Assembly (NCBI GenBank): GCA_964467905.1
Contig: CAYXSY010000003.1
Span: 30,159 to 94,158 of the forward strand
DNA from: an uncultured Planctomycetales bacterium
GTDB lineage: Bacteria > Omnitrophota > Gorgyraeia > Gygaellales > Profunditerraquicolaceae
Direction of reading: 5' to 3'
DNA length: 64,000 nucleotides
In this document: positions 1 through 64,000 of the stretch, one piece after another
How the letters are laid out: every line of letters begins with the position of its first letter
How positions within the stretch are numbered: the first letter of the stretch is position 1
Position numbers and translations under genes: made by a program
The notes under the pieces: model-generated
The model's input: the letters and a program-made list of their open reading frames with translations, nothing else
What the model was told of the DNA's origin: nothing
The model's database searches: none

Positions 1-1
1 G

Positions 2-574
2 AAAGCGCTGAAGTGGCTCAAGGCGCATTTGCCTAAAAAGACCAAAATAAAACCAATCTGTGCTGATAAAGATGCGGTTTATTCCCAAGTGCTCGAATAT
101 AATATTTCAAAACTAACACCCATGGTTTCTTCTCCGCATCAGGTAGACAATGCCGTAGAAATAACGAAATTAAAGAATGTTAAGATACAGGAGGCATTTT
201 TAGGTACTTGCACTAATGGGCGTCTCGCAGATTTAAAGGTTGCTGCCGGGATTTTAAAAGGTAAAAGAGTTGATAAGGATGTTAAATTTATTGTCGCACC
301 AGCTTCAAGGAAGATATATTTAGAAGCACTAAAGAAAGGCTATATAGATACGTTTATTAAGGCGGGAGGGGTAATCGTCTCGGCCGGATGCGGTCCGTGC
401 GTAGGCACACATTGCGGTGTGCCTGCCGACGGAGAAAATGTTATATCAACTGCTAACAGGAACTTTAAGGGCAGGATGGGTAATCCCAACGCTTTTATTT
501 ATCTGGCTTCACCGGCTTCTGTTGCGGCTTCGGCAATCGAGGGCAGGATTGCTGATCCAAGAAAGTATTTATAA
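2..574 (+). CDS. leuC: aconitase-family dehydratase large subunit (LeuC/homoaconitase type), C-terminal part; 5' end lies upstream of the window
   Basis: Reading frame is open from nt 2 to the window edge. C-terminal aconitase-family motifs are present (GTCTNGR, SAGCGPC, NRNFKGRMG). A matching small-subunit gene lies downstream at 1660. Confidence 0.6.
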   Translation, partial: KALKWLKAHLPKKTKIKPICADKDAVYSQVLEYNISKLTPMVSSPHQVDNAVEITKLKNVKIQEAFLGTCTNGRLADLKVAAGILKGKRVDKDVKFIVAPASRKIYLEALKKGYIDTFIKAGGVIVSAGCGPCVGTHCGVPADGENVISTANRNFKGRMGNPNAFIYLASPASVAASAIEGRIADPRKYL

Positions 575-594
575 AATCCAAGGAGGAGGATTGT

Positions 595-1641
595 ATGGAG
601 ATACGCGATTTACTGCTGCTGTGCGTTAGCAATAAAGCGTCTGATTTGCACTTAACGGAAAATGAGCCTCCTATTTTGCGTATCGACGGGAGATTGCAGA
701 GAACCGAACATGAAGTATTAGATAGGCAGACCCTTAAGAAGATGATATATGGGATCCTGACTAATAATCAGAAAGAAATATTCGAGCGTGACCTGGAGCT
801 CGATTTTTCTTTAGCGCTTCCTGATATGGATAGGTTCAGGGTTAATGTTCATATACAGAAAGGTTCGGTTGAAGCAGCATTCAGGCGTGTCCCTTTGACT
901 ATACCTACTATAAAAGATTTAGGACTTCCTCCGATTGCTTCGGAGCTGGCACGCAAACCTAACGGTTTAGTTTTAGTCACCGGTCCTACCGGGGTAGGCA
1001 AGACAACGACTTTAGCTTCAATCGTAGATTTGATAAATAAGGAAAGAGAGTGCCTTGTAATTTCTATTGAAGATCCCGTGGAATTTATTTTTACTAACAA
1101 TAAAAGTGTTATTAAACAAAGAGAAGTTTATGCCGATACCAGGTCATTTGCCGAGGCCTTAAGGCATACCTTAAGACAAGATCCGAATGTTATAGTAGTA
1201 GGTGAGATGCGTGATTTAGAGACAATATCAACCGCTCTTACTGCTGCTGAAACCGGGCATTTGGTATTGGCTACACTACATACTCCTGACGCGCCTCAGA
1301 CTATTGCAAGGATTATAGACGTGTTTCCTCCTTACCAGCAGCAACAGGTAAGATTACAGTTGGCAGACTGTTTACAGGTTGTTATGTCGCAGCTTTTATT
1401 GCCTCATGCAAGTGGCAAGGGGCGAGTTTTGGCTACCGAGGTTATGGTTGCTACCCCCGGTATAAGGAATCTTATTCGTGAGCAGGAGATAGAACAAATA
1501 CCTACTCTTATGCAAACAGGAAGTCAGTTCGGTATGAAGACTATGGATAAGTGCTTAAAGGAACTATTTGATACCGGAGCAATATCTATGGAAACTGCTT
1601 TGGCTAAAGCAAAAAGCAGCGAAGAATTCAAGCGTTTATAG
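595..1641 (+). CDS. pilT: type IV pilus retraction ATPase PilT (twitching motility)
   Basis: 348 aa. Walker A GPTGVGKTT. PilT-family N-terminus (DLHL..EPP..RIDG) and an Asp/His-box region. RBS AGGAGGA upstream. Confidence 0.85.
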   Translation: MEIRDLLLLCVSNKASDLHLTENEPPILRIDGRLQRTEHEVLDRQTLKKMIYGILTNNQKEIFERDLELDFSLALPDMDRFRVNVHIQKGSVEAAFRRVPLTIPTIKDLGLPPIASELARKPNGLVLVTGPTGVGKTTTLASIVDLINKERECLVISIEDPVEFIFTNNKSVIKQREVYADTRSFAEALRHTLRQDPNVIVVGEMRDLETISTALTAAETGHLVLATLHTPDAPQTIARIIDVFPPYQQQQVRLQLADCLQVVMSQLLLPHASGKGRVLATEVMVATPGIRNLIREQEIEQIPTLMQTGSQFGMKTMDKCLKELFDTGAISMETALAKAKSSEEFKRL

Positions 1642-1659
1642 GGATAATTCCTACAGATT

Positions 1660-2163
1660 ATGAAACTTCAAGGCAAAGCTATAAAATTAGGCGACAATAT
1701 TAACACCGATTTTATCATTTCCGGGCGTTATAAATTTTCCATTACAGATATGAAGGAATTGGCAAAACATATAATGGAGGATATCGACCCGGAATTCCCA
1801 AAAAAGATAGAACCGGGTAAATCTGTTATTGTTGCCGGCAACAACTTTGGAATGGGGTCTTCCCGCGAGCAGGCCCCGCTTGTAATAAAAGAGTCGGGAA
1901 TTGTCGCTATCCTGGCAAAATCTTTTGCCCGCATATTCTACCGCAACTGTTTTAATATAGGATTGCCTTTGATTGAAATAGATACCGATCAAATAGGCGA
2001 GAACGACATCATCGATATTGATTTGGACGCAGGGATAGTGATGAATTCTACCAAAGGCAAAGAATATAAAATTAAGGCTTTCCCCAAATTTATGCAGGAA
2101 ATCCTTTCGTCGGGAGGGATAGTGAATTATTACCTTAAAAACGGTCACCTCCCGCAAATCTAA
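1660..2163 (+). CDS. leuD: 3-isopropylmalate/homoaconitate dehydratase small subunit (short LeuD type)
   Basis: 167 aa. LeuD-like GDNIDTD-type motif (GDNINTDFII) and GxNFGxGSSRE motif (GNNFGMGSSREQAP). Confidence 0.65.
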   Translation: MKLQGKAIKLGDNINTDFIISGRYKFSITDMKELAKHIMEDIDPEFPKKIEPGKSVIVAGNNFGMGSSREQAPLVIKESGIVAILAKSFARIFYRNCFNIGLPLIEIDTDQIGENDIIDIDLDAGIVMNSTKGKEYKIKAFPKFMQEILSSGGIVNYYLKNGHLPQI

Positions 2164-2170
2164 AATTATT

Positions 2171-3259
2171 ATGAAAAAATATAACATAACTCTCATACCC
2201 GGAGATGGTATAGGCCCGGAAGTTTCTTCATCGGCTAAAGCGTGCGTAGAGGCAACTGGTATTAACGTAGAATGGGATGAAGTTTTAGCCGGTTCGGATG
2301 CCTTAGAACAAAAGAAGAGCCTCCTGCCGCAAGAGACACTGGCTTCTATAAGAAAAAATAAGGTAGCACTTAAGGGCCCATTGGTTACGCCGATTGGCGA
2401 AGGTTTTCGTTCGGTAAATGTCGCTATACGCCAAGCCCTGGATTTATTCGCCTGCGTACGTCCGGCTAAGACTTATGAGGGAGTGCGTAGTTTATATAAA
2501 AACATTGATCTTGTAATAGTCCGTGAAAATAGCGAGGATTTATATGCAGGGATTGAGTTTGAATCCGGCAAGCCGCAAACACTAGAACTTATAGATCAGA
2601 TTGAAAAGTCTACCAATAAAAAAATAAGGAGAGATTCGGGTATTTCAATAAAACCTATATCTGAATTTGCTTCAAAGAGAATTGTAAAGTATGCTTTTGA
2701 CTATGCACTAAAGAATTCCCGTAAGAAAGTTACCGTAGTCCATAAGGCCAATATTATGAAATTTACCGACGGATTATTTCTAAAAACTGCCCGGGAAGTA
2801 GCAAAGGAGTATGACGGAAAGATTATTTTTGAAGAAGCTATAGTCGATAATATGTCAATGCAGCTTGTGCAGAGGCCTCACGATTATGATGTACTTGTAT
2901 TGCCTAATCTCTACGGCGATGTTATATCGGATCTTTGCGCGGGGTTAGTCGGGGGTTTAGGAATTGCCCCTGGGGCTAACATCGGTGATGGTATCGCAGT
3001 ATTTGAAGCAGTTCATGGCTCTGCTCCGAAATACAAAGGTTTGAATAAGGTCAATCCCACAGCAATGATATTATCGGCGGTTTTGATGTTGCGTTATCTG
3101 GGGGAGTCTCAAGCTGCGGACAAAATCGAAAAAGCGGTGCAAGAAGTTATTAGAGAAGGCAAGTTTGTCACTTACGATCTTAAACCCAACCGTTTGGATC
3201 CTACTAGCGTTGGTACAAAAGAAATGACCAAGGCTATCGTAGATAAAATCATTAGATAA
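2171..3259 (+). CDS. NAD-dependent isocitrate/isopropylmalate dehydrogenase family enzyme (closest to the NAD-IDH/homoisocitrate DH pattern)
   Basis: 362 aa. Motifs LIPGDGIGPEV, GPLVTPIGEGFRSVNVAIRQALDLFACVRP and NLYGDVISDL. Confidence 0.65.
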   Translation: MKKYNITLIPGDGIGPEVSSSAKACVEATGINVEWDEVLAGSDALEQKKSLLPQETLASIRKNKVALKGPLVTPIGEGFRSVNVAIRQALDLFACVRPAKTYEGVRSLYKNIDLVIVRENSEDLYAGIEFESGKPQTLELIDQIEKSTNKKIRRDSGISIKPISEFASKRIVKYAFDYALKNSRKKVTVVHKANIMKFTDGLFLKTAREVAKEYDGKIIFEEAIVDNMSMQLVQRPHDYDVLVLPNLYGDVISDLCAGLVGGLGIAPGANIGDGIAVFEAVHGSAPKYKGLNKVNPTAMILSAVLMLRYLGESQAADKIEKAVQEVIREGKFVTYDLKPNRLDPTSVGTKEMTKAIVDKIIR

Positions 3260-3284
3260 TTATTTTTACATCAGAAAAGTAAGT

Positions 3285-4208
3285 ATGAGCAGAAAGATAT
3301 CTATATTGGGCGCGGGAAATGTCGGCAGTCTTTGTGCTATGCGCATAGCCGAAGAATTTGCTTGCGATTTGGTTTTAATTGATATTGCTTCCGGAATAGC
3401 AAAAGGCAAGGCTTTGGATCTGGACGATGCGCGTAACATACGTAAAATAAGCTATAGTATAACCGGCAGTGCCGATATATCCCTGATTAAAGATTCTGAA
3501 ATCGTAGTCATTACCGCAGGCCTCACCCGTAAGCCCGGGATGCAGCGAGAGGAGCTTATACAGAAGAACGCCTCAATAGTCAAGGAATTGTGTCTTTCAA
3601 TAAAAAAACTTTCTCCAGAGGCGATTGTAATAATAGTTACCAACCCGCTGGATTTGATGACTTACCACGCTTTAAAAACCTTAGGTTTTAAGCCGAATAG
3701 AGTTTTTGGTATGGGTCCGACATTAGACGGCTCTCGATTTGCTAATCTTATCTCTGAAGAGCTTAAGATTCCGCCAGGTGAAGTCGATGCTATGGTAATA
3801 GGCAGTCATGGTGAAGGGATGATGCCGTTGCCTAATTTCACGACCATAAAGGGCTTGCCGTTAGAGCAATTTATGGATGAAAAAAGAATAGCAGAGACAG
3901 TTGATAGGACTATCGGACGCGGTCAGGAAATCGTATCGCTTTTAGGAAGCGGGAGCGCTTTTTTTGCGCCTTCCGCAGCGGTGGCCGAATTAGTAAGAGC
4001 AATTCTTAAAGATCAGAAGCGTACGCTAGCGGTATCTGCGTATATAGACGGCCAATATAAGTTAAGTGATGTGTGCATAGGGGCCCCCTGTAGAATCGGT
4101 TCATCAGGAATCGAGCAGGTTATTGAGCTATCCTTGGAGGATACACAATCCCAGGTACTTTTGAAATCAGCAGCACGCCTTAAGGAATTAGCTCTGAAAT
4201 ATTTATAG
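3285..4208 (+). CDS. mdh: malate/L-lactate dehydrogenase (LDH/MDH family)
   Basis: 307 aa. N-terminal Rossmann motif ILGAGNVGS. Motifs ITAGLTRKPGMQR and VTNPLD. Catalytic His is in a GSHGEGM context. Confidence 0.7.
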   Translation: MSRKISILGAGNVGSLCAMRIAEEFACDLVLIDIASGIAKGKALDLDDARNIRKISYSITGSADISLIKDSEIVVITAGLTRKPGMQREELIQKNASIVKELCLSIKKLSPEAIVIIVTNPLDLMTYHALKTLGFKPNRVFGMGPTLDGSRFANLISEELKIPPGEVDAMVIGSHGEGMMPLPNFTTIKGLPLEQFMDEKRIAETVDRTIGRGQEIVSLLGSGSAFFAPSAAVAELVRAILKDQKRTLAVSAYIDGQYKLSDVCIGAPCRIGSSGIEQVIELSLEDTQSQVLLKSAARLKELALKYL

Positions 4209-4216
4209 ATATCCTT

Positions 4217-5530
4217 ATGGATTATAACCTAATAGTTTTAGGTGCAGGATGGGCAGGTTTCAACGCCGCTTTAATGGCAAAAAGATTTGGCTTAAAAGTT
4301 GCTATTTTAGAGGCAGAGAGCCTAGGTGGCACATGCTTAAATAGAGGGTGCATACCTACAAAAGCCTTGCTGCATAGTTCTAAGCTGTATTCTTCCTATC
4401 AAAAGTCATCTGAATTCGGCATACAGAATTCATCCCAGCCAAAAGTAGATTTTCCTGCAATACAACAGAGAAAAAATAAAGTAGTTTCCGGGCTTGCTTC
4501 GGGGATGCAGCATCTCTTATCAGGCATTGATTTTATCAAAGGATACGCCGAGCTTAGTTCCGAAACCAGCGTTAAGGTAGACGGTAAGCAGCTTACTTCA
4601 AATTTTATTCTAATAGCTACAGGGGCGCATCCCAGTGAACTTCCTTCATTAAGATTTGATAAAAATAAAGTTTTATCCAGCGACGAACTCTTAAATATAG
4701 AAACTATTCCGGATAAGCTTCTTATAATCGGCGGAGGTTTTATCGGATGTGAATTCGCCAGCCTATTTTCTGCTTTTGGTAGTAAGGTTGAGATAATCGA
4801 GAAAACACCGCAGCTTATTCCGGGAGAGGACGAAGAAGTCGCGAGAAAGCTGCAGAATATTTTCAAGAAAAAAGGTATTAAGGTGAATTTATCTGCCGAT
4901 TTATCTTCTTTTGATATTTCTGCATACGACAAGATTTTGGTTTCCGTCGGCAGGAGCCCGTTCATAAAAGGCTTAGGCCTGGAAAAGCTGGGGGTAGCTT
5001 TGAATGACAAGAAGGCCATAGTTGTCGATATTTACGGTAAGACAAATATCGAATCTATTTATGCAGCCGGAGATTGTACTGCTAAAATTATGCTTGCGCA
5101 TTATGCGGCTTATCAGGGTATTATTGCTGCAGAAAACATAGCTGCTTCAGAAAATAAGAAAGAGATGGATAATCAGGTTGTTCCGGTATGTATTTTTACC
5201 GATCCTGAGATTGCCAGCGTAGGCATGCGTGAAGCAGAAGCACGCAAGAATGGTATAGATATAGCTATTTACAAATTTGATTTCCGTGGTTTAGGTATGG
5301 CCCACATTATTGCCGAAACGGACGGTTTTATAAAGGTAATTTCTGAGGCAGAAAGTGGGTATATCTTAGGAGCTTTTATTATCGGCCCCCGGGTAACCGA
5401 ACTGATTGGCCTATTTTCGTTGGCAATCAGGGGAAAGCTTAAGATATCCCAATTAAGAGATACTATTTTTGCCCATCCTACTATATCAGAATGCATCCCC
5501 GAAGCAGTTCATAAAGAATATCCATTTTAA
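4217..5530 (+). CDS. lpdA: dihydrolipoyl dehydrogenase (E3)
   Basis: 437 aa. FAD motif GAGWAGF. Redox-active disulfide GGTCLNRGCIPTK. Second Rossmann motif GGGFIGCEF. C-terminal HAHPT. Confidence 0.8.
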   Translation: MDYNLIVLGAGWAGFNAALMAKRFGLKVAILEAESLGGTCLNRGCIPTKALLHSSKLYSSYQKSSEFGIQNSSQPKVDFPAIQQRKNKVVSGLASGMQHLLSGIDFIKGYAELSSETSVKVDGKQLTSNFILIATGAHPSELPSLRFDKNKVLSSDELLNIETIPDKLLIIGGGFIGCEFASLFSAFGSKVEIIEKTPQLIPGEDEEVARKLQNIFKKKGIKVNLSADLSSFDISAYDKILVSVGRSPFIKGLGLEKLGVALNDKKAIVVDIYGKTNIESIYAAGDCTAKIMLAHYAAYQGIIAAENIAASENKKEMDNQVVPVCIFTDPEIASVGMREAEARKNGIDIAIYKFDFRGLGMAHIIAETDGFIKVISEAESGYILGAFIIGPRVTELIGLFSLAIRGKLKISQLRDTIFAHPTISECIPEAVHKEYPF

Positions 5531-5569
5531 TAAACTTTTATCTTTGACTCAGATAATAAAGGAGGCTCT

Positions 5570-5806
5570 ATGTATAAGGTAATTCTACCGCCCCTCGGAG
5601 AAAATATTGAACAGGCCACAGTCTCGTATTGGTATTTTAAGAAAGGCGATAGGGTGAGGCTTAATGATGATTTAGTGGAACTATCCACTGATAAAGCAAC
5701 TTTTAATTTACCAAGCCCGGCGGCAGGCCTTATTGAAGAACTGTTTGTTAATGAAGGCGATACCGTTAAGGTCGGCGATGTATTGGCTTCTATAATTGAA
5801 GGGTGA
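5570..5806 (+). CDS. stand-alone lipoyl/biotinyl attachment domain protein
   Basis: 78 aa. Lipoyl-lysine context LSTDKATFNLPSPAAGLIEE, which is ETDKA-like. Confidence 0.5.
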   Translation: MYKVILPPLGENIEQATVSYWYFKKGDRVRLNDDLVELSTDKATFNLPSPAAGLIEELFVNEGDTVKVGDVLASIIEG

Positions 5807-6813
5807 TAATGATTAACCTGGGTTCGTTGAGGCTAAATTCAAAATTTATACTGGCTCCTATGGCCGGGGTAAGCGATTTGCCGTTTCGTATGCTTAACAG
5901 GGAATTCGGGGCGGAGCTTGCATTTGTCGAGATGATTAATTGTCGTTCGGTAAGTTATAACAGCAAAAAAACCAGGCAAATGCTTTCGACGCAGGATAAT
6001 GATAGGCCATTGGGTATCCAAATATTGGGCTCTGAGCCGAAATTTATAAGAAAGGCCTTGGACGTAATAAACACCTATGATTTTCAGCTTTTGGATTTTA
6101 ATGCCGCATGTCCAGCCAAGAAGGTTGTGCGCAGAAATGAAGGCGCTTCGCTTTTAAGAGATCCCAAGAAGCTTGATGAGATACTAAAGATAGTAGTAAG
6201 ATATTCTAAGGTTCCGGTTACTATCAAGATACGTTCGGGATGGGATAGAAATTCAATAAATGCCCCTGAAATTGCCAAGTTAGCTCAAGATTGTGGGGTT
6301 AGCGCTGTATTCTTGCATGGACGCACGAGGATGGATGGCTATAAGGGCGGGGTTGATTACGAAGTTATACGCAAAACAAAGGAATCAATTCATATTCCCC
6401 TTGTAGCTGGCGGAGATCTGATGTCTGTTGCTTCAGCGGTTAAGATGTTTGAGTATACAGGATGCGATCTCTTAAATATAGCAAGAGGCGCTTTGGGGAA
6501 TCCGTGGATTTTTAGAGAGTTAGAGTCTTTATCTTCATATCTACCATCGCAAAGTTATCCTTCAAGCGATGAAATATGCCGGGTTATGCGCAAGCATTTA
6601 GATATGTGCGTTAATTTTTATGGCGAAAAAATAGGCGTAGTTAATTTCCGTAAATTCTTTGGTTGGTATACTAAAGGTTTTAGAAGGGTGCGTTCTTTAA
6701 GAGAGAAGTCTTCTGTAGCTAAGACTAAAGAAGCCATGTTTTCTTTAATAGATGAGTGCGTTATGAATGAAGCAACAAAAAAACCCCATCTTCCTGGGGT
6801 TTTTTGTAGGTGA
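5803..6813 (+). CDS. dusB: tRNA-dihydrouridine synthase
   Basis: 336 aa. Motifs LAPMAGVSDLPFR and D.N..CP. TIM-barrel Dus family pattern. Confidence 0.8.
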   Translation: MIMINLGSLRLNSKFILAPMAGVSDLPFRMLNREFGAELAFVEMINCRSVSYNSKKTRQMLSTQDNDRPLGIQILGSEPKFIRKALDVINTYDFQLLDFNAACPAKKVVRRNEGASLLRDPKKLDEILKIVVRYSKVPVTIKIRSGWDRNSINAPEIAKLAQDCGVSAVFLHGRTRMDGYKGGVDYEVIRKTKESIHIPLVAGGDLMSVASAVKMFEYTGCDLLNIARGALGNPWIFRELESLSSYLPSQSYPSSDEICRVMRKHLDMCVNFYGEKIGVVNFRKFFGWYTKGFRRVRSLREKSSVAKTKEAMFSLIDECVMNEATKKPHLPGVFCR

Positions 6814-6919
6814 TAGGCCTTAATAGCTTTCGCTATCTGGCTACCTCCTTTGTTCTGTAATAAAAGTATGCCATATGGCTGAGCGTTTGTCAAGATGCCC
6901 AAAAATAAAAGAGGGGAAG

Positions 6920-7390
6920 ATGATTAAGAAGATAGCTCTGTTTTGTCTTATATTTATTATGCTGCATTCTTTTGCTTTTTGTGAAGTGTCGGTTAAGGCG
7001 GACGTCGATAAGCTTAAGGTTACTACCGATGAAGATATAACCTATAAAGTTACCGTTGTAAATTCGGGTAAGATTGTGCCTAAAATTAAGTTTCCCAAGT
7101 TTGAAGGTTTTAAGGTCGTATCGCAAGCTCAATCTTCGACGATATCTTTTGTAAAATCTAATGTAGAGACCATTCTCATTTATGCCTATATCCTTAGGCC
7201 TTTGGCTGCAGGTAAATATACAATTGGTCCTGTAGAGGCAGTAAATAATAATAAGACATATAAAAGTGATTCTTTTGAAATCGAAGTCTCACAAGGAAGC
7301 TCTTCGGACAGAAATACTCAAACTACCCCAGGGCTTAAGAAAAATCCATCTTTTGAGGGCAAGGAGGATAAGGATAAAATTACTCTCTAA
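6920..7390 (+). CDS. secreted protein with BatD-like N-terminal domain (weak assignment)
   Basis: Signal peptide MIKKIALFCLIFIMLHSFAF starts at the internal Met. The beta-rich domain is loosely BatD-like. The annotated upstream start at 6875 is less likely. Confidence 0.3.
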   Translation: MIKKIALFCLIFIMLHSFAFCEVSVKADVDKLKVTTDEDITYKVTVVNSGKIVPKIKFPKFEGFKVVSQAQSSTISFVKSNVETILIYAYILRPLAAGKYTIGPVEAVNNNKTYKSDSFEIEVSQGSSSDRNTQTTPGLKKNPSFEGKEDKDKITL

Positions 7391-7398
7391 TTTTACTG

Positions 7399-7427
7399 CG
7401 GCGCTTCCTTGACAATAAGTGCTCTAT
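7399..7427 (+). promoter_or_regulatory. sigma-70-like promoter, TTGACA-17-TATACT, upstream of cvpA
   Basis: Exact -35 hexamer at 7399-7404, 17-nt spacer, and TATACT at 7422-7427. Read directly from sequence. Confidence 0.5.
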
Positions 7428-7475
7428 ATGTTATACTTTTACAAATTTACATTACTATAAGGGAATAATATAGTT

Positions 7476-8051
7476 ATGAACGCAATAAAAGAGTTTAACT
7501 GGGTTGATGTATTAATTATAGCCCTTTTATTCAGAGTTTTATACGTTGCCGTGAAAAAAGGCTTTATTGTAGAGCTTTTTAAACTTCTCGGCACGCTTGT
7601 GGCTTTATATTTATCTTTACACTATTATGTCCAGCTTTCCGGCTTGCTTGTTAATTCTCCCGGGGTGCAAAATATGCCTGTTGAATTTGTTAATTTTCTT
7701 TCGTTCTCTTTTCTTGCCGGTATAGGATATGCGTTGTTTATGCTTTTGAGGCAAACAATATGCCACTTGTTAAAGATAGAAGCGTTAACTCAACTTGATA
7801 GGTGGGGAGGTTTGATTCTCGGCGTAGGAAGAGGGTTTTTATTGGTCGTGTTAATTTCATATCTCTTATTAATCTCTTCCATAGGGTACTTGGGCAGAAG
7901 CGTTTATAAGTCTTATCTCGGTAGCCGTTTCTTAAAAGCGGCTCCGGCAGTCTATTCTTTTCTTTGGAACGGAATTATGTCTAAATTTATGGGATCTGAG
8001 AAGATTAACCAGGCAGTTCAGGAAAATCTTGATAAGGAAGCGGCCAGATGA
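7476..8051 (+). CDS. cvpA: CvpA-family membrane protein (colicin V production protein family)
   Basis: 191 aa with four predicted TM helices. N-terminal NWVDVLIIALL pattern typical of CvpA. Confidence 0.6.
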   Translation: MNAIKEFNWVDVLIIALLFRVLYVAVKKGFIVELFKLLGTLVALYLSLHYYVQLSGLLVNSPGVQNMPVEFVNFLSFSFLAGIGYALFMLLRQTICHLLKIEALTQLDRWGGLILGVGRGFLLVVLISYLLLISSIGYLGRSVYKSYLGSRFLKAAPAVYSFLWNGIMSKFMGSEKINQAVQENLDKEAAR

Positions 8052-8926
8052 AACTCGGTGATTTTTATAATTGTGTGGTTAAATTTGGCAGTCGTCTTGA
8101 TGTCAGGGGGCCGAATAAAAAGATAAATTATTTTCCTGACACAGCTTTATTACACGGTGACCCCGATATAAACGTAAAGAAAATTCTTATCGGCATTGAC
8201 ATGGAAGTCCCGGAAATTATCCTTGCTGAGTCTATACGCAACCGTGAGGGCCTTGATTTGGTTATCTCGCATCATCCCGAAGGCAGAGCCTATGCTTCGT
8301 TATATGAAGTTATGAGCCTCCAGATTGATATGTTAGCCAAGGCAGGCTTAGCTAAAAAGGTGGCCCAGGAGTTATTGGAGATACGCATGAGAGAAGTTGA
8401 GCGCAGGGTTTTACCGCAGAATCATATGCGTTCCGTAGATGCAGCGCGTATATTAAATATGCCTTATATGTGTATGCATACTCCGGCAGACAATCATGTT
8501 TCGGATTTTCTCACCAAGTTTATAAATAGGAATAAGCCGGATCGTCTTTGTGATTTGATAGTTTTATTATTACAGATGCCTGAATATCGCGATGCCCAGA
8601 GCTATGGATGCGCTCCGCGCATAATACTGGGTAACCCCAATAAAAAAGTAGGTAAGGTTTTCATGGAGATGACGGGAGGCACCGAGGGGTCGAAGGACGT
8701 ATATAGTAAATTATATAAAGCCGGAATAAGAACTTTATTATGTATGCATTTAAGCGAAGAGCATTTAAAGAAAGCTGCCGATGCCAATCTCAACGTGGTT
8801 ATAGCCGGTCATATCTCTTCAGATACGCTGGGTATCAATTTACTTCTTGATAAAATCGAAGATGAGGCAGGAGAAGCATTCGAGGTTATCAACTGTTCAG
8901 GATTCCGCAGGTTTAAAAGAAATTAA
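8048..8926 (+). CDS. Nif3-like dinuclear metal-centre protein (tentative)
   Basis: 292 aa. HHPE motif near residue 75 and a C-terminal GHxxSD/E segment, consistent with the Nif3/YqfO fold. Uncertain. Confidence 0.4.
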   Translation: MKLGDFYNCVVKFGSRLDVRGPNKKINYFPDTALLHGDPDINVKKILIGIDMEVPEIILAESIRNREGLDLVISHHPEGRAYASLYEVMSLQIDMLAKAGLAKKVAQELLEIRMREVERRVLPQNHMRSVDAARILNMPYMCMHTPADNHVSDFLTKFINRNKPDRLCDLIVLLLQMPEYRDAQSYGCAPRIILGNPNKKVGKVFMEMTGGTEGSKDVYSKLYKAGIRTLLCMHLSEEHLKKAADANLNVVIAGHISSDTLGINLLLDKIEDEAGEAFEVINCSGFRRFKRN

Positions 8927-8961
8927 AAATTTTATTAAAATCTGAAAGCGTTTTCAAAACG

Positions 8962-10728
8962 ATGGATAATCGTATACCCGAAGACATTCTGGAAGATATT
9001 TTATCGCGTATTGATATAGTAGAATTAATTCAGGGCTACATTCCTCTGAAACGCGCAGGCAGGAATTTTAAGACAAATTGTCCGTTTCATCACGAGAAGA
9101 CCCCGTCTTTTATGGTTTCTCCAGACCGTCAGATTTATCATTGTTTTGGATGCGGGGAATCCGGGAATGCGTTTAAGTTCTTGATGCGTTACGACCGGAT
9201 GGAATTCCGGGAAGCGGTTGAAATTCTGGCAAAAAAAGCAGGTGTAATCTTACCGCAAATAACAGGAGAAGACCAGCAGGCAAATAATTTAAAGGAACAG
9301 CTTTATCAGATTAATGAATTGGCGGCTTCTTTTTATGCTAATTTGCTTCATTCTAAGGAAAGTTCTTCCATAAGAGAATACCTAATCAGGCGTGGGATTA
9401 AATATGAGACGGCAAAACAGTTCAAGCTGGGATTTGCCCCCGATAAGTGGGATGCTTTAATTAACCACATAAGATCTAAAGGCTATGATTTGCGTTCTCT
9501 TGATAGATCAGGCCTTATTATAGCAAAGGATAACGGAGGATATCACGACAGATTTCGTAACCGCGTAATTTATCCGATATTTGATATTAAATCACGCATA
9601 ATTGCTTTTGGTGCCAGAGTGCTGGATGATAGCCTGCCGAAGTATATTAATTCGCCCGAGACTCCGCTTTATATAAAGGGGAGGAACCTTTATGGATTTA
9701 ATTTAGCCAAAGATTCAATCCGGGAAAATGATTTTGCGGTTATCGTCGAAGGCTATATGGATTGCATTATCCCTTTTCAGTATGGCCTGCAGAATATAGT
9801 TGCTTCTTTAGGTACAGCGCTTACTTATGAGCAGACCAGGTTGATTAAAAGGTACACTCATAATGTAGTTGTTGTTTTTGATCCGGATGCAGCAGGGGAG
9901 GCAGCGACATTAAGGAGTCTTGATATCTTTGTCGAAGAAGGATTCTCTGTAAAGGTAGTTACTTTACCTAAGGGGTTTGACCCGGATTCATTTGTGAAAA
10001 GAAACGGGATTGATGAATTCAGGAAACGCATAGATTCGGCACAGAATCTATTTGACTATAAATTAAACCTGATGAAGTTACGCTATGGATACAAGAGCAT
10101 AGAATCTAAAGCCAGGATTGTTCAAGAGATGCTCCTGACAATTAACAGGTTCAAGAATGCGATTTTAAAGACTGAATATATAAAAAAACTTGCTCACGAG
10201 CTTGACTTAAGAGAGGAAGCTTTGATAGAAGAGCTAAATAAGATTAAGCCTGATAAAGCATCGGTCACCGTTAACTTTGATAATTCCGCTAAAGTTGTCA
10301 AGCAGGAGGCTAGCCCTACGGAAAGGCTTTTGGTTAAGCTGATGCTTGAAGAACAGAAAGTCGTATCTTGTGTTAAGGACAACCTTGAGCCTTCTGATTT
10401 TTGCGATGAACATGTATCAAAAATAGTTTCTTTGATATTTAATCTGATTGCAGACGGAAAAAATATTTCTCCAAGTAACTTCCTTAATTATCTCGACGAT
10501 GAACATTCCTTGAGGTTAATCTGCCAGAGCAGCCTTTCTGCGGATATCGCCGACGATGATAAAGAAAAGATTGCCATGGAATGTATAAGCCGGATGAAAA
10601 GCAAAAAGATAAAGCTTAAAAAACAGGATTTGCATAACAGGATCAAGATTGCCCAGAGCTCGGGCGATGAGGAAAGCTTGCACAGGTTAATGCACGAATT
10701 CCACCATTTAATAAAGGCAAACACATGA
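8962..10728 (+). CDS. dnaG: DNA primase
   Basis: 588 aa. Zinc-ribbon [11 protein letters not shown]...CFGCG. Toprim motifs EGYMDCI and VVFDPDAAG. Lies upstream of rpoD. Confidence 0.9.
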
Positions 10729-12287
10729 AAAACAATAAAAAGGCGGAGAGTCAGATGAAGAAAAAGGAATATACAAAAAAAGATGTTGAAAAGATTATAG
10801 CGTTGGGCAGGCAGAAAGGCTATCTGACTTATGATGAGGTAAACGATATGCTGCCTGAGGGCGTTTCTTCTTCCGAAGAAATAGATAAAATTTTTGATAT
10901 CTTAGGTAGCGAGGATATACAAATTGTCGAGTCTCAGGAGCAGAGAGAAACCGAGAAACAGGCTGCGCAGGCGGTTATAAAAGAAGATATGCTTAGTGAG
11001 CAGGCAAAGTTGGAAGAGCGCTTCTTGCCTTTGGATGACCCGGTTAAAATGTATTTGAAACAAATGGGCTCTATTTCTCTTTTATCCAGAGAAGATGAAA
11101 TAGATTTGGCGAAAAAGATAGAAGTGGCGGAGGAGAATTTTAAAAAGGCCAGTTTAGGCTCTAAATTTGTGCGTAAGGAAGTTATTTCAGTAGCCAACCA
11201 GATAATGGAAGAAACCTTCAGCCTTGAAGATGCGGTTAAAGAAGATATAAATATACGCCGAAATGCTGTGTTAAAGAGAATTAAGAAAATATTGCAGCGC
11301 CTGAAGAATACAAAAAGCGTGCTGAAATCTATCGAGCTGATACTGGAGTTCAATTTTGTGACTTCGATAATTGAAACTGCTGTACGTAAACAGAACCTTA
11401 TGATAAGAGAGCTTGATCATCTCGAGGCGCGTACTAAGCGTGCACGTTTAAGAAAGGCCCTGTTATTAAAGCAGCTGGGCGAGTCCTATAAAATAATGAA
11501 AGACCGCCTTAAGCTGATAAAATCCACGCATATAAAATTCAGTCGTGCCAAAAAGCGCCTTGTTGAAGCTAATTTGAGGCTTGTGGTAAGTATAGCTAAG
11601 AAATATACCAACAGGGGCCTATCGTTTTTAGACCTTATCCAAGAAGGTAATATAGGGTTGATGCGTGCGGTAGAAAAATTTGAATATGAAAGAGGCTATA
11701 AATTTTCTACTTATGCTACCTGGTGGATAAGGCAGGCGATAACTCGCTCTATTGCTGATCAGGCCCGTACCATAAGGATTCCGGTTCATATGACCGAGAC
11801 GATAAATAAGATTATACGGTTTTCGCGCATATTCGTGCAGCAACATGGGAGAGAGCCGAACCCCGAAGAGATAGCGCAGAAAATGAGACTTCCTCAGGAT
11901 AAGGTAAAATCAATACTCAAGATTGCCCAGGAACCGATATCTTTACAGACTCCTATAGGTGATGAAGGAGATACGCATTTCGGAGATTTTATCCAGGATA
12001 GGAAGGCTATTTCTCCGGCGAATGCCACAGTAAGAACCATGCTTAAGGAAGAGATGGATAGCACCCTTTCTACCTTAACAGACAGAGAAAGAAAAATACT
12101 TATGCTGCGTTTTGGTATAAGTGACGGCAGCGCAAGGACCCTTGAAGAAGTGGGAAACATTTTTGACGTAACCAGAGAAAGGGTCCGTCAGATAGAAGCC
12201 AAAGCCCTTAAAAAACTAAGGCATCCTACGCGCTCAAGAAGACTGCGTGCCTTTTTGGATATAACCTTAGCGCATCAAAGAGAATAG
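10725..12287 (+). CDS. rpoD: RNA polymerase primary sigma factor sigma-70
   Basis: 520 aa. Region 2 matches YLREIGKV-like/[19 protein letters not shown]. Region 4 is a match. dnaG-rpoD coupling with 4-nt overlap. Confidence 0.9.
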
Positions 12288-12395
12288 TCAATTTTGAATA
12301 GGCCAGCCGAAGATTTTGATTTTTTATCTTGCCAAACATCCTATCTCATAGTAATATATATTACTTAGGTCTCTTTTGTCTATAAAAGCTTGCCA

Positions 12396-12434
12396 GGGCC
12401 CATAGCTCAGCGGTAGAGCAGGTGACTCATAATC
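12396..12434 (+). repeat. attL: 39-nt exact copy of the 5' part of tRNA-Met (acceptor 5' strand through the anticodon loop)
   Basis: GGGCCCATAGCTCAGCGGTAGAGCAGGTGACTCATAATC is identical to 22441-22479. The sequence then diverges, with no T-arm. Confidence 0.75.
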
Positions 12435-12553
12435 GAAAAAGGATGGTTTTCATAACTCCTTGGAATTCTTGCAGCTATGGCTTTGCTCGTCGAGATAAGG
12501 CATTTTCGCACTTCTTCTTATCTGGATGAAGTTGTGCGAATTTGGATGCTGAC

Positions 12554-12574
12554 TGGACACTATTTGGACACCAG
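12554..12574 (+). repeat. 21-bp repeat TGGACACTATTTGGACACCAG (itself a doublet of TGGACAC); second copy at 22346-22366
   Basis: Exact 21-mer located ~120 bp inside attL and ~75 bp inside attR (within the int 3' end). Candidate integrase arm-type sites. Confidence 0.5.
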
Positions 12575-12585
12575 TCGGTCTTGAA

Positions 12586-12807
12586 ATGGGGCCAAAAATA
12601 TGGTATATTTTAGGTGGACAAAAGACGATTTCCGTTGAACAGAAACGCTTACTTAAGGTACTTTCCGCTTTCCCTGTCAGCCCAACCTCAAAGAATAATA
12701 GAGGCATCAAAAAAACAGAATGGGTTAAAATCGACAAGAAGACTTATGATGCCTGTATCGATCCTACCGATTACCGCACTCCCAAGATAACAGAAAACCT
12801 GAAATAA
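12586..12807 (+). CDS. hypothetical protein (element-encoded)
   Basis: 73-aa ORF with no recognisable motif. Confidence 0.3.
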   Translation: MGPKIWYILGGQKTISVEQKRLLKVLSAFPVSPTSKNNRGIKKTEWVKIDKKTYDACIDPTDYRTPKITENLK

Positions 12808-12814
12808 TAGTCCT

Positions 12815-12848
12815 TGACAATATACATACTATACAGTATACTATGTAT
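12815..12848 (+). promoter_or_regulatory. promoter (TTGACA-16-TATACT) overlapped by a 13+1+13 near-perfect palindrome (ATACATACTATAC A GTATACTATGTAT) = candidate operator
   Basis: -35 hexamer at 12815-12820. Palindrome at 12822-12848 has one mismatch. Lies directly upstream of the MerR-like gene RBS AAGGAGGT. Confidence 0.5.
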
Positions 12849-12867
12849 AGTTAAGGAGGTGATTGCC

Positions 12868-13242
12868 TTGTGCCCATTACGTAATTTTTTAACATCAGCC
12901 GATGTGGCAAAAGCGCTTAAGGTTCCGAAAACTAATTTATTTCTTTGGGAAGAAAAGGGCAGGATTCCGAAAGCACGCAGAGATCCTGTAAGTGGATACC
13001 GCGTATACACAGAAGAAGATATCATTAAGATAAAAAAAGTAATAGAAGGAGGGGATATGGGAGGGTTGACTAGCTGGGTTAAAGCAGGTGAAGTTAGTTC
13101 TGAGGCATGGAAGTATATTAAATCTAGGTTCCCGGGTAAGTATTCAAAGTTGAAGAGAGATATTAAAGCTTGGGGAATCGATAAGGTTAAAATTGAATTT
13201 GCTCAAGGAGTAAGGCCGGTACAGATATCAATATCTTTATAA
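12868..13242 (+). CDS. MerR-family HTH transcriptional regulator (excisionase/Xis-like fold)
   Basis: HTH segment LTSADVAKALKVPKTNLFLWEEKGRIPKARRDPVSGYRVYTEEDIIKIKKV matches the MerR N-domain pattern. A TTG start 7 nt after the RBS AAGGAGGT is preferred over the annotated ATG at 12814. Confidence 0.55.
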   Translation: MCPLRNFLTSADVAKALKVPKTNLFLWEEKGRIPKARRDPVSGYRVYTEEDIIKIKKVIEGGDMGGLTSWVKAGEVSSEAWKYIKSRFPGKYSKLKRDIKAWGIDKVKIEFAQGVRPVQISISL

Positions 13243-13286
13243 ATGCTTCAACAAAAGCGCCAAGAAAATAGCATAAAGGAGGCAGA

Positions 13287-13487
13287 ATGAAGAATAGTAA
13301 TGCAGAAACACGATTAAAGAAACGTAACGAAAAAATTAAGAGGAGCGCATTAGCCGATTTGAATACTCTGAGAAAGTTATCAGAGGAGAAAGGGGTGTCT
13401 CTTTCTGATGCAATAGAGAAAGCAGGATCTGTTGAGCAGGCAATTCTTAATCTTTTGGACACGGGCGACCCGGGCAAGCGGGGGTAA
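13287..13487 (+). CDS. small hypothetical protein (element-encoded)
   Basis: 66-aa ORF preceded by an AAGGAGG RBS. Charged and helical. Confidence 0.35.
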   Translation: MKNSNAETRLKKRNEKIKRSALADLNTLRKLSEEKGVSLSDAIEKAGSVEQAILNLLDTGDPGKRG

Positions 13488-13652
13488 GTAAAGTTTTTGA
13501 GAATTGACATTTTTTAAAAAAAACTTGACAGAAATCCTTTTTTATGGTAGTTTAAAGACGATGCTAAAATTAGCATTAGTGGCAGAGGGATGAGCAGGCC
13601 CTAATCAAAAAGCTACTACCTCTTAAAACAAAGCATTTGCAACAGGACCTTA

Positions 13653-13682
13653 AGAGAGATCGATAAGAGATCTCTCTTTTTT
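13653..13682 (+). terminator. intrinsic terminator (GAGAGATC-loop-GATCTCTC + T-run)
   Basis: Perfect 8-bp stem followed by TTTTTT. Confidence 0.6.
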
Positions 13683-13688
13683 ATTTTC

Positions 13689-13721
13689 GGCGAGTTCTCA
13701 AAAAGGAACTCGCCTTTTTTT
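13689..13721 (+). terminator. second tandem intrinsic terminator (GGCGAGTTC-loop-GAACTCGCC + T7)
   Basis: Perfect 9-bp stem followed by TTTTTTT. Confidence 0.65.
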
Positions 13722-13726
13722 GTGCT

Positions 13727-13945
13727 ATGAGAATAAATGAAAAAACAATAAAACAGGTTCTACGAGACCGAGGACTAAGGCAGCAGGATTTTGCTAAAGC
13801 AATTGCTATCAGTCCGGAGTTTTTTTCACGGTTAGTTAAAAACCGCGTGACGTTGACGTTTAATATGGGCTTGAAAATTTCGCAAGCTCTAGCTGTCAAG
13901 CCGGATAAGATTATCCAAACTAAAGACGGAGGAATGCATGTTTGA
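13727..13945 (+). CDS. XRE/Cro-family HTH regulator
   Basis: 72 aa. HTH segment QQDFAKAIAISPEFFSRLVKNRVTLTFNMGLKISQAL. Confidence 0.6.
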   Translation: MRINEKTIKQVLRDRGLRQQDFAKAIAISPEFFSRLVKNRVTLTFNMGLKISQALAVKPDKIIQTKDGGMHV

Positions 13946-15461
13946 TGCAGGGGCGGTGGTAGCAAAACTCACTTTAGACAGATCTGATTTTGAAAAATCT
14001 CTCCAATCTATCACCAATGCGACAGCGCGCATTGGGAAAAGCTTCCAGAAGGTTGGGCAGGATATCCAGCAAGTCTCGAGACAACTATCCGTTGTCGCGC
14101 GTAACACAGCTTTCTTCGGTACAGCAATAACAGGAGGTTTGGTCGCAGCGTTTAAGAGTGCAGAGAAATATTCTAACTCCGTGCGTCAGGAAATGGAGCG
14201 GCTTAATAATATTTTTATCGCCTTTAGGGTTTCTATCGCAGAAGCGCTTCTGCCGGTTATGCATAGGTTAAGCAATGTTCTGGCAGACCTGTTGAATAGG
14301 TGGAATGCGCTTAGTCCTCAGATGAGGGAAGCAATCCTGCGTATGACTTTTATGTCTGGGGTAGTTCTATTATTGGGAGGCACAATCGCGGGGGTGGTAT
14401 TAAAGATTTGGCAGATGATCGGGGCATTAGGGGGGCTGTTAGGTAGGTTGTTGACTTTTGCAAGTGTCCATCCGGTGATCTTGGGGATTACGGCTGGAAT
14501 TATCGCTTTAGGATATGCTATCACAAAATTTAATTTAGCGGTGCCGATACTTAATGCCGTTGAAATAGCTACTACTTCTCTGGCGATTGCCATAAATCAG
14601 CTGATGATCTCGGTCCTAAGTGCTGTCAAGATAGGCCTTCAATCGGTTGATTATCTTGGAATTATTACTGGGAAGATTCAGAAATATGCTATCGATACCA
14701 TGAATACCCTGCAAGAATTAAATACCCAATATTGGGTGCAGATACAGAATATATTTAAAAACGGTAAAGGCATTTTTGCTCAAGGTTATAATGATTTAAA
14801 GGAAACGATAGATAGCATAGTAGGTTTATTCAGGGATTTGGGCAATATTGAGATCAGGATCCCGCAGATCATGGAGAGCATAAGGACATTCAGTGAGGGG
14901 TTGCGGGATGGCCTTAATAAGTCGATACGGTCCCTTATGGACTGGGGAACGACTGCGGAGAATATCGTTGTAGGAGTGGTGAATAATATGCGGAATATGT
15001 TTAGCGATTTCTTTTATAACGTGTTTAAGGGTCAGCTTGATGATGCGATGGATGTTTTCGCGGAATTCGGTAATTATATCCTTAAAACAATAGCGCAGAT
15101 AATTGCTGATATCATTGTGTTGAAGATAGCCGCTGGTTTTGGCAATCTCTTCGCTCCGACGGCTAATATCGCTAATATGGGAAAAGTCCTCATTGCGCCT
15201 GCAGGATATGCCGGTTTTGCCGAAGGGACAGATCGTGTCCCTTATACCGGAATGTATAAGGTTCACGAAGGAGAAAAGGTAATTCCAAAATACGACGCAT
15301 CGAAAGAGCAGGTAATTCAGCTAGAGATTGTTAATTTATTTGGCGATGATATTGTTGCGGCTTCTTTGCAAAGAAGAAAGTCGGCAGCTGCTATTATAAA
15401 TGTGGTGAATCAAGATTCATTACGCAATGGCATTATTCGAAGAGAGGTAAAACACAGATGA
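13938..15461 (+). CDS. phage tail tape-measure-like protein (short, 507 aa)
   Basis: N-terminal tape-measure-like region (IGKSFQKVGQDIQQVS...TAITGGLVAAFKSAEKYSNSVRQEME). Central hydrophobic/glycine-rich segments are typical of TMPs. Confidence 0.5.
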   Translation: MFDAGAVVAKLTLDRSDFEKSLQSITNATARIGKSFQKVGQDIQQVSRQLSVVARNTAFFGTAITGGLVAAFKSAEKYSNSVRQEMERLNNIFIAFRVSIAEALLPVMHRLSNVLADLLNRWNALSPQMREAILRMTFMSGVVLLLGGTIAGVVLKIWQMIGALGGLLGRLLTFASVHPVILGITAGIIALGYAITKFNLAVPILNAVEIATTSLAIAINQLMISVLSAVKIGLQSVDYLGIITGKIQKYAIDTMNTLQELNTQYWVQIQNIFKNGKGIFAQGYNDLKETIDSIVGLFRDLGNIEIRIPQIMESIRTFSEGLRDGLNKSIRSLMDWGTTAENIVVGVVNNMRNMFSDFFYNVFKGQLDDAMDVFAEFGNYILKTIAQIIADIIVLKIAAGFGNLFAPTANIANMGKVLIAPAGYAGFAEGTDRVPYTGMYKVHEGEKVIPKYDASKEQVIQLEIVNLFGDDIVAASLQRRKSAAAIINVVNQDSLRNGIIRREVKHR

Positions 15462-15799
15462 GTGAATTCTTCCCCGGTATTATAGAGCCGAAAGAGATAG
15501 TCCTGCCCGATTTTAAGAATCACGAGGAGGTTGCGCGATTTATTATCGATTTGCTTAATAAGGATCGCGAAGGATTAAATCAGGCAATGAAGCTGCTCTA
15601 TGAAGGTTATTATAAGCAATTTTATACGATAGTCGCTTTTTTGACTAATTTGTGTCCGTTGGTTGATGTTAGTTTCCAGAAGATTTGGAAAGAATCAGAG
15701 GATTATGTTGAGAAGAATTGGGATTATCTAAAGCAGCTAGAGCTTGATGCGCGCGAGATGAAGAAAAAAGTAAATGACCTTTTTAAAGGCAAACAATGA
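15458..15799 (+). CDS. hypothetical protein (element-encoded)
   Basis: 113-aa ORF, translationally coupled (ATGA overlap). Confidence 0.35.
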   Translation: MSEFFPGIIEPKEIVLPDFKNHEEVARFIIDLLNKDREGLNQAMKLLYEGYYKQFYTIVAFLTNLCPLVDVSFQKIWKESEDYVEKNWDYLKQLELDAREMKKKVNDLFKGKQ

Positions 15800-16248
15800 G
15801 AACTGAATTCAAAATTGATTTTAGCGATTTTCAGAGGCGCATGCGGAAGTTGTCCAGAGAGGTTATGCCTGAAGCTGCCGAAGCCGGTGTGGCCCGCGCC
15901 GGCCTGCAGCTGCTTAACGATTCTGTTATGGAGCGCCCTACAGTTCCGATAAGGGAAGGTTGGTTAAGGGGTTCTGGAAGCGTGTTTGTTCAGAATAGTC
16001 TTATAGCAGTGTCTAGCTACGGAAAGCCAGGTAAAGCGAATTTGGATCTCTCGGAATACATCCCCCCGGATATGATAGTGGCTTATGTGGGGTTTAATAC
16101 GCCGTATGCCGCCCGTTTGCACGAGTCAATGGATTTTCATTTCCGGGAGCCGAGTTCAGGGCCCAAATTTCTCGAAAGCAAATTATTGCGGAACAAAGAG
16201 GCTTATGGCGAGATTATCGCGAATACAATTAAGGAGAGGCTAAGTTAA
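15796..16248 (+). CDS. HK97-gp10-like head-tail/tail-component protein (tentative)
   Basis: 150 aa. Pattern FKIDFSDF...PEAAEAGVARAGLQLLNDSVMERPTVPIREGWLRGSG resembles the gp10-family signature (F.ID..., then PV.TG.L..S). Confidence 0.4.
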   Translation: MRTEFKIDFSDFQRRMRKLSREVMPEAAEAGVARAGLQLLNDSVMERPTVPIREGWLRGSGSVFVQNSLIAVSSYGKPGKANLDLSEYIPPDMIVAYVGFNTPYAARLHESMDFHFREPSSGPKFLESKLLRNKEAYGEIIANTIKERLS

Positions 16249-16373
16249 GGGAGGATATAAGAATAAACGTGTCCGATATTGATTTAATGAACATCTTGAG
16301 AAAACGCCAAGGGCTTACAATCCAAAAGAATTGCTTTGGTCTTAGGCGTTCCTAAAAAGGTTATTTTTACAGA

Positions 16374-16649
16374 ATGATTGAAACGTTTGCGTTGACACAT
16401 ATTGAGGACACATTGATCCAGTTTGAAACCGGATTTGATTATGATCTCTGGACTACAAAGCAGATTCGGAAATATACCGGCTTGAAATATCAATTTCTCC
16501 ACTCACTTTGGAAACGTGGGGTCATCAGTTATCCTGAGCGGAAAATAGGCGGGAATTTAGTTTGGACGCCGATAGAAGTATACGAGATGTTAATGCAGGT
16601 AAAAAACTACATTAGAAAGAAAATCGGTCACTATGGATATTACAGTTAA
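16374..16649 (+). CDS. hypothetical protein, possible DNA-binding (element-encoded)
   Basis: 91-aa ORF immediately upstream of, and overlapping, the replication gene. Confidence 0.3.
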   Translation: MIETFALTHIEDTLIQFETGFDYDLWTTKQIRKYTGLKYQFLHSLWKRGVISYPERKIGGNLVWTPIEVYEMLMQVKNYIRKKIGHYGYYS

Positions 16650-18270
16650 GCATTTGCAGGAGTTTGAAAAGTCAGGGATCTCCGCTGAATTTGCCGCTAA
16701 ATATTTCCGTTCCCTTACCCAGGAAGAGGCCTCAAAAAAATATAGCTCACCATGTCCCGGATGGGAAGTGCTATATCCGCAATCCAATTACTCGAAATTT
16801 AAACCCGATAATCCAAGAAACAAGTCGCAGAAATACATCAACCCTAAAGGTGTGCCTCTTGATTTGCTAATTACTTTTAAAGCCCAGGAAGCCCTTAATA
16901 ACATAAATATATCGATATTTCTCATTGAGGGGGAAAAAAAAACAGTTTCTGCTGAGGAAAATTTTGGATGGGCCGCAATCGGACTGCCGGGAGTAAATGG
17001 CCAGCCGGAAGACAAACTTGCTTCTTTGAATTTTGCCGGGCGCATTTGCTATATTTGCTTTGACGCGGATAAGAATAAAAAACAATACAAGAAATCTCCT
17101 GTTATCGATGCAGAAGCGCGCCTGGCCCGGGCACTCACTTTGAAGGGCGCTAAAGTCAAGATTATCAACCTTGAAAAGAGCTTCGGCAATGGTCTTGATG
17201 ATCAAATTGTAAAGTTTAAAGCCGATGGAAACCTTAATGACCTGAAAAACCGGCTCTTGAAACAAGCTGTTGATTTCGCTCCTGAGCCCTTGCCTTTATC
17301 CTTAACAGAATTTTTGAAGAAAGATATCCCACCTATTGAATATTACGTGCAGGGCATCTTGCAAAAAGGCGGCAGGACCATGATCAGCGCTCCGACAAAT
17401 ATCGGAAAATCATTCTTCCTGCAAAACTTGGCTTTGGCCGTTGCATCCGGGAACGCAGATTTTCTCGGGAAGTTTAAGGTCAGTCCTGCTTCAGTGCTTT
17501 ATCTGGATATGGAAATGGGCGAGCCAGCGCTTAAAGAACGCTTTACGCGCATGATAGGGGAGAATACAGCTGATAACCTTTTTGTACAATATGCCTGCGG
17601 GCTAGATCTGCTTGAAAATGAGTCCCAGTTCAAAGTTGAATTTTGGCTCCAGAATCGTAGGCCGGATATTTTAATTATCGATTCCATTGGTGATGCTTGG
17701 ACTGGAGACGAAAACGACAAGCAGGAAGTCGCTAAGCTCGAGAAATATCTTAATTATATTAAGGACAAGTTTAAAATATCTATTATATTCTCACATCATT
17801 GGCGTAAGGCCTCAAAAGAGAATAACCGGGGCCCGGAAATGGCCGCAGGAAGCTATAAAATCGGCGCCTGGGTTGAAAATCAGCTATCATTGCAAGGCGC
17901 TGATTGTAAGAGCGTAACTCTTACCTGGGAGAAAGCGAGAAACGCACTTAAGCCGCCACCTATTCTGATCGGCTTGGATCCGGATACTCTTTGTTTCAAG
18001 TACATAGGGGACTATGAATCAAAATTCAGTGAGGATATGCTGGAAAAGGTTTTTGTGGCTTATGGCCAGGAAGAAGCTCCGCTTTCAAAGCTTGTGGAAT
18101 TAGCGGACGAAATGGCAGAACGCAAGGAATTGCCTGTTAAAGGCCGGAGTATAAGGGGATATTTCATGGAGAAGACCCAGAGATTTGAGGTTTGGCAGAA
18201 AGAAAACAAACCTAAAGCGCCCTGGTTTGTCAAAAGAAAAGGATTAAATACCGAAAATGAGCTTTTCTAA
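16633..18270 (+). CDS. primase-helicase-type replication protein (Toprim-like N-domain + RecA-like P-loop domain, AAA_25/RepA-like)
   Basis: Toprim-like segment FLIEGEKKTVSAEENFGWAAIGLPGVNG...CFDAD. P-loop ISAPTNIGKSFFLQNLALAVASG. Walker B LYLDMEMG. Confidence 0.6.
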   Translation: MDITVKHLQEFEKSGISAEFAAKYFRSLTQEEASKKYSSPCPGWEVLYPQSNYSKFKPDNPRNKSQKYINPKGVPLDLLITFKAQEALNNINISIFLIEGEKKTVSAEENFGWAAIGLPGVNGQPEDKLASLNFAGRICYICFDADKNKKQYKKSPVIDAEARLARALTLKGAKVKIINLEKSFGNGLDDQIVKFKADGNLNDLKNRLLKQAVDFAPEPLPLSLTEFLKKDIPPIEYYVQGILQKGGRTMISAPTNIGKSFFLQNLALAVASGNADFLGKFKVSPASVLYLDMEMGEPALKERFTRMIGENTADNLFVQYACGLDLLENESQFKVEFWLQNRRPDILIIDSIGDAWTGDENDKQEVAKLEKYLNYIKDKFKISIIFSHHWRKASKENNRGPEMAAGSYKIGAWVENQLSLQGADCKSVTLTWEKARNALKPPPILIGLDPDTLCFKYIGDYESKFSEDMLEKVFVAYGQEEAPLSKLVELADEMAERKELPVKGRSIRGYFMEKTQRFEVWQKENKPKAPWFVKRKGLNTENELF

Positions 18271-18495
18271 CATTGCAAAAGGGATATATGTAAGGGTTTT
18301 AAGTATAGAGAGGGCTATCTTTGAAAGCATTGCAAAAGGGATATCTTCAAAGATTCCCCTGCAAGCCTCCGAAAGCGCTCTTAAAGCAGCCGCCAAAGGC
18401 GGCTTTAGCGCTAAGGAACTGATTGCATTGAACGATTGCAAAGTATATATAATGCAATGCAAGGGTTTTGCAATACCTTTGCAATGCTTGGGGCT
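18271..18495 (+). repeat. iteron-like array: 17-bp exact direct repeat CATTGCAAAAGGGATAT (18271-18287 and 18328-18344) plus at least 5 further TTGCAA/TGCAAT-core copies and a GC-rich palindrome; candidate replication origin
   Basis: Read directly from sequence. Lies immediately 3' of the primase-helicase gene. The annotated ORFs across it are low-complexity. Confidence 0.55.
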
Positions 18496-18712
18496 ACCCA
18501 GGGAAGACAAAATGATACGCTTGTTGCAACAGGGGGGAAGACAATGTTTATCTTTGACCCGGTTTTGGAGTACTCAAGGCACTCGGGAAATATGCGGTTA
18601 ATGAAAGTGAGTTTGTGAGTATGTACTCAATAATGCAAGGGATGTCTCGTCGATGAAGAAAAGTGAAATGACCAAGTAAGTTAACATAATACTCACTACA
18701 GGAAGTTGCACT

Positions 18713-20317
18713 ATGGGAAGATATAGACCAAAGGAATCTTATCTCGGTAGAACTAGAGAGAAGCGGGCTGCACAATTAGCCAATTTGCGCTTTGGACCGA
18801 TTAGGCGTAGTAAGTCAGGACCTATACCATCATCGCCCCTGGGAGCGCCCGAAAACAACCCTTTTGACCCTATTTACAAGGATGATCCCATCCGCTTTAT
18901 TGAGGATCATTTCTACCTTACTCCGGAACGCTGTTTGATTGTATTAGACGACTGGCAAAAACAGATACTTAGGCAGATCTTTGAGCGTGACCCTACGACC
19001 GGGCTAAGACGGTATACTATGGCCGTTGTCTCAGCGCCTAAAAAAACAGGTAAGACTTCGTTGGCTGCTGCGATTATCTTGTGGTTTCTGGTGCATGGCG
19101 AGCTTGAGGGTGAAATTATTATGGCTGCGTACTCCGGGAATCAATCGACCTATGTCGTGTATAAGAAGCTATGCCGTAGTATCCGGATGAATAGGCATTT
19201 ATTAAAAGACCTCGCAATCAACAAGGATATTGTCGAGAATAAAAGGACAGCAACAACGGCGCGTGTTGTATCGGTAAGCTCTAGCGTCGCGGGTCTAAAC
19301 CCTAACCTCGTCTTGTTTGATGAGCTTCACGCGTACAGGGAAGTAGATAGCAATATGTATAGGGACTTCTTTGATGAGTTGACTGTTTCACCGACTCGCA
19401 AAGAGCCACTTTGCCTTATCACTTCATACGCCGGCACGGGCCAGGATACGCTTTTTTATGAGATATACGAGAAAGGCCTTGCCGGCACGGATCCGAAGAT
19501 GTTTTTCTTTTGGAGTCATGATCCGTTTTTATCCCCGCGCATGACGAAAGAGATACTTGAGGATAAGCGCAATAAACATCATCCGAATACTTTCGCCCGT
19601 TTGTTTGAGAATCGCTGGACCCAAGGCGAAAAGCAGTTTATCGATATGGTCGATTATGACAAGTGCGTTGATTCTTCGCACGCTCCGCTATTTGAGGACT
19701 TTCACAAAGAACTCGCGGTTTATTTAGGCATTGATATCGGCGTTAAGGATGATTGCAGCGCTGTCGTCGCCGTCGCAAAACAGGTTGAGAAGATCGTGCT
19801 CATTCAACACCGCATTTGGCGGCCACGCCCTAATGATCCAGTGATCATCGAGGACGTGGAGAATTATATCTATGATCTACATTGTAAATTTCGCGTTGCT
19901 CAGGCGCTTTTTGACCCTTCGCAATGCCGGGAAGCAGAGCAAAGGCTAAAGCAAAGAGGCGTTAATATGGTGGAGTGCATCCAGGCGCAAGGCCCGAACA
20001 TCGAAGCGGCGCAGAATCTATATCACCTTCTCCGTAGCGGGAAGCTGAAACTTTACAAGGCAGATGATCTGCGCCAGCATCTGCAGCATGCGGTTGTCCG
20101 TGAATCTGCGCGCGGTTTTCAGATAGAGAAGAAGTCGCCGTCCAAAAAGGTTGACGCTGCGGTGGCCCTGGCTATGGCTTGTCTTGCCGTGATCCAGGAC
20201 GCTTCAGTTGAGGCCGAGGTAAAGGTGGCAGATTGGAATTGGAAAGGTGACGAATCATCCTCGCCGGGGAGGGGAGGAGTTTTGAGCGGAGATTGGCTGC
20301 TTGCAGATGACAGATAA
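18713..20317 (+). CDS. phage terminase large subunit
   Basis: 534 aa. N-terminal ATPase with Walker A-like VVSAPKKTGKTSLAA and Walker B LVLFDELHAY. C-terminal nuclease-like region with acidic residues (GIDIGVKDD). Confidence 0.6.
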   Translation: MGRYRPKESYLGRTREKRAAQLANLRFGPIRRSKSGPIPSSPLGAPENNPFDPIYKDDPIRFIEDHFYLTPERCLIVLDDWQKQILRQIFERDPTTGLRRYTMAVVSAPKKTGKTSLAAAIILWFLVHGELEGEIIMAAYSGNQSTYVVYKKLCRSIRMNRHLLKDLAINKDIVENKRTATTARVVSVSSSVAGLNPNLVLFDELHAYREVDSNMYRDFFDELTVSPTRKEPLCLITSYAGTGQDTLFYEIYEKGLAGTDPKMFFFWSHDPFLSPRMTKEILEDKRNKHHPNTFARLFENRWTQGEKQFIDMVDYDKCVDSSHAPLFEDFHKELAVYLGIDIGVKDDCSAVVAVAKQVEKIVLIQHRIWRPRPNDPVIIEDVENYIYDLHCKFRVAQALFDPSQCREAEQRLKQRGVNMVECIQAQGPNIEAAQNLYHLLRSGKLKLYKADDLRQHLQHAVVRESARGFQIEKKSPSKKVDAAVALAMACLAVIQDASVEAEVKVADWNWKGDESSSPGRGGVLSGDWLLADDR

Positions 20318-20418
20318 ATTTGGCGCAGGGGGTCTTCTTAAAATATAGGTAGTCTTGTGACCGAGCTATCTATATCTACCCCTGCGCTATAAACAGGTCA
20401 AGAAAAGGAGATGGGAAA

Positions 20419-20808
20419 ATGGATCAAGATAACAAGAAATTGTTTCAGGAATTAGAATCAAGTAATAATGAGGGGTTACTCGCTACATGGATCAAAAAGT
20501 TAGAGGACAAATTGCATACGGTGCAAAAGATAAGGCGGCGGAGAGAGTTCGATAAGTCGCCTGAGGGCATACGTTTCAATAACCAGTTAAAAGAATTGGA
20601 AAAAATAAACGCGGATAATTTGAGGAGATGGCAGGTTATACACGAAGCAAGGCTTTTGGAAGCAAAGCGCAAGCTCGTCCTACAGATCGAAGCGGATCGC
20701 CTGCTAAAAGAGAGCAAAATTGACGATAATGATCCGAGGCTCGCTTCTATTTTATATGAAATAGATAATTTGCATGAGGTAATTGCCGATGCGTTTATTG
20801 GGAGGTAG
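20419..20808 (+). CDS. hypothetical coiled-coil protein (element-encoded)
   Basis: 129-aa ORF, charged and helical. Confidence 0.35.
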   Translation: MDQDNKKLFQELESSNNEGLLATWIKKLEDKLHTVQKIRRRREFDKSPEGIRFNNQLKELEKINADNLRRWQVIHEARLLEAKRKLVLQIEADRLLKESKIDDNDPRLASILYEIDNLHEVIADAFIGR

Positions 20809-20810
20809 AA

Positions 20811-21119
20811 ATGAAAGATTTAACATTGCCAGAAAATAACGATCTGATACCGACAGACGGTATAAAGATGCCTGAAGCGGACAGAGATAACGATCTGATA
20901 CCGGGAAACGATTCGATATTGAAGCAGCTTGGGGACAATGATATCGTTAGGATCGGGGATTTTATCATTCAGAGATGCTTCAAGCACGGAGAAGGACAGA
21001 CAGGGGGAGAATATTTTAGGATTCAATCGCAGGATTCCCATGAGATCAGGGTTGAATTGGACGAATTAGCCGATATCAAGACCGAAGATGGAATTAAATC
21101 CTTATTTGAAAAAGAATAA
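20811..21119 (+). CDS. hypothetical acidic protein (element-encoded)
   Basis: 102-aa ORF, translationally coupled. Confidence 0.35.
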   Translation: MKDLTLPENNDLIPTDGIKMPEADRDNDLIPGNDSILKQLGDNDIVRIGDFIIQRCFKHGEGQTGGEYFRIQSQDSHEIRVELDELADIKTEDGIKSLFEKE

Positions 21120-21121
21120 CT

Positions 21122-21304
21122 ATGGAAAAACGTTTCATCAGCCCATTTGAGTTATCACAATATCTAGGCCTTAAGCCAGATACCATTTATGCGTGGATCT
21201 GGAAAAAGAAAATCCCTTATCATAAATTTGGTCGTTTGGTTAAATTCGACGTGCGCAAAATCGATAAGTGGGCTGAGGAACATTTGGTTAAAGAAATGAG
21301 TTGA
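21122..21304 (+). CDS. AlpA/Xis-family excisionase-type HTH protein
   Basis: 60 aa. FISPFELSQYLGLKPDTIYAWIWKKKIPYHKFGRLVKFD matches the AlpA/phage excisionase pattern. Overlaps the int start. Confidence 0.6.
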   Translation: MEKRFISPFELSQYLGLKPDTIYAWIWKKKIPYHKFGRLVKFDVRKIDKWAEEHLVKEMS

Positions 21305-22416
21305 AAAATAAGCACTTACAAGTTAAACTATATATGCAAAACAGGAGGCTGCGCAGGGTGGGCATATACTTAAAGGGCGAAGACTGGTATTTGGATTATT
21401 ATGTCAATGGCCGCCGTAAAAGAGAAAAAGTAGGTCCTTCCAAAAAGCTTGCCGAAATAGCCTTTAAGAAACGCAAAGTCGAGATAGCAGAAGGCAAATT
21501 CCTGGATATTAAAAAAGAATACAGGGTTAAGTTTGACGATTTAGCCTCAATGTATCTCGAGCTGCACGCCAAGCCGAATAAAAAATCCTGGCACTCTGAC
21601 GACGATACCATAAAGCAGCTCAAGAAGTATTTTGGCGGCCGGTATCTTTCAGAGATTACGCCCTTGTTCGTTGACAAATTCAAGATGGACCGCGCTAAAA
21701 AAGTCTCTCCGGCCACAGTTAACCGTAATCTTGCTTGTCTGAAATGCATGTTTAATAAAGCAATCATGTGGGGCAAGGCAAGTGTTAATCCGGTAACGCA
21801 AGTTCGGCTCTTTAAGGAAGATAATAAACGGATCCGTTATCTTGAGAAAGAGGAGATCGTAAAACTCTTAGCGAATTGCCGCGGCCATTTAAAGGCAATC
21901 GTAATTGTTGCCATAAATACCGGCATGCGCAAAAGCGAGATCCTGGGCCTTAAGTGGCATGATTGCGATTTTCGGCGCAGTATAATATATTTATATAATA
22001 CCAAGAATGGAGAGAAGCGGGAAGTGCCAATGAATAACCAGGTCAGATCTACTTTGATTAAAGTCCGCAAGCACCCAGAGAGTCCTTATATCTTCTGCAA
22101 TAGGAAGGGCATACCGATAAAAGATATCAAAAAATCTTTCTTTACAGCGCTCGATAAAGCGGGTATAATACAGTTTCATTTTCATGATTTACGGCATACT
22201 TTTGCTTCGCATTTGGTAATGTCCGGAGTCGATCTTAATACAGTTAGGGAGTTAATGGGTCACAAGTCGCTGGAAATGACGCTCAGGTATAGCCACTTAT
22301 CCCCGGATCATAAGAAGCGTGCGGTGGATGTTTTAGGGCAGCGAATGGACACTATTTGGACACCAGAGCCTATTACTCAAAAGGCACCAGAAAAGCCCAT
22401 CTCCGTAACTAATTGA
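21301..22416 (+). CDS. int: tyrosine site-specific integrase
   Basis: 371 aa. N-terminal SAM-like domain. Catalytic-domain residues R (GMRKSEI), HDLRHTF, and LMGHKSLEMTLRYSHL with the catalytic Tyr. Ends 24 nt before tRNA-Met. Confidence 0.85.
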   Translation: MKNKHLQVKLYMQNRRLRRVGIYLKGEDWYLDYYVNGRRKREKVGPSKKLAEIAFKKRKVEIAEGKFLDIKKEYRVKFDDLASMYLELHAKPNKKSWHSDDDTIKQLKKYFGGRYLSEITPLFVDKFKMDRAKKVSPATVNRNLACLKCMFNKAIMWGKASVNPVTQVRLFKEDNKRIRYLEKEEIVKLLANCRGHLKAIVIVAINTGMRKSEILGLKWHDCDFRRSIIYLYNTKNGEKREVPMNNQVRSTLIKVRKHPESPYIFCNRKGIPIKDIKKSFFTALDKAGIIQFHFHDLRHTFASHLVMSGVDLNTVRELMGHKSLEMTLRYSHLSPDHKKRAVDVLGQRMDTIWTPEPITQKAPEKPISVTN

Positions 22417-22440
22417 TAGCGTTAATATTGTGATATCTTA

Positions 22441-22512
22441 GGGCCCATAGCTCAGCGGTAGAGCAGGTGACTCATAATCACTTGGTCGGAGGTCCGATCC
22501 CTTCTGGGCCCA
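22441..22512 (+). tRNA. tRNA-Met (anticodon CAT; elongator-type or tRNA-Ile2-type, cannot be distinguished by eye)
   Basis: Manual cloverleaf: acceptor GGGCCCA/TGGGCCC, D-arm GCTC-AGCGGTA-GAGC, anticodon arm GGTGA-CTCATAA-TCACT, T-arm GGAGG-TCCGATC-CCTTC, discriminator A. No encoded CCA. Confidence 0.8.
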
Positions 22513-22582
22513 TTCTGTTCTAAAGGCAAGAGATAGCGGTACAGCTGTAAAGAAGTTCTTCCTGGTTTAGTAATTTTTACCG

Positions 22583-22656
22583 GGGCATTTAGCTCAGTTG
22601 GTTAGAGCGCTACATTCACATTGTAGAGGCCAGAGGTTCAAGTCCTCTAATGCCCA
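22583..22656 (+). tRNA. tRNA-Val (anticodon CAC)
   Basis: Manual cloverleaf: acceptor GGGCATT/AATGCCC, D-arm GCTC-AGTTGGTTA-GAGC, anticodon arm CTACA-TTCACAT-TGTAG, T-arm AGAGG-TTCAAGT-CCTCT. Confidence 0.8.
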
Positions 22657-22691
22657 TTGAAAGAAGGATCTTAAAAAGGATACCATTATTA

Positions 22692-23411
22692 ATGATAAAC
22701 TTAAAAGCACAGTTAGATAAGCTTATTGAATTACAGAAAATAGACGCGCAGATTCATGCTTTAAGGTTGGAGAAAGATATCAAGCCGCAGGAAATAAAGA
22801 TGCTTGAGGCATCTTTTGAAGAAAAGAAACAGGCGCTTTCAGACTTAGAAAAAGAATCACTTGAAATACAGAAACGCAAAAAAGAAATAGAACTTGAGTT
22901 GGCTGCAAAAGAAGAAAGTATAAAAAAGCTTCAGGCCCAGCTTTACAGCTTAAAAACTAATAAAGAATACCAGGCCATGCTTACTCAGATAGGTGATGCT
23001 AAAGCTGATGTATCTGTCATAGAGGATAAGATATTAGGTTGCCTGGATCAGTCCGATCAGTTAAGGGTCAGGGTTGAGGAGGAGAAAAAGAAATTACAGC
23101 TTGAAGAGAATGAATTTAAGGCAAAGAAAAAGAGCGTCGAAGACAGGGTTAAGCAGATAGACGAAAATTTAGCCCAGCTGGATTCCAGCCGCAAACAAGC
23201 TTCGGAAGGAATAGACAAGAAGATGCTGGAGCAATACCAGAGGATACTTGAGAATAAAGACGGCCTGGCGATAGTTAGTGTGGTTAATAACTCTTGCGGC
23301 GGCTGTAACATGTTTGTCCCGCCGCAGGTTATAAACTTAATAAAGATGTATGAAAATATAATAACCTGTGAAATGTGCAACAGGATTTTGTACATCGAAG
23401 AAAACCAATAA
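22692..23411 (+). CDS. coiled-coil protein with C-terminal C4 zinc ribbon (COG1579/DUF164-like)
   Basis: Long heptad-rich N-region. C-terminal CGGC...CEMC zinc ribbon. Start moved to the internal Met at 22692 because the annotated start overlaps tRNA-Val. Confidence 0.55.
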   Translation: MINLKAQLDKLIELQKIDAQIHALRLEKDIKPQEIKMLEASFEEKKQALSDLEKESLEIQKRKKEIELELAAKEESIKKLQAQLYSLKTNKEYQAMLTQIGDAKADVSVIEDKILGCLDQSDQLRVRVEEEKKKLQLEENEFKAKKKSVEDRVKQIDENLAQLDSSRKQASEGIDKKMLEQYQRILENKDGLAIVSVVNNSCGGCNMFVPPQVINLIKMYENIITCEMCNRILYIEENQ

Positions 23412-23417
23412 ACTTAT

Positions 23418-23834
23418 TTGAAACATCTCGATATTTATATAGACGGTGCATCAAAAGGCAATCCCGGGCCAAGCGGTATAGGCGTGGTTATCTGCAGAGG
23501 CTCTGAGGTCGTAAAGAATATCTCTGAGTTTATCGGGAATGCTACAAATAACATAGCTGAATATACGGCTTTAATATACGCCTTAAAAGAAGCGATGCTT
23601 TTAAAAGCGGAAACGCTTCAGATAAAAACAGATAGCCAGCTTTTAGCCAGACAAATAAATAGGATTTATAAGATAAAAAATGAACGCATCCTGGAATTAC
23701 ACAAACAGGCTAGCATGATAATCTCGGATTTTAAAAAAGTGACGATAGACCATATCCCGCGTGAAAATAATAAGGGCGCAGATAAATTAGCTAATCAGGC
23801 AGTAAAAAAAGCTTTGAGATCTTTAGGACAATAA
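23418..23834 (+). CDS. rnhA: ribonuclease HI
   Basis: 138 aa. Motifs IYIDGASKGNPGPSGIGVV, NNIAEYTALIYAL and DSQLL. Carries the DEDD-family catalytic residues. Confidence 0.8.
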   Translation: MKHLDIYIDGASKGNPGPSGIGVVICRGSEVVKNISEFIGNATNNIAEYTALIYALKEAMLLKAETLQIKTDSQLLARQINRIYKIKNERILELHKQASMIISDFKKVTIDHIPRENNKGADKLANQAVKKALRSLGQ

Positions 23835-23855
23835 TTTCTTAATTGTTCTTTTTTA

Positions 23856-24275
23856 GGTAAGCAGGATGTGACTGCCCCTGGACGTATTAGCCTGGGGGAG
23901 GAAAGTCCGAGCTCCATGGGGAACGTAATGGGTAATGCCCATCGCTTGGCGTAAGCCAAGTAGGATTTCCGTTGAGAATTATTCTCTGCGGATCCGTCAA
24001 TTATTTGGCGGAAGAGCTATAGAGACGAGTCTGCTTCTTAGAAGCAGGGTGGAACGAGCAATCTCTACGTGGAGTAAGGCCGAATAGGAGATGAGGACGC
24101 CCCGTCCGTTGCCTGTTTTATACAGGATCCCGTTAATGGGAAATAATCTCGGGTAGGCTGCTTGATCCTGGCGGAAACGCCAGGACTTAGAGGAATGGTC
24201 ACTAGGGCGCTAATTTGATTGCCTGCCTGATAAGCAGGTAGGCATCTAGACAGAACTCGGCTTAACCTGCTTACC
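23856..24275 (+). ncRNA. rnpB: RNase P RNA (bacterial type A)
   Basis: P1 helix GGTAAGCAGG...CCTGCTTACC. Conserved GGAGGAAAGTCCGAGCTCC (P4 5' strand). 3' region matches the ACAGAACTCGGCTTA P4 3' strand. T-run follows. Confidence 0.8.
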
Positions 24276-24356
24276 TTTTTAATTTAAAAACATAAATAAA
24301 CGCTGCTAAGTATTTCGGTAGAGTATCTTTTAACATAATAATCAAGGAGGTATGAA

Positions 24357-25118
24357 ATGTCTGGTCATTCTAAGTGGAAAACAAATAAAGGCAAAAAAAT
24401 GGCAGCCGATGCCAAGAAGGGTGCAACTTACACTAAAATCATAAAAGAACTTGTTGTTGTTGCCCGCGAGGGCGGCGGCAATCCCGATACGAATCCTAGA
24501 TTACGCGCAATTATGAATAAAGCTAAAGAAGCGAATATGCCTTCGGATAACGTTAAGATGGCAATAAAGCGCGGAACAGGAGAATTACCGGGCGTAGTAT
24601 ATGAGACGGTTTTATACGAAGGGTATGGCCAGGGCGGAGTCGCAATTATGATAGAAGCCCTAACTGATAATAAAAATCGCACTACGGCAGAGATACGTAA
24701 CATAATGTCTAAAAAAGGCGGGAATATGGCCGGAAGTGGTGCGGTTAGCTGGATGTTTACAAAAAAGGGTTACATCCTGGTTGATAAAAGCCAGATGGGG
24801 GAAGAAGAACTCATGACTATTGCCTTAGATGCTGGTGCCGAAGATTTTAGGCCCGAAGGCGATAATTACGAGATTTTTACTTCCATTCAGGACTTTGAAA
24901 AAGTAAAACAGGCGCTACAGGATAAAGGGATTAAACCGCAGACCGAAGAATTAACTATGATTCCTTCATCTACAGTTAAGGTTGCGGGAAACGAAGCAAA
25001 GCAGCTGCTTTCGCTGATAGAAAATCTTGAAGACCACGATGATGTGCAACAGGTTTACGCTAATTATGATATCCCGGATGATATTTTAGAACAGTTATCG
25101 CAGGAGCAAGAGGCTTAA
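24357..25118 (+). CDS. yebC: YebC/PmpR-family transcriptional regulator
   Basis: 253 aa. N-terminal MSGHSKWKT..GKKMAADAKKG signature of the YebC family. Confidence 0.85.
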   Translation: MSGHSKWKTNKGKKMAADAKKGATYTKIIKELVVVAREGGGNPDTNPRLRAIMNKAKEANMPSDNVKMAIKRGTGELPGVVYETVLYEGYGQGGVAIMIEALTDNKNRTTAEIRNIMSKKGGNMAGSGAVSWMFTKKGYILVDKSQMGEEELMTIALDAGAEDFRPEGDNYEIFTSIQDFEKVKQALQDKGIKPQTEELTMIPSSTVKVAGNEAKQLLSLIENLEDHDDVQQVYANYDIPDDILEQLSQEQEA

Positions 25119-25127
25119 AAAAAGCAG

Positions 25128-25610
25128 ATGATAATATTGGGAATTGATCCGGCTTTAAGTGTAAGTGGTTACGGAGCAATCGATTTTAGCGCTAACCGTG
25201 TGGATCTTATAGAAGCCGGCATCATCAGTACGAATGCATCTGAATCATTAGCTGAACGTTTAAATAAAATATACCGGGCAGTAACAAGACTGATAAGCGA
25301 TATTAATCCGCAGGTGGTGGTAGTAGAGAAGATTTATGCGCATTATGCTCATCCTACGACAGCTTATATACTCGGTCATGCCCGAGGAGTGATATTTCTG
25401 GCTTGCGCAGTAAATAAAATTAAGCTTGTTGAATATGCGGCGACCCGGGTTAAAAAATCTGTTGTTGGCAAAGGGCTTGCATCCAAATATCAGGTCCAGA
25501 GAATGGTTGTACAAACCCTAGGGCTTGATAAAATACCGGAATACACCGACGTAACCGATGCCATAGCCTTAGCCCTTACACACGGGTATATTACAAAGCA
25601 TAAGATATGA
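25128..25610 (+). CDS. ruvC: Holliday junction resolvase RuvC
   Basis: 160 aa. Motifs ILGIDPAL..GYG and VVVEKIYA. Acidic catalytic residues present. Confidence 0.85.
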   Translation: MIILGIDPALSVSGYGAIDFSANRVDLIEAGIISTNASESLAERLNKIYRAVTRLISDINPQVVVVEKIYAHYAHPTTAYILGHARGVIFLACAVNKIKLVEYAATRVKKSVVGKGLASKYQVQRMVVQTLGLDKIPEYTDVTDAIALALTHGYITKHKI

Positions 25611-26230
25611 TTGCGCGTATTTCAGGTAGGATAATAGAGAAAAACCAGGATTGCTTGCTTATCGATATTGGCGGCATATCTTATGAAGTATTTATCCCTT
25701 CAACAGTTATGCAGCGTCTCCAGCATGATGATAATAGCGAGATTCAGCTTGTAACATATCATTATCATCAGGTAGAGCCTTCAAGAAGCACCCCGGTACT
25801 AATAGGCTTTTTAAATGAGGTAGAAAAGGAATTCTTTGAGATATTCATTACGGTTTCTGGCATAGGTCCGCGTGCAGCGTTAAGGGCCTTAAACCAGCCG
25901 ATCTCGCTTATTGCAAAAGCTATAGATGAAGGCAATACGGAATTCTTAAAATCGCTGCCTGGGATTGGGCAGCAGCGGGCCAGGGAAATTGTAGCCAAAC
26001 TGCAGAACAAGGTTGGTAAGTTCGGCCTTATGCAGGATGATGATTCCGGCTCCAGGTCAAAAAGTATTCCCTTGGATGCCCAGGAAGAGGCGTTATCCGT
26101 CTTGATGCAGCTTCAGTATAAAAAAGGCGAGGCTTCTGCGATGATTAAGAAAGCATTAGAAAGGAAACCAGACATTAAAACTACGGAAGAGATATTAAAT
26201 GAAGTTTACAAACAAAAAAGGGTTATCTAA
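25607..26230 (+). CDS. ruvA: Holliday junction branch-migration protein RuvA
   Basis: 207 aa. N-terminal MIARISG. HhH motifs (LPGIGQQRAREIV). Confidence 0.85.
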   Translation: MIARISGRIIEKNQDCLLIDIGGISYEVFIPSTVMQRLQHDDNSEIQLVTYHYHQVEPSRSTPVLIGFLNEVEKEFFEIFITVSGIGPRAALRALNQPISLIAKAIDEGNTEFLKSLPGIGQQRAREIVAKLQNKVGKFGLMQDDDSGSRSKSIPLDAQEEALSVLMQLQYKKGEASAMIKKALERKPDIKTTEEILNEVYKQKRVI

Positions 26231-26239
26231 GGAGCAGCT

Positions 26240-26854
26240 ATGACAGAGAACAACATAAAGTACGCTATAGAGGCTTTGATGTTTTCTAGTGATAAGCCAC
26301 TGACCTTGGAACAGTTTAAGAATGCCCTTGATATACAATCCAGAGAAGAGATATCTTCAGCTATTAAAGAGCTCCAACAGGAATACGAGAACTTCAATAG
26401 AGGCATGCGTATTGTTGAGATTGCTGGAGGCTTTCAGATGGTTGCGTCGGTGAATTTTTCTTCTTTCTTGAGAAAATTATATAAAGATAAGAAGATAGAG
26501 CGCCTCTCCAAGCCTGCTTTAGAGACCCTTGCAATTATTGCCTATAAACAGCCTATAACCAAAATGGAGATAGAGTCTTTAAGGGGGGTTAATATAGACG
26601 GAGTTATGGATAGCCTGACTGATAAAGATCTCATCCGGATATCGGGGAGAAAGAAAACGGCCGGAAGGCCCTTTGTCTATGGCACAACAAAACGTTTTCT
26701 GGAATATTTTGGTTTAAAATCTCTGGATGAATTACCAAAGATGGAGAAATTTTCTTCGCTTATAGAAAACAGTCAGGAAAATACGGATACGCAGGATATT
26801 GAAGAGGTGGCTAATACGGAGGGGCAGAATGCAAATCAAGGGACTTCGCAATAA
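26240..26854 (+). CDS. scpB: segregation and condensation protein B
   Basis: 204 aa. Tandem winged-helix pattern (IEALMFSSDKPLTLEQF; GFQMV...ETLAIIAYKQPITKMEIESLRGVN). Confidence 0.75.
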   Translation: MTENNIKYAIEALMFSSDKPLTLEQFKNALDIQSREEISSAIKELQQEYENFNRGMRIVEIAGGFQMVASVNFSSFLRKLYKDKKIERLSKPALETLAIIAYKQPITKMEIESLRGVNIDGVMDSLTDKDLIRISGRKKTAGRPFVYGTTKRFLEYFGLKSLDELPKMEKFSSLIENSQENTDTQDIEEVANTEGQNANQGTSQ

Positions 26855-27887
26855 GATTGATACGATAGATAAAGATATTGTAAAATTATTAAATAGGCGT
26901 GCCAGGGTAGCTTCTGACATAGCTTCATTAAAAAAATCAGACGGCAAAAACGTTTACTCTCCGGACAGAGAAATAGAGGTTTTAAATAAAGTAGCTATGT
27001 TAAATGATGGGCCCCTGGATGATTCGGCTATCAGATCTATATATACTGAAATAATGTCTTCTGCTCTGGCATTGGGTGGCTCGTTGAAAATAGCTTATCT
27101 GGGACCTGAGGCTACTTTCACGCATCTTGCTGCTTTAAAAAGATTCGGCAACCAGGTTGAGTATCTTCCTTGTTATGGGATAAGTGATGTATTTGCTGCC
27201 GTAGAAAAAGGAAATGCCGATTACGGAGTTATACCTATAGAAAACTCAATCGAGGGTGCGGTAAGCCATAGCTTGGATATGTTTGTCGATTCAGACTTAA
27301 AGATTTGCGCGCAGATTATGTTAGATGTTGCGCATAATCTGTTGTCTAACTGCGCTATGAGTAATATAAAACGCGTGTATTCTAAGCCCGAGGTATTTGG
27401 CCAGTGCCGTATTTGGCTTAGGGAGAATTTGCCGAAAGCAGAATGTATAGAAACTGCCAGCACCACAAGGGCAGCGCAGATAATTTCAAAAATAAGAAAT
27501 AGCGCTTGCATAGCCTCTTTATTGGCAGCAAAAATATATAAACTGAAAGTTATTGCCAAAGATATAGAGGACTCACCGCACAATATTACTAGATTCTTGG
27601 TGATAGGCAATAACGATGTATCGCCAACAGGTAAAGATAAAACTTCAATTATGTTTTCCATCAAGGATAAGATGGGGGCTTTGCACGACATGTTATCCCC
27701 CTTCAAAAAGAATGCTATTAATCTTACTAAAATAGAATCGCGTCCGTCTAAGAAAAAGGCCTGGGATTATTATTTTTTCATCGATTTAGAAGGACACAGG
27801 CAAGAGCGTAATGTTAAAAAAGCAATAGATGAGTTGGAGAAAAAGTGCACCTTTCTAAAAGTATTAGGTAGTTATCCAGTAGGATAA
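26829..27887 (+). CDS. pheA: bifunctional chorismate mutase / prephenate dehydratase
   Basis: N-terminal CM domain (LRNKIDTIDKDIVKLLNRRA). PDT domain (IAYLGPEATFTH). C-terminal ACT domain (ESRPS). Start placed at the Met that gives the canonical CM N-terminus. Confidence 0.8.
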   Translation: MQIKGLRNKIDTIDKDIVKLLNRRARVASDIASLKKSDGKNVYSPDREIEVLNKVAMLNDGPLDDSAIRSIYTEIMSSALALGGSLKIAYLGPEATFTHLAALKRFGNQVEYLPCYGISDVFAAVEKGNADYGVIPIENSIEGAVSHSLDMFVDSDLKICAQIMLDVAHNLLSNCAMSNIKRVYSKPEVFGQCRIWLRENLPKAECIETASTTRAAQIISKIRNSACIASLLAAKIYKLKVIAKDIEDSPHNITRFLVIGNNDVSPTGKDKTSIMFSIKDKMGALHDMLSPFKKNAINLTKIESRPSKKKAWDYYFFIDLEGHRQERNVKKAIDELEKKCTFLKVLGSYPVG

Positions 27888-27890
27888 AAT

Positions 27891-28985
27891 ATGAGCAGTC
27901 TTATCAGAAAAAATATATTAAACGCAATCCCTTATGTTGCCGGCAAGCCGATAGAGGAGACAAAGAGGGAGCTGAAGCTAAAAAGAGTGATAAAGTTGGC
28001 TTCTAACGAGAACCCTTTGGGTGCATCTCCTATGGCTAAAAAGGCTGTGTCCAGGTCTCTTTCTATGGTTAACCGTTATCCGGATAGCCAGGGGTTTTAT
28101 TTAAAGAAAAAATTAGCAAAATATTACAACATCACGCCCGCATCGGTAGTCTTAGGCAATGGTTCCGATGAGCTCATTGATATTGTTATTAAAACTTTTG
28201 TTGAAGATGATGAGAATATAGTAACAGCGGATATTACATTCTTAGAGTATGAAATTATAGCTAAAGTTTTGAACCGTAAAGTTTTGAAGGTCCCGCTAAA
28301 ATATTTTAAGTACGATCTTGATGGCATACGTAAAAGAATTGATAAAAAAACGAAATTGATTTTTATTGCTAATCCTAATAACCCAACCGGAACATATGTT
28401 ACAAAGGAAGAGATGCGCTCTTTTATTCAGAGAATCCCGGAAGGCGTAATTGTGGTAGTTGATGAAGCGTACGATACATTTATTGACGTAGATGACTTTC
28501 CTATCAGCCAAAGGATGATAAATAATAACAACTTAATTGTTCTGAAGACTTTTTCTAAGGCTTACGGTCTGGCTGGTTTGAGAATAGGGTATGCCTTGGC
28601 TAATCTAAAATTAGCCCAGGCCATGGAGAAAGCCAGGCAGCCTTTTAATGTTAACCTGTTGGCGCAGGAAGCAGCTATTGCTGCTCTTGATGACAGCAAA
28701 TTCCTGAATAAAACGCGTAAGGCCGTACTTGAAGGTAAGGCCTATCTTTATGATAAGCTAAAAGAAATTGGTGTTCCTTATGTGCCTTCAGCAGCAAACT
28801 TTATCCTGATTGACGTAGGCAGGCCCGGTGGATCATTTTTTAAAGATATGCTTAAACGCGGGGTTATCGTACGCGATATGCAGCAGTACGGTTTAAATAA
28901 TTTCGTAAGGGTTACTATAGGTACAAAGAAAGAAAACGAGATTTTTATTAAAACGCTAAAGAAAACTTTAGGAGGATATGCATGA
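27891..28985 (+). CDS. hisC: histidinol-phosphate/aromatic aminotransferase (class II PLP)
   Basis: 364 aa. Motifs LASNENPLG and [18 protein letters not shown] (PLP-lysine context). Confidence 0.75.
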
Positions 28986-29998
28986 TAATAGTCTTGCGGC
29001 CTGACGCAACCGATAAACAGGTTGAGCATATTATTGAGAAGGTTCAGAAATTAGGCCTTACCCCTCATGTATCTAAAGGAACGGAGCGCACCATAATCGG
29101 AGTTATAGGTCCTGAGGATGTTTTGCGCGTAACCCCCTTGGAAGTGTTCCCCGGCGTAGAAAAAGTTATGCCGGTGTTGGCACCTTATAAACTTGTATCA
29201 CGCGAATTTAAGAAAGACAATTCGGTTGTAGATTTAGGCAAGGGTGTTAAAATCGGCGGTGAGAAAATAGTGGTTATGGCAGGTCCGTGCGCTATAGAAA
29301 ACCGAGAAACCCTCGAAGCCGTTGCTACTGCAGTTAAGAAATCCGGAGCCGATGTATTGCGCGGAGGAGCCTTTAAGCCGAGGACATCGCCTTATAGTTT
29401 CCAAGGATTAGGTCAGGAAGGCCTGAAGTTTTTGAAAGAAATCGGCGATAAGCTGAATATGGTTACAGTAACTGAGGTTATGGATCCCAGGGATGTTAAG
29501 CTGGTTGCTGATTATGCCGATGTTTTGCAGGTAGGTGCACGCAACATGCAGAATTTCAATCTTCTCAAAGAGATAGGCCAGACGAAAAAACCGGTTCTCC
29601 TTAAGCGCGGGCTATCATCTACTGTTAAAGAACTTCTGATGTCAGCTGAATATATTCTGGCTGGAGGAAATTTTAATGTTGTTTTATGCGAAAGAGGGAT
29701 AAGGACTTTTGAGGATTCTACGCGTAATACTTTAGATATCAGCGCAGTCCCGGTTTCCAAACAGCTATCGCATCTACCTATAATAGTTGACCCCAGTCAT
29801 GCTTCGGGAAAGTGGGGTCTGGTAGGACCTTTAGCAAAAGCTTCGGTTGCATGTGGTGCAGATGGTTTAATTATTGAAGTACATACGCACCCCGAAGATG
29901 CCCTTTCTGACGGGGCGCAATCGCTAATACCCGCTAACTTCTCACAGTTGATGCAGGAATTAAAGATTGTTGCCGAATCCGTAGGTAGAAAGATATAA
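28982..29998 (+). CDS. aroF: DAHP synthase (KDSA/Ibeta type) with N-terminal ferredoxin-like regulatory domain
   Basis: 338 aa. Motifs [24 protein letters not shown] and DPSHASG. Confidence 0.75.
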
Positions 29999-30012
29999 AA
30001 GCAGGAGAACAC

Positions 30013-30843
30013 GTGGCCATTTTTAAGAAAGTAGCTATTGTTGGTGTGGGGTTGATAGGAGGGTCTATTGCTTTAGCCTTGAAGAAAAAGCATTTGGCCA
30101 AAGAAATAGTTGGAGTATGCCGGCATAAGAATAGTATCATTTTAGCCAAGAAAAACAGAGTTATAGATAAAGGCTCGTGCAGTTTAGAAATAATACGCGG
30201 TGCAGATTTGATTATATTGGCTACACCAGTGGGGACAATTAAGAAGCTTTCTTGCGAAATTGCCAAAATCATTAATCCTCGGGCAATAGTTACTGATGTG
30301 GGCAGCACAAAAGAAGAGATATCGCTATATTTGAATAAAATTTTCCCCCGTTTTATACCGACGCATCCTTTAGCTGGCTCGGAAAAGCGCGGGGTATCCA
30401 ATGCCTGTGACTCGTTATTTAAGGATACACTTTGTATTATAACTCCTGTTTCTAGAAGTGACCGCGATGCATTAATAAAGATTAAAAGAATCTGGGCTTC
30501 GTTTGGAGCTAAAATTAAATTATTAACCCCAAAGCAGCACGATATTCTGTTGGCAAATATCAGCCATTTGCCGCATGCGCTTGCTTTTTCTCTGATAAAC
30601 TCAATGCCTGAAAGGTATCTTGGTTTAGCGCCGAACAGCCTTAAAGATATGACCCGCATAGCTTCTTCTGATGCATCCTTATGGGTTGATATATTCTTGA
30701 GCAACAGGAATAACTTGATAAAATCAATCGATTCTTTCTCTGATTCCTTAAATAAACTTAAATGTGCTCTTGGTAGTAAAGATAGAAATAAGCTTAAAAG
30801 CTTTTTTTGTCGTGCTGGGAGTAAACGTAGAATTATAAAATGA
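30013..30843 (+). CDS. tyrA: prephenate/arogenate dehydrogenase
   Basis: 276 aa. N-terminal Rossmann motif [12 protein letters not shown]. TyrA-family His in a HPLAGSE context. Confidence 0.7.
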
Positions 30844-31502
30844 TAATTGCCATAGATGGTCCGGCTGGAGCAGGTAAGTCCACTGTTGCCAGGCTGCTTG
30901 CCAAAGAATTAAACTTCCTTTATCTTGATACAGGTGCAATGTATCGAGCAATAACCTTAAAGGCTATCAATAATAATATCGATGTTAAAAATCAGGGCTC
31001 CATTATAGAGATAGCCAAGGATTCCGATATACAGCTAGAGAACAATCCAGATGGCTCAATAAAATTGTTGCTTGACGGCATCGATGTCTCAAAAGACATA
31101 AGGCATCCGAGAGTAACCCGGCATGTTTCTGATGTTGCAAAAATAAAAGAAGTAAGGCAGATTATGCTTTCCCTACAAAGAAAATTAGGTAAAATGAGTG
31201 ACTCTGTACTCGACGGCAGAGATATAGGGACTGTTGTTTTCCCTGATGCAGATAAAAAGTTTTATATAGACGCTGATTTTTCGGAACGCTCAATGCGCCG
31301 TTATAAAGAATTAAAACAGATGGGGCAGCAAATAGCCCTGGAAGATGTAGAATCTGATTTGCGTAACCGCGATCATATAGATTCTAATCGTGAGGTAGCC
31401 CCCCTGAAGAAAGCAGATGACGCTATATATATAGACACTACCAATATGAGCATAGCCGATGTTGTTAGCACAATGTTAAAATATACCGTAAAACCAGCAT
31501 AA
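30840..31502 (+). CDS. cmk: cytidylate kinase
   Basis: 220 aa. Motifs IAIDGPAGAGKST and LDTGAMYR. Confidence 0.85.
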   Translation: MIIAIDGPAGAGKSTVARLLAKELNFLYLDTGAMYRAITLKAINNNIDVKNQGSIIEIAKDSDIQLENNPDGSIKLLLDGIDVSKDIRHPRVTRHVSDVAKIKEVRQIMLSLQRKLGKMSDSVLDGRDIGTVVFPDADKKFYIDADFSERSMRRYKELKQMGQQIALEDVESDLRNRDHIDSNREVAPLKKADDAIYIDTTNMSIADVVSTMLKYTVKPA

Positions 31503-31504
31503 TT

Positions 31505-33304
31505 ATGACAGACAAAACATTGATACGCAATTTCTCAATTATTGCCCATATAGACCACGGCAAATCTACTCTCTCCGACCGCATCTTAGAGTTGACCGGA
31601 GCAGTTGACAGGCGTCACAATCGCGACCAATTATTAGATGATATGGATTTAGAGAGAGAAAGAGGAATTACCATCAAGGCCTCTATGGTTAGGCTTTCCT
31701 ATAAGGCAAAGGACGGCATAGAATATATAATGAACCTTATTGATACCCCGGGACACGTGGATTTTACCTATGAAGTATCCAAATCTTTGGCTGCTTGTGA
31801 AGGGGCGGTGCTTGTTGTAGATGCCGGACAGGGGATAGAGGCTCAAACTGTAGCCAATTATTATTTAGCCAAAGAGAATAATCTTTCCGTAATACCACTG
31901 ATTAATAAAATAGACTTGGCCAGTGCCGATGTAGAGCGGGTTAAAAGCGAAATCATTTCAGTGCTAGGCTTCAAAGAGGAAGATATAATACTTGCTTCGG
32001 CTAAGGATGGCATAGGGATAGAAGACGTACTTGAGCGTGTCATTAAGGTTATACCTCACCCGCAAGGAGAAAATAATAACCCTCTTAAGGCTTTAGTCTT
32101 TGATTGCCGCTATGATGCATATAAAGGAGTCGTGATTTTTGTCAGAATCGTAGATGGAAGTTTAACCCCAGCTACACAGATTAAATTAATGAATTCAGGA
32201 AAAGCATATAAGATAGAAGAGCTAGGGGTATTTAAGGATCTGAAATATTCTAAAGCTGATTCTTTATCCTGCGGAGAGGTGGGGTATTTTACTGCGAATA
32301 TCCGTAATCCCAGAGAGATAATAATAGGCGATACCGTTACTGATGTGAAAATGCCGTGTGATACTGCTTTGCCCGGTTACCGTACTTTAAAGCCGCTGGT
32401 TTTTTGCGGTATTTATCCGGTTAACCCCGGGGATTTTCCTTATCTGCGCGATGCTATGGATAAACTAAAACTTTCGGATGCCTCTTTTGTTTTTGAGCCG
32501 GAAACATCGCAATCATTCGGTTCGGGGTTCCGCTGCGGTTTTCTTGGATTATTGCATATGGAGATAGTGCAGGAGCGGCTTGAAAGAGAGTATAATTTAA
32601 ATCTAATTTTAACTACCCCTAATGTAGTCTACAGAATCAAGAGGAGAGACGGTACGGCGATCGAAATAGATACTCCTTCCAAACTCCCTGCCCCTAATGA
32701 TATAGAAGAAGCCCTGGAGCCGTTTGCTAGCCTTCTAATGATTGTTCCTGTAGATACAATTGATACAGTTTGTGATTTCACAAAATCCAGAAGAGGGACT
32801 TTTGTCTCTAATGAGTACTTAGGATTAGACAGAGTTAAACTTATTTTTGATATCCCGCTTTCAGAGCTGATTGTTGATTTCTATGATTGTCTTAAGTCTC
32901 TTACAAAAGGTTACGGCTCTTTAGACTATGAATTTAAAACCTATGTTCCTACAAAATTAGTAAAGCTTGATATACTCTTGAATGGAGTCATATGCGATGC
33001 TTTTTCCTCGCTCATTTATAAGGATAAAGCCCCTTTTAAAGCCCGAGCCGTTGTCAGCAAGCTTAAGGAACTTATCCCCCGACAGCTTTTCGAAGTAAGC
33101 ATTCAAGCAGCAATAGGAACCCAGATTATAGCTTCAGAAAAAGTGCGTTCGGTAGGCAAGAATGTAACCAGTAAATGTTATGGTGGTGACATAACGCGTA
33201 AACGTAAGCTTTGGGAAAGCCAAAAAGAAGGTAAAAAACGTTTAAAACAGTTTGGTAAAGTAGAAATACCACAGGAGGCTTTTTTAGAGGTCTTAAAAAT
33301 ATGA
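31505..33304 (+). CDS. lepA: elongation factor 4
   Basis: 599 aa. GTPase motifs AHIDHGKST, DTPGHVDF and NKID. LepA-specific C-terminal domain. Confidence 0.95.
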   Translation: MTDKTLIRNFSIIAHIDHGKSTLSDRILELTGAVDRRHNRDQLLDDMDLERERGITIKASMVRLSYKAKDGIEYIMNLIDTPGHVDFTYEVSKSLAACEGAVLVVDAGQGIEAQTVANYYLAKENNLSVIPLINKIDLASADVERVKSEIISVLGFKEEDIILASAKDGIGIEDVLERVIKVIPHPQGENNNPLKALVFDCRYDAYKGVVIFVRIVDGSLTPATQIKLMNSGKAYKIEELGVFKDLKYSKADSLSCGEVGYFTANIRNPREIIIGDTVTDVKMPCDTALPGYRTLKPLVFCGIYPVNPGDFPYLRDAMDKLKLSDASFVFEPETSQSFGSGFRCGFLGLLHMEIVQERLEREYNLNLILTTPNVVYRIKRRDGTAIEIDTPSKLPAPNDIEEALEPFASLLMIVPVDTIDTVCDFTKSRRGTFVSNEYLGLDRVKLIFDIPLSELIVDFYDCLKSLTKGYGSLDYEFKTYVPTKLVKLDILLNGVICDAFSSLIYKDKAPFKARAVVSKLKELIPRQLFEVSIQAAIGTQIIASEKVRSVGKNVTSKCYGGDITRKRKLWESQKEGKKRLKQFGKVEIPQEAFLEVLKI

Positions 33305-33933
33305 AAAAACAAAATCTGTTAAGTTTGTTTAGAAACGCAGTCAGCAGTTTTTTCTCGAAAGATAAGAAAAAGTCTGAATGGCAGGAATGGCTTGAAGCCG
33401 CTGTCTTCGCGGCTCTTATAGCTTATTTTATCGTGCGGCCATTTGTTGTGCAGGCCTACAAGATCCCTACCGGATCAATGAGACCGACTCTTTTAGAAGG
33501 AGATATTATACTGGTCAATAAATTTATTTACGGAGCGCGCCTGCCGTTTACTAACTTATATTTGCCAAAAGTGCGCTCTCCGCAAAGAGGGGATGTTGTT
33601 GTTTTTGTATATCCTGAAAACCCCAAGAAAGATTTTATAAAACGTTTAATTGCGACTGAAGGAGAAGCAGTCCAGATCAAGGACGGTACTATATATATAA
33701 ATGATAAGCCTTTACTTGACCCTTTGTTCAGTCAGAGGTATTATTATAATCAGGGTGATTTTGGCCAAGAGAACAAAAAGATAATTGTTCCTAAGGATAA
33801 TTATTTTGTTCTAGGGGATAATTCTGCATCATCGCAAGATAGCCGCTATTGGGGATTTGTTCCTAAGAAGAACATGCTGGGGAAGGCAATGTTAATTTAC
33901 TGGCCGCCCAACAGAATTCGTATAATAAAATAA
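33301..33933 (+). CDS. lepB: signal peptidase I
   Basis: 210 aa. Motifs GSMRPTL (catalytic Ser), KRLIATEGE (Lys) and GDNSASSQDSRYWGFV. Confidence 0.8.
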   Translation: MKKQNLLSLFRNAVSSFFSKDKKKSEWQEWLEAAVFAALIAYFIVRPFVVQAYKIPTGSMRPTLLEGDIILVNKFIYGARLPFTNLYLPKVRSPQRGDVVVFVYPENPKKDFIKRLIATEGEAVQIKDGTIYINDKPLLDPLFSQRYYYNQGDFGQENKKIIVPKDNYFVLGDNSASSQDSRYWGFVPKKNMLGKAMLIYWPPNRIRIIK

Positions 33934-33935
33934 AG

Positions 33936-34505
33936 ATGAATTTCGCTAATAAAATATCTACATTCAGGATCCTAAGCGTGCCATTTTTTATCGCCAGCCT
34001 GATATACTATTCCCAAGAGAGAGATTATTTAAGATATGTGGCATTGTTTATTTTTTTGCTGGCCGTTATTTCAGATGCAGTCGACGGTTATATCGCCAGA
34101 AAATCTAAGCAGCAATCAAAGGCCGGCCTTGTATTAGATCCGCTTGGCGATAAGCTTCTCTTAATCAGTTCTTTCATCGCTCTTTTTTTAAGACAAGACC
34201 TGCCGCACGGGATATATTTTCCGCTGTGGGTCAGCTTAATAGTCATAAGCAGAGACGTTATGATATTGCTGGGAGTCATGGTTATATACATCGTCAAACA
34301 GAATATAAACGTTTATCCTACTAAATGGGGAAAATTAACAACTACCTTTCAGATGCTAGCAGTGATTGCGGTTTTGCTGCAATTAGAAGCTTCATTCATA
34401 TTTTGGTGGGTGGCGGTGATTTTTACGGTTGTATCAGGATTAGACTACGTAAGAAAGGGATTTAGCATTCTATATGCTGTGGATAATAACAGGAATAATC
34501 ATTAG
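33936..34505 (+). CDS. CDP-alcohol phosphatidyltransferase (PgsA-like)
   Basis: 189 aa. D(x)2DG(x)2AR...G(x)3D(x)3D motif (DAVDGYIARKS...GLVLDPLGDKLL). Confidence 0.6.
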   Translation: MNFANKISTFRILSVPFFIASLIYYSQERDYLRYVALFIFLLAVISDAVDGYIARKSKQQSKAGLVLDPLGDKLLLISSFIALFLRQDLPHGIYFPLWVSLIVISRDVMILLGVMVIYIVKQNINVYPTKWGKLTTTFQMLAVIAVLLQLEASFIFWWVAVIFTVVSGLDYVRKGFSILYAVDNNRNNH

Positions 34506-35109
34506 CTATATTTTAGGCTCCATACCTTGTGCATATATCTTTGTCAAAATTTTTAAAAAACAAGATATACGCAATATCGGATCAGGCAACGTCGGCGCTA
34601 CCAATGCTTCGAGGGTGCTAGGCAAGAAATTGGGAATACTGGTGTTATTCTTAGATATGCTTAAGGGTTTTGCCGCGGTAGTGTTCCTGCCTATGTTGCT
34701 TCCTATAAAGCAAACAGACGCATCTTTTGGCTTGATATGTTTGATATTCGGAATTTCTGCCATAGCCGGGCATATATGGACAGTATTCTTAAACTTTAAA
34801 GGCGGCAAGGGCATGGCCACAATGCTCGGAGTTTTATTCGGTGCCGCACTTAAGATCAGCGGCGTAGGCCTGGTTTTATCAACGGTGTTATTAACTTGGC
34901 TTCTAGTCTTCTTAATAACTAAAATCATATCTTTATCTTCAATTATAGCGGCTTCATTTTTACCTCTATATTTTATGTTTTTTACCGGAAACAGGAGTTT
35001 TGTTTATATAAGTATAGCTGTATCTTTTCTGATTATCCTGCGCCACAAATCAAATATTTCCAGGCTCATTAAAGGCCAAGAACCGCGGTTTACCTTCAAG
35101 AAACAATAA
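34474..35109 (+). CDS. plsY: glycerol-3-phosphate acyltransferase PlsY
   Basis: 211 aa. Motifs GSGNVGATN and FKGGKG. Multi-TM. Confidence 0.8.
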   Translation: MLWIITGIIISYILGSIPCAYIFVKIFKKQDIRNIGSGNVGATNASRVLGKKLGILVLFLDMLKGFAAVVFLPMLLPIKQTDASFGLICLIFGISAIAGHIWTVFLNFKGGKGMATMLGVLFGAALKISGVGLVLSTVLLTWLLVFLITKIISLSSIIAASFLPLYFMFFTGNRSFVYISIAVSFLIILRHKSNISRLIKGQEPRFTFKKQ

Positions 35110-35120
35110 CTACCTACCTC

Positions 35121-35141
35121 CAGAAAGCGCTTTCTTTTTAA
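35121..35141 (+). terminator. intrinsic terminator after plsY (GAAAGCGCTTTC palindrome + T-run)
   Basis: Perfect palindrome followed by TTTTT. Confidence 0.55.
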
Positions 35142-35950
35142 ACCTTACATTACCTTGAAATATTTATATTTATATTGGATACTTTAATTGCCAGAGAGCA
35201 TTAGTAATCCGAACGGTTTCTTAGGATCCCTCATCCCTCTGCTTATATTAGCTTTGGGTAAACAGCCACGGAAGGATAGGGGGTGAGCCGGGTTACTGAA
35301 GATATGAGATGATTTTATAACTTGGTAACCCGGCGCTTTATTTAGAAAGAAGGTCTTAGACATGCGCGATTTACTTTTTAAGAATCTTACTTCAGGAGAC
35401 AGAAAAAGAAGAGTGGTATCGAGCTCTGAAATAACCGATAAGAAGGGGATTCACAGTGTTATCCGGCGTCATTTTATATGCCTGATTAAGGAGGTCAAAA
35501 GCGAAAGCCAAACATGTAAACCGTCACCCTCAATCCAGGTTTTAAGAGAAAGGGATAGCAAAACAAAACTCGATAGATTTTCTTGCCGGATAAAGGGTAG
35601 CGTGTATGCATCTTCCGGCGAGAGATTATTTTTAATACTATTTATGCATTCTTTGAAAATAACCTTAACACCCAAGACAAAAAACAGCCCTGTATATGAT
35701 ATAAGCAAATCTTGACAAGGGGGTGGAAGGAAGGTATACTTTATTAAAACTTTTAAAAATTAATTTATAATCCGCTAGCTTCGGTATTCTGGAGGAGTGC
35801 CGAAGGTGCCACGGAGATTTTAAAGCCGGATTGACGAAAGACGGGTCAGCCGGCTTTTTTTATTTTTTTAGGCAGCTTGTCTTAAGTGATAGAAATAAAT
35901 TGACATAGGGTAAAAATAGAGCTATATTAACCCCTAAAGATAGGGGGTGG

Positions 35951-37369
35951 GTGATGAAAAAAATATTAAAAGTCCATTTAATCCTGATTCTGTTGCTAGT
36001 TGTCGGAATAGGCCATGTTTATTCTGCGGCAACAAGCATAACGGCTACGCCTGTTACTTCGGGAAATGAGCTTAATTTCCAAGTCAACCCCGGTATAGCT
36101 CCCAATCCTTGCGAAGTCAGAATAAGAACATTTGGAACCACTGGTAGGTATGAGATTAGGCAGGAACTTCTAATGGCTCCTTCAAGCGGCGCCAATCAGA
36201 TTGACTGGCGGTATTTTTCTATGCGCGCTTTAAGAGAATCGCCTAGCGTCAGAGGTACATTACATGCTGCTCAAGATACACCTTTCCCCTTAAATGCTTT
36301 CAATCCTTTATATACAAATACAGCCGGAACATCGGATAGTTTTGTTTTGGTTTATTACGTAAGTTTACCGGCCAATATTCAGCCCGGATCATACCGCGGA
36401 AGAATCCGGTATACGCTCGCGCCAATGCAGGCGGCAGATCAGCAATCATACGCATTTCTTAATGTTTTAGTTAATGTCGGACAAAGTACGCTAACAAGCG
36501 TACAGAAACCACAGATAGAGATAACTCCGATTGACGCTTCAAGTGTCATATCTTTAAATCCAACCAGAGAAGATAAAGCCTCGGCTGATGTGGAATTCAG
36601 AATGAATGTCAAGCCGAACAGTTTATTCAGTATCACGCAGGTCGCCAGAGATCCGATTATGTCCTCAAGCGGTGCGACACTTGATGACAGTGTTATTAAT
36701 TTTAAGACCCAGAATATTAGGGCAGGCATGGGGGTAGCCGATAAAGGCCTGTCTTCTGTACCTAAAAAGATTTTTACTTCCGGTCCAGGAGGACAGTGCC
36801 CGGATAGTTTTGTATTGACTTATAGCTTAGGCGATATGTCAGGTTATAAGGCCGGACGCTATAGAACAAAAATCCAGTATTATCTTGATCAATCCGGCAA
36901 ACCGATGACTTTAATAAAAACTTTGGATATACAAATTGAAGTAGAGAGCATATTTGAGTTAACCATAACCCCCCAAGACCAGAAGGGGATCTTAGAATTC
37001 CGTGATATTAAATCCGGTGATGAGCCTAAAACCAGCGAAATTGTTATTGAAGCAAAAACTAACACCGGCAAACAGTATCAGGTTAATCAAAACGTATATT
37101 CAAGCCTGACTAATAAATCCGGAGATGCGATATCTAATGACTACTTTTTTATTAAAACTGATAAAGCTGACGGAAAGAAATTATCAGGTGCTTTGAAGTA
37201 TCCGAATATGGAAAAGGTAAAAACAGGAGATTCAACTTTGTTTATCTCTGATATTAAAGGAAGCCCGGCGGCATTCAAAGTTATCTATAAATTGGATTTA
37301 CCCAGAGAAGTAAATATTACAAGTGGAGACTACTCAACGCGCATTACTTATTCACTTTCAGAAATATAA
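35951..37369 (+). CDS. secreted fimbrial-subunit-like protein (large; candidate tip/adhesin subunit)
   Basis: 472 aa. Signal peptide. Beta-rich. C-terminal GDYSTRITYSL resembles a donor-strand/penultimate-Tyr pilin C-terminus. Confidence 0.35.
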   Translation: MMKKILKVHLILILLLVVGIGHVYSAATSITATPVTSGNELNFQVNPGIAPNPCEVRIRTFGTTGRYEIRQELLMAPSSGANQIDWRYFSMRALRESPSVRGTLHAAQDTPFPLNAFNPLYTNTAGTSDSFVLVYYVSLPANIQPGSYRGRIRYTLAPMQAADQQSYAFLNVLVNVGQSTLTSVQKPQIEITPIDASSVISLNPTREDKASADVEFRMNVKPNSLFSITQVARDPIMSSSGATLDDSVINFKTQNIRAGMGVADKGLSSVPKKIFTSGPGGQCPDSFVLTYSLGDMSGYKAGRYRTKIQYYLDQSGKPMTLIKTLDIQIEVESIFELTITPQDQKGILEFRDIKSGDEPKTSEIVIEAKTNTGKQYQVNQNVYSSLTNKSGDAISNDYFFIKTDKADGKKLSGALKYPNMEKVKTGDSTLFISDIKGSPAAFKVIYKLDLPREVNITSGDYSTRITYSLSEI

Positions 37370-37393
37370 ACTTTTTTAGAAGGGAGGATTTAA

Positions 37394-38134
37394 ATGACTA
37401 ACAAAAACAAACTTAAAAATAAAAATACGAAAGGGGGTGAAAAAATGAAAACATTGAGATTACTTATATCGTTAACCGTGCTTTTAATGGGTGTATCGAG
37501 CCTTGCTCTTGCCGCTACTTCACAGCAGATTACAATTAAAGCTACAGTTCCGGCTCCTGGGGTAAGCTTGCCTACAACCAAGACCATCATAAAATGCCCC
37601 GGTACCATGCCTGCATCTGGCGATCCCTGGTCGTATCCCGGCTGCGTTAAGGATTTAACCGAGATTAACTTTGGGACACTGACAAACGTACTTACCGACG
37701 GATCAAACGCGGGTTGTTTTTACGCTCCAGATTACTTTATAGTTTATCTTTATCCTGATGTTTGGGGTGGGATAGGTTATGAGGTAAAACAAAGCTTTGC
37801 ATGGGCAGGTACAGGTTTGCCTTCTAATTCGCTGGTATTCACAGCTGTGTATAGCAACGATGACCATTATGATGGTAAACCGGCACAAGGTCCTAAACCT
37901 ACAGGCGCTACCTTAGGCAACAATGGTAATTCGCAAGCTGCAACAGGAGGAGCAAAAACAGTTTATAAGAGCGAGAAACCGGGAGAACCGCGTATCTTTC
38001 GCGCTCAATACGGACTGCCTCCTTATCCAGCTGCAGGAGAAGCTGATCCGTTTGCAGGTTGGGCACCGGTTCCTGTAACACAGGCACAAGGTACCTATAC
38101 CGGTACATTAACCCTTACTATAAGCTCTTACTAA
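37394..38134 (+). CDS. secreted pilin-like subunit (candidate major subunit)
   Basis: Signal peptide (MKTLRLLISLTVLLMGVSSLALA; an alternative start at 37445 is possible). Two Cys near the N-terminus. C-terminus AQGTYTGTLTLTISSY has a G..Y.GT.T.T..Y pattern typical of chaperone-usher pilins. Confidence 0.4.
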   Translation: MTNKNKLKNKNTKGGEKMKTLRLLISLTVLLMGVSSLALAATSQQITIKATVPAPGVSLPTTKTIIKCPGTMPASGDPWSYPGCVKDLTEINFGTLTNVLTDGSNAGCFYAPDYFIVYLYPDVWGGIGYEVKQSFAWAGTGLPSNSLVFTAVYSNDDHYDGKPAQGPKPTGATLGNNGNSQAATGGAKTVYKSEKPGEPRIFRAQYGLPPYPAAGEADPFAGWAPVPVTQAQGTYTGTLTLTISSY

Positions 38135-38328
38135 ACGAAATTATTTAGTTAAGGGCTTATAGTGTTTATTGGAGGATTCGGCCTTATTAGGTCCGGTAGT
38201 GGGTGGGGTCGTCCGTTTGCCGGATTCTAATCTTGCGATTTGCTTATTTTTTATAAAGCATATCGCAGGCGATAAAGCGGTTAAATAGTAATTAGCCGCA
38301 GTATATAATTTTTGGAGGGAAGGGAGAA

Positions 38329-39219
38329 GTGTTGCCAAAATATATTAAGTATTTATTTTTGTTTTTTTTATGTTTTTATTCATCTTTAACTACAGCCTAT
38401 GCTGCACATTTTAGCCTGGACCAAGCCAAGGTAAGGCTAGTTATCCCGCCCGGAGGCTCCCAAACAGGTACGATAAGAATTGATAATATCTCGGGAGATA
38501 ACCTCGATATCCGTGTTTATTGGGAAGATTGGGCTTATGCGCAAGGCAATAACGGCTCAAAAGATTTCCTGGCTTCTAACAGCACTAGTTATAGTGCGGC
38601 AAAATTTGTTACTTTCTCTCCGGCAGAATTCGTTATACCTCCGTTTGGAAGACAAATTGTAAATTATGTAGTTAGGCTTCCCGATGATGCACAAGGCGGC
38701 TATTACGGCGTGTTATTTTTTGAAAGCACGCTCGGTAAATATATTTCTTCTACGGGCTCAGACACTACGGAAAGACAGGCAGGCATAGATGTGGCTTTAA
38801 GAATGGCTTCGCTCTTCTATATAGAGACTAAAGGTAAAAATGAACGTAAGGCCGAAATAAATAATCTTACAATTTCAGGTAATAAAGAAGGCGCACCGCT
38901 TTTAATACAGGCAGACTTTTTAAATTCAGGAGACGTTGATCTAACCTCCGGAGGTTCATTTAATATTATGGACAATAAGGGCATGGTTTATGCCAGGGGC
39001 AAATTCAACGATATCTATACTTTGCCTAAAGATAAAGCTAAGTTGAATGCGGAATGGAAAGACGGGATTCCTCAAGGAACATATTCTCTTGTTGCTACTT
39101 TCGATATCGGGAAAGCTCAAGAGGAAGCCGGACTAAATAGGGGGCCGGTAATTGTTAAGGAGGCGAAGATACAAATAGGACCGGCAGGCGAAGTCATTTC
39201 AGTGCGTCCACTGGATTAA
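38329..39219 (+). CDS. PapD-like periplasmic pilus chaperone (tentative)
   Basis: 296 aa. Signal peptide with GTG start and RBS. RLVIPPGGSQTGTIRIDNISGDNLDIRVYWEDW matches the chaperone N-domain pattern (R.v...........N.......W). C-terminal Ig-like domain. Confidence 0.4.
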   Translation: MLPKYIKYLFLFFLCFYSSLTTAYAAHFSLDQAKVRLVIPPGGSQTGTIRIDNISGDNLDIRVYWEDWAYAQGNNGSKDFLASNSTSYSAAKFVTFSPAEFVIPPFGRQIVNYVVRLPDDAQGGYYGVLFFESTLGKYISSTGSDTTERQAGIDVALRMASLFYIETKGKNERKAEINNLTISGNKEGAPLLIQADFLNSGDVDLTSGGSFNIMDNKGMVYARGKFNDIYTLPKDKAKLNAEWKDGIPQGTYSLVATFDIGKAQEEAGLNRGPVIVKEAKIQIGPAGEVISVRPLD

Positions 39220-39220
39220 A

Positions 39221-42001
39221 ATGAAAAAAATCCTGTGCGTTTTTATATCCATTTTTATAGTCCTAAATTTCAAACCGCTATTTGCTTCCAGTCAAATACC
39301 GGCTTATTTATGCGAGCTTGGTATAAAATTCTACCAGGAAGGCAGATACACCGATGCCTTGACTGAATTCAAAAAAGCCCTGGTTGTAAAACCGGGGTAT
39401 GAGCCGGCCCTAAGGTATATTCAGATGATTGAAGGCTCTGGTCCAGAATCTTACGATTCCTCGTTAATCCCACCTGAGTACAAGCCGGAATCTTCTAATT
39501 CTTCAGAGGCAGCTGCAGAAATCATGGATTTAATCAAGCTCCAGAAAGAAATGATTGGACAGAGAAAAAATCTTTCTGAGAGTAGCGCTATCAGCCCTCT
39601 TTCTGCGTCCGGACAGGCTCACTTTGAACAACCTGCTATATTAAATTTAGACGCTTCATTTAAAAATATCAACCAGCCGATACAGATAGAACAAGGCAAA
39701 ACCATACTTATATTCGGCAATAACATACAAAGATACCTGGCAACCAACCCGGATGTACTTGATATAAACAGGAAAGGTCCGGATAACTTAGAAGTAACCG
39801 GTAGAGAAGTGGGGTACTCTTATTTGCATATATGGGATAATGACGGCAGGTGGACTGCGGAATTCTTGAATGTTTATCCGCAGCCGGATATCGAGTCTTA
39901 CGATGAGCTTATGCGCAAGGAAAAAGAAAAAGCACGCAATTTCAAATTTCTCTACACTATGGACTGGTCTTCTTTTTACCTAGGCAGAAGGATATATGAT
40001 ATAGAAAGAACTAATTACAGCTGGACGCGCAATCTCATATTAACCGGACAGACGCCTTATGGTAATTTTGACGCTAAAACAGTTATACGTACAGTAGATA
40101 GCACCACAGACCTTACGTATTTTACTATGGGTTTAAGCGATGGCGTATTCGCACAATTCAAAGGATTTGATTTAAGAGGTTTTGATTATTCTCCGAATTT
40201 TGCTAATCTTATTTTACCCGGAGCTACCTTAAGAGGTTTTATGATGTCTTCTCCGGCATTTAATAATAAACTCGATTATACCGTATTCTGGGGGCAGGAA
40301 GGAGGCGGTAGATACGGCAACCTCTCGCCATCGTTAGAAGAATCCAAAGACTCATATTTAAACGGTATCAACTTAAGTTTTAGTCCTACCACAAAACAAA
40401 ACTACAAATTTACTTTCTCGCAGGGCTACGGTGACGATAGGGACAATTATCTTAATAGTCATGGCTACGATGCTTCCGGTAATTGGCACGTGGGAGATTT
40501 TGATTTTAATTATGAGGTGGCAAATGACTCCCAGACCTTCGCCCATGTTTTTAGGACTAATTACGCTATGCCTAAATTAAATCTGGAATTTGAATTTCGT
40601 GACATTAATGAAGAATTCATGAATATGACCGGTTATGGTTGGCGCCAGGGTGAATTCGGCTATAACGTAGGTTTTACGTATATGCCTACCGATAAATTAC
40701 GTATATCCAATATTCTTAATGTTTACCGTGACCGTCTCTATCCTGCCGAAGATAAGCCTGACCGCTGGAATGAAGATGATACATTAAGTATCCTTTATCA
40801 GGTTGACCCCCTGACATCAATAAACGCAAATTATACTTTAGAAAATGACCTTGGGAGGTTGTCTCAATATCGTTATCAAAATGCAGCTGCCGGTATATCA
40901 AAGACTTTCCAGATTTTAAGTAAAGATATAGGTACTTATCTTAACTACAATCATCAGGAAAGTAAAAACTATCAAGCCCATTCTCTGGATTATGTTGATG
41001 ATAGGTTAATAGCCGGGCTGCGCTTCAGCCTGATCGGCGATTTGTATTACTATGTGAGTAAAGAAATAAATTATTTGGATGCCAAAGAAACTGGAATCAT
41101 AACACACCCCAACGCCCTTGAAACAGGCGTTGACTGGTCAGGACAATTCGGTCAAACCCCTTTATACGGATCTTTTAGGTTTACATACAGGGACGAAGAA
41201 GATACCATTTCTCCTTTAAGTTTTTTATCAGGCGAGGATTATATTGAAGGATACACCGAATTATCATATAAGCCTACTGATGATGCGGAGGTTTATGCAT
41301 CATGCAGAGGGCGCAATGTGTGGGCGGATAACCCCAACGTTACGAAGCGTTTTGAAATGGATTTCAGGGCGGGATTGCGCTATCTCTGGGATACAGGTTT
41401 TCACTGGGATGCAATAGGCAATGTCGAGGGGTATGTCTTCAGGGATATTAACGGCGATGGCTTAAGACAGCGCGATGATCCTCCTATGCAAGGGGTTAAG
41501 TTATGGTTGGGCAAAGATAAATCTACGGTAACAGATGAATTCGGTTACTTCAAATTTGTCGGTATCAAAGCCGCAAAGGCTTATGTTACACTAGAAGCTT
41601 CTTCGTTACCGGCAGGTTTTGTTTTAACTGTTCCTGCCAGCCAGGAAGCTGTAATTATCCACCATCGGACATGTAGGGTAAATTTCGGTGTTATTTCGCG
41701 CTCAGAAATTACAGGTTATGTCTTTGATGATTCAAACGGAAATTCAATATTTAATCCGAATGAAAAAGGAATTAAGGGGGTTGTCGTATCTCTAGAAAAC
41801 GGCAAGAAGGCAATCACTGATGGTTCCGGTAAATATATCTTCCCCAACGTATCCACAGGAAAACACACGATATCAGTGGATATCAATACCATTCCGATAG
41901 ATTACCTACCTAAGACGGCAGTGCAGAAAGAAATCGATTTGTTTGAAGGAATAACTTATATTTACAATGTCCCCCTCAAAAAAATAGAGGACCAGCAATA
42001 A
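39221..42001 (+). CDS. outer-membrane usher-like assembly protein with N-terminal TPR, CpaC/RcpA-type pilus-N domain, large beta-barrel region and C-terminal CarboxypepD_reg/Cna-B-like repeats
   Basis: 926 aa. Signal peptide. TPR (YLCELGIKFYQEGRYTDALTEFKKAL). Segment QIEQGKTILIFGNNIQRYLATNPDVLDINRKGPDNLEVTGREVGYSYLHIWDNDG matches the T2SS/T3SS pilus-formation N-region pattern. About 500 aa of Y/G/N/D-rich alternating beta-strands. Two GYVF(R/D)D.NG(D/N) repeats at the C-terminus. Confidence 0.4.
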   Translation: MKKILCVFISIFIVLNFKPLFASSQIPAYLCELGIKFYQEGRYTDALTEFKKALVVKPGYEPALRYIQMIEGSGPESYDSSLIPPEYKPESSNSSEAAAEIMDLIKLQKEMIGQRKNLSESSAISPLSASGQAHFEQPAILNLDASFKNINQPIQIEQGKTILIFGNNIQRYLATNPDVLDINRKGPDNLEVTGREVGYSYLHIWDNDGRWTAEFLNVYPQPDIESYDELMRKEKEKARNFKFLYTMDWSSFYLGRRIYDIERTNYSWTRNLILTGQTPYGNFDAKTVIRTVDSTTDLTYFTMGLSDGVFAQFKGFDLRGFDYSPNFANLILPGATLRGFMMSSPAFNNKLDYTVFWGQEGGGRYGNLSPSLEESKDSYLNGINLSFSPTTKQNYKFTFSQGYGDDRDNYLNSHGYDASGNWHVGDFDFNYEVANDSQTFAHVFRTNYAMPKLNLEFEFRDINEEFMNMTGYGWRQGEFGYNVGFTYMPTDKLRISNILNVYRDRLYPAEDKPDRWNEDDTLSILYQVDPLTSINANYTLENDLGRLSQYRYQNAAAGISKTFQILSKDIGTYLNYNHQESKNYQAHSLDYVDDRLIAGLRFSLIGDLYYYVSKEINYLDAKETGIITHPNALETGVDWSGQFGQTPLYGSFRFTYRDEEDTISPLSFLSGEDYIEGYTELSYKPTDDAEVYASCRGRNVWADNPNVTKRFEMDFRAGLRYLWDTGFHWDAIGNVEGYVFRDINGDGLRQRDDPPMQGVKLWLGKDKSTVTDEFGYFKFVGIKAAKAYVTLEASSLPAGFVLTVPASQEAVIIHHRTCRVNFGVISRSEITGYVFDDSNGNSIFNPNEKGIKGVVVSLENGKKAITDGSGKYIFPNVSTGKHTISVDINTIPIDYLPKTAVQKEIDLFEGITYIYNVPLKKIEDQQ

Positions 42002-42005
42002 AGAG

Positions 42006-42332
42006 CTAACGGTTGTATACGGTCTGTAACATTACGCCCTTTTGCGTATCGTTCTTTACTAAACGGTCTTCTTGAATTTGAACATTCTGGTTACCGCCGG
42101 TTTTTATATCTTCTTTTCCTTCATGCTTAATTTTAGCTTCCGGTTTGATGGCTGAGGTTTTGTCATTTAGCGGAACATTAAGTCCTGGGATAGCAGGTAT
42201 AGTACAAGAGACCGGAATACTTATCCTCTGTTCGGCAAAAGCCTCGCCGGCTAAACAGCATGCCAAAATCACGCCCAATATCAGCCTTATTGTCATTTTC
42301 ATGGCACACCTCCTTAAAAAAGTATGAACCAT
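42006..42332 (-). CDS. small secreted hypothetical protein
   Basis: 108 aa. Signal peptide MKMTIRLILGVILACCLAGEAFA. Confidence 0.35.
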   Translation of the reverse strand: MVHTFLRRCAMKMTIRLILGVILACCLAGEAFAEQRISIPVSCTIPAIPGLNVPLNDKTSAIKPEAKIKHEGKEDIKTGGNQNVQIQEDRLVKNDTQKGVMLQTVYNR

Positions 42333-42349
42333 CCCGTGGCAGGTGGGGA

Positions 42350-42598
42350 TTATCTTCTCAAGCTTATCATTAATTCCCTTAATCTATTCTCAAAATCATC
42401 TTCGGATTTTAGCCCTTCGCCGTTTAAATGGAGATGCTCCGCAAAATCAACAAGCCAAGATATAAGTTTAGCCCTGGAAATCTTAGCTCCCGTAGAAAAT
42501 AGAGCATCCTTACCCAGTTTGTCCAGAAAATCAACTTCTTCACGGTTAAGAAAAGTAACGACCCGTTCTTTTTGCTCCATTATGTTTTTCATGTCCAT
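42350..42598 (-). CDS. small hypothetical protein (possible ribbon-helix-helix-like regulator)
   Basis: Start moved to the internal Met (MDMKNIMEQKERVVTFLNREEVDFLDKLG) because the first 11 annotated codons overlap a terminator hairpin. Confidence 0.3.
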   Translation of the reverse strand: MDMKNIMEQKERVVTFLNREEVDFLDKLGKDALFSTGAKISRAKLISWLVDFAEHLHLNGEGLKSEDDFENRLRELMISLRR

Positions 42599-42950
42599 CA
42601 CCTTTCTTCCAATAAAAAAGCCCCAGAGCATATCTGCTTGGGGCGCAAGGTTTCTGCGTATCCTTTTTGCGTAAGATGCGTGTATTCTAAAGGATAAGCG
42701 TTATTAAACAAAAAACCCTAAAGGCATCTTTAGGGTTTTAACCTATGGCAACCCCTCTATCCTTAGTAAGGACAGGTAGCTTTGCGTCCTAGCATTACTG
42801 CTAGTTTGCCTTTTTCAATAAGTACTTTAAATTGTCAAGAAACTGTATCTTACCGTCAATTAGAGTATAGCATACAATTTAGCAATTTTCAAGGGTGGCA
42901 TTTTGTTCTTTTGTAAATTTACACTCTTCTGATGCCCAGGAGGGGATATA

Positions 42951-45900
42951 TTAATACAAGTATATTTCTATTTCCTTAATCTGGCAGGACCTTATCTGTT
43001 CGCAGTAAGGAGATGGTATTATGTCGGAGCGCAGAATGATGTCTTTTCCGTCTTTATCCTTAAAACATATTTTATTAATCTTTACGGCGGACTTGCCGAA
43101 CGTATCTTTGCGCTTAGGGTTATGATAAGTTACCGTAATATGCTTCAAGAATTTAAACCGGTACAAGCCTTTTTTATCAAAAAACCAGGAAGCCAGAATG
43201 GGGGTGAATTTTAAATTAAGCTGTTTTTTAGCATCAAGGGAGAATGGTTTCGCTCCGATATTCATAATCAACCAGATATTAATGAATTCTATTGTGGACC
43301 CGGAAAGACGGGCTACGTATCCGTTACCGTGGAGTCTTTCGTCAGGGAAAGCGCTTGATACCAGAAAGCTTGAGTTTTCTATAATGCTGCGGCCGTATTT
43401 TTTGGGGTTAAGAAACGGTATAAAGATATTCTTGAAGTCTGCATAGAATTCTTCATATAACCCATTCTTTATGAGCTCGAGCATATATTTATATTCCATA
43501 TGCAGCCATATCGATTCGTTTTCAAGCCATCCCGGAGTAAAAGCAGTGCATCTGCCGATTTCCTGGGGCATATTCTTTAAAGAAGCAGTAACTTTATACA
43601 TACGTAGTTTCTTATCAAAGAGTCCGCTGCTTTTTGTAGCCTGATATATCGATTTTGCCATTTTTAAATCTTTTGCCAACCTTAAGGCATGCACCTGGCC
43701 TTCTAAGAATAGAGGGAGCTTTTGTTGAGAGAAAGAAACAGGAAAGACATGTTCGCTGCCAATTTTTTTATGTTCGTTAACCTGGTTTATAAAATAAGCA
43801 GTGTAGAGACTTTTATTCTTATCTTTGGCTTTAAGTATCGCTGCGTCTATTCTTTTGATTGAGTCTGCAATTATAGTTGATAATTCCGTCAAGCTAACTT
43901 CCAGGCCCTCTCCGCTGAAGCCAAGTTTTGTTTTTAAACGGTATTCTTCTTTTAAGGTAGTAGCCTTATCCCAATACCAATATTCTTTCTCTGCTGAATT
44001 ATCCTGCAGATACTCCTTAACTAACCGATGAAGAGAGAAGAGGAGCTCACCAATTTCACGCGTAACATCTATTTTGTTTCTGTCAGTCATACCGATACAA
44101 TCTTTTATAAATATAGCTAATCTTTTAAGCTCAATGGTTTCGCAAGAAGATGAGCCAAACATTGCAGGTAAGCCGTTTAAAGCATCGTACCAGTTTGGTT
44201 TATCTGATTCCATCTCTATACCGCATCCGCAAGGATCGATAGACGAGAGTTTATTTACAAAAATACAGAGCAGTTTATCCATAAGGGTTGTCTGATAAAT
44301 GCTGCCCTTACCGTACTGTGCTCTTAAAACATGGGGCAATTCCTGTCTTTTATGGATAAGTTCTTTCTTTTCTGCATCCTGGGCAACTGAGTGTAGTTGT
44401 TGAATACGCCCGTTTCTGATTACATATTTCACAGCGCGCGGCCGTACTACTTCCGTATTGTCAAAAAACGTGAATACCGGTTTGTCAAACACAAGTTTTT
44501 CTAACTTTTCAGGATAAAGAGCGCGATAGTTTTCTAAGAGATCAAGATTATAATGCCAGTGGTCTATCCAGAAACCTTCGCCGTGTTCGGCTTCCTGTAT
44601 TTTAGCCGAATGCGACAGAAGTATATTGATAAAATCACTATGAGATGATCTGGGTGTTATTTTTGACTCCTGCAGAAATAACGCTATTTCACCGGGAGTA
44701 AAAATGCGCCCACCGATATGCGATATTATGCTCTCCAGGTCTTTTTGGCTAAGAATCACCGATAAGCTTCTCTTAAGCTCATCTGTGGCTACTATTTTAT
44801 ATGATACGCCCTTAACTACTAACGGATTGAATCCGTCTGCCTGAATTAAATTCATAAAACTAATAATATTTTCATCGCCAATTTCCGGATTAAACCATAT
44901 GTCGCAGCGTCTATTTTGGTTGACATCGCGGTAATTGCCGTTTCCTTGAGAGAAATACGTCGGCTGTATCTGGAATTTATTGTAATCTCTTTCCAGATCT
45001 CCGTGCTTGCGGGAGTATAGATAGAATACCGAATTAGAGGTTTTTGTCTTAAAAATAACAGGGTACCCGCCGCGCAAAATATTATCTAAATAAGTTTGTT
45101 TAATGTATAGGTTAAGATTCGGAGCGTTACTGTATGTCTCTACGTCCGAGAGAAGAGAAGAGATAATCTGGCGGTTTTCATTCTTCTTGCGGCTAAGGTA
45201 CTGCGCATCTGCTATTCTTGGTATTGACAAATTAAGCGCATCCTGGCTGCGCATATATCCTATTATCGCATAGAAATTCTTGGTTTCTTTTGGCTTGAGG
45301 CCAGCGTTTAAATATAGAAAACCGCAAGGTGTCTTGCTGCAAATAGTCTCATTCTTTGGAGGCGTAAAATTGTCGCATGATAAAAAGTTAATAGGATAAG
45401 AAAAATCGGTATTCTGGCCAAAGACATTCTCAGGATCAATTAAAGGCTTAATAATCTTAAGCCTGCTGTTTTCATAATGGAACCCTAAATAAAAATTGCC
45501 TTCTTTGATATGCAACACTTCCGGCCTATCCGTAGGATCAACCCCGAGCTTATAAAAAGGGACTCCTTTGTCAAGATTGTCAACCTTCATCCAGGCCTCT
45601 ATGGTACGGCTGAGTTTCTTTAAAAACAGGTTTGCGGTGCCAAAAGGCACTATTTGAGGCAGGCCATCTAAGATTTCAATATCTATCTTTTTGGCCCCGG
45701 TATTTTCTATGGAAACTATTCTTGCTAATCCCGCATAACTATCTTGCGGAATGGTAAAATACTCGACTTTTATTTTTAATTTTAAAGTTTTATTTTCTTC
45801 TTCGATTTTTAGAGAAACCGCATCGGAAGACATGCTATTGGTAATATCAAAAGGGCTATTGGCAAAATCATTATGAAAAGGTTCATAAACAGCTGTGCGT

Positions 45901-46181
45901 CCGTTCTTGATTTTAATAAAGGTACGAAAACCCCTGCGAGAAGCAAGCTGCCAGGCTTTATTTGCGGGAAAAAACTCCAATATCGAGTGGTCTTTATCTT
46001 TTGTCCCGAAACTGACTATGCCTTGTGCCCTGTTGACATAAAAAGCCCATAAAGGAATACCATATTCTCCTGAAATCCCGGGGAAGAAATTGGCTAATGG
46101 TTTGGCAAAATTATAGTTTTGGATTATAAATTCGCCACCAGAGGTAAGTCTATATGAAGGTTTTTTAATTTTTTTATTCAT
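42951..46181 (-). CDS. large glycoside hydrolase/phosphorylase-like protein ((alpha/alpha)6-barrel, GH94/GH65-like superfamily; tentative)
   Basis: 1076 aa. N-terminal FPGISGEYGIPLWAFYVNRAQG pattern resembles phosphorylase-type beta-sandwich N-domains. No signal peptide. The only long minus-strand gene in the window. Confidence 0.3.
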   Translation of the reverse strand: MNKKIKKPSYRLTSGGEFIIQNYNFAKPLANFFPGISGEYGIPLWAFYVNRAQGIVSFGTKDKDHSILEFFPANKAWQLASRRGFRTFIKIKNGRTAVYEPFHNDFANSPFDITNSMSSDAVSLKIEEENKTLKLKIKVEYFTIPQDSYAGLARIVSIENTGAKKIDIEILDGLPQIVPFGTANLFLKKLSRTIEAWMKVDNLDKGVPFYKLGVDPTDRPEVLHIKEGNFYLGFHYENSRLKIIKPLIDPENVFGQNTDFSYPINFLSCDNFTPPKNETICSKTPCGFLYLNAGLKPKETKNFYAIIGYMRSQDALNLSIPRIADAQYLSRKKNENRQIISSLLSDVETYSNAPNLNLYIKQTYLDNILRGGYPVIFKTKTSNSVFYLYSRKHGDLERDYNKFQIQPTYFSQGNGNYRDVNQNRRCDIWFNPEIGDENIISFMNLIQADGFNPLVVKGVSYKIVATDELKRSLSVILSQKDLESIISHIGGRIFTPGEIALFLQESKITPRSSHSDFINILLSHSAKIQEAEHGEGFWIDHWHYNLDLLENYRALYPEKLEKLVFDKPVFTFFDNTEVVRPRAVKYVIRNGRIQQLHSVAQDAEKKELIHKRQELPHVLRAQYGKGSIYQTTLMDKLLCIFVNKLSSIDPCGCGIEMESDKPNWYDALNGLPAMFGSSSCETIELKRLAIFIKDCIGMTDRNKIDVTREIGELLFSLHRLVKEYLQDNSAEKEYWYWDKATTLKEEYRLKTKLGFSGEGLEVSLTELSTIIADSIKRIDAAILKAKDKNKSLYTAYFINQVNEHKKIGSEHVFPVSFSQQKLPLFLEGQVHALRLAKDLKMAKSIYQATKSSGLFDKKLRMYKVTASLKNMPQEIGRCTAFTPGWLENESIWLHMEYKYMLELIKNGLYEEFYADFKNIFIPFLNPKKYGRSIIENSSFLVSSAFPDERLHGNGYVARLSGSTIEFINIWLIMNIGAKPFSLDAKKQLNLKFTPILASWFFDKKGLYRFKFLKHITVTYHNPKRKDTFGKSAVKINKICFKDKDGKDIILRSDIIPSPYCEQIRSCQIKEIEIYLY

Positions 46182-46303
46182 TGCTTAACGATTTTTTAAT
46201 ATTTTACCTATTTTTTAGGGTTTGTCCACAAAAATATTATGTATTTGACTTTTAACTCAAAGAATGATAATATTAAACATTCAAAATAATAGACGGAGAG
46301 CCC

Positions 46304-46591
46304 ATGGAGATAAAAAAAGAGACAGTCCAGCATGTCGCCCATTTAGCTCGTATTGACTTGGAAGACAACGAGTTAGAGAAAATGTCGCATCAGCTAAAAG
46401 ATATATTGGATTTTATCGATAAGCTTAAAACTTTAAACGTAGCAAATACCTATCCGACAAGCCATATTTTGCCGATCAATACTGTTTTAAGAGAAGATAA
46501 ATCCGTAGAATCCCTGTCAATAGATAAAACTTTGTGTAATGCTCCGCAGAAAAAGGGGAATTTTTTTGCGGTGCCTAAAGTAATAGAATAG
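46304..46591 (+). CDS. gatC: Glu/Asp-tRNA amidotransferase subunit C
   Basis: 95 aa. Motifs VAHLARIDL and VANTYPTSH. Precedes gatA and gatB. Confidence 0.8.
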
Positions 46592-46619
46592 GACTCCCCC
46601 TAAAAAGCAGAAACAAACA

Positions 46620-48038
46620 ATGGCAGAATTATATAATTTGACTGCTCACGAGCTCGCAGACAAAATCAAAAGCGGCGAATTAACCTCGCAGAAAATCAGT
46701 GAATCCCTCAAAAAAAGAATCGAAAGCCTGGATTCCCGAGTCAAATCTTATGTCCGGAAAGAAAGCTCGAGCTTTTCGGCCGCAAACGGCTTATTTCCTG
46801 CGGTTTCACTTAAAGATAATATCTGTACGGAAGGCTTAAATACTGAATGCTGTTCCAATATCCTCAAAGGCTTCAAGCCTCCTTATGACGCTACGGTCGT
46901 TAGTAAGCTTAAGGCTGCCGGCGTTCCGATATTTAATATAAAAACCAATATGGATGAATTTGCTTTCGGTTCATCCACAGAGAATTCATGCTTCGGCGCG
47001 ACTTCTAACCCGTGGGACTTAAGCAGAGTCCCCGGTGGCTCATCGGGAGGTTCGGCTGCAGCTGTAGCATCAGATCAGGCAATATGGGCTTTGGGCTCTG
47101 ACACCGGAGGTTCAATAAGGCAACCTGCTGCGTTCTGCGGAGTAGTAGGATTAAAACCTACTTATGGAAGAGTGTCCCGTTATGGACTGATTGCGTTTGC
47201 TTCAAGCCTAGATCAAATAGGGCCGTTAACAAAAGACGTAACCGACAGCGCTATTCTCCTAAATATTATTTCCGGATACGATAAATACGATTCTACTTCT
47301 GCAGATTTACCCGTACCCGATTACACTAAATCCTTGATAAATGATATAAGGGGATTAAAAATCGGTATACCCAAAGAATATTTTATTGAGGGCCTTGATA
47401 CGGAAGTCAAGAATGTCATTGATGCTGCTATAAAAAAACTGGAGACCCTTGGAGCAAAAATAAAAGAAATCTCGCTGCCGCATACGCAGTATGCGGTTCC
47501 GGTATACTACATTATAGCTACTGCTGAAGCCAGCTCTAATTTGGCCAGGTTTGACGGAGTGCAATACGGCCTTAGGGATAAGAGCAATAATTTAATTCAA
47601 ATGTACAAGAAAACCAGGGGGGAAGGCTTCGGTGAAGAAGCAAAACGCCGTATTATATTAGGAACATTTGCTCTCTCTCACGGCTATTACGACGCGTACT
47701 ATTTAAGGGCACTAAAAGTACGCACGCTAATAAAAAATGATTTCGATAATGTTTTTAAAGAATTCGACTGTATAGTAACTCCTACGGCTCCGACTATGGC
47801 ATTTAAGATAAAGGAAAAAATAGATGATCCTCTAAAGATGTATCTTTCGGATATTTTTACTATTTCTGTAAATCTTGCCGGGATACCGGCGATATCTGTC
47901 CCATGCGGCTTCGGCAAAAATGGGCTTCCGATAGGGCTGCAGATTCTCGCAAAACCATTCAATGAAGAAGTTATATTCAAAACAGCTTATACTTACGAAC
48001 AGAATACTGAATGGCACAAAACTAAACCAAACTTGTAA
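46620..48038 (+). CDS. gatA: Glu/Asp-tRNA amidotransferase subunit A
   Basis: 472 aa. Amidase signature [12 protein letters not shown] and catalytic Ser in [12 protein letters not shown]. Confidence 0.9.
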
Positions 48039-48039
48039 T

Positions 48040-49464
48040 ATGGATTACGAAACAGTTATAGGTCTAGAAGTTCATGTTCAGCTAAAGACAAAAACTAAGG
48101 CTTTTTGCGGATGCTCAACTGAATTCGGTAAAGAACCGAATACTCAAGTTTGCCCCGTATGTTTAGGATTCCCGGGTTCTCTACCGGTGCTGAATAAGAC
48201 CTATCTTGATTATGCAATTAAGGTTGCTTTAAGTTTAAACTGCCAGGTTCAGGAATATACTAAGTTTGACCGCAAGAATTATTTTTATCCTGACTTACCA
48301 AAGAATTATCAGATTTCTCAGTATGATCTGCCACTATCGTTAAGCGGACACCTAGAGATTACGACTAAAGAAGAAATTAAGCGAATCGGGATACGCAGGG
48401 TGCACATGGAAGAAGATGCCGGAAAGCTTATACATGGAGAGAGCGAAAGTTTCGTGGATTTTAATCGTACCGGTATGCCCCTGCTGGAGATTGTAAGCGA
48501 TCCGGATATCAACTCACCTGAAGAAGCATACGTGTATCTTACCAAACTAAAAAGTATTCTTGAATATTTGGATGTATCTGATTGCGACATGGAAAAAGGA
48601 TCTTTGCGTTGTGATGCTAATATTTCATTAAGACCAAGGGGCGCAAAAGAACTCGGAGTAAAAACCGAGCTTAAAAATATGAATTCTTTTAAGGGAGTAC
48701 GCGATGCTTTGGATTTTGAGATTAAACGTCAAAGCCAGATACTTGATGAGGGTGGAAAAATAACTCAAGAAACATTATTATGGAATGCGCAAGAAGCAAA
48801 GACTTATTCTATGCGCACGAAAGAAGAAGCTCAGGATTACCGGTATTTCCCTGAGCCCGATCTGCCGCCATTCATAATTACACAAGATAAAATAGAAGAA
48901 GTAAAAAAGACTATCCCGGAACTTCCGGAAGAAAGAAAACAGCGTTTCATTAATACCTATGGTCTTTCTGAATATGACGCAATTATTTTAACTGCATCTA
49001 AAAAAGGTGCTGATTTTGCTGAAAACTGCATAAATAGCTATCCTAAAGAGAACAAAAAACCAGTTGTTAATTTTATCATAGGCCCCTTGTTGGCAGAAGC
49101 AAATATGCGTAATTGCGCATTAGTGGATTTGCCCTTTAAGACCGAATGGCTGATTCAACTACTCGAGCTCCTTGATTCAGGACAAATATCGAATCTTACA
49201 GCAAAGAACGTCTTAACTGAAATAATTAATTCTCAGGTTCCGCCAGAGAAAATTATAAAAGAAAAGAATTTAATTCAAATCTCTGACACAGTATCGCTGG
49301 AAAAACATGTTGACGAAGTAATCAGGGCTAATCCTCAATCCGTGGATGCCTATAAAAACGGCAAGGTTAATGCACTTATGTTTCTAGTAGGACAGGTTAT
49401 GAAAGCCAGTAAAGGACAGGCCAATCCAAAGATAGTTCAAGATATCTTAAAACGGAGGTTATAG
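48040..49464 (+). CDS. gatB: Glu/Asp-tRNA amidotransferase subunit B
   Basis: N-terminus MDYETVIGLEVHVQL and CPVCLGFPG. Start set at the ATG at 48040 rather than the upstream in-frame extension that overlaps gatA. Confidence 0.9.
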   Translation: MDYETVIGLEVHVQLKTKTKAFCGCSTEFGKEPNTQVCPVCLGFPGSLPVLNKTYLDYAIKVALSLNCQVQEYTKFDRKNYFYPDLPKNYQISQYDLPLSLSGHLEITTKEEIKRIGIRRVHMEEDAGKLIHGESESFVDFNRTGMPLLEIVSDPDINSPEEAYVYLTKLKSILEYLDVSDCDMEKGSLRCDANISLRPRGAKELGVKTELKNMNSFKGVRDALDFEIKRQSQILDEGGKITQETLLWNAQEAKTYSMRTKEEAQDYRYFPEPDLPPFIITQDKIEEVKKTIPELPEERKQRFINTYGLSEYDAIILTASKKGADFAENCINSYPKENKKPVVNFIIGPLLAEANMRNCALVDLPFKTEWLIQLLELLDSGQISNLTAKNVLTEIINSQVPPEKIIKEKNLIQISDTVSLEKHVDEVIRANPQSVDAYKNGKVNALMFLVGQVMKASKGQANPKIVQDILKRRL

Positions 49465-50733
49465 ATGTTCAGCAGAAAGAAATTTTATGTTTTTATTGTT
49501 TTTACTATTGTTGCAGTTCTGGGGCTGTCTTCTTGGGTAATTTCCGAAACCAGCAAGAAAGACGATAGCGATCTGTACCGCCAGGTAGAAATATTCTCCG
49601 ATGCCCTTACGATAGTCCAGGAGGATTATGTTGATCCGGTTTCGCCTAAAGAACTAATTTACGGCGCATTAAAAGGCATGCTTTCTTCGCTTGATCCCCA
49701 TAGTCAATTTATGGATCCGGATACTTATAATGAGCTAAAAGTGGATACCGAAGGAAAATTCGGTGGACTTGGGATAGAAATAACATTAAAAGATGGCCTG
49801 CTTACTGTTATCAGCCCTTTGGAAGATACGCCTGCCTGGAAGGCCGGAGTCAAACCCGGAGATATCATAGTAAAGATAAACAATGATATAACCCGCGATA
49901 TTACTATTACTGATGCGGTAAAAAAGTTGAGAGGCAAGCCCGGAGACGCGGTTAATATAACAGTCTTAAGAGAATCAGAAAAAAAGCTAATTGATTTTAA
50001 GATAGTGCGCGATATTATTAAAATAAAAGATATAAAAGAAGCCCGGATTTTAGAGGATAATATCGCCTACATCAGGCTTACTGAATTCAGAGAAAACACG
50101 ACCAATGATTTTAAATCAGCATTAAACAACCTTAAGAAAAACGGTATGAATGCGTTGATTTTGGATCTACGCAACAACCCGGGTGGGCTACTGGATATTG
50201 CTGTAAAAGTAAGTGAAATTTTTATCGATAAGAATAATTTGATAGTTTCAACTAAAGGCCGCAGAAGTTCGCAAAATATGGAATTTATATCAAGAAATCC
50301 TAATCCGCTGGCCGGGATTCCGATTATTGTCCTTATAAACGAAGGCTCTGCTTCTGGAAGCGAAATCGTAGCAGCAGCACTTAAGGACTATAAATTAGCT
50401 GTTATTGTAGGGACAAAATCTTTCGGGAAAGGTTCAGTGCAAACAGTTATACCTTTAAAAGATGGTTCGGCATTAAGGCTAACTACCAGTAAATATTTTT
50501 CTCCCCTGGGCAAAGAAATACATGGCAAAGGAGTTATGCCTGATATAGTAGTCGAAGACATTAAAATAACACCTTCGGCAAAAGAAGGCGAAACGCCCTT
50601 CAATAAAGAAGATGTTTTCGAACAGGTAGACGGTAAGCAGAAAGATAAAAAGGATGTTTTTGACTATAAATCGGATAATCAGATAATGCGCTCAATAGAT
50701 ATTATCAAAGCCCTGAGGCTTTATAAAAAATAA
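49465..50733 (+). CDS. ctpA: C-terminal processing (S41) peptidase
   Basis: 422 aa. N-terminal TM. PDZ region. Motifs GGLGIEI, RNNPGG, SASGSEIVA and GKGSVQ. Confidence 0.8.
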   Translation: MFSRKKFYVFIVFTIVAVLGLSSWVISETSKKDDSDLYRQVEIFSDALTIVQEDYVDPVSPKELIYGALKGMLSSLDPHSQFMDPDTYNELKVDTEGKFGGLGIEITLKDGLLTVISPLEDTPAWKAGVKPGDIIVKINNDITRDITITDAVKKLRGKPGDAVNITVLRESEKKLIDFKIVRDIIKIKDIKEARILEDNIAYIRLTEFRENTTNDFKSALNNLKKNGMNALILDLRNNPGGLLDIAVKVSEIFIDKNNLIVSTKGRRSSQNMEFISRNPNPLAGIPIIVLINEGSASGSEIVAAALKDYKLAVIVGTKSFGKGSVQTVIPLKDGSALRLTTSKYFSPLGKEIHGKGVMPDIVVEDIKITPSAKEGETPFNKEDVFEQVDGKQKDKKDVFDYKSDNQIMRSIDIIKALRLYKK

Positions 50734-50735
50734 CC

Positions 50736-51542
50736 GTGAAAAAGAAAGAGAACCATAAATTAATAATCTGGGTTTTATGTATAATTATTATTTTACAGTG
50801 GTTGTACATAATAGCTACCAGACCGAAGAAGGAAGAGGTCCCCGTAAAACCTCTAAAGCCTGTTAAGCCAGCTGTAGTTTTAAAAGGCAAAATAGCTATA
50901 GTGCTGGATGACTGGGGTTATAATTTGGATAATGCTAGTGCCATCTCTCAGATAAAGTATCCGCTCACCATAGCAATACTTCCTAACCTGTCTTATTCAG
51001 AACAAATAGCCGATGAAGCAAAACATAATAATAAAGAGGTCATTTTACATTTACCGATGGAACCTTACGAAAAGTTCAGGTTAGAGAAAAATACCATACT
51101 AGCATCCATGGATAATAAAAATATTGTCAAGATTCTTAACTCTGACCTCGATAGTGTTAAATATGCCCGGGGAATAAATAATCACATGGGTTCAAGAGTC
51201 ACCGGTGACAAACGGGTAATGTCGGTTATTTTTGATGAGCTAAAAAATAAGAAACTTTACTTCCTTGATAGCTATGTATCTCCTAAAACAGTAGCTTCCC
51301 AGTTGGCTAAAGATAAAAATGTGCGTTTTGCAAAAAGGGATATCTTCTTAGATAATAATCCAGATTATGAATATATAAAAGGGCAATTGTATAAACTTGC
51401 GGCTAAAGCAAAAAGATACGGCAAGGCTATAGGCATAGGTCACGACCGCAAGACTACGATAGAAACTTTACGTTCTATTATGCCGAAACTGGAAAAAGAC
51501 GGATATAAATTTGTTTACGTTTCGGAAATAGCTGCTAATTAA
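50736..51542 (+). CDS. divergent polysaccharide deacetylase (YibQ family)
   Basis: 268 aa. N-terminal TM. IAIVLDDWGYN and HLPMEP motifs. Confidence 0.6.
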   Translation: MKKKENHKLIIWVLCIIIILQWLYIIATRPKKEEVPVKPLKPVKPAVVLKGKIAIVLDDWGYNLDNASAISQIKYPLTIAILPNLSYSEQIADEAKHNNKEVILHLPMEPYEKFRLEKNTILASMDNKNIVKILNSDLDSVKYARGINNHMGSRVTGDKRVMSVIFDELKNKKLYFLDSYVSPKTVASQLAKDKNVRFAKRDIFLDNNPDYEYIKGQLYKLAAKAKRYGKAIGIGHDRKTTIETLRSIMPKLEKDGYKFVYVSEIAAN

Positions 51543-51572
51543 AAATAAGTACTATTAATAAATAATAAATAA

Positions 51573-52565
51573 ATGAATGTTTTAGGTATTGAGACTTCCT
51601 GCGACGAAACTTCGGCGGCCGTTGTTTCCAACGGCAAAGATGTCCTTTCAAACATTACAGTGTCCAGTTTAAATTGGCACAAGAAATATAACGGTATCAT
51701 CCCTGAAATAGCATTCCGCCGTCAGTTAGAGACCATAGCACAGGTAGCAGACGAAGCCATAAAAGAATCGCGGATAAATATAAAAAAGCTGGATTTAATC
51801 AGCGTAACCGCTAACCCGGGGCTATTAGGATCTTTGCTGGTTGGTCTGACTTTTGCCAAAGCAATAAGTTTTTCATACGCCATACCCTGCATCGAAGCAG
51901 ATCATCTATATGCCCATATATATTCGGCTTTGCTGGGACAAAAAAAACCAAACTTCCCATTTGTGGCGCTGGTTATTTCAGGCGGGCACACAAGTTTATT
52001 CGAAGTCAGGTCTTTTGAAAGATTTCGCCTGGTTGGCTCTACGCTGGATGACGCATGCGGAGAAGCATTTGATAAAGTTGCTAAAATTATGGGGTTAGGG
52101 TATCCCGGAGGCCCGGTGGTTGAGCGTATGGCAAAATACGGAAAACCATCAATTAAATTCAATTGTTGCGATACAAACAGGAAACTCGACTTTAGCTTCA
52201 GCGGCATTAAAACAGCGGTGCTTTATCATGTCAATAATCTGAAAAACAAACAATCCGGTAATTTATCAAAAAGCCAGGTTTACGATATCTGTGCTTCGTT
52301 CCAAAAAGCAGTTGCTGAAGCTTTAATTAAAAAATCTTTTCTTGCATGCCGGGAGAGAAAATCAAAATTACTGGTAGTCGCTGGCGGAGTAGCTGCAAAT
52401 ACATTCTTGAGAGAGTCTTTCGTAAGATATTTTTCAGATAAAGATATTCAAGTTATTTTTCCTTCAAAAACGCTGTGTATGGATAACGCAGCCATGGTAG
52501 CAGGAATAGGCTATCACCTGTTTAAAAAAGTAACAAAAAGGCGGAGGTTAAGATATGTTAAATGA
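51573..52565 (+). CDS. tsaD: tRNA N6-threonylcarbamoyladenosine synthase TsaD
   Basis: 330 aa. Motifs LGIETSCDETS, HTSL and GGVAAN. Confidence 0.85.
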   Translation: MNVLGIETSCDETSAAVVSNGKDVLSNITVSSLNWHKKYNGIIPEIAFRRQLETIAQVADEAIKESRINIKKLDLISVTANPGLLGSLLVGLTFAKAISFSYAIPCIEADHLYAHIYSALLGQKKPNFPFVALVISGGHTSLFEVRSFERFRLVGSTLDDACGEAFDKVAKIMGLGYPGGPVVERMAKYGKPSIKFNCCDTNRKLDFSFSGIKTAVLYHVNNLKNKQSGNLSKSQVYDICASFQKAVAEALIKKSFLACRERKSKLLVVAGGVAANTFLRESFVRYFSDKDIQVIFPSKTLCMDNAAMVAGIGYHLFKKVTKRRRLRYVK

Positions 52566-53001
52566 AACACAGATAATAATACGCTTGGTTTTGTCTGTAT
52601 TTCTAGGTGGGTTAATAGGCTTTGAACGCCAGATACACCGCAGAACCGCCGGTTTTCGTACGCATATCCTGGTATCGCTTGGTTCCTGCCTTATAATGTT
52701 GACATCTTTATATGTTTTTGATATATATAGCAGTAAGGTTGATTTAGACCCTACGCGTATTGCCGCTGGGGTTATCACCGGAATAGGGTTTCTTGGCGCA
52801 GGAGCAATTATAAGAGATTCGCAGGGTATAATAGGGCTAACCACTGCTGCAAGTCTTTGGGTCGTAGCAGGTATAGGTCTGGCAATAGGGTGCGGATTTT
52901 ATACTGCAGGGATATTTACAACAGCACTTGCTTTAATATCGCTTTTTTTCTTAAGAAGAGTTGAGGAAAAAGTTATAAATAAGAAAGGAGGGGTAAGCTA
53001 A
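52555..53001 (+). CDS. mgtC: MgtC/SapB-family membrane protein
   Basis: 148 aa. Motifs GFERQ..RRTAGFRTHILVSLGS and GIGFLGAG. Confidence 0.7.
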   Translation: MLNETQIIIRLVLSVFLGGLIGFERQIHRRTAGFRTHILVSLGSCLIMLTSLYVFDIYSSKVDLDPTRIAAGVITGIGFLGAGAIIRDSQGIIGLTTAASLWVVAGIGLAIGCGFYTAGIFTTALALISLFFLRRVEEKVINKKGGVS

Positions 53002-53504
53002 TGGCTTTTAAGAAAAATACAGAAGAGAAAATCCTCGATGTAGATGCTGCTATGCAGGGAACATTAAGTTTCAAAGACGCGGTAAATTTACGTATTAACG
53101 GTAAATTTGAAGGAAAGCTTGATACAAAAGGGAATTTAACTGTGGGGCCGAGTGCGCAGGTATATGCGGATATGATTGGAGACAACATTATAATCGGAGG
53201 TAAGGTTAAAGGAAAGATAATAGCTAAGGAAAGACTTACCCTTCTTCCTACGGCAGTCGTAGAAGGCGACATATATCCCACGAGATTAAATATTGCCGAA
53301 GGGGCAATTTTAGAAGGCAGATGCATAATGCTCCATGATTTCCTAAATGCCGAACAATTAGCCAGATATCTGGAGGTAGATTTAAATTCTATCATGGAAT
53401 GGGCTAATTCCGGTAAAGTCCCGGGTTTTAAAGAGGGAGACGACTGGAAGTTCGAAAGAAAAGCTATTGATTCCTGGGTTTCAACAGGCAAAGTTAGCAA
53501 ATAA
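53001..53504 (+). CDS. bactofilin (beta-helical polymer-forming cytoskeletal protein) fused to a C-terminal excisionase-family HTH DNA-binding domain
   Basis: Residues ~20-115 carry bactofilin repeats (G.F.G.L...GNLTVG...IGGKVKGKIIAKERL...VEGDI...L.I.EGAILEG). C-terminus LNAEQLARYLEVDLNSIMEWANSGKVPGFKEGDDWKFERKAIDSWV matches the excisionase/MerR-like HTH pattern. Confidence 0.65.
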   Translation: MAFKKNTEEKILDVDAAMQGTLSFKDAVNLRINGKFEGKLDTKGNLTVGPSAQVYADMIGDNIIIGGKVKGKIIAKERLTLLPTAVVEGDIYPTRLNIAEGAILEGRCIMLHDFLNAEQLARYLEVDLNSIMEWANSGKVPGFKEGDDWKFERKAIDSWVSTGKVSK

Positions 53505-53510
53505 AACCTT

Positions 53511-53825
53511 ATGGCAGAAGAAAAATTACTTACGGTAAGAGACGTATCAATTGTTTTAGGGGTATCAGAAAGAGAAATCATGGAGCTTGCTGAATCAGGC
53601 AGGCTCCCTGCCTATAAAGTAGGCGGTGTATACTTACGTTTTAAACGCGAGCAGATAGATGAATTCAGAAAGACATTTAAACCCAGCCAATCATCAGTCT
53701 TACACCGGAGCAAAGAGAGCTCCGCTAAAGAAAAACTCAATGATTTCTTCTATTTTAATGACTTTTACATATTGAGCGCTTTAATTATTGCTGTTATATT
53801 ATTCTTTGTATTCCAAGGATATTGA
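53511..53825 (+). CDS. excisionase-family HTH protein with C-terminal transmembrane helix
   Basis: 104 aa. HTH LLTVRDVSIVLGVSEREIMELAESGRLPAYKVGGVYLRFKREQIDEF. C-terminal hydrophobic FYILSALIIAVILFFVF. Confidence 0.5.
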   Translation: MAEEKLLTVRDVSIVLGVSEREIMELAESGRLPAYKVGGVYLRFKREQIDEFRKTFKPSQSSVLHRSKESSAKEKLNDFFYFNDFYILSALIIAVILFFVFQGY

Positions 53826-53837
53826 TTATCTTCTTAA

Positions 53838-54500
53838 ATGACAAAAGGATTTTGTGATTTAGGTTTTGCTAAAATAGACACCGATAGATTTAAAAGAAGG
53901 GGTTTTCCGGAAGCAATTTATTCTTCGGGTAAAACCGATATCCAGCTCAAAGAAATAGTCAGGGCTTTTATCGGCAAAAAACACGATTTATTGCTTACCA
54001 GATTAGAATACAAAAAGTACTCCTTTCTTAAAAAATCCTTCCCTAAGTTAAAATATAATTCTTGCGCAAAGATAGGCTACTTGGTATTTGGTAAGAAACA
54101 AAAAAGAAATGGGTTAGTTCTGGTAGTTTGCGCAGGAACATCGGACATCCCGGTAGCAGAAGAAGCCCTAATTACTGCCGAATTAATGGGCAATAAAGTA
54201 AAACGCCTATATGATGTGGGGGTAGCCGGTGTGCACCGTCTGATGCACAACGTAGAATTATTAAGGAAAGCTTCCGTTATTATTGTTGTTGCGGGAATGG
54301 AAGGGGCATTAGCCAGCTTAGTCAGCGGCCTGGTAAGCTCTCCCGTTATAGCTGTGCCAACGAGTTGCGGGTATGGAGCAAATTTTGGCGGGCTTTCTGC
54401 ACTTTTAACAATGTTGAATAGTTGTTCGCCCGGGATTTCCGTGGTAAATATTGATAATGGTTTCGGAGCAGGCTACTTCGCTGCATTAATCAATAAATAA
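53838..54500 (+). CDS. larB: LarB-family PurE-like carboxylase (nickel-pincer nucleotide cofactor biosynthesis family)
   Basis: 220 aa. DLGFAKID.DR..RRGFPE N-domain. VVCAGTSDIPVAEEA...AGMEGAL...AVPTS.GYGA core matches the LarB pattern. Confidence 0.7.
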   Translation: MTKGFCDLGFAKIDTDRFKRRGFPEAIYSSGKTDIQLKEIVRAFIGKKHDLLLTRLEYKKYSFLKKSFPKLKYNSCAKIGYLVFGKKQKRNGLVLVVCAGTSDIPVAEEALITAELMGNKVKRLYDVGVAGVHRLMHNVELLRKASVIIVVAGMEGALASLVSGLVSSPVIAVPTSCGYGANFGGLSALLTMLNSCSPGISVVNIDNGFGAGYFAALINK

Positions 54501-54540
54501 TCTTGTTTAATAACCTACTTTAAAACTTCGGAGAATAAAA

Positions 54541-55869
54541 ATGGCTTTATCGGGATTAGATATTTATAAATTATTGCCTAAAACCAACTGCCGTGAGTGC
54601 GGATTCGCTACTTGCCTTGCCTTTGCAATGCAATTGGCAAAAAAATCAGTTAGTATAGAGAAGTGCCCTTTTATCAATGAGGCTTCGAGAAAAACCCTGG
54701 AAGAATCCAGCTTGCCTCCGATTAGATCGGTTATTATCGGGTCTGCAGATAAAAAAATAGAACTGGGGAGTGAGGGATTTCTTTTTAGGCATGATGGTAA
54801 ATTTTTTAATCCCTGCGGTATCGGCTTTATTATAGATGACAACCTAACTGCTGGACAAATAGAAGAAAAGATTAAGAAAATTAACTTGATGAAATTTGAA
54901 CGCGTAGGCCAGAAGTTAGAAATAGATATTCTGGCCGTAAGGCAAAATTCCGAACCAGCTAAATTTATCGAAGCGCTGAAGATAATTAGCAGAAATACAG
55001 ACCTACCGCTTATTTTGATATCTAAACAGGCAGGCACCTTAAAAGAAGCGCTAGATATCGTACTTGACAGAAAGCCTGTTTTATATTGCACGCAAGAATC
55101 AGAAACTACGAAAGTGGCAGAACTATCCAAGCAACATAACTTGCCTATGGTAGTTTGCGGGAAAGATTTAGCCGAATTATCCGCTCTGACTAAAAACCTG
55201 AATAATCTTGGTGTAGAAAATATTATTTTAGATACAGGCAGGAAACCCGTGGCTCAGAAAGTCTGGGATTTAACCCAGATAAGAAGAATCCCGCTCAAGA
55301 AATCCGACAGAAGCTTAGGCTACCCTGTATTAACAATAGCAGAAGATGCGGATTGCTATGAAGAAGCTATCGAAGCCGCAACATATATATGCAAATATTC
55401 ATCCCTGGTTTTGCTTAAAAATACGGAATCGTACGAGGCCTTGGCACTCCTGACCTTAAGACAGAATATTTACAGCGACCCCCAGAAACCATTACAAATC
55501 GAACCCAATGTTTATGCCATAGGTTCCGTTAGCGAAAAATCTCCTATCCTGATTACAACCAACTTTTCTCTTAGCTATTACACTGTTTTGGGAGAAGTGG
55601 AAGCTAGCAAGATTCCTTCTTATATCTTAAGCGTAGACACAGAAGGTATGTCGGTTTTAACTGCTTGGGCAGCCGAAAAATTTACCCCCTCAAAAATAAC
55701 CCAATCTCTAGATAAGTTCGGAGTCAAGAATAAAGTTTCTCACAACCAGCTGGTTATACCCGGATATGTAGCAGTAATGAGCGGAGACTTAGAAGAAGAG
55801 TCGGGTTGGAAAGTTACCGTAGGGCCAAAAGAAGCTGCCGGCATACCATCTTTCCTAAGGAATCTATAA
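54541..55869 (+). CDS. acsC: corrinoid iron-sulfur protein large subunit (acetyl-CoA decarbonylase/synthase gamma)
   Basis: 442 aa. N-terminal 4Fe-4S motif CRECGFATCLAFA..........CP. Size and order match the acs operon. Confidence 0.8.
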   Translation: MALSGLDIYKLLPKTNCRECGFATCLAFAMQLAKKSVSIEKCPFINEASRKTLEESSLPPIRSVIIGSADKKIELGSEGFLFRHDGKFFNPCGIGFIIDDNLTAGQIEEKIKKINLMKFERVGQKLEIDILAVRQNSEPAKFIEALKIISRNTDLPLILISKQAGTLKEALDIVLDRKPVLYCTQESETTKVAELSKQHNLPMVVCGKDLAELSALTKNLNNLGVENIILDTGRKPVAQKVWDLTQIRRIPLKKSDRSLGYPVLTIAEDADCYEEAIEAATYICKYSSLVLLKNTESYEALALLTLRQNIYSDPQKPLQIEPNVYAIGSVSEKSPILITTNFSLSYYTVLGEVEASKIPSYILSVDTEGMSVLTAWAAEKFTPSKITQSLDKFGVKNKVSHNQLVIPGYVAVMSGDLEEESGWKVTVGPKEAAGIPSFLRNL

Positions 55870-55931
55870 AACTTTTTTAAACTAGGGTCAAGAATAAAGT
55901 TAAGCTTAATCTCATACGCTAATCTTTCATA

Positions 55932-57869
55932 ATGGAAAAATTTAAAGTTACTTTTTATCCTGATAATAAGACTATAGAGGTAGCGAAAGATACGAGTATA
56001 CTTTCTGCGGCTGTATCAGCTGGTATATTTATTAACTCTTCCTGCGGCGGTGATGGAGTCTGCGGTAAATGTAAGGTGATTGTAAGAAAAGGTCAAGTAT
56101 TCTCTCAACCTACCGGAACAATCAGCCACGAAGAAAGAAAAAGCGGAGTTGGTCTTGCCTGTTTAACTTTAGTTCAGGGAGATCTAGAAATAGAGATTCC
56201 TGCGGAAACCAGGCTTAGCCTAGAAGGACTTAGCCCGGAAGAAATCCACCGGCGCATTAAAAATTTCTATTCTGATTCAGAAAAAATAGAATCAACTTTA
56301 GCTAACCCCCTGGATGAGGCTTTCTTGTATTCACCGTTGGTGAGAAAAATATATTTGGAACTTCCCCAAGCTAAAATGCAGGATTCCGTGGCAGACTTTG
56401 AGAGAATACAACGCCAGATAAAACAACAAGTCGTTAATTTATCTTCACAGGAAATAATACCTACCGGGCTTTCTAATATAAGGCAGCTAAGCGAATTATT
56501 ACGCTCGTCAGACTGGAAAATTACGGTTACTCTAACCAATCACGAAGGTCCTGCCGAAATTATGCTTATCGAACCGGGCAATACAAAAGATAGAAACTTC
56601 GGTTTTTGTTTTGACATAGGCACAACGACCATAACCGGACAGCTCCTGGATTTAAATAACAAAAAGATACTTGGCACAAAAGCCGTGTATAACAAGCAAA
56701 TCAGTTTTGGCGCCGATGTTATTACACGTATTGTCCATGCCCAGGAAGAAGAGGGTTTAGAGCAGTTGCATTTGGCAGTTATTGATTGTATCGACCAGAT
56801 AATTGCGGAATTGATTTCTGAACACAAAATCGATTTGAACGATGTAACATGTGTTGTTTGTGCAGGCAATACTACTATGATACATCTTTTGTTATCTATA
56901 GACCCCGCACATATCCGTAAAGAGCCGTATATACCTGCAGCAAACTTTCTGCCTACGATACGCGCTGCAGAAATTGGTGTACGCGTTAATCCCAAAGGGA
57001 TATTGGCTATCGTGCCCGGGGTAGCTAGCTATGTAGGAGGCGATATTACAGCAGGCGTTTTGTCATGCGGCATGGATAAAGAAGATAATCTATGCGTGCT
57101 TATAGATGTAGGCACAAACGGAGAAATAGTCGTAGGCAATAAGGAATTCTTGGTATCTTGCGCTGCCTCAGCCGGTCCTGCTTTTGAAGGCAGCGGGGTA
57201 TTATCAGGTATGCGTGCTACCAGAGGCGCGATTCAAAAGGTAAATATTGATCCTGTCAGCCTGGACACAAAATATATTACAATAGCTAATATCAAACCTA
57301 AAGGGATATGCGGTTCAGGATATATAGATTTAATATCTGAAATGCTAAAAACGAAACTCATAGATAAAAGCGGAAAAATTTTGCCCTCTGGCAATAAACA
57401 TATTAGAAGCGGTGACTACGGTAAAGAGTTTGTTTTAGCGCAGTCATCCGAAACATCCATAGGCAAGGATATCGTTATTACCGAAGCAGACATCGATAAT
57501 ATAAAAAGGGCTAAAGCAGCAATTTATTCTGCCTGTTTAACGCTTCTTAAGCATCTGAATCTTGACTTTGATGCGGTTGATAAATTTTTTATAGCCGGGG
57601 GGTTCGGGACTTCTATTGATATAGAAAAATCTATAGCTATAGGCCTCTTACCTGATTTAGACAAAAATAAATTTATTTTTGTAGGGAATAGTTCGCTAGC
57701 AGGGGCAAGACAAGTTTTGCTTTCGTCTCAAGCGCATAAAAAAGCGCAAGAAATAGCAAAAAGAATGCATTATTTTGAATTATCTATTGATGCGCGGTAT
57801 ATGGACGAATACATGGCGGCACTATTTTTCCCCCATACTGACTTATCAAAATTTCCCAATATTAGATAG
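55932..57869 (+). CDS. corrinoid activation/regeneration protein RACo (2Fe-2S ferredoxin + ASKHA ATPase domain)
   Basis: 645 aa. N-terminal plant-type ferredoxin with CGGDGVCGKCKV. C-terminal DUF4445/ASKHA-like region. Sits between acsC and cooC as in known acs operons. Confidence 0.75.
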   Translation: MEKFKVTFYPDNKTIEVAKDTSILSAAVSAGIFINSSCGGDGVCGKCKVIVRKGQVFSQPTGTISHEERKSGVGLACLTLVQGDLEIEIPAETRLSLEGLSPEEIHRRIKNFYSDSEKIESTLANPLDEAFLYSPLVRKIYLELPQAKMQDSVADFERIQRQIKQQVVNLSSQEIIPTGLSNIRQLSELLRSSDWKITVTLTNHEGPAEIMLIEPGNTKDRNFGFCFDIGTTTITGQLLDLNNKKILGTKAVYNKQISFGADVITRIVHAQEEEGLEQLHLAVIDCIDQIIAELISEHKIDLNDVTCVVCAGNTTMIHLLLSIDPAHIRKEPYIPAANFLPTIRAAEIGVRVNPKGILAIVPGVASYVGGDITAGVLSCGMDKEDNLCVLIDVGTNGEIVVGNKEFLVSCAASAGPAFEGSGVLSGMRATRGAIQKVNIDPVSLDTKYITIANIKPKGICGSGYIDLISEMLKTKLIDKSGKILPSGNKHIRSGDYGKEFVLAQSSETSIGKDIVITEADIDNIKRAKAAIYSACLTLLKHLNLDFDAVDKFFIAGGFGTSIDIEKSIAIGLLPDLDKNKFIFVGNSSLAGARQVLLSSQAHKKAQEIAKRMHYFELSIDARYMDEYMAALFFPHTDLSKFPNIR

Positions 57870-57880
57870 GAAAATTATAA

Positions 57881-58633
57881 ATGAGCTACACTATCGCTAT
57901 CGCAGGTAAGGGGGGGACAGGAAAAACTACCATAGCCGCTCTTATATTAAAAGCCCTAAAAGAAAGAAAAACCGGTTCTATTCTGGCTGTTGATGCTGAT
58001 CCAAACAATAATTTAGGAGAAGCGCTAGGGATTAAAGTAGAAGAAACCGTAGGCAGCGTTATAGACCAGATTGCCGTTCATCCCGAGAATGTTCCTGCGG
58101 GGATGAGCAAAGACAGATTTATTGATTATAAAGTACAGACTATAATCAAAGAGACAGAGGGGTTCGATCTTTTGACCATGGGCACCCCGGAAGGGCCGGG
58201 ATGTTACTGTTATGCCAATAATATCTTAAGAGAAACCATTTCTAAGATCAGCCGTGATTATGATTTTGTCATAATCGATAATGAAGCGGGCCTAGAACAT
58301 TTCTCGCGCAGAACAACAAGATATGCCGATATTCTTATTATTGTATCGGATAACAGCAAAATAGGCATAAAATCGGCACTTAGAATTAAGAATTTGATAC
58401 ACGAATTAAAAATAAAAGTAAAAAAAACCGGTCTTTTGATTAATCGGTCCAAGAGAAATAACGAATCCTGTGATTTTACCCATACGGATCTGGATCTGCT
58501 AGGAGTTATACCAGAGGATGAGACTATATCAATGTTGAGTACTGATGGGGTATCTTTGTTTAATTTAAGTAACCAGGCGCCGGGTATGCGCGCCATTGAA
58601 AAAATAGGAGAATATATATGGCAGGAGAAATAG
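57881..58633 (+). CDS. cooC: CooC/AcsF-type nickel-insertion ATPase
   Basis: 250 aa. Deviant Walker A AGKGGTGKTT. MinD/ParA fold. CxC motif (GCYC). Confidence 0.75.
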   Translation: MSYTIAIAGKGGTGKTTIAALILKALKERKTGSILAVDADPNNNLGEALGIKVEETVGSVIDQIAVHPENVPAGMSKDRFIDYKVQTIIKETEGFDLLTMGTPEGPGCYCYANNILRETISKISRDYDFVIIDNEAGLEHFSRRTTRYADILIIVSDNSKIGIKSALRIKNLIHELKIKVKKTGLLINRSKRNNESCDFTHTDLDLLGVIPEDETISMLSTDGVSLFNLSNQAPGMRAIEKIGEYIWQEK

Positions 58634-59583
58634 TCATTGAAAAGTGGAGCGGTGAAGTTGCAGTTACTAAGATAGGGGCAACCAAAGAAGAGGGAGGCAC
58701 GAGAAATAAAACGATTCAGGTTGGAGGACAAAAAACCCTACCGTTTCTATTTAAAGAGGGGAGTATTCCCAATAAGCCGGTTATTGCTTTTGAGGTATCT
58801 GATGCGCCTAGCTCTGATTTACCGGAAGAATTATCAAGGCCGTATAATGATGTAATTAATGACCCTATTGCCTGGGCAGAAAAATGCGTATCTGAATATA
58901 AAGCAGAACTTATTTGCTTGAGGTTGCAGGGCGCTCATCCTGATTCGGGAGATAAAACACCCGAAGAAGAGGCTGATCTTGTAAGAAAAATGCTAAAAGC
59001 AATAAAAGTGCCCTTGATTATTGTCGGCTCTTCAGATAGCGCAAAAGATAACTTAGTGCTGCCTGCTTGTTCTGAAGCAGCCAAAGGAGAAAGATGCCTT
59101 ATAGGCAGCGCCTTACAAGATAACTATAAGACTTTAACCGCAGCTATTTTAGCTGATGGACATAACATAATAGCAGAATCTCCCATTGATATTAATATTG
59201 CCAAGCAGCTAAACATACTTATTTCAGATATGGGCCTTCCATTAGAAAGAATAGTAATCAATCCTACAATAGGAGCCTTAGGTTATGGCCTGGAATATGC
59301 TTATTCCATAATGGAACGCTCTAGGCTAGCTGCATTAGCCGGAGATAAAACTATGGGCCTTAGCTTTATCTGTTTTGTAGCGCAGGAATCCTGGCGCGCG
59401 AAAGAAGCAAAAGCAACAGAAGGAGAATTTCCTACTTGGGGAGCTTTAGCCAACCGTGGTATAATGTGGGAAGTCATAACTGCCACAGCCCTCATACAGG
59501 CAGGTTCGGATATACTAGTAATGCGGCACCCTCTTGCGATTGAAAAAGTAAAGAAATATATCGATAGTTTAATGGCAGGTTAA
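58618..59583 (+). CDS. acsD: corrinoid iron-sulfur protein small subunit (acetyl-CoA decarbonylase/synthase delta)
   Basis: 321 aa. TIM-barrel CdhD family. Length and position match the acs operon. Confidence 0.7.
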   Translation: MAGEIVIEKWSGEVAVTKIGATKEEGGTRNKTIQVGGQKTLPFLFKEGSIPNKPVIAFEVSDAPSSDLPEELSRPYNDVINDPIAWAEKCVSEYKAELICLRLQGAHPDSGDKTPEEEADLVRKMLKAIKVPLIIVGSSDSAKDNLVLPACSEAAKGERCLIGSALQDNYKTLTAAILADGHNIIAESPIDINIAKQLNILISDMGLPLERIVINPTIGALGYGLEYAYSIMERSRLAALAGDKTMGLSFICFVAQESWRAKEAKATEGEFPTWGALANRGIMWEVITATALIQAGSDILVMRHPLAIEKVKKYIDSLMAG

Positions 59584-59601
59584 AAAATATAATAGGAAGC
59601 T

Positions 59602-60390
59602 ATGTTTATAATCGGCGAATTAATTAACGGGATGTATAAAAATATATCCGGTGCAATTAAATCTAAGGATAAAACCGAAATCCAGAAGACTGCTATTGCA
59701 CAAATTCAAGCTGGTGCTGACGCCCTAGATGTTAACTGCGGTCCGGCTTCACGCGATCCGGTATCCGATATCCAGTGGCTTGTTGAAGTAATCCAGGAAG
59801 TAACTAATAAACCACTGTCTCTGGATTCAAGCAAGACCGAAGTCATTAGCTCCGGATTAAAAGTCTGTAGAAATGAGGTTGTCATAAATTCGACTACCGC
59901 TGACGAAGAAAAATTAGACGCTATCCTGCCTTTAGCCAAGAAATATAATGCCAAGCTCATAGGCTTAACTATAAGCCAAAAAGGTATCCCGCAAAACAAA
60001 GACCAGCGCCTGGAATTAGCTGCAAAAATTATAGGCACTTGCCTCGAACAAGAATTCCCAACTGATAATCTTTATCTTGACCCCATAGTCATGCCTGTTA
60101 ATGTTGCCCAGATTCAAATGCAGGATATATTAGAGTCTATACGCGAATTCGGACTTCTATCCGAACCACGTTCTCATACGATAATCGGACTAAGCAATGT
60201 CTCTCAGGGGGCGACTAACCGTAGCCTAATCAACAGGACATTTCTTACCTTAGCAATCAGTTACGGCCTTGACGCCGCAATCTTAAACCCGCTCGATAAA
60301 CATCTAATGGAAACATCCATAGCTTCAGAGTTAATTCTTAACAAGCATATATATTGCGATTCGTTCCTGGATGCTTACAAAAAGAAGTAA
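59602..60390 (+). CDS. acsE: methyltetrahydrofolate:corrinoid/iron-sulfur protein methyltransferase (pterin-binding, DHPS-like)
   Basis: 262 aa, the same size as characterised MeTr. Motifs GELINGM, DALDVNCGPAS and GLSNVSQG. Confidence 0.7.
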   Translation: MFIIGELINGMYKNISGAIKSKDKTEIQKTAIAQIQAGADALDVNCGPASRDPVSDIQWLVEVIQEVTNKPLSLDSSKTEVISSGLKVCRNEVVINSTTADEEKLDAILPLAKKYNAKLIGLTISQKGIPQNKDQRLELAAKIIGTCLEQEFPTDNLYLDPIVMPVNVAQIQMQDILESIREFGLLSEPRSHTIIGLSNVSQGATNRSLINRTFLTLAISYGLDAAILNPLDKHLMETSIASELILNKHIYCDSFLDAYKKK

Positions 60391-60399
60391 CGATACTCT

Positions 60400-60792
60400 A
60401 TGCCCAGAAGAAAGATCCTTAGACACATTTTTAAAATAAGAGGGCTCGAGAACAGCCTCGGTTTTGCCCTTAAGGGCATATTGTATCTTTTTCTCTATCA
60501 TCGTAATATGCGTATTATATTCCTACTGGGCCTGCTTACTTTAGTAGCGGGAATGTCTCTTAATGTCAGCCCGATAGAATTAGCAATACTTTGTGTTACC
60601 ATAACTATAGTTTTTGTGGCGGAGATCTTTAATACCGCGATTGAAATGTCGATGGACATGTTAAAAACAAAGTATCATACAAGGATAAAAATTGTTAAGG
60701 ATATTGCCGCAGCAGTAGTTTTGATAGCAGCCATGAATGCCGGCATTGTAGGCTTTATAATATTATTTAATAAACTATCCGCATACTTATGA
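60400..60792 (+). CDS. dgkA: diacylglycerol kinase
   Basis: 130 aa. Three TM helices. Motif EIFNTAIE....D....H......KD.AAAVVL matches the DgkA signature. Confidence 0.75.
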   Translation: MPRRKILRHIFKIRGLENSLGFALKGILYLFLYHRNMRIIFLLGLLTLVAGMSLNVSPIELAILCVTITIVFVAEIFNTAIEMSMDMLKTKYHTRIKIVKDIAAAVVLIAAMNAGIVGFIILFNKLSAYL

Positions 60793-61175
60793 AGAAAATA
60801 CTACCTCATATATTAATTACCATATTATCATTGGTTGTCTTTGGGTTGGCATTAGCCCAAAATCTGCCTACTGCAAGCCAGATAGAAAGGACAAACCAGC
60901 TTCTAAATGCCCAAGATAGATTAAATAAGATAATCCAGAACCCGCGGAGTTTTTATATTAAAGATATCACCTTAAAAGTAGATGGTAGTTGTAGAAAAAT
61001 ATCGCTAAAAGAAGCTATTGAGCCGTATAAAAACAGGTGGCTTACAGAAACCGATATACAGGAGTTAATTGAGCTGCTAAAAGAAAGCTGCGGCCAGAAA
61101 ACAGATATTTCTTATCGCATAAAAGATAACACGCTTGAGATAGAAATCGTTGACTTTAAGACAGATTTGCATTAA
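60789..61175 (+). CDS. small secreted hypothetical protein
   Basis: 128 aa. Signal peptide MKKILPHILITILSLVVFGLALA. Confidence 0.4.
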   Translation: MKKILPHILITILSLVVFGLALAQNLPTASQIERTNQLLNAQDRLNKIIQNPRSFYIKDITLKVDGSCRKISLKEAIEPYKNRWLTETDIQELIELLKESCGQKTDISYRIKDNTLEIEIVDFKTDLH

Positions 61176-61209
61176 ACTAAAGATAAATTGTTTACTCAAG
61201 GAGAGTGTA

Positions 61210-62925
61210 ATGAAAAGAGAAAGAATAGCACCATTTATATTATCTTTCTTCCTGATTAATATGTTTTTTTGCCTCCAAAATGCTAATGCCCAAGCCACCC
61301 CGGCACAAATACAGAAATCCATCCTAGACACAAACAAAGAAGAAAAACTGCGCGAGATTATAGACCAAAAGAAAAAGAAGCCGGATATCGAAGAAGAACA
61401 GCAAAAAGAAGCCCCTCTTGCAAAAGAAGGGAAAAAGGTTTTAGTTAAGAAAATCTCTGTGTCTGGAGTATCTATTCTACCTGCGGAAACAATTAACAGT
61501 ATTACAGCTTCTTACCAGAATAAAGAGGTTTCCTTAAGGCAGATGGAAGAATTGGCTAATCTTATAACTGATGCTTATCGTAAAAACGGATATATAACTT
61601 CCAGGGCGTACCTTCCACCGCAAAAGATAGAAAATGGCATACTGCAAATCCGCGTAATAGAAGGGACTACGGGGGATATTAAGTTTGCAGGAAACCGCTT
61701 CTTTAAAACATCCATGCTAAGAAAGAAAATACCCCTTCAAAAAGGCGAGCCTTTTGACTACGAATCTCTAAGAAAAGGGTTAAGCAGGATAAATGAGCAA
61801 CCTGACCGCAATGCAAAGGCCGTACTTATGCCGGGGAAAGAAACCGGCACAACTGATGTCCTGGTTGAAGTAAAAGACAAGCTACCGATTCATCTAGGAT
61901 TCGATTGGGATACTTTCGGCTCAAGATATATTGATAAAGACCGCTATCGCGCCACCCTTACCCACAATAATTTGACCGGCAACGATGATGTATTTACTAC
62001 CCAATATCAGCTTTCACAAAGAGAAGATTACACGCTTCTTAGTTTAAGATACCTGTATCCTTTAAGAGAAGATTTCAAGTTAGGCTTCTTCGGTGCCCAC
62101 TCTAAGATATCGCTGGGAAAAGAATTAAGAGCCCTAAATGCCAGGGGTAAATCAAAAATGTATAGTATATACACTATACATTCACTTATTAATTCGGAAA
62201 AAACAAGCTTGAATGTTAATTTCGGATTTGATTATAAGGATGTCTTTAACTTCCAGCTGGGCAATGAAACAAGCAGAGATAGGTTGCGCATAGCTAAAGC
62301 AGGGGTGGATTTAGACATAAGTGACATTTATGGCAGAACCTTAATCTTTAACGAAATGGATTTTGGCATACCGAATATATTAGGAGGGCTGGAAACAAAA
62401 GATCCCAGAGCATCGCGCGTTGGATCCGGAGGAAAGTTCTTTAAAGACACGATTAATTTACTTAGGTTACAGAAACTCCCCTTTGATATGACTGCTCTCT
62501 GGAAAAACCAGATGCAACTTACTAATAATACCATGACGGCAACTGAACAATTTCAGATTGGCGGTATCGTTAATGTAAGGGGATATCCTCCTGCAGAGGT
62601 AGTTGGAGACACGGGTTATTCTATGACCTGGGAATTATCTGTGCCTCTGTATTTTATTCCTAAAGATATTAAAGTTCCTTTTTCAAGGGCAAAACTTTAT
62701 GATGCAGTCAGATTTGTCGGCTTCTACGATTGGGCCAACGCGCATTTAAAGAACCCTCAACCGGGAGAAGAGAAAAACAAGACCTTAAGAGGTGCGGGTT
62801 GCGGCATAAGATTCAACCTGCCAGAAGATTTTTCTGTTAGGGTAGAGTTTGCCTGGCCACTAGACAATACTCCTTCCGACGGCAAAAATCTGCAGAAATG
62901 GTTTGAGGTTTCTAAGAGCTTTTAG
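61210..62925 (+). CDS. two-partner secretion outer-membrane transporter (ShlB/FhaC/HecB family, TpsB)
   Basis: Signal peptide. POTRA/ShlB-type N-domain (VKKISVSGVSILPAETINSI...ITSRAYLPPQKIENGILQIRVIEGTTGDIKFAGN). C-terminal beta-barrel ending in an aromatic residue. Start set at the ATG at 61210 with RBS AAGGAGAG. Confidence 0.75.
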   Translation: MKRERIAPFILSFFLINMFFCLQNANAQATPAQIQKSILDTNKEEKLREIIDQKKKKPDIEEEQQKEAPLAKEGKKVLVKKISVSGVSILPAETINSITASYQNKEVSLRQMEELANLITDAYRKNGYITSRAYLPPQKIENGILQIRVIEGTTGDIKFAGNRFFKTSMLRKKIPLQKGEPFDYESLRKGLSRINEQPDRNAKAVLMPGKETGTTDVLVEVKDKLPIHLGFDWDTFGSRYIDKDRYRATLTHNNLTGNDDVFTTQYQLSQREDYTLLSLRYLYPLREDFKLGFFGAHSKISLGKELRALNARGKSKMYSIYTIHSLINSEKTSLNVNFGFDYKDVFNFQLGNETSRDRLRIAKAGVDLDISDIYGRTLIFNEMDFGIPNILGGLETKDPRASRVGSGGKFFKDTINLLRLQKLPFDMTALWKNQMQLTNNTMTATEQFQIGGIVNVRGYPPAEVVGDTGYSMTWELSVPLYFIPKDIKVPFSRAKLYDAVRFVGFYDWANAHLKNPQPGEEKNKTLRGAGCGIRFNLPEDFSVRVEFAWPLDNTPSDGKNLQKWFEVSKSF

Positions 62926-63034
62926 GGCTTTAAAAATAGGGCATAAGGCTTGACAAACAGCCTGTCCTGCAGTATACTTATTCTATTGTTCATACCAAAA
63001 ATAAGAAAATAAAGATCCAATCAAAAGTTTCTTC

Positions 63035-64000
63035 ATGCAAAAAAAGCAAACAATCAAAACTTCTTCTATAATATTATTTTTCGCATTGATTCTCTCTTTG
63101 CCTTCATTAGGATTCTCTCAGTCTGTTTCGGGAGTAAACGGTGAACAGGTAATCCATGGAAATGTAACTTTCGATAGGTCTGTAGCTAATGAATTAAGAA
63201 TAAATGCTTCTTCAGACAGGTCTATTGTCAATTACAACAATTTTAGTATCGCTCAAAACGAAACAGTAAGATTCAATCTTCCCCAATCAACATCCGCTAT
63301 TTTAAATCGAGTGGTAGGAGTAAACCCTTCAGAAATCTTAGGCTCAATTGTTTCAAACGGACAGGTCTTCTTAACTAATCCCAATGGTGTAATCTTTGGC
63401 CAAAATGCACGCGTTGATATGCCTGCATTAGTTGCATCCACTTTAGATATTTCCAATGAAAATTTCTTAAGCGGAAATTATCAGTTTCAAAAAGTTCCCG
63501 GTAAAAATGGTTACATAATTAACCGCGGACAAATTACTATTAAAAACGGTGGGTATGTTTGTTTGTTGTCTGAAGCCATAGACAATCAAGGAGTAATTTT
63601 AGCCAATCTAGGAACAGTTGTTTTGGCAAGCGGCGAAAAAATGACTTTAGCCTTAGATGATTTAAATGATATTTCTGTAGTAATAGATGAGGCAGTAAAA
63701 GAGAAAATCTTTGGGCCAGATGGTCAATTTAAAAGCGCAATCAAGAATAGCGGGACCATACAAGCAGATGGCGGAAAAGTCATCCTTACCGCAAAGGTGT
63801 TAAATAACGTATTTGATTACGCAATTAATAACACGGGCTTAATCCAGGCAAAATCCTTAGTAGAACATGATGGCGTAGTTGAGCTAGTTGCAGATAACGC
63901 CCCTGTAATTAATATAGGTAAGATAGAAGCAGGAAAAGTCAATATTAAGGTAAGAAACTCGGACTTTATTAACAAGGGTGATATTATTAGCGATGGCAAC
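63035..64000 (+). CDS. TpsA-type exoprotein N-terminus (filamentous-haemagglutinin TPS secretion domain); continues past the window end
   Basis: Signal peptide. TPS domain with NPNGVIFG motif, then beta-helical repeats. No stop before nt 64000. Confidence 0.75.
   Translation, partial: MQKKQTIKTSSIILFFALILSLPSLGFSQSVSGVNGEQVIHGNVTFDRSVANELRINASSDRSIVNYNNFSIAQNETVRFNLPQSTSAILNRVVGVNPSEILGSIVSNGQVFLTNPNGVIFGQNARVDMPALVASTLDISNENFLSGNYQFQKVPGKNGYIINRGQITIKNGGYVCLLSEAIDNQGVILANLGTVVLASGEKMTLALDDLNDISVVIDEAVKEKIFGPDGQFKSAIKNSGTIQADGGKVILTAKVLNNVFDYAINNTGLIQAKSLVEHDGVVELVADNAPVINIGKIEAGKVNIKVRNSDFINKGDIISDGN

Follow-up and report, generated by a model that had tools for sequence, protein, structure and literature searches.

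Phage satellites are known from a few cultivated phyla, and until 2025 they were thought to take the tails of their helpers unmodified. Two systems serve as precedents for satellites that encode a tape-measure protein (TMP). The PLEs of Vibrio cholerae, satellites of phage ICP1, are small integrated elements with their own integrase and replicon, and they encode a TMP, given as 20% and as 19-41% identical to the helper's, which is built into chimeric tails and is needed for efficient transduction (10.1101/2025.01.29.635557). The EPIPs of Mycolicibacterium, described in a 2025 preprint, are satellites of about 11 kb that lack tail tube and lysis genes but carry a TMP, neck proteins and an integrase (PMC12822802). 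Capsid-forming PICIs (cf-PICIs) and MulchRoom/MiniFlayer are the only described satellites that encode a terminase large subunit (TerL), and their TerL clades are separate from the phage clades. Classical PICIs/SaPIs, PICMIs and VEIMEs are elements of 5-15 kb with int and an excisionase-type HTH, a replicase followed directly by an iteron origin, a modular replicon and fixed integration sites, whereas P4-like satellites are about 11 kb, integrate in a tRNA gene, carry a primase-helicase replicase and depend on a helper for all shell proteins.

In the current study, we characterized a block of 10,045 bp inserted in a tRNA-Met gene within a 64-kb stretch of DNA (the window). An earlier note had described this block, from the sequence alone, as an integrative element of about 10 kb with phage-satellite-like gene content, and our analysis confirms that observation. 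The block is bracketed by an exact 40-bp repeat at 12395-12434 and 22440-22479, one base longer than the 39 bp previously noted, and an exact match of 40 nt is far beyond chance in 64 kb. The repeat covers position -1 to position 39 of tRNA-Met(CAT), and thus ends just past the anticodon loop. The right copy (attR core) lies inside the intact tRNA-Met at 22441-22512, so that the element supplies the 5' half of the tRNA, while the left copy (attL) is a displaced 5' fragment that is followed by non-tRNA sequence but still lies behind the native promoter-like site at 12329-12357. This geometry is atypical, since it is usually the 3' part of the tRNA that is duplicated, but duplication of the 5' part was also found in three related elements (L011, L010 and L009, introduced below). 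A tyrosine integrase of 371 aa is encoded at 21301-22416 (Phage_integrase, 134 bits against a cut-off of 27), preceded at 21122-21304 by a 60-aa HTH_17 protein that passes the TIGR01764 excisionase model (44.2 against 28.8) but gave no Phage_AlpA hit, and is not specifically AlpA (the note had labelled it AlpA/Xis-like). A candidate left arm-type site at 12551-12574, GACTGGACACTATTTGGACACCAG, contains TGGACAC twice, and a right candidate (22343-22366) lies in the 3' end of the integrase gene. TGGACAC occurs 9 times against 2.2 expected, a count reached in 0 of 100 shuffles, and the same motif pair sits at the same relative positions in L011, whose integrase is only 51% identical.

All genes of the element are on the forward strand. 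At the left end, a promoter (TTGACA-17-TATACT, 12814-12842) is overlapped by a near-palindrome, an operator candidate, within 12814-12850, and an identical hexamer pair lies upstream of the MerR homologue in the related element L042. A MerR-family HTH protein of 124 aa follows at 12868-13242, 47% identical to the L042 homologue; it may be a regulator, or possibly a DNA-binding protein for excision or packaging. The TTG at 12814, earlier taken as its start codon, is the -35 hexamer, and the gene starts at 12868. Downstream are a 66-aa ORF (13287-13487; 41% identical in L009) and, at 13504-13714, two TTGACA hexamers, a leader of about 130 nt and two strong intrinsic terminators (13652-13678 and 13689-13714), ending 12 nt before an XRE/Cro-type HTH regulator of 72 aa (13727-13945). 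The same layout occurs in L042, and the region (fold z = -2.96) is a candidate for antitermination-controlled entry to the long operon. A replicase of 545 aa (16633-18270), described in the note as a Toprim and P-loop primase-helicase, combines DUF3854 (Toprim-like, 5e-16) with an AAA_25 RecA-fold ATPase (7e-27), and only 8 homologues were found in a search of 5.8 billion sequences. Upstream of it lies a 91-aa ORF (16374-16649) with a homologue in L009. An iteron array with an AT-rich patch, the putative origin, occupies 18262-18492; six TTGCAA-core sites lie in 18271-18486 and give 10 of the window's 42 matches to the pattern, accompanied by two 17-nt repeats. An ORF over the iterons (18257-18601) has no homologue and is probably not a gene.

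Only three virion-related genes are recognizable. The first is TerL (18713-20317, 534 aa, HK97-like), in which the ATPase and nuclease domains (PF03354 and PF20441) score 42.1 against 23.7 bits and 34.9 against 24 bits, with phrog_9 at 3e-61. Residues of Walker A (K110-K114), Walker B (D203/E204) and the nuclease (D341/D401/D481) are invariant in 13 homologues, and the family profile hits PDB 6z6d at 8.7e-19. The second is a TMP of 507 aa (13938-15461), which matched phrog_1272 at 8e-14; 13 of its 16 PHROG hits are annotated as TMP, although Pfam Tape_meas_lam_C fell below its cut-off (20.0 against 23). It is homologous over its full length to phage TMPs in the canonical slot, at 30% identity (E 4e-60) to that of phage L041, which lies between the chaperones and gpM/L/K/J, and at 42% to that of L119. 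The third (15796-16248, 150 aa) is a putative tail-completion protein (TCP) of the HK97 gp10/lambda gpZ class, with a match to phrog_5 at 6.6e-8 and no Pfam hit for this copy; the class also includes SPP1 gp16.1 and 80alpha gp51, and its marks are a family HMM match, a position between the head-tail joining protein and the tail terminator, and a helix, beta-hairpin loop, helix fold. A 113-aa ORF between TMP and TCP (15458-15799) is unique to this element. Two further ORFans, a 129-aa coiled-coil protein (o129, 20419-20808) and a 102-aa protein (o102, 20811-21119), are conserved in all five family members, and only 14 clusters matched o102 among 1.84 billion representative proteins. No capsid, portal, protease, tube or TerS was detected in any ORF by Pfam, PHROGs or NCBIfam.

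The element belongs to a small family with its closest relatives in Omnitrophota genomes, the host phylum being inferred from relatives alone. Four other elements of about 10-11 kb (TerL 45-57%, TCP 62-63% and TMP 30-40% identical) keep the minimal set in almost the same order, except that L009 lacks TMP and TCP, so these two genes are not universal in the family. L010, L011 and L042 retain o129, o102, TMP, TCP, a replicase, TerL, a recombinase and, in L010 and L011, the HTH_17 excisionase, in elements of 9.5-11 kb. The replicase slot is filled by four unrelated types (DUF3854/AAA_25, DnaB_N/AAA_25, lambda-O-like with internal iterons, and D5-type primase), and integration is at tRNA-Met, at tRNA-Phe or, in one case, through a large serine recombinase. 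The TMP and TCP also link the family to a large group of lambda-like siphophages. In dozens of phage contigs, some of 41-47 kb, homologues of TCP (50-62%) and TMP (30-42%, full length) sit in the order adaptor, TCP, terminator, tube, chaperones, TMP, gpM/L/K/J. Element TMPs are 507-521 aa and the nearest phage TMPs 496-565 aa. Element TCPs form their own clade in 63 of 100 bootstraps, while element TMPs are interleaved with phage TMPs in all 100 replicates.

Comparison with the described satellites shows both similarities and differences. PLEs pair the TMP with a tail chaperone and a baseplate hub, have no TerL or TCP, remodel capsids with TcaP and exploit a myovirus; they have no sequence relationship to our element, and o129 and o102 are not chaperone-like. 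EPIPs have TerS rather than TerL, an adaptor, a stopper, a scaffold and a serine integrase, infect as free particles and induce their helper, and no TCP or replicase is reported for them. The cf-PICIs and MulchRoom/MiniFlayer encode the whole head (capsid, protease, portal, connectors, HNH, TerS) and no tail genes, and steal only tails; of this set our element has only TerL, together with two tail-related genes, and is thus close to the inverse, with no head shell but tail-lumen proteins. PICIs/SaPIs, PICMIs and VEIMEs redirect packaging with TerS, Ppi or Cpm proteins and rely on the helper's TerL, whereas TerL is the packaging gene here; PICIs have divergently transcribed master regulators (a repressor/activator pair next to int), which are absent from our element, as are AlpA and TerS or capsid-remodelling homologues. 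P4 uses the helper's terminase on a shared cos site and integrates in the 3' part of the tRNA, and no homologues of sid, psu, delta or the alpha protein were found by PHROG or Pfam searches. The earlier note's interpretation is partly supported: the element, its borders and nearly all gene calls are confirmed, and the satellite reading is strengthened by the homology of the TMP and the gp10-like protein to tail genes of a real siphophage family, but the element does not belong to the P4-like, PICI or cf-PICI classes that it named, and an integrase, AlpA, primase and origin backbone with a few morphogenesis genes misses the specific logic proposed below.

With moderate confidence, we interpret the element as an integrated member of a small, previously undescribed family of helper-dependent phage satellites of about 10 kb. 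What the sequence establishes is the duplicated 5' half of tRNA-Met, the integrase and excisionase-type HTH with TGGACAC repeats on both sides of the core, the replicase followed by iterons, the MerR and XRE regulators, and exactly three recognizable virion-related genes; excision, replication, packaging, transfer and helper dependence are inferred. Of the general marks of a phage satellite, the element thus has, in silico, a small genome without a complete set of virion genes and its own integration/excision module and replicon, whereas for dependence on a helper phage there is a candidate helper family, identified through TMP and TCP homology. In this view, after excision and replication from its own origin, the element's TerL would cut its DNA and package it into capsids made by a co-resident lambda-like siphophage, and its TCP and TMP would replace the phage's copies inside phage-made tail tubes, giving chimeric tails. 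In phage 80alpha, TCP caps the packaged DNA end and binds the TMP, at its N-termini in our model. The element would therefore supply every protein that touches its genome end and leads it into the next cell, leaving the capsid, portal, connectors, terminator, tube, tip and fibres to the helper. The long operon would have no promoter of its own downstream of the leader with two terminators, and its expression may therefore depend on antitermination, possibly triggered by the helper, while integration would replace the 5' half of the tRNA. Some findings weigh against this model. A Logan contig of 10,065 bp proved to be a de Bruijn break at the repeat rather than a circle, no helper prophage lies in the 64-kb window, and IMG/VR holds no member of the family. 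No TerS, HNH or cos/pac site was identified, although HK97-type TerL normally needs partners. Moreover, the element's TerL clade was not found in the candidate helper phages: shared lengths of contigs appeared only for elements, and the 432- and 485-aa head-region proteins of the phages are unrelated to TerL, so TerL would have to dock on a foreign portal. On a broader and more tentative reading, somewhat less likely than not, this would be a new class of phage satellite, the first reported for Omnitrophota-type hosts, bringing its own packaging motor and a tail-lumen cartridge that cut, cap and escort the DNA end, taking the entire outer shell from a lambda-like helper, with a late operon that may be opened by helper-driven antitermination. 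The TCP and TMP pair recurs in a second, unrelated family of about 9 kb (L101), which on this reading suggests that stealing the tube while replacing the core is a general satellite strategy.

Other explanations are less likely. One is that the element is an integrative, self-replicating island whose TerL, TMP and TCP act mainly as interference or defence factors that poison assembly or packaging of an infecting siphophage, without transfer of the island in virions. The TMP and TCP are diverged paralogues of phage proteins and could act as dominant-negative subunits, relatives with the same replicase, HTH_17 and integrase backbone carry defence-like cargo and no TerL (MazG-like, Schlafen-type helicase, trypsin, and AAA_21+RloB), and known satellites do interfere with their helpers. 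However, interference would not require the ATPase and nuclease residues that TerL keeps across the family, the narrow size range of 9.5-11 kb fits a packaging constraint, PADLOC finds no defence protein in the element, and in PLEs the TMP serves transduction. Equally unlikely is mobilization by vesicles, a conjugative helper or natural transformation, with TerL, TMP and TCP repurposed or carried along as relics. The absence of a detected helper, cos/pac site or TerS favors this possibility, as does the occurrence of the TerL clade in small islands of other phyla with varied content (L013, L023, L027), but no relaxase, oriT-type or coupling-protein domain appears in any ORF, and the three virion genes form a functionally coherent trio conserved under divergence of 36-63% identity. 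A decayed prophage, the alternative raised in the earlier note, is now very unlikely. Although the element contains only fragments of a morphogenesis module, with all genes on one strand as in many prophage remnants, the five elements have intact genes, similar sizes and different replicons and integration modules, and independent decay would not converge on this minimal set; in addition, the gene order (TMP and TCP adjacent, TerL after the replicase) is not a subset of the phage order, the element TCPs form a distinct clade, and at 36-63% identity the relatives are not recent copies of one remnant. Finally, an autonomous miniature tailed virus with capsid, portal and tube proteins too divergent to recognize is the least likely explanation. 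Even though the head proteins of the related phages also escape Pfam and PHROGs, so that detection is weak in this lineage, the five unassigned ORFs of 66-129 aa are too few and too small for a capsid protein, portal, tube, terminator and tail tip, and none resembles the phage neck or tail proteins in profile comparison or PDB chains by sequence.

The element-supplied 5' tRNA half is an unusual att geometry worth noting for island-finding software, and the o102 and o129 ORFans and the satellite TCP clade are concrete markers for finding such elements and their helpers in metagenomes. If our interpretation is correct, this family would extend satellites to an uncultivated lineage of ultra-small bacteria and would be an example of a satellite whose only packaging gene is TerL. 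It would also show that the TMP/TCP tail core is a recurrent target of satellite innovation, an idea that work on PLEs and on the 80alpha neck has only just made testable.

ARAGORN and Rfam searches identified tRNA-Met(CAT) at 22441-22512 and tRNA-Val at 22583-22656. An exact 40-bp direct repeat was found at 12395-12434 and 22440-22479, covering the base before the tRNA plus tRNA positions 1-39 and ending just past the anticodon loop, whereas the left copy runs into non-tRNA sequence. The intact tRNA is therefore located at the right end, directly after the integrase gene and on the same strand, and the displaced piece is the 5' fragment, which still sits behind the native promoter-like site at 12329-12357. 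A strong promoter-like site, TTTACA-17-TATAAT (11 of 12), lies at 22141-22169 inside the 3' part of int, 272 nt upstream of the reconstituted tRNA-Met; although this is a consensus match only, it could drive the tRNA now that its native promoter is left at attL. The element is 10,045 bp long and is flanked by dnaG and rpoD on the left and by a CT398-like protein, RNase H and YebC on the right. The identical sequence occurs in two Logan assemblies, SRR15237810 and SRR15237811, and a contig of 10,065 bp (L001) initially looked like an excised circle. However, its ends lie 30 nt (k-1) inside the 40-bp repeat copies, indicating an assembly graph break and not a circle. A Logan contig carrying a dnaG more than 90% identical (P0199) also exists. 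TGGACAC occurs 9 times in the window against 2.2 expected, and two tandem pairs flank the core, at 12551-12574 and 22343-22366.

All genes of the element are on the + strand. The first encodes a 124-aa MerR-family protein (12868-13242); the TTG at 12814 is the -35 hexamer of a TTGACA-17-TATACT promoter overlapped by a near-palindrome. It is followed by a 66-aa ORF (o66, 13287-13487), a leader (13504-13714) with two strong terminators (13652-13678 and 13689-13714), and an XRE-type regulator (13727-13945). A 507-aa tape-measure protein (TMP) is encoded at 13938-15461, with 16 PHROG hits of which 13 are TMP families (best 8e-14), although the Pfam match is below cut-off. A 113-aa ORFan without hits (o113, 15458-15799) separates it from a 150-aa gp10-like protein (15796-16248; phrog_5 at 6.6e-8), the putative tail-completion protein (TCP). 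Downstream lie a 91-aa ORF (o91, 16374-16649), a DUF3854+AAA_25 replicase (16633-18270), six TTGCAA-core iterons with an AT-rich patch (18271-18486) and the terminase large subunit, TerL (18713-20317), for which both Pfam domains are above cut-off and phrog_9 matches at 3e-61. The remaining genes are the ORFans o129 (20419-20808) and o102 (20811-21119), conserved in the family only, an excisionase-family HTH (21122-21304; TIGR01764, 44.2 against 28.8 bits) and a tyrosine integrase (21301-22416; 134 bits). A second HTH_17-like coding stretch, 32% identical to the excisionase-type HTH, lies far outside the element at 53328-53477, within ORF 53001-53504. No capsid, portal, protease, tube, terminator, TerS, HNH, lysis or defence family was detected in the element.

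Searches of PHROGs, Pfam, NCBIfam, PADLOC and PDB sequences gave no hits for o129, o102, o113, o91 and o66, although o66 and o91 have homologues in the related locus L009. Since o129 and o102 precede the TMP in the related elements L010 and L011, we asked whether they could be tail assembly chaperones, but hhalign comparison with phage TAC1, TAC2, adaptor, terminator, gpM and tube profiles gave probabilities below 1%, and this identity was rejected. An AF2 model of o102 from a single sequence had a pLDDT of 62. We also looked for a conserved cos/pac motif upstream of TerL. Only a 14-nt AAGTTAACATAATA is identical between the window (18678-18691) and the related element L042 (about 25-30 nt upstream of TerL), with a 10-nt core also present in L009. 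It looks like a -10 region, and is a candidate conserved promoter element or regulatory site rather than an identified cos site.

Comparison with relatives indicates a conserved family. The replicase has only 8 homologues (E <= 1e-5) in the 5.8 billion-sequence collection that was searched, whereas TerL has closer relatives (41-61%), several of them named as Omnitrophota or Velamenicoccus MAG proteins. The host phylum, Omnitrophota, is inferred only from the names attached to such relatives; the flanks of the element share no informative genes with the loci compared. In L010, the order is o129, o102, TMP (36%), TCP (62%), a DnaB_N/AAA_25 helicase, TerL (45%), HTH_17, MerR and Int (50%), followed by tRNA-Phe. 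L011 is integrated in a 221-kb Omnitrophota MAG contig and carries MerR, o129, o102, TMP (40%), TCP (63%), a lambda-O-like initiator with four internal iterons, TerL (47%), HTH_17 and Int (51%); it is bounded by a 42-bp repeat of the 5' part of tRNA-Phe and is 10,964 bp long. L042 encodes MerR (47%), XRE, TMP (30%), TCP (62.5%), o129, o102, a D5-type primase, TerL (45%) and a large serine recombinase. L009 contains o66, o129, o102, o91, a DUF3854/D5 primase, TerL (57%), HTH_17 and Int (62%) between 5' tRNA-Met-like repeats 10,130 bp apart, but has no TMP or TCP. Three copies of the 5' tRNA-Met-like core are present in L009 (41-66, 1627-1652 and 11757-11782), and the extra, degenerate left copy encloses a HigB/HigA-like toxin-antitoxin pair, suggesting a remnant of a tandem or earlier insertion at the same site.

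The replicase slot and the integration module are swapped freely, while the virion genes (except TMP and TCP in L009), the two ORFans and the size are kept. The arm motif pair recurs at the same relative positions in L011. In L010, a copy of the integrase arm-like motif, TGGACACCAGGATGATCAC, lies at 5812-5830, about 90 bp upstream of TerL rather than near the left end, and it is possible that this contig starts inside the element. TerL Walker and nuclease residues are invariant in 13 homologues. Independent prophage decay cannot produce this pattern. The family is rare: o102 has 14 clusters among 1.84 billion representatives, and IMG/VR holds no member, since a scan with TerL found no element-type locus and o129 has no relative there, the o102 alignment being too variable to scan with. 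The closest relatives of the window replicase (49% and 42%) lie in islands without TerL, TMP or TCP, namely L005 (1-13589) and L003 (1-9740). L005 shares the window's replicase, HTH_17 and Int backbone (Int 60% identical), whereas in L003 no integrase lies within the contig. Their cargo looks like defence genes, including MazG-like, a Schlafen-type helicase with an S24 peptidase, trypsin-like proteases, HNH, and AAA_21+RloB.

The gp10-like protein has more than 120 homologues. In 80 metagenome loci, all but two sit in a conserved siphophage module with the order Ad1-like, MuF minor head protein, adaptor, gp10-like, tail terminator (PF12691), Ig-type tube, two chaperone-size genes, TMP, gpM, gpL (PF05100), gpK (NlpC/P60) and a gpJ of 1,200-1,400 aa, in some cases on contigs of 41-47 kb. 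The window TMP aligns end to end with the TMPs of these phages, at 30% identity and E 4e-60 with that of phage locus L041 and at 42% with that of L119, and lengths match, being 507-521 aa in the elements and 496-565 aa in the nearest phages. In rough NJ trees, the element TCPs form a clade in 63 of 100 bootstraps, whereas the element TMPs are never monophyletic and interleave with phage TMPs. This observation suggests one old TCP capture and continuing TMP exchange or tracking of helpers. In contrast, the element's TerL clade was not seen in these phages, and no TerL of the helper-like phages was found in the 10-kb flanks, where the 432/485-aa and 682/838-aa head-region proteins are unrecognisable and unrelated to TerL. 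The nearest solved relative of the element's TerL is PDB 6z6d (8.7e-19), the HK97 large terminase. Several helper-like siphophages (L041, L093, L116 and an ENA contig of 46.9 kb) carry blocks of glycosyltransferase, radical-SAM, LicD, CTP-transferase and sialyltransferase-like genes inserted inside the head-neck module, and their large head-region proteins (432-574 aa and 682-838 aa) are invisible to Pfam and PHROGs. The MuF protein of L093 is 651 aa with a LAGLIDADG-like insert, possibly an intein.

Previous work has shown that all Vibrio PLEs encode their own TMP (about 20% identical to that of ICP1), which is incorporated into chimeric tails and whose deletion cuts transduction by 96-99.9% (10.1101/2025.01.29.635557). 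The 11-kb EPIPs also carry a TMP (PMC12822802). Keeping this in mind, the coherent reading is that the element supplies TerL, which would make and translocate the DNA end, TCP, which would cap it, and TMP, which would escort it into the cell, while capsid, portal, connectors, terminator, tube and tip would come from a helper of the phage family described here. The borders, gene content and family relationships are what the analysis shows, whereas excision, packaging, helper dependence and each of these steps are inferred from sequence and none is shown; no helper prophage was found in the 64-kb window. The XRE-to-Int operon starts 12 nt after the two terminators and has no promoter of its own. 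At 13504-13726 of the window, and at 3762-3952 of L042, a promoter-like -35 hexamer, a structured leader of about 100-130 nt and one or two strong intrinsic terminators lie directly upstream of the XRE-TMP operon. Since this layout is conserved in two family members, antitermination control is plausible, but weakly supported.

Among known systems, cf-PICIs and MulchRoom encode TerL with a full head set and no tail genes, and are nearly the inverse of this element. PICIs, PICMIs and VEIMEs encode TerS or remodelling proteins and use the helper's TerL, a different packaging strategy, while the characteristic genes of P4 are absent here. A satellite TMP is already known from PLEs and EPIPs, with which the element shares the idea but no homology, its TMP being accompanied by different partners. 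The element also shares with L009, L010 and L011 a 5'-half tRNA geometry that contrasts with the classical 3' geometry seen in loci L021, L023, L027 and L101.

Other small islands carry parts of the same gene set. In a contig binned as Syntrophorhabdus (L013, 9229-18376), TerL (41% to the window) is followed by a 424-aa major head protein (phrog_10, 7e-28), a DnaD-like initiator, ParB, a tyrosine integrase and a serine integrase. This locus looks like a small TerL+capsid island, reminiscent of cf-PICIs but without a visible portal. In one Proteobacteria MAG, two islands of about 12-13 kb beside tRNA-Arg or tRNA-Pro (L027, 6290-18793, and L023, 6801-18877) carry a primase-helicase, HTH_17, a TerL (30-32% to the window), a shared 240-270-aa ORFan and Int, with no capsid or portal hit among the ten ORFs scanned. 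L027 also carries a GHKL-ATPase plus TopoVI-A-Toprim pair that looks like defence cargo. It is possible that TerL-only islands are widespread. Finally, L101 (5484-14465) contains a second, unrelated small element of 8,897 bp, bounded by a repeat of about 51-60 bp of the 3' part of tRNA-Ala, which carries a weak TerS-like ORF (phrog_4102, 6e-5), three 32-nt iterons, a gp10-like TCP (49% to the window copy), a 538-aa TMP-like protein and a tyrosine integrase, but no TerL. The presence of this pair in an unrelated element suggests that TCP+TMP is recurrent satellite cargo.

Follow-up and report, generated by a model that had tools for sequence, protein, structure and literature searches.

A conserved, riboswitch-associated gene cluster of Omnitrophota that resembles chaperone-usher machines

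The window analysed here, a 64-kb stretch of a Candidatus Omnitrophota genome, contains four consecutive open reading frames on the plus strand, each beginning with a typical signal peptide that can be read directly from the sequence. In order, they encode S1 (35951..37369; 472 aa), a secreted protein of three tandem S2-like beta domains; S2 (37394..38134; 246 aa), a small secreted single-domain protein; CH (38329..39219; 296 aa), a two-domain periplasmic protein whose Ig-like domains are of the PapD-like/WxLIP type; and US (39221..42001; 926 aa), an outer-membrane protein. The first-pass annotation had described these four secreted reading frames, and its coordinates, signal peptides and quoted C-terminal and N-domain strings are all present. 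Its gene list was incomplete, however, because the minus strand (42006-42892) carries two further genes and a riboswitch that are part of the system and were missed.

Conservation of the gene neighbourhood, which the first-pass annotation had proposed to examine, is evident: the order S1-S2-CH-US is found in 62 of the 82 sequences examined (the window and 81 related loci), with exact adjacency in 45. The recurrence of this order in dozens of species-level genomes places the cluster far beyond chance. It is conserved across the uncultured phylum Omnitrophota, including Candidatus Velamenicoccus archaeovorus, and a Margulisbacteria MAG carries a minimal version. S2-CH pairs have been duplicated together in 8 loci, which implies that S2 binds CH, and the copy numbers of CH and the subunits co-vary across loci.

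The 840 bp upstream of S1 were initially taken to be a non-coding leader, and this is only partly correct. Just upstream of S1, a plus-strand reading frame at 35362..35715 encodes X, a conserved cytoplasmic protein of 117 aa (about 110 aa in the family) with no signal peptide and no match in Pfam or the PDB. X has homologs at 17 other loci, again upstream of S1 or of whichever subunit gene comes first. In 15 of them the distance to S1 is 50-670 bp; in L017 and L038 it is 2-3 kb, and an additional S2-CH pair follows immediately. At one locus, a PilZ gene takes the position of X. A consensus scan found the promoter-like site TTGACA-17-TATATT (35900..35928, plus strand), 23 nt upstream of S1, and a second site at 35712-35740 on the same strand, each with 11/12 matches; these are weak evidence, because the number of such sites in the region is not above shuffled expectation.

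The minus-strand genes are convergent to the S1-US genes. SM (42006..42332) is a small secreted protein in which a signal peptide is followed by the conserved strand S-I-x-V-S-C-T-I-P-A-I-P-G-V-N-A-P, by a linker that is polar and variable, and by T-x-Y-x-R at the C-terminus; it matches the S2 HMM at positions 1-50 only, and is present in 43 of the 70 loci containing US. R (42350..42631) is a small conserved cytoplasmic protein (QRVVTFLNRxEVDFLDKLGKDALFS...) found in 26 sequences (the window and 25 loci), with 19 invariant columns and no match in Pfam or the PDB; judged by eye only, it may be a ribbon-helix-helix-type regulator. R and SM are co-transcribed, and the minus-strand layout ahead of them is that of a promoter, an aptamer and a terminator: a promoter-like site, TTGAAA-17-TATACT with an extended TG (42864..42892), is followed by a c-di-GMP-I-GGC riboswitch aptamer (RF03167; 42743..42819; 66.4 bits against a gathering score of 59, E 2e-14) and by an intrinsic-terminator-like hairpin of 12 bp with a U-run (42712..42739), the proposed expression platform of the riboswitch. 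An Rfam scan of 7 related loci detected a riboswitch in every one, 6 being c-di-GMP-I-GGC above threshold and the seventh the parent c-di-GMP-I class, and a purpose-built covariance model gave 72 matches in the 82 sequences; the majority of loci have the riboswitch. In other genomes, the c-di-GMP-I-GGC riboswitch lies directly ahead of S2 or S1. The literature searched on this variant yielded no association with such a cluster or with a strand-only secreted protein.

The proposal that the 296-aa protein is PapD-like has held up well. The AlphaFold2 model of CH (pLDDT 89.6) has a two-domain PapD-like fold, and its nearest solved structure in Foldseek is the enterococcal WxL-interacting protein, WxLIP (8e-13; 9i1y and 9i25, E about 1e-12), followed by CfaA, YadV, CupB2, EcpB, FimC, CsuC and Caf1M (about 1e-8). 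CfaA gives the best TM-score (0.62) among the chaperones of chaperone-usher systems. The best sequence match of the CH profile in the PDB is EcpB (5.6e-4), hhalign returns 81% against FimC-type and 90% against CfaA-type chaperones, and CH R36 aligns to the cleft residue Arg8 of FimC. A disordered loop (pLDDT below 50; aa 138-150) precedes a confident long strand (aa 155-167, GIDVALRMASLFY; loop and strand at 38740..38829, plus strand). This region aligns to the G1 region of EcpB, FimC and CfaA, and R158 is near-invariant even in distant relatives. We propose that the loop and strand correspond to the F1-G1 loop and donor strand G1, and that CH is a chaperone.

The CH family nonetheless connects by sequence to WxLIP (formerly DUF916/DUF3324) rather than to PapD, and distant CH relatives exceed the gathering score of the Pfam WxLIP_PGBD model. 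WxLIP proteins form static complexes, not polymers; they are known in Gram-positive bacteria only, and WxL systems are not known to form polymers. The WxLIP literature searched does not mention chaperones, ushers or donor strands. With CH closest to WxLIP in both structure and sequence, the cluster might encode a static WxL-type surface complex in a diderm, in which CH would stay permanently strand-bound to S1 and S2, no polymer would form, and US would merely export or anchor CH-subunit heterodimers. Cluster composition fits such a complex, as a typical WxL cluster of Firmicutes encodes, besides a WxLIP protein, one small subunit and one large multi-domain subunit that share a C-terminal domain (PMC10599100). 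The joint duplication of S2-CH pairs is also in keeping with a static complex. For the WxLIP loop equivalent to CH aa 138-150, a predicted change into a strand that would complete the WxL sandwich is reported (PMC10599100). However, the host here is diderm and one component of the cluster is in the outer membrane. WxLIP is anchored by a C-terminal transmembrane helix that CH does not have, and neither subunit has a WxL domain or WxL motifs; S2 has no sequence match in the PDB even though 9i25 holds a WxL chain. A static complex would also leave unexplained the conserved strand-only SM and an N-terminal strand that is present in S2 and absent from S1, and it would require a two-domain chaperone bound to each subunit to cross the barrel. 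We consider the static complex unlikely, though the most serious competitor of an assembling fibre. A point against the fibre is that distant CH-like proteins pair with secretins, which export cargo already assembled.

S2-class reading frames number 147 across the 82 sequences (the short SM class included), often with several copies per locus. Apart from weak DUF4402 matches in 6 of 57 members they have no Pfam assignment, and the 29 database relatives of S2 are all unannotated Omnitrophota proteins. The homolog alignment places the start of S2 at Met18 (nt 37445), which is probably the true start rather than 37394 and would shorten the precursor to about 229 aa. The mature N-terminus, immediately behind the cleavage site of the signal peptide, is formed by a strand (37511..37549, plus strand; aa 40-52, AATSQQITIKATV) whose pattern, [IV]-x-[VI]-x-A-x-[VI]-P, is conserved. 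Within S2, this strand alone aligns to the N-terminal donor strands of FimA and CfaB (38% and 74% probability, in alignments of 17-22 columns that take in the end of the signal peptide), and we propose that it is itself a donor strand. The C-terminal strand of S2 (38090..38131, plus strand; GTYTGTLTLTISSY) had been likened to that of pilins. Its motif, G-x-Y-x-G-T-[VI]-T-[LIF]-T-[LI] with 1-4 variable residues behind it, is indeed conserved. It recurs in the 60 S2 C-termini that were listed from 101 S2-class proteins, at the end of each of the three S1 domains and in L089 and L090, two distant loci; the terminal Tyr is not conserved. The strand is proposed to be an F-strand bordering an open groove.

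S1 can be described in the same terms. Comparison of S2 with S1 by hhalign gives three matches (95.3%, 86.6% and 94.8%). Each of the two domain junctions of S1 carries one extra strand of alternating hydrophobic residues; there is no third such strand, either at the N-terminus or behind the last domain, which itself ends on a G-x-Y...I-x-Y-S-L strand. The first extra strand (36452..36478, plus strand; aa 168-176, AFLNVLVNV) aligns to the S2 N-terminal strand in hhalign and to the CfaB donor strand VEKNITVTASVDP in hmmsearch; the second (36914..36943, plus strand; aa 322-331, LIKTLDIQIEV) aligns to the second donor-strand copy in 3f83. The latter structure, an engineered cis-complemented CfaE-CfaB fusion, is the only PDB match of the S1 profile (E 0.037), and the alignment runs collinearly, twice over, through its F-strand, linker, donor strand and following domain. 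The two extra strands are proposed to be cis G-strands completing domains 1 and 2, and S1 to be the tip or first subunit. S1 and S2 both end on the strand that precedes the extra strand, and in L090 an S2-like protein and its tip-like paralogue differ by one N-terminal strand. The likeness of S1 and S2 to pilins is marginal by sequence (E 0.037; 38% and 74%). Their N- and C-terminal strands are arranged as donor-strand exchange would predict, and by sequence logic the subunits would lack a G-strand.

The 926-aa protein had been put forward as an usher, and here structure and sequence diverge. Behind its signal peptide, US has a TPR-like helical region at aa 20-73 and a helix at aa 94-119, then a secretin-type N domain (Pfam T2SS-T3SS_pil_N; aa 139-218) and a beta-barrel of about 26 strands (39944..41392, plus strand; aa 242-724). 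A pair of SdrD_B/CarboxypepD_reg-like beta sandwiches (aa 732-921) lies at the C-terminal end. In the AlphaFold2 model (pLDDT 82.5), DSSP assigns 26 consecutive strands with no inserted domain and hence no plug, whereas ushers have a 24-strand barrel. The best 12 Foldseek matches in the PDB are all full-length FimD or PapC (E 1.8e-19 to 5.8e-12, about 800 columns), more than two orders of magnitude ahead of the next class (3.3e-9). The FimD barrel alone (3ohn, E 5.8e-9) does no better than TonB-dependent receptors, so that the usher specificity of the match comes from the flanking beta domains. Comparison with real ushers by hhalign gives 1% and 0.4% probability, that is, no detectable sequence homology. 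The barrel with periplasmic beta domains is supported, usher ancestry by sequence is not, and we propose that US is an usher analogue. At least 120 US homologs exist, all of Omnitrophota type; the Margulisbacteria homolog keeps the core of N domain and barrel, ends in a typical GGVTYIF-COOH beta-signal and lacks the C-terminal beta domains.

Features of US might also suggest that the four genes are adjacent but do not build one machine, US being a general porin or a secretin-related channel (serving another pilus, such as Tad, or a polysaccharide) and S1 and S2 unrelated periplasmic or surface proteins. The T2SS-T3SS_pil_N domain is typical of CpaC/RcpA secretins, a TPR motif accompanies it, and the barrel taken alone is as similar to porins and TonB-dependent receptors as to FimD. 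The NCBI name for US is 'pilus assembly protein N-terminal domain-containing protein'. However, US has no Secretin domain in Pfam, and the locus contains no Tad or type IV genes. Gene order and adjacency kept across 45-62 genomes and into another phylum, together with the covariation of CH and subunit copy number, argue against unrelated neighbours, a reading that we regard as very improbable.

Membership in the archaic (sigma, Csu-like) class, which the first-pass annotation favoured, fares no better. The cluster shares with Csu and CupE its subunit-subunit-chaperone-usher gene order, a thin-fibre logic and a C-terminal strand (G-x-Y-x-G-T-x-T-x-T, or more loosely G-x-Y-x-x-T-x-T-x-T) resembling that of Csu/SCPU subunits, and the structural matches of CH include CsuC. 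However, no component in any member scanned matches the Pfam Pili_assembly_N/C, Usher, PapC_N/C, Fimbrial or SCPU models, even at E<=1, and a locus of the Csu type is for this reason not supported. The null usher comparison, the plugless barrel and the better agreement of CH with class-5/alternate chaperones point the same way, leaving little room for a genuine but highly diverged archaic member.

The nearest chaperone-usher systems are instead the alternate/class-5 ones (CfaA, EcpB, CfaE-CfaB). CFA/I (CfaABCE) and ECP (EcpA-E) resemble this locus in having a periplasmic chaperone of two Ig domains, a barrel in the outer membrane with domains in the periplasm, one major subunit and a tip subunit built of several domains, and the two chaperones of ECP parallel the duplicated S2-CH pairs. 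The CfaB-like strand of S2 and the collinear CfaE-CfaB match of S1 add to the likeness. The differences are nevertheless substantial. None of the components here has the Pfam membership of its counterpart, US departs from CfaC-type ushers (0.4% by sequence) in its strand number, its missing plug and its secretin-type N domain, and the S1/S2 domains align through their terminal strands only. The CFA/I and ECP tip is an adhesin plus a pilin domain, whereas S1 has three tandem subunit-like domains, and these systems have no counterpart of strand-only SM or of riboswitch control.

Chaperone-usher machines make adhesive fibres on Gram-negative bacteria, and we think it reasonably probable that this locus directs c-di-GMP-regulated assembly of a surface fibre (adhesin) in a chaperone-usher-like manner, with parts that are different or very divergent. 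The data show the gene content, the synteny, the folds of CH and US, the count of domains and strands, and the riboswitch; from these we infer strand complementation and exchange, an order of assembly, a role for SM and the sign of the riboswitch. S1, S2, CH, US and SM, all with signal peptides, would be exported by Sec. In the periplasm, the CH strand (aa 155-167) would enter the open groove of S2 and of the last S1 domain, both of which end on an F-like strand with no strand following. US would act as outer-membrane pore and assembly platform. S1, its three domains joined by cis 'G' strands and having no N-terminal donor strand, would enter first as the tip, after which the N-terminal strand of each next S2 would replace the CH strand. 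SM, little more than a donor strand and a tail, is proposed to cap the last groove and so to terminate or anchor the fibre. No report of fibres on Omnitrophota cells was found in the literature searched. The cluster appears to be a relative of chaperone-usher machines that is under riboswitch control and has not been described before; because the riboswitch precedes R and SM here, and S2 or S1 elsewhere, fibre production or length would be tied to the level of the second messenger.

The locus consists of four consecutive open reading frames on the plus strand, each encoding a protein with a classical signal peptide: the proposed subunits S1 (35951-37369, 472 aa) and S2 (37394-38134, 246 aa), the proposed chaperone CH (38329-39219, 296 aa), and the proposed usher analogue US (39221-42001, 926 aa). 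The first-pass annotation had read these genes as resembling an archaic (sigma, Csu-like) chaperone-usher fimbrial locus, and its coordinates, signal peptides and quoted motifs are all present in the window sequence. With the CH family as bait, 79 related loci were collected from GTDB species genomes along with 2 metagenome loci, and the ORFs of all 82 sequences (the window plus the 81 loci) were classified by iteratively built HMMs. The order S1-S2-CH-US, whose conservation had been put forward as a check, is kept across the related genomes: all four families occur in 62 of the 82 sequences, with exact S1-S2-CH-US adjacency in 45, and the sequences short of four families are mostly truncated contigs. 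Eight loci carry two or three S2-CH pairs (three in the locus L002), and others carry additional S2 copies. The window belongs to a Candidatus Omnitrophota genome, and the homologs are labelled so by their sources. The complete genome of Ca. Velamenicoccus archaeovorus (L069) carries the locus, on NZ_CP019384.1 at about 1,122,000-1,128,800. The system is real and strongly conserved.

The window (GC about 40%) and about one third of the loci with enough flanking sequence have lepA-lepB-pgsA-plsY on one side and a conserved orphan protein of about 1080 aa on the other, and because of these shared flanks the cluster looks like a chromosomal core locus and not a mobile island. In the window the orphan protein has 1,076 aa and no Pfam domain (42951-46181, minus strand); it lies just beyond the riboswitch promoter described below, divergent from the S1-US operon, and 18 of the 43 loci with sufficient flanking sequence keep it in this place. 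Elsewhere in the window, the RNA genes at 22441-22656 and 23855-24280 on the plus strand, two for tRNAs and one for an RNase P RNA of the bacterial class A type (150.9 bits), are of the ordinary housekeeping kind. Many genomes with an Omnitrophota-type locus (L004, L009, L011, L015, L044, L050 and others) are on record under the names "uncultured Planctomycetales/Planctomycetia", "Elusimicrobia", "Margulisiibacteriota" or "Clostridia", which are probably submitter labels at odds with gene content.

An 840-bp non-coding leader had been described ahead of S1. A gap of 841 bp does follow the plsY-like gene; it is not wholly non-coding, since it contains an ORF with homologs, here called X (35362-35715, plus strand), which encodes a cytoplasmic protein of 117 aa. 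Homologs of X were found in 17 other loci, lying 50-670 bp upstream of S1 in 15 of the 17. The family (109-121 aa, MRDLLFKNLTSxDKKRR...RRHF...FFCRIKGS...LILFMHSLKI) has no match to a known family, and its identification as a PilZ protein, suggested by a PilZ gene at the same position in L002, received no Pfam or PDB support. Within the operon, the 194-nt spacer between S2 and CH (38135-38328, plus strand) is moderately structured, with several hairpins (MFE -61 kcal/mol, z -2.8); a terminator scan found no terminator after S2, and the spacer contains no canonical one. This spacer may set the stoichiometry of subunits to machinery. In the locus L091, a gene for a "23S rRNA intervening sequence protein" (PF05635; 8922-9275) lies between CH and US, and a 1,261-aa HEAT-like protein is encoded between subunit genes.

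The proposed chaperone has the expected fold and lies outside the expected family. In Pfam, neither CH nor any of 50 distant relatives matches PapD_N or PapD_C (PF00345/PF02753) at E<=1, so the earlier identification of CH as a PapD-type chaperone does not hold in Pfam terms; the Pfam and NCBIfam scans returned only fn3_5, at E 0.066. An AlphaFold2 model built on 51 homologs (pLDDT 89.6) has two beta domains and a disordered loop (aa 138-150) followed by a long strand (aa 155-167). The two domains are Ig-like, in a boomerang arrangement as in PapD, which agrees with the two Ig-like domains expected for this protein at the outset. The best Foldseek matches in the PDB are the Enterococcus faecium WxL-interacting protein (WxLIP, a component of Gram-positive surface-protein clusters) structures 9i1y and 9i25 (E ~1e-12). 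These are followed by ASH/PapD-like domains and then by a long series of genuine chaperone-usher chaperones (CfaA, YadV, CupB2, EcpB, FimC, CsuC, Caf1M and FaeE, E 1e-8 to 5e-7), among which CfaA has the highest TM-score (0.62 on target). Profile comparisons also reach the chaperones: hmmsearch of the PDB with the CH profile matched EcpB (E 5.6e-4), and hhalign gave 81% (E 1.2e-5, 174 columns spanning both domains) against 8 E. coli chaperones and 90% (E 1.5e-6, 135 columns) against 5 class-5 (CfaA-type) chaperones. These alignments argue for a relation to PapD at the superfamily level rather than family membership.

PapD-type chaperones have the basic cleft residues Arg8 and Lys112 and a G1 donor strand that follows a flexible F1-G1 loop. 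In CH, the near-invariant R36 is aligned to FimC Arg8 by hhalign, and a second near-invariant arginine, R158, opens the strand that follows the disordered loop, not exactly aligned to Lys112. A profile search of 1.84 billion representatives found 11,830 relatives of CH. Among 50 of the more distant relatives listed, 19 match WxLIP_PGBD (formerly DUF916) and 6 match WxLIP_HBD (formerly DUF3324) in Pfam. Six tandem (double) relatives score above the gathering threshold of WxLIP_PGBD (up to 44.7 versus 27.3 bits) and are at the same time matched by the CH profile, with E values near 1e-50; CH of the window itself matches neither WxLIP_PGBD (PF06030) nor WxLIP_HBD (PF11797). Based on the AlphaFold2 model, the Foldseek and hhalign results and the WxLIP matches of its relatives, CH has a PapD-like fold, and the named family closest to it is WxLIP. 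To our knowledge, WxLIP proteins have been known so far only from Gram-positive surface complexes.

This kinship raises the main rival explanation, in which the locus would produce a static WxL-like complex that is exported without polymerising. The chaperone appears to belong with WxLIP. However, WxL clusters are marked by a transmembrane helix on WxLIP and by WxL domains (PF13731) in its partners, and both are absent here: CH ends in ...GEVISVRPLD with no hydrophobic transmembrane helix, and Pfam found no WxL domain in S1, S2 or 57 S2 relatives. The PDB search with the S2 profile gave 0 matches, even though a WxL chain is present there in 9i25. The locus also occurs in a diderm and so falls outside the definition of a WxL cluster. 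A static complex is accordingly considered unlikely. Hassan and Williamson reported that, in AlphaFold2 predictions, the loop that is disordered in WxLIP becomes a strand, which runs parallel to one of WxL and completes the WxL sandwich (PMC10599100). The terms chaperone, usher and donor strand are absent from that paper, and the loop behaviour it describes is donor-strand complementation in all but name.

The structure of the subunits, as read from their sequences, makes donor-strand assembly a reasonably probable mechanism for this locus. In the alignment of S2, which probably starts at Met18, three features are conserved: a strand directly behind the signal peptide ([IV]-x-[VI]-x-A-x-[VI]-P), the F of x-x-F-G-T-L, which is invariant, and the C-terminal strand. 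The C-terminal strand that the first-pass annotation likened to those of pilins is conserved in its core, G-x-Y-x-G-T-[VI]-T-x-T-[LI], and its terminal Tyr is not conserved. S1 consists of three S2-like domains (hhalign 95%, 87% and 95%), each ending in a G-x-Y-x-x-x-I-x-[YF]-x-L strand. Domains 1 and 2 are each followed by a loop of about 7-11 residues (6-8 in most homologs), which leads into a single extra strand of alternating hydrophobic pattern (aa 168-176 and aa 322-331) ahead of the next domain, so that both extra strands lie at domain junctions; domain 3 is the end of the protein, and the mature N-terminus of S1 has no extra strand. S2 consists of one extra strand plus one domain, its N-terminal strand being placed by hhalign on the first S1 extra strand, and both proteins finish on an F-like strand. 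With three S1 domains and two junction strands, an N-terminal strand on S2, and nothing after the last strand of either, the count fits donor-strand exchange with S1 as a putative natural cis-complemented tip. S1 would then form the tip of the fibre, with domains 1 and 2 completed in cis by the junction strands.

Comparison of the subunits with known pilins gave matches to strands and not to domains. Neither S1 nor S2 matches Fimbrial (PF00419) or SCPU (PF05229) in Pfam, nor do any of 57 S2 members, 6 of which match DUF4402 weakly. A search of 5.8 billion proteins with the S2 profile found 29 relatives, all of them unannotated Omnitrophota, and none that leads on to a known pilin. When S1 and S2 were compared with classical and class-5 pilins by hhalign, terminal strands alone aligned; for S2 (14 E. 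coli and 5 class-5 pilins) the N-terminal strand alone aligns, with no domain-level match. The sole match of the S1 profile in the PDB (177,635 sequences) is a marginal one (E 0.037) to 3f83, an engineered CfaE-CfaB donor-strand-complemented fusion. The alignment is collinear, and is so twice, with F-strand on F-strand, loop on DNKQ linker, and extra strand on the CfaB donor strand VEKNITVTASVDP. Likewise, the N-terminal strand is the only part of S2 that hhalign aligns to the FimA and CfaB donor strands, a marginal match that partly covers the end of the signal peptide. The 3f83, FimA and CfaB alignments are consistent with the donor-strand model without proving it.

US resembles an usher in structure and not in sequence. 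No Usher, PapC_N or PapC_C match (PF00577, PF13954, PF13953) was found in Pfam or NCBIfam, no usher appears among the PDB matches of the US profile, and hhalign was null against both 6 E. coli ushers (1.0%) and 5 class-5 ushers (0.4%), so that membership of the usher family, as a diverged true usher, was rejected. Pfam recognizes a TPR motif, T2SS-T3SS_pil_N (aa 154-212) and two SdrD_B/CarboxypepD_reg-like domains (aa 724-926), with no Pfam domain in the central 480 residues. In ushers, the barrel has 24 strands and carries a plug domain between strands 6 and 7. The predicted US barrel departs from this pattern: in the AlphaFold2 model (pLDDT 82.5), DSSP assigns 26 consecutive strands at aa 242-724, with no plug or other inserted domain. 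The first 12 Foldseek PDB matches all belong to FimD or PapC, with E values of 1.8e-19 to 5.8e-12 over about 800 aligned columns, and the next is a TonB-dependent receptor (E ~3e-9). The FimD barrel alone scores only 5.8e-9 against US, arguing that the specific likeness lies in the arrangement of N domain, barrel and two C-terminal sandwiches. US does share the usher architecture of a periplasmic N domain, a barrel and two C-terminal beta-sandwiches; the C-terminal pair is missing in the Margulisbacteria homolog. The usher role first proposed for this protein is supported by its architecture, and membership of the usher family is contradicted by Pfam and hhalign. Because usher-like structure comes without detectable sequence homology, US is an usher analogue or an unrecognisably diverged usher, not a family member.

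Taken as a whole, the locus would work like the chaperone-usher pathways, the nearest being the alternate/class-5 type, yet it fits none of the sequence families that define chaperone-usher systems in Pfam, the archaic/sigma type included. Pfam and NCBIfam scans of six locus proteins, the profile check that had been suggested, found none of the chaperone-usher models, and the lack of SCPU/Fimbrial, Usher/PapC and PapD Pfam matches together with the null usher hhalign overturns the Csu-like assignment. The functional intuition of the first reading was largely right and its family assignment wrong. The locus is best read as a previously undescribed form of chaperone-usher-type assembly, for which a donor-strand mechanism is inferred with moderate confidence.

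Two further genes lie on the minus strand, convergent with US. SM (42006-42332) encodes a small protein in which a signal peptide is followed by a near-invariant strand (S-I-x-V-S-C-T-I-P-A-I-P-G-V-N-A-P), a polar linker that varies and, at the C-terminus, a conserved T-x-Y-x-R; it matches the S2 HMM over positions 1-50 only, and occurs in 43 of 70 US-containing loci. Since a donor strand alone cannot accept a further subunit, SM would be a terminator or anchor of the fibre. A near-invariant cysteine, C43, stands in the strand V-S-C-T-I-P, where S2 has alanine; neither a partner cysteine nor a lipobox is evident in SM. Upstream of SM on its strand, R (42350-42631, minus strand) encodes a cytoplasmic protein of about 80 aa that is highly conserved: 19 columns are invariant across 17 sequences. 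Judged by eye, it resembles ribbon-helix-helix proteins; searches of Pfam and the PDB placed it in no known regulator family.

A promoter-like site stands first ahead of R. It is followed by the aptamer of a c-di-GMP-I-GGC riboswitch (RF03167; 42743-42819, minus strand), which scores 66.4 bits where the gathering score is 59, and then by a terminator hairpin of 12 bp with its U-run. A possible GGGGUU:AACCCU antiterminator suggests that the riboswitch may act as an OFF switch. With Rfam, the riboswitch was detected in each of 7 other loci (RF03167 at 59.6-70.2 bits in 6 further loci), and a covariance model built from eight copies gave 72 matches in the 82 sequences searched, mostly ahead of R-SM. 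It also lies directly upstream of S2 in seven loci (L078, L065, L080, L072, L053, L059 and L038) and of S1 in four (L004, L043, L013 and L032); the S1 leader of the window, unlike these, has no match at E<=1. Tandem c-di-GMP-type aptamers precede R-SM on the minus strand in L037 (14399-14646), L049 (12731-12988) and L061 (14420-14615), and L022 and L004 have the parent c-di-GMP-I class, not the GGC variant, at equivalent or additional positions. In L002 the PilZ gene lies upstream of S1. Adhesins and pili are often under c-di-GMP signalling, and the riboswitch in most loci, together with this PilZ gene, indicates that the system is embedded in it. The L002 cluster is directly downstream of a giant ORF (1-7343; >7,727 aa, truncated where the contig stops) and the PilZ-domain gene (7439-7786).

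Relatives are found beyond the Omnitrophota. A Margulisbacteria MAG (L090) has a minimal version, with an S2-like protein, a tip-like single domain without the N-terminal extra strand, and a CH-like protein. Its US-like protein (587 aa, E 3.8e-29) has the N domain and barrel only and a typical beta-signal at its end. In L088 (139-2987) and L089 (5726-11454), tandem-duplicated CH-like proteins (519-531 aa), above the WxLIP_PGBD threshold, are encoded by genes that overlap the start of a secretin gene (PF00263). Three small secreted proteins ending in PGxYxG..TVT, a C-terminal strand as in S1 and S2, precede the tandem CH-like gene in L089. These two loci appear to represent a sister system with a secretin in place of the barrel. 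The minimal Margulisbacteria version and the secretin-paired distant CH-like proteins argue that the subunit-chaperone module is older and broader than its US partner. A wider scenario, offered tentatively, is an ancient donor-strand lineage extending from Omnitrophota to Margulisbacteria, with a WxLIP-type chaperone, strand-deficient subunits, and an independently evolved, plug-less "usher" of about 26 strands (a secretin in the sister systems), in which a protein under riboswitch control, nearly a donor strand only, would bring fibre growth to an end.

If this scenario is correct, it would provide an evolutionary link between WxL clusters and chaperone-usher pili. As to mechanism, donor-strand complementation would reach beyond the Pfam-defined chaperone-usher families, the Gram-positive WxLIP proteins would be related to pilus chaperones, and the outer-membrane partner would be interchangeable (monomeric barrel or secretin). 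S1, with its cis-linked domains, and the strand-only SM would be simple handles on how fibre initiation and termination are encoded. Attachment in Omnitrophota is currently ascribed to type IVa and Tad pili and giant proteins (PMC10066038), and these alone were found in the Omnitrophota literature searched. Searches on Omnitrophota and chaperone-usher systems, on WxL and strand complementation, and on the Velamenicoccus proteome found no description of such a system. In the scenario above, the locus would give the phylum, so far credited with type IV and Tad pili only, a third type of pilus. Its members are abundant and ultra-small, and they probably depend on hosts or live as predators; a fibre system found across the phylum and controlled by c-di-GMP would offer a new candidate means of attachment to host or prey.

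Follow-up and report, generated by a model that had tools for sequence, protein, structure and literature searches.

Organization of the locus

The window analyzed here, i.e., the whole 64,000-nucleotide stretch of DNA, carries two adjacent genes, encoding a bactofilin extended by a C-terminal winged helix-turn-helix domain (wHTH), hereafter called BacHTH or the fusion, and a small wHTH protein with a C-terminal membrane anchor, hereafter called HTH-TM or the partner (Table 1). The ATG of the fusion gene shares one base with the TAA stop codon of the upstream MgtC gene (TAATG, as read from the sequence), and this overlap suggests that the fusion gene is co-transcribed with the genes upstream and translationally coupled to them. 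In this window, the fusion and partner genes are in one frame, with the TAA and two codons between them. A programmed read-through linking both genes was considered and rejected as a coincidence, since the gaps found elsewhere span 1-313 nt and many of their lengths are not divisible by three.

Table 1. Coordinates of the BacHTH/HTH-TM gene pair and of its predicted features in the window.
Feature	Position	Strand	Basis
Shine-Dalgarno AGGAGG	52986..52991	+	Read from sequence; 9 nt 5' of fusion start
Bactofilin-wHTH fusion gene (BacHTH)	53001..53504	+	ORF of 167 aa; identical (100%) protein present in public data
Candidate membrane-targeting peptide MAFKKNTE (residues 1-8)	53001..53024	+	Basic, one hydrophobic residue
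Bactofilin beta-helix core (residues 11-108)	53031..53324	+	Pfam PF04519, AF2, Foldseek
C-terminal wHTH (residues 114-161; a1-a2-b1-b2-a3)	53340..53483	+	HTH_17, AF2, fold matches
Tail-anchored wHTH partner gene (HTH-TM)	53511..53825	+	ORF of 104 aa
Partner wHTH (residues 6-53)	53526..53669	+	HTH_17 40.1 bits; TIGR01764 39.4 bits
Basic, variable, disordered linker (residues 54-77)	53670..53741	+	Alignment, charge, AF2
Aromatic juxtamembrane motif DFFYFNDFY (residues 78-86)	53742..53768	+	Alignment, AF2
C-terminal transmembrane helix (residues 85-101)	53763..53813	+	Kyte-Doolittle, AF2, alignment

The neighbors of the pair in the window, as identified by profile scans, are TsaD, MgtC, LarB and acetyl-CoA-pathway genes, i.e., housekeeping genes conserved in 57 genomes, and in the main lineage an S41/PDZ protease and a polysaccharide deacetylase are encoded upstream of the pair. 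A search within the 64-kb window revealed neither a bactofilin gene beyond the fusion nor ParAB genes, and PadC is absent from the neighborhood of the pair. No such fusion was found by tblastn on plasmids or phages, where bactofilins and HTH proteins were detected only as distinct proteins, the best plasmid match being a plain bactofilin of Leptospira lbp1. With housekeeping neighbors and no plasmid- or phage-borne fusion, nothing at the locus speaks for a link to a plasmid, an origin or ParAB.

The bactofilin core and its N-terminal peptide

The fusion matches the Pfam Bactofilin family (PF04519) with 83.8 bits (E 1e-23; gathering cut-off 27.9 bits) over residues 11-108, which cover positions 2-97 of the 98 profile positions. 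The AF2 model has a pLDDT >90 across this core, and Foldseek aligns the model with BacA (2n3d; TM 0.80, rmsd 2.3 Å) and TtBac (6rib, TM 0.76, and also 6ria), so that the predicted core has the compact right-handed beta-helix fold. In particular, Leu104 is the alignment counterpart of the polymerization-critical residues F130 of BacA and F105 of TtBac, and its column is hydrophobic in 58/58 orthologues (L in 35, F in 17, I in 5 and M in 1).

The core is preceded by a short basic N-terminus, which reads MAFKKN in this protein and, in the orthologue alignment, MAFKKK (close clade) or MALRRR or MRRRR (distant clade), and which is disordered in the AF2 model (pLDDT <50). The global consensus for bactofilin membrane-targeting peptides is MFSKKKK, and weak peptides of this kind, such as that of BacA, cooperate when arrayed on polymers (PMC12448750). 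The peptide of the fusion departs from this consensus, and its Phe is missing from some distant orthologues (MRRRR...). By analogy with BacA, we infer that the fusion may bind the membrane via this N-terminal peptide.

The winged HTH domain fused to the bactofilin

Residues 114-161 match HTH_17 (PF12728) with 36.4 bits (E 6e-9), above the gathering cut-off of 27 bits. The initial annotation had described the 167-aa protein as a bactofilin core followed by an excisionase/MerR-type HTH, while noting that the C-terminal segment might fail to score as an HTH or that the fusion might come from a frameshift or a missed stop. Its description proves correct: both Pfam matches are above their gathering thresholds, and the frame is intact at 53340-53360 and conserved in 57 genomes and in the listed clusters. 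With the NCBIfam model TIGR01764 ("excisionase family"; cut-off 28.8), the fusion scores 21.0, below the cut-off, and the partner above it (Table 1).

The predicted secondary structure of the domain consists of helices at 117-124, 128-137 and 153-161 and strands at 143-145 and 148-152. Its fold matches in Foldseek are RdfS, BldC, Pukovnik Xis and DNA-bound RacA (rmsd 1.2-2.4 Å), and its sequence relatives are BldC (E 0.003, profile alignment) and RdfS (E 0.01). The linker that separates it from the core has about 3-5 residues, and 12 in the distant clade. A 3-5-residue linker at the end face of the beta-helix might hinder tail-to-tail polymerization.

Members of this wHTH fold family typically assemble on DNA as cooperative, head-to-tail filaments that have little sequence specificity (PMC5859096; PMC11963761). 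In BldC, Arg30 reads bases and is equivalent to the RacA Arg that contacts YpG (PMC5859096). The corresponding residue of the fused wHTH is Glu133, and it is E or D in 58/58 orthologues; the BldC contacts Lys26 and Lys33 are replaced by Asn129 and Asn136 in the profile alignment, and the wing tip, K-E-G-x-x-W-K, carries E/D in 58/58. The basic residues K139, K144, K150 and R153 are conserved in the wing region. The net charge of the domain lies between -4 and 0 in 58/58 orthologues (mean -2.7), to be compared with +6 for BldC and +4 for the genuine excisionase of this window. The fused wHTH thus lacks the basic DNA-contact surface formed by the equivalents of BldC K26, R30, K33, R47 and R48. 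Purifying selection maintains these acidic residues, a sign that they may form a functional surface not meant for DNA. The proposal of the initial annotation that the polymer binds DNA directly is therefore not supported at the residue level, given the acidic charge of all orthologues and the replacement of the BldC contacts, and the fused domain may have no DNA contact of its own.

The tail-anchored partner

The following gene had been proposed to encode an N-terminal HTH of the same family and a C-terminal transmembrane helix, and both are recovered by our analysis. The wHTHs of the partner and of the fusion are 35% identical (BLASTP E 1e-9) and, by this similarity, are paralogues. A fold search with the partner places DNA-bound RacA (5i44) first, has BldC and Xis among its best matches and also finds CbpM (3ucs). 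Both AF2 models have the winged-helix topology, with BldC, Xis, RdfS and RacA superposing at rmsd 1.0-2.4 Å.

The invariant residues of the partner wHTH are T8, Y35, G39, R43 and F44. Its DNA-contact positions are in part retained (K/R21 in 45/55 orthologues, K36, R43 in 55/55, K45 and T8), and the position equivalent to Arg30 is occupied by D, E, N or K. The domain is approximately neutral, with a net charge of +0.5 (range -4 to +3). It is followed by a linker of 19-36 residues with a mean net charge of +3 across orthologues and a pLDDT of about 50 at residues 61-70. DNA binding thus appears more plausible for the membrane-anchored partner than for the fused wHTH, but it is also uncertain for the partner in view of its nearly neutral charge and of the absence of an Arg30 equivalent.

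In the aromatic juxtamembrane motif, D78, F79, F82, D84, F85 and Y86 are invariant in 55/55 orthologues, and the most divergent lineage has GLWQWVKNSS in place of DFFYFNDFY; AF2 predicts a helix at 70-82 and a kink at N83. The hydrophobic stretch that comes next, FYILSALIIAVILFFVFQG, has a 19-residue Kyte-Doolittle mean of 2.45, vs. 1.92 for the best transmembrane segment of MgtC, is hydrophobic in every orthologue and is modeled as a helix at 84-101 with a pLDDT of about 93. As only about 3 residues lie beyond this transmembrane helix, the partner would be tail-anchored, with its HTH in the cytoplasm.

Distribution, conservation and co-variation of the pair

Homologues of the fusion form >1,600 clusters at 90% identity, and among the matches listed, which share 77-83% identity with it, PF04519 and PF12728 are found together in 120/120. 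A survey of the kind suggested in the initial annotation recovered full-length orthologues in 57 species-representative genomes, with few exceptions from Omnitrophota. Homologues of the partner form 1,121 clusters, assigned to Omnitrophota wherever a name is given. The partner gene lies directly 3' of the fusion gene in every genome with a long enough contig (57 genomes), with gaps of mostly 1-40 nt. This adjacency is kept even in the most divergent lineage (L082), whose fusion (P0148) has only 37% identity; the P0148 pair directly follows genes for a membrane protein with a SPOR domain and for a TPR/PDZ protein, unlike the neighbors in the main lineage. The conserved unit is thus the fusion-partner pair. 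A homologue search started from P0148 returned P0148 itself and plain bactofilins, and no further phylum, and a cluster look-up of distant members gave "PVC group bacterium" as the sole name.

Within the close clade, mean identity is 77% for the fusion, 68% for LarB, 60% for AcsC, 57% for TsaD and 56% for the partner. On these sequence comparisons no other local gene is as conserved as the fusion, which is under strong purifying selection, and such top local conservation across the phylum implies an important, possibly essential role.

The pairwise distances of the two wHTHs co-vary when TsaD is controlled for (partial Mantel r 0.42, permutation p <= 0.0005), in a test that is liberal under shared phylogeny and that uses TsaD as its single control gene; the tail of the partner is without such co-variation (partial Mantel r 0.01). 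The charges of the two wHTHs shift in parallel among clades, both being more basic in the distant clade, instead of compensating each other. A shared ligand would thus fit these parallel shifts as well as mutual binding.

Comparison with known systems

Like the canonical bactofilins BacA and TtBac, the fusion combines a bactofilin core with a hydrophobic end-face residue, and its short basic N-terminus resembles the MFSKKKK consensus without matching it. Morphogenesis is the role of most characterized bactofilins, whose membrane clients are typically bitopic and bind via their cytoplasmic tail (PMC12448750). The clients of BacA are bitopic membrane proteins, and the gene adjacent to the fusion encodes one too, albeit without the periplasmic enzyme domain of the BacA client. 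Whereas the C-terminal tail of canonical bactofilins is usually short or disordered, that of the fusion is a folded wHTH of 50 residues placed after a very short linker.

Links between bactofilins and DNA-associated proteins are known from two systems. In Myxococcus xanthus, neither ParB nor ParA bound bactofilin directly, PadC being the adaptor (PMC5703909). The contrast drawn in the initial annotation with such an adaptor-mediated bactofilin-ParAB link is valid for this BacNOP-PadC-ParAB system: BacNOP is, like the fusion, a bactofilin scaffold with a functional C-terminal extension and positions chromosome-associated proteins, but its link to DNA is indirect, via PadC, whereas here a DNA-binding-type domain lies inside the bactofilin chain. 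In Bacillus subtilis, BacE/BacF bind the MerR-like BacR (YhbD) in competition with DNA and bring it to the membrane (PMC13649987). The bacR gene adjoins the bactofilin genes, as does the gene for the HTH partner here, but BacR, with about 210 aa and a DUF4004 domain (PF13171), is soluble, unfused and without a transmembrane anchor, whereas in the present pair one HTH is fused and the other anchored.

The DNA-membrane tether RacA of B. subtilis (PMC6593407) bears a MerR-like wHTH, a fold common to both proteins of the pair, on a domain that self-assembles, and links DNA to a scaffold at the membrane. RacA, however, multimerizes by a coiled coil, is basic and has the reading Arg, whereas the fusion has a bactofilin and a Glu at that position; a coiled coil as in RacA is absent from both AF2 models. 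RacA also reaches the membrane via DivIVA, where the present proteins would use a transmembrane helix or their own peptide. BldC, Xis and RdfS are the closest by sequence and by fold (rmsd 1.0-1.9 Å), but they stand alone, are strongly basic and carry Arg/Lys on both the recognition helix and the wing, whereas the fused wHTH is acidic and has no recombinase partner. Finally, RodZ-MreB offers a case in which the cytoplasmic HTH of a bitopic protein serves a cytoskeletal polymer and is no classical transcription factor, although RodZ has an XRE-type HTH and a large periplasmic domain, MreB is actin-like and no RodZ-type Pfam domains are found in the pair.

Proposed mechanism and alternatives

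Starting from the observed architecture, predicted folds, conservation, operon structure, charge pattern and co-variation, we propose, with a probability of roughly 0.4 (0.42), that the pair constitutes an undescribed two-gene, membrane-proximal cytoskeletal scaffold with its dedicated client, conserved across Omnitrophota, in which a membrane-bound bactofilin polymer clusters the tail-anchored HTH partner at the membrane-nucleoid interface. The bactofilin core would polymerize without nucleotide, as expected from its family membership and its conserved hydrophobic interface residue, and many weak N-terminal MAFKKK peptides would hold the polymer on the inner face of the membrane, by analogy with BacA. 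Each subunit would display a folded MerR/Xis-class wHTH where other bactofilins have a disordered client-binding tail. This fused wHTH could pair with the wHTH and/or the basic linker of the partner, the contact between wHTHs being probably head-to-tail, as typical for BldC, RdfS and Xis. The polymer would gather the partner into a multivalent patch, and the partner would be the likelier DNA-contacting element, being less acidic and having a wing arginine, backbone-contact positions and a basic linker. The patch might then hold nucleoid DNA at the membrane through avidity and not through tight sequence-specific binding, while the acidic fused wHTH would be mainly an adaptor or modulator.

Alternatively, although this seems rather unlikely to us, both wHTHs could bind DNA independently, the bactofilin forming a nucleoprotein filament and the partner being a second, membrane-fixed binder in a minimal chromosome-membrane tether. 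A polymer with spaced wHTHs and a tail-anchored paralogue would in that case, at the same low probability, be a membrane nucleoprotein filament that anchors or partitions the chromosome in Omnitrophota cells, which are ultra-small, this uncultured phylum being one of nanobacteria. Both wHTHs are indeed true HTH_17 members above the Pfam threshold, their close structural relatives (BldC, RacA, Xis, RdfS and the MerR family) are all DNA-bound, and the cooperative DNA filaments of this fold family would be reinforced by a polymer scaffold; K139, K144, K150 and R153 persist in the wing, the parallel charge shifts of both wHTHs suit a common ligand, and a multivalent array can offset a weak monomer affinity, as for the BacA peptide (PMC12448750). 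It is the fused domain that fits poorly, with its charge of -4 to 0 in 58/58 vs. +4 to +6 for BldC and the excisionase of the window, its Glu/Asp in place of the base-reading Arg30 in 58/58, its Asn in place of Lys26/Lys33, its acidic wing tip and, more generally, acidic residues that are maintained by selection and suggest a non-DNA surface. A conserved acidic wHTH surface would suit an arrangement without DNA, in which both wHTHs serve as protein-protein adaptors and the bactofilin has the partner as its membrane receptor or nucleator, with a role in envelope, shape or division. The cytoplasmic HTH of RodZ does bind MreB and not DNA (PMC6052060), MerR-like CbpM in complex with the CbpA J-domain (3ucs) is among the fold matches of the partner, characterized bactofilins are mostly morphogenetic with bitopic clients, and the wHTH-wHTH co-variation is compatible with this arrangement, as are the SPOR and TPR/PDZ neighbors in the divergent lineage and the S41/PDZ protease and polysaccharide deacetylase upstream in the main lineage. 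We nevertheless consider it unlikely. A partner with only about 3 periplasmic residues could not itself reach the wall machinery, and several canonical DNA-backbone contacts are kept in it, together with its basic linker and the wing Arg that never varies. A bactofilin with a targeting peptide of its own could do without a membrane receptor.

The B. subtilis BacR precedent, with a gene linkage that is widespread in Firmicutes (PMC13649987), raises the idea of a switch, in which the partner would be a membrane-tethered regulator and the acidic fused wHTH a DNA-competing decoy coupling expression to bactofilin assembly; the acidic domain would complement the neutral HTH and basic linker of the partner. 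This is improbable, as the pair lies in a housekeeping operon with no obvious promoter of its own and overlaps the MgtC stop, so that no autoregulated unit is evident, as permanent membrane anchoring would require targets at the membrane, and as neither protein gives a DUF4004 match in a Pfam scan (E <= 1). Excisionases typically match HTH_17 and TIGR01764, and JGI labels homologues of the fusion "excisionase family DNA binding protein", which would agree with decayed excisionases of an integrated element, or else the fusion could be an artefact of a missed stop or frameshift. Neither has any real likelihood: hundreds of assemblies obtained independently show one and the same length and frame, the surroundings are free of integrases, att-like tRNAs and phage genes, the TsaD/MgtC synteny is conserved, no similar fusion was found by tblastn on plasmids or phages, and the true excisionase-integrase-tRNA unit of the window (21.1-22.5 kb), with an excisionase of 60 aa and charge +4, is 31 kb away. 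Other assignments were considered and rejected. A function as excisionase or recombination directionality factor does not agree with the lack of an integrase or att site and with TsaD, MgtC, LarB and acetyl-CoA-pathway genes as neighbors; the MADS defence protein MAD1 (NF047737) gave 43.6 and 38.0 bits vs. a cut-off of 80, and PADLOC mad1 14 and 26 bits; and the weak match to the magnetosome protein MamR (E 0.09) was treated as noise.

Significance

Bactofilins are widespread scaffolds, and clients have been identified for those of just a few species. In the literature, we found no description of a bactofilin fused to an excisionase or DNA-binding domain, nor of Omnitrophota bactofilins. The known links between bactofilins and the chromosome are the adaptor PadC and, recently, the soluble HTH regulator BacR, whereas here the wHTH is built into each subunit. 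With their small size of 167 and 104 aa, both proteins can easily be synthesized and thus be tested in vitro and in Escherichia coli without culturing the organism. If the ligand of the fused wHTH is the partner, the pair would represent a new mode of bactofilin-client recognition, with an HTH recruited for protein binding; if it is DNA, the fusion would be a new type of DNA-binding cytoskeleton. Should the filament prove to tether the chromosome, it would be a dedicated, adaptor-free and nucleotide-independent tether of a kind undescribed in bacteria.

The fusion and its tail-anchored partner

Both open reading frames lie where the initial annotation had placed them, and its description of a bactofilin core followed by a C-terminal HTH, and next to it an HTH protein of the same family with a membrane anchor, is borne out by the domain scan. 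In the fusion, Pfam recognises Bactofilin (residues 11-108, 83.8 bits, cut-off 27.9) and HTH_17 (residues 114-161, 36.4 bits, cut-off 27), while HTH_17 scores 40.1 bits over residues 6-53 of the partner. The TIGR01764 excisionase-family domain model (NCBIfam) places the partner above its cut-off and the fusion below. The C-terminal segment of the partner, FYILSALIIAVILFFVFQG, has a KD mean of 2.45, as compared with 1.92 for the best MgtC transmembrane segment, and is modelled as a helix with only ~3 residues beyond it, indicating that the protein is tail-anchored with its HTH in the cytoplasm.

Features of the gene pair and of the phage-like element (positions in the window)
Feature	Position	Strand	Context or source
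MerR-type HTH	12814..13242		phage-like element
Tape-measure-like protein	13938..15461		phage-like element
DUF3854+AAA_25 primase/helicase-like protein	16633..18270		phage-like element
Large terminase	18713..20317		phage-like element
Genuine HTH_17 excisionase, 60 aa, net charge +4	21122..21304		phage-like element
Tyrosine integrase, adjoining tRNA-Met	21301..22416		phage-like element
tRNA-Met	22441..22512		integrase-flanking
tRNA-Val	22583..22656		after tRNA-Met
Shine-Dalgarno AGGAGG of fusion gene	52986-52991		read from sequence
Fusion gene, 167 aa	53001..53504	+	ORF call
Partner gene, 104 aa	53511..53825	+	ORF call

The ATG of the fusion gene shares one base with the TAA stop codon of MgtC, the gene before it (TAATG); the fusion gene is thus expected to be co-transcribed with the upstream genes and is probably translationally coupled to them. 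Only 6 nt separate its stop from the start of the partner gene. Both genes are in one frame, with TAA and two codons (AAC CTT) between them (window 53502-53513). A read-through bactofilin-HTH-HTH-TM chain was nevertheless rejected, as this layout looks coincidental: the gaps in other genomes are mostly of 1-40 nt, range overall from 1 to 313 nt and are often out of frame.

Elsewhere, an integrated phage-like element occupies window 12814-22656. The window is almost wholly coded on the plus strand, the only large minus-strand gene being a 1,076-aa ORF (42951-46181) without Pfam match; three neighbouring plus-strand ORFs (472, 246 and 296 aa; 35951-39219) also lack one.

Distribution and conservation

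Among 5.8 billion proteins searched, 1,612 clusters matched, and each of the 120 listed contains both Pfam domains, with lengths of 166-182 aa and identities of 77-83%. Named entries among them are called 'Candidatus Omnitrophota polymer-forming cytoskeletal protein' or 'excisionase family DNA binding protein': automated annotation recognised both domains without interpreting them. When one genome per GTDB species was scanned, full-length fusions were found in 57 genomes, from Omnitrophota and a few records labelled Planctomycetales or Margulisiibacteriota, and including a closed 1.43-Mb chromosome. HMMER, run exhaustively over 1.84 billion cluster representatives, gave 10,321 bactofilin-like proteins; among the best 150 only ~32 carry an HTH, the most distant of these at 37% identity, and the sole name on distant fusion members is 'PVC group bacterium'. 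The plasmid and phage collections searched contained no bactofilin-HTH fusion. The architecture is lineage-specific but near-universal in its lineage. This distribution answers the survey proposed initially, revealing a conserved Omnitrophota gene, and rules out a frameshift or missed stop; an artefact or a mobile-element remnant is effectively refuted.

The conserved unit is the gene pair. The order TsaD-(MgtC)-fusion-HTH/TM is kept in all 57 genomes as far as contigs reach, and the fusion surpasses all its neighbours in conservation, with a mean identity of 77% in the close clade (MgtC 71%, LarB 68%, AcsC 60%, TsaD 57%, partner 56%), its wHTH being at 80% and its beta-helix at 78%. In the most divergent fusion, P0148 (locus L082:2289-3946, contig CAZMGY010000013.1), the pair directly follows genes for a SPOR-domain membrane protein and a TPR/PDZ protein, neighbours with a possible septum or cell-wall link, yet 10 nt after the fusion there again begins an HTH_17 gene, whose 97-aa product has a transmembrane helix at its C-terminus.

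Related proteins were also observed. A second bactofilin paralogue without HTH, 52% identical to the fusion core and terminating in a short basic tail (…IIKPKRKP), is encoded at L058:2-300 (contig JAUWBJ010000050.1), in the same MAG (CSMAG_1317) as fusion locus L053, so that mixed polymers would be possible. Tandem basic HTH_17 domains akin to that of the fusion make up P0195 (231 aa, three domains) and P0243 (135 aa, two domains), which are covalently linked arrays of a domain that usually forms head-to-tail multimers on DNA. P0151 (253 aa) belongs to the same bactofilin subfamily (N-terminal ...MIDVTANMQGTISFSDPVNLRIQGSFEGKL) and, by eye, has a C-terminal PilZ-like region (RRQWPR ... NISTGG motifs).

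Structural models

The AlphaFold2 model of the fusion (27-sequence alignment, mean pLDDT 84.7) shows eight disordered residues at the N-terminus, a beta-helix spanning residues 11-105 (pLDDT >90), a linker of only 3-5 residues and a wHTH (H117-124, H128-137, E143-145, E148-152, H153-161). By Foldseek, the core matches BacA (2n3d, TM 0.80) and TtBac, and the wHTH matches RdfS, BldC, Pukovnik Xis, Tn916 Xis, the RacA-DNA complex and MerR-family regulators (rmsd 1.2-2.4 A). Leu104 aligns with the polymerisation-critical Phe (BacA F130, TtBac F105), its column being L/F/I/M in 58/58 orthologues. The N-terminus, MAFKKK or, in the distant clade, MALRRR, resembles the global bactofilin membrane-targeting consensus MFSKKKK and is a suggestive candidate for such a sequence; this peptide is weak singly and acts through cooperative display on the polymer (PMC12448750). 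In family profile, predicted fold and the hydrophobic residue at the polymerisation position the fusion agrees with a bactofilin, and both proteins have the sequence and predicted fold of HTH_17.

The partner model (pLDDT 74.5) comprises a wHTH (6-55), a disordered stretch (56-69), a helix (70-82), a kink at N83 and a transmembrane helix (84-101). Its top fold matches are the RacA-DNA complex, BldC and Xis, with the protein-binding MerR-like protein CbpM also among them. Across orthologues the conserved wHTH is followed by a linker that is variable (19-36 residues) and basic (mean charge +3) and, before the transmembrane helix, by the aromatic juxtamembrane motif DFFYFNDFY (residues 78-86, window 53742-53768). 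Six of its positions are invariant in 55/55 orthologues, with slight variation at F80, Y81 and N83, and the motif is better conserved than the partner's HTH; the L082 partner has GLWQWVKNSS instead. The motif might form an interfacial helix, bind the bactofilin or mediate oligomerisation, and no co-variation with the fusion protein was found.

Does the polymer bind DNA?

The closest solved relative of the fused wHTH by sequence is BldC (E 0.003, HMMER alignment unambiguous). In BldC, Lys26 and Arg30 of the recognition helix read DNA, phosphate contacts are made by Thr27, Thr29, Trp31 and Lys33, and the wing inserts His46, Arg47 and Arg48 into the minor groove; the equivalent of Arg30 is used by RacA (PMC5859096). 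In the fused wHTH, Arg30 is replaced by Glu133 (E/D in 58/58 orthologues), Lys26 by Asn129, Lys33 by Asn136 and Arg22 by Glu125 (57/58 orthologues), and the wing reads K-E-G-x-x-W-K, Glu145 being E/D in 58/58. The net charge is -4 to 0 across 58/58 orthologues (mean -2.7), as against +6 for BldC and +4 for the genuine excisionase 31 kb away, which provides an internal contrast. The conservation of the acidic residues points to a selected surface rather than drift. K139, K144, K150 and R153 persist, and the domain does not present a basic DNA-contact surface. The partner wHTH has a net charge close to zero (+0.5, range -4 to +3), keeps T8, K/R21, K36, K45 and, in the wing, an invariant R43, and is followed by the +3 linker. 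From these residues and charges, direct DNA binding by the fused domain appears doubtful and binding by the partner more plausible.

The DNA-binding scaffold proposed initially is therefore only partly retained: the fusion and its anchored HTH partner are real, but direct polymer-DNA binding is unsupported by the acidic charge and Glu133, and a DNA-binding cytoskeleton as the headline function is not supported at residue level. That both wHTHs bind DNA directly seems unlikely.

Proposed mechanism and alternatives

The two wHTHs share 35% identity (E 1e-9) and are paralogous. A mirror-tree test based on 49 genomes, with TsaD as sole control gene, shows that their pairwise distances correlate beyond TsaD (partial r 0.42 in the close clade, 0.45 overall; permutation p <= 0.0005, by partial Mantel tests, which are liberal under shared phylogeny), and the partner tail shows no residual correlation with either fusion part (r 0.01-0.07). 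This suggests that the two domains evolve together, via mutual binding or a common ligand, the latter being slightly favoured by charge shifts that are parallel across clades, not compensating.

We tentatively favour, with a probability of about 0.4, a model of which we infer all functional steps. The bactofilin polymer would be peripheral at the membrane and would present an array of wHTHs; these could dock the partner by its paralogous wHTH or basic linker and gather it into clusters; DNA would be contacted mainly by the partner, resulting in an avidity-driven tether between nucleoid and membrane. The logic is supported by precedents: BacR, a MerR-like HTH protein of B. subtilis, is bound by bactofilins, which retain it at the membrane and compete with BacR-DNA binding (PMC13649987); RacA, in which a MerR-like wHTH is joined to a domain that self-assembles, anchors the chromosome; and BldC, RdfS and Xis-type wHTHs oligomerise head-to-tail by nature.

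Alternatively, the pair could be a DNA-free adaptor for envelope or division functions, like RodZ HTH-MreB or CbpM-CbpA, as the SPOR and PDZ neighbours hint; we consider this a little less likely even than DNA binding by both domains. A regulatory partner switch as in BacR is more improbable again. BacR-BacEF is the nearest functional analogue of the pair; in the present pair, by contrast, one HTH is built covalently into the polymer and the second has a permanent membrane anchor. As to family membership, neither protein belongs to the DUF4004/BacR, RacA, RodZ or MADS MAD1 families, MAD1 being the top NCBIfam match of both yet far under cut-off, with which PADLOC concurs; association with an integrase, by which excisionases are defined, is absent from both.

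Our literature search retrieved no paper on a fusion of bactofilin with a DNA-binding domain, excisionase-type or other, and none discussing Omnitrophota bactofilins. If the PilZ reading of P0151 is correct, this bactofilin clade swaps its C-terminal effector domains, either an HTH or a c-di-GMP receptor. The fusion itself is real, conserved across the phylum and experimentally tractable.
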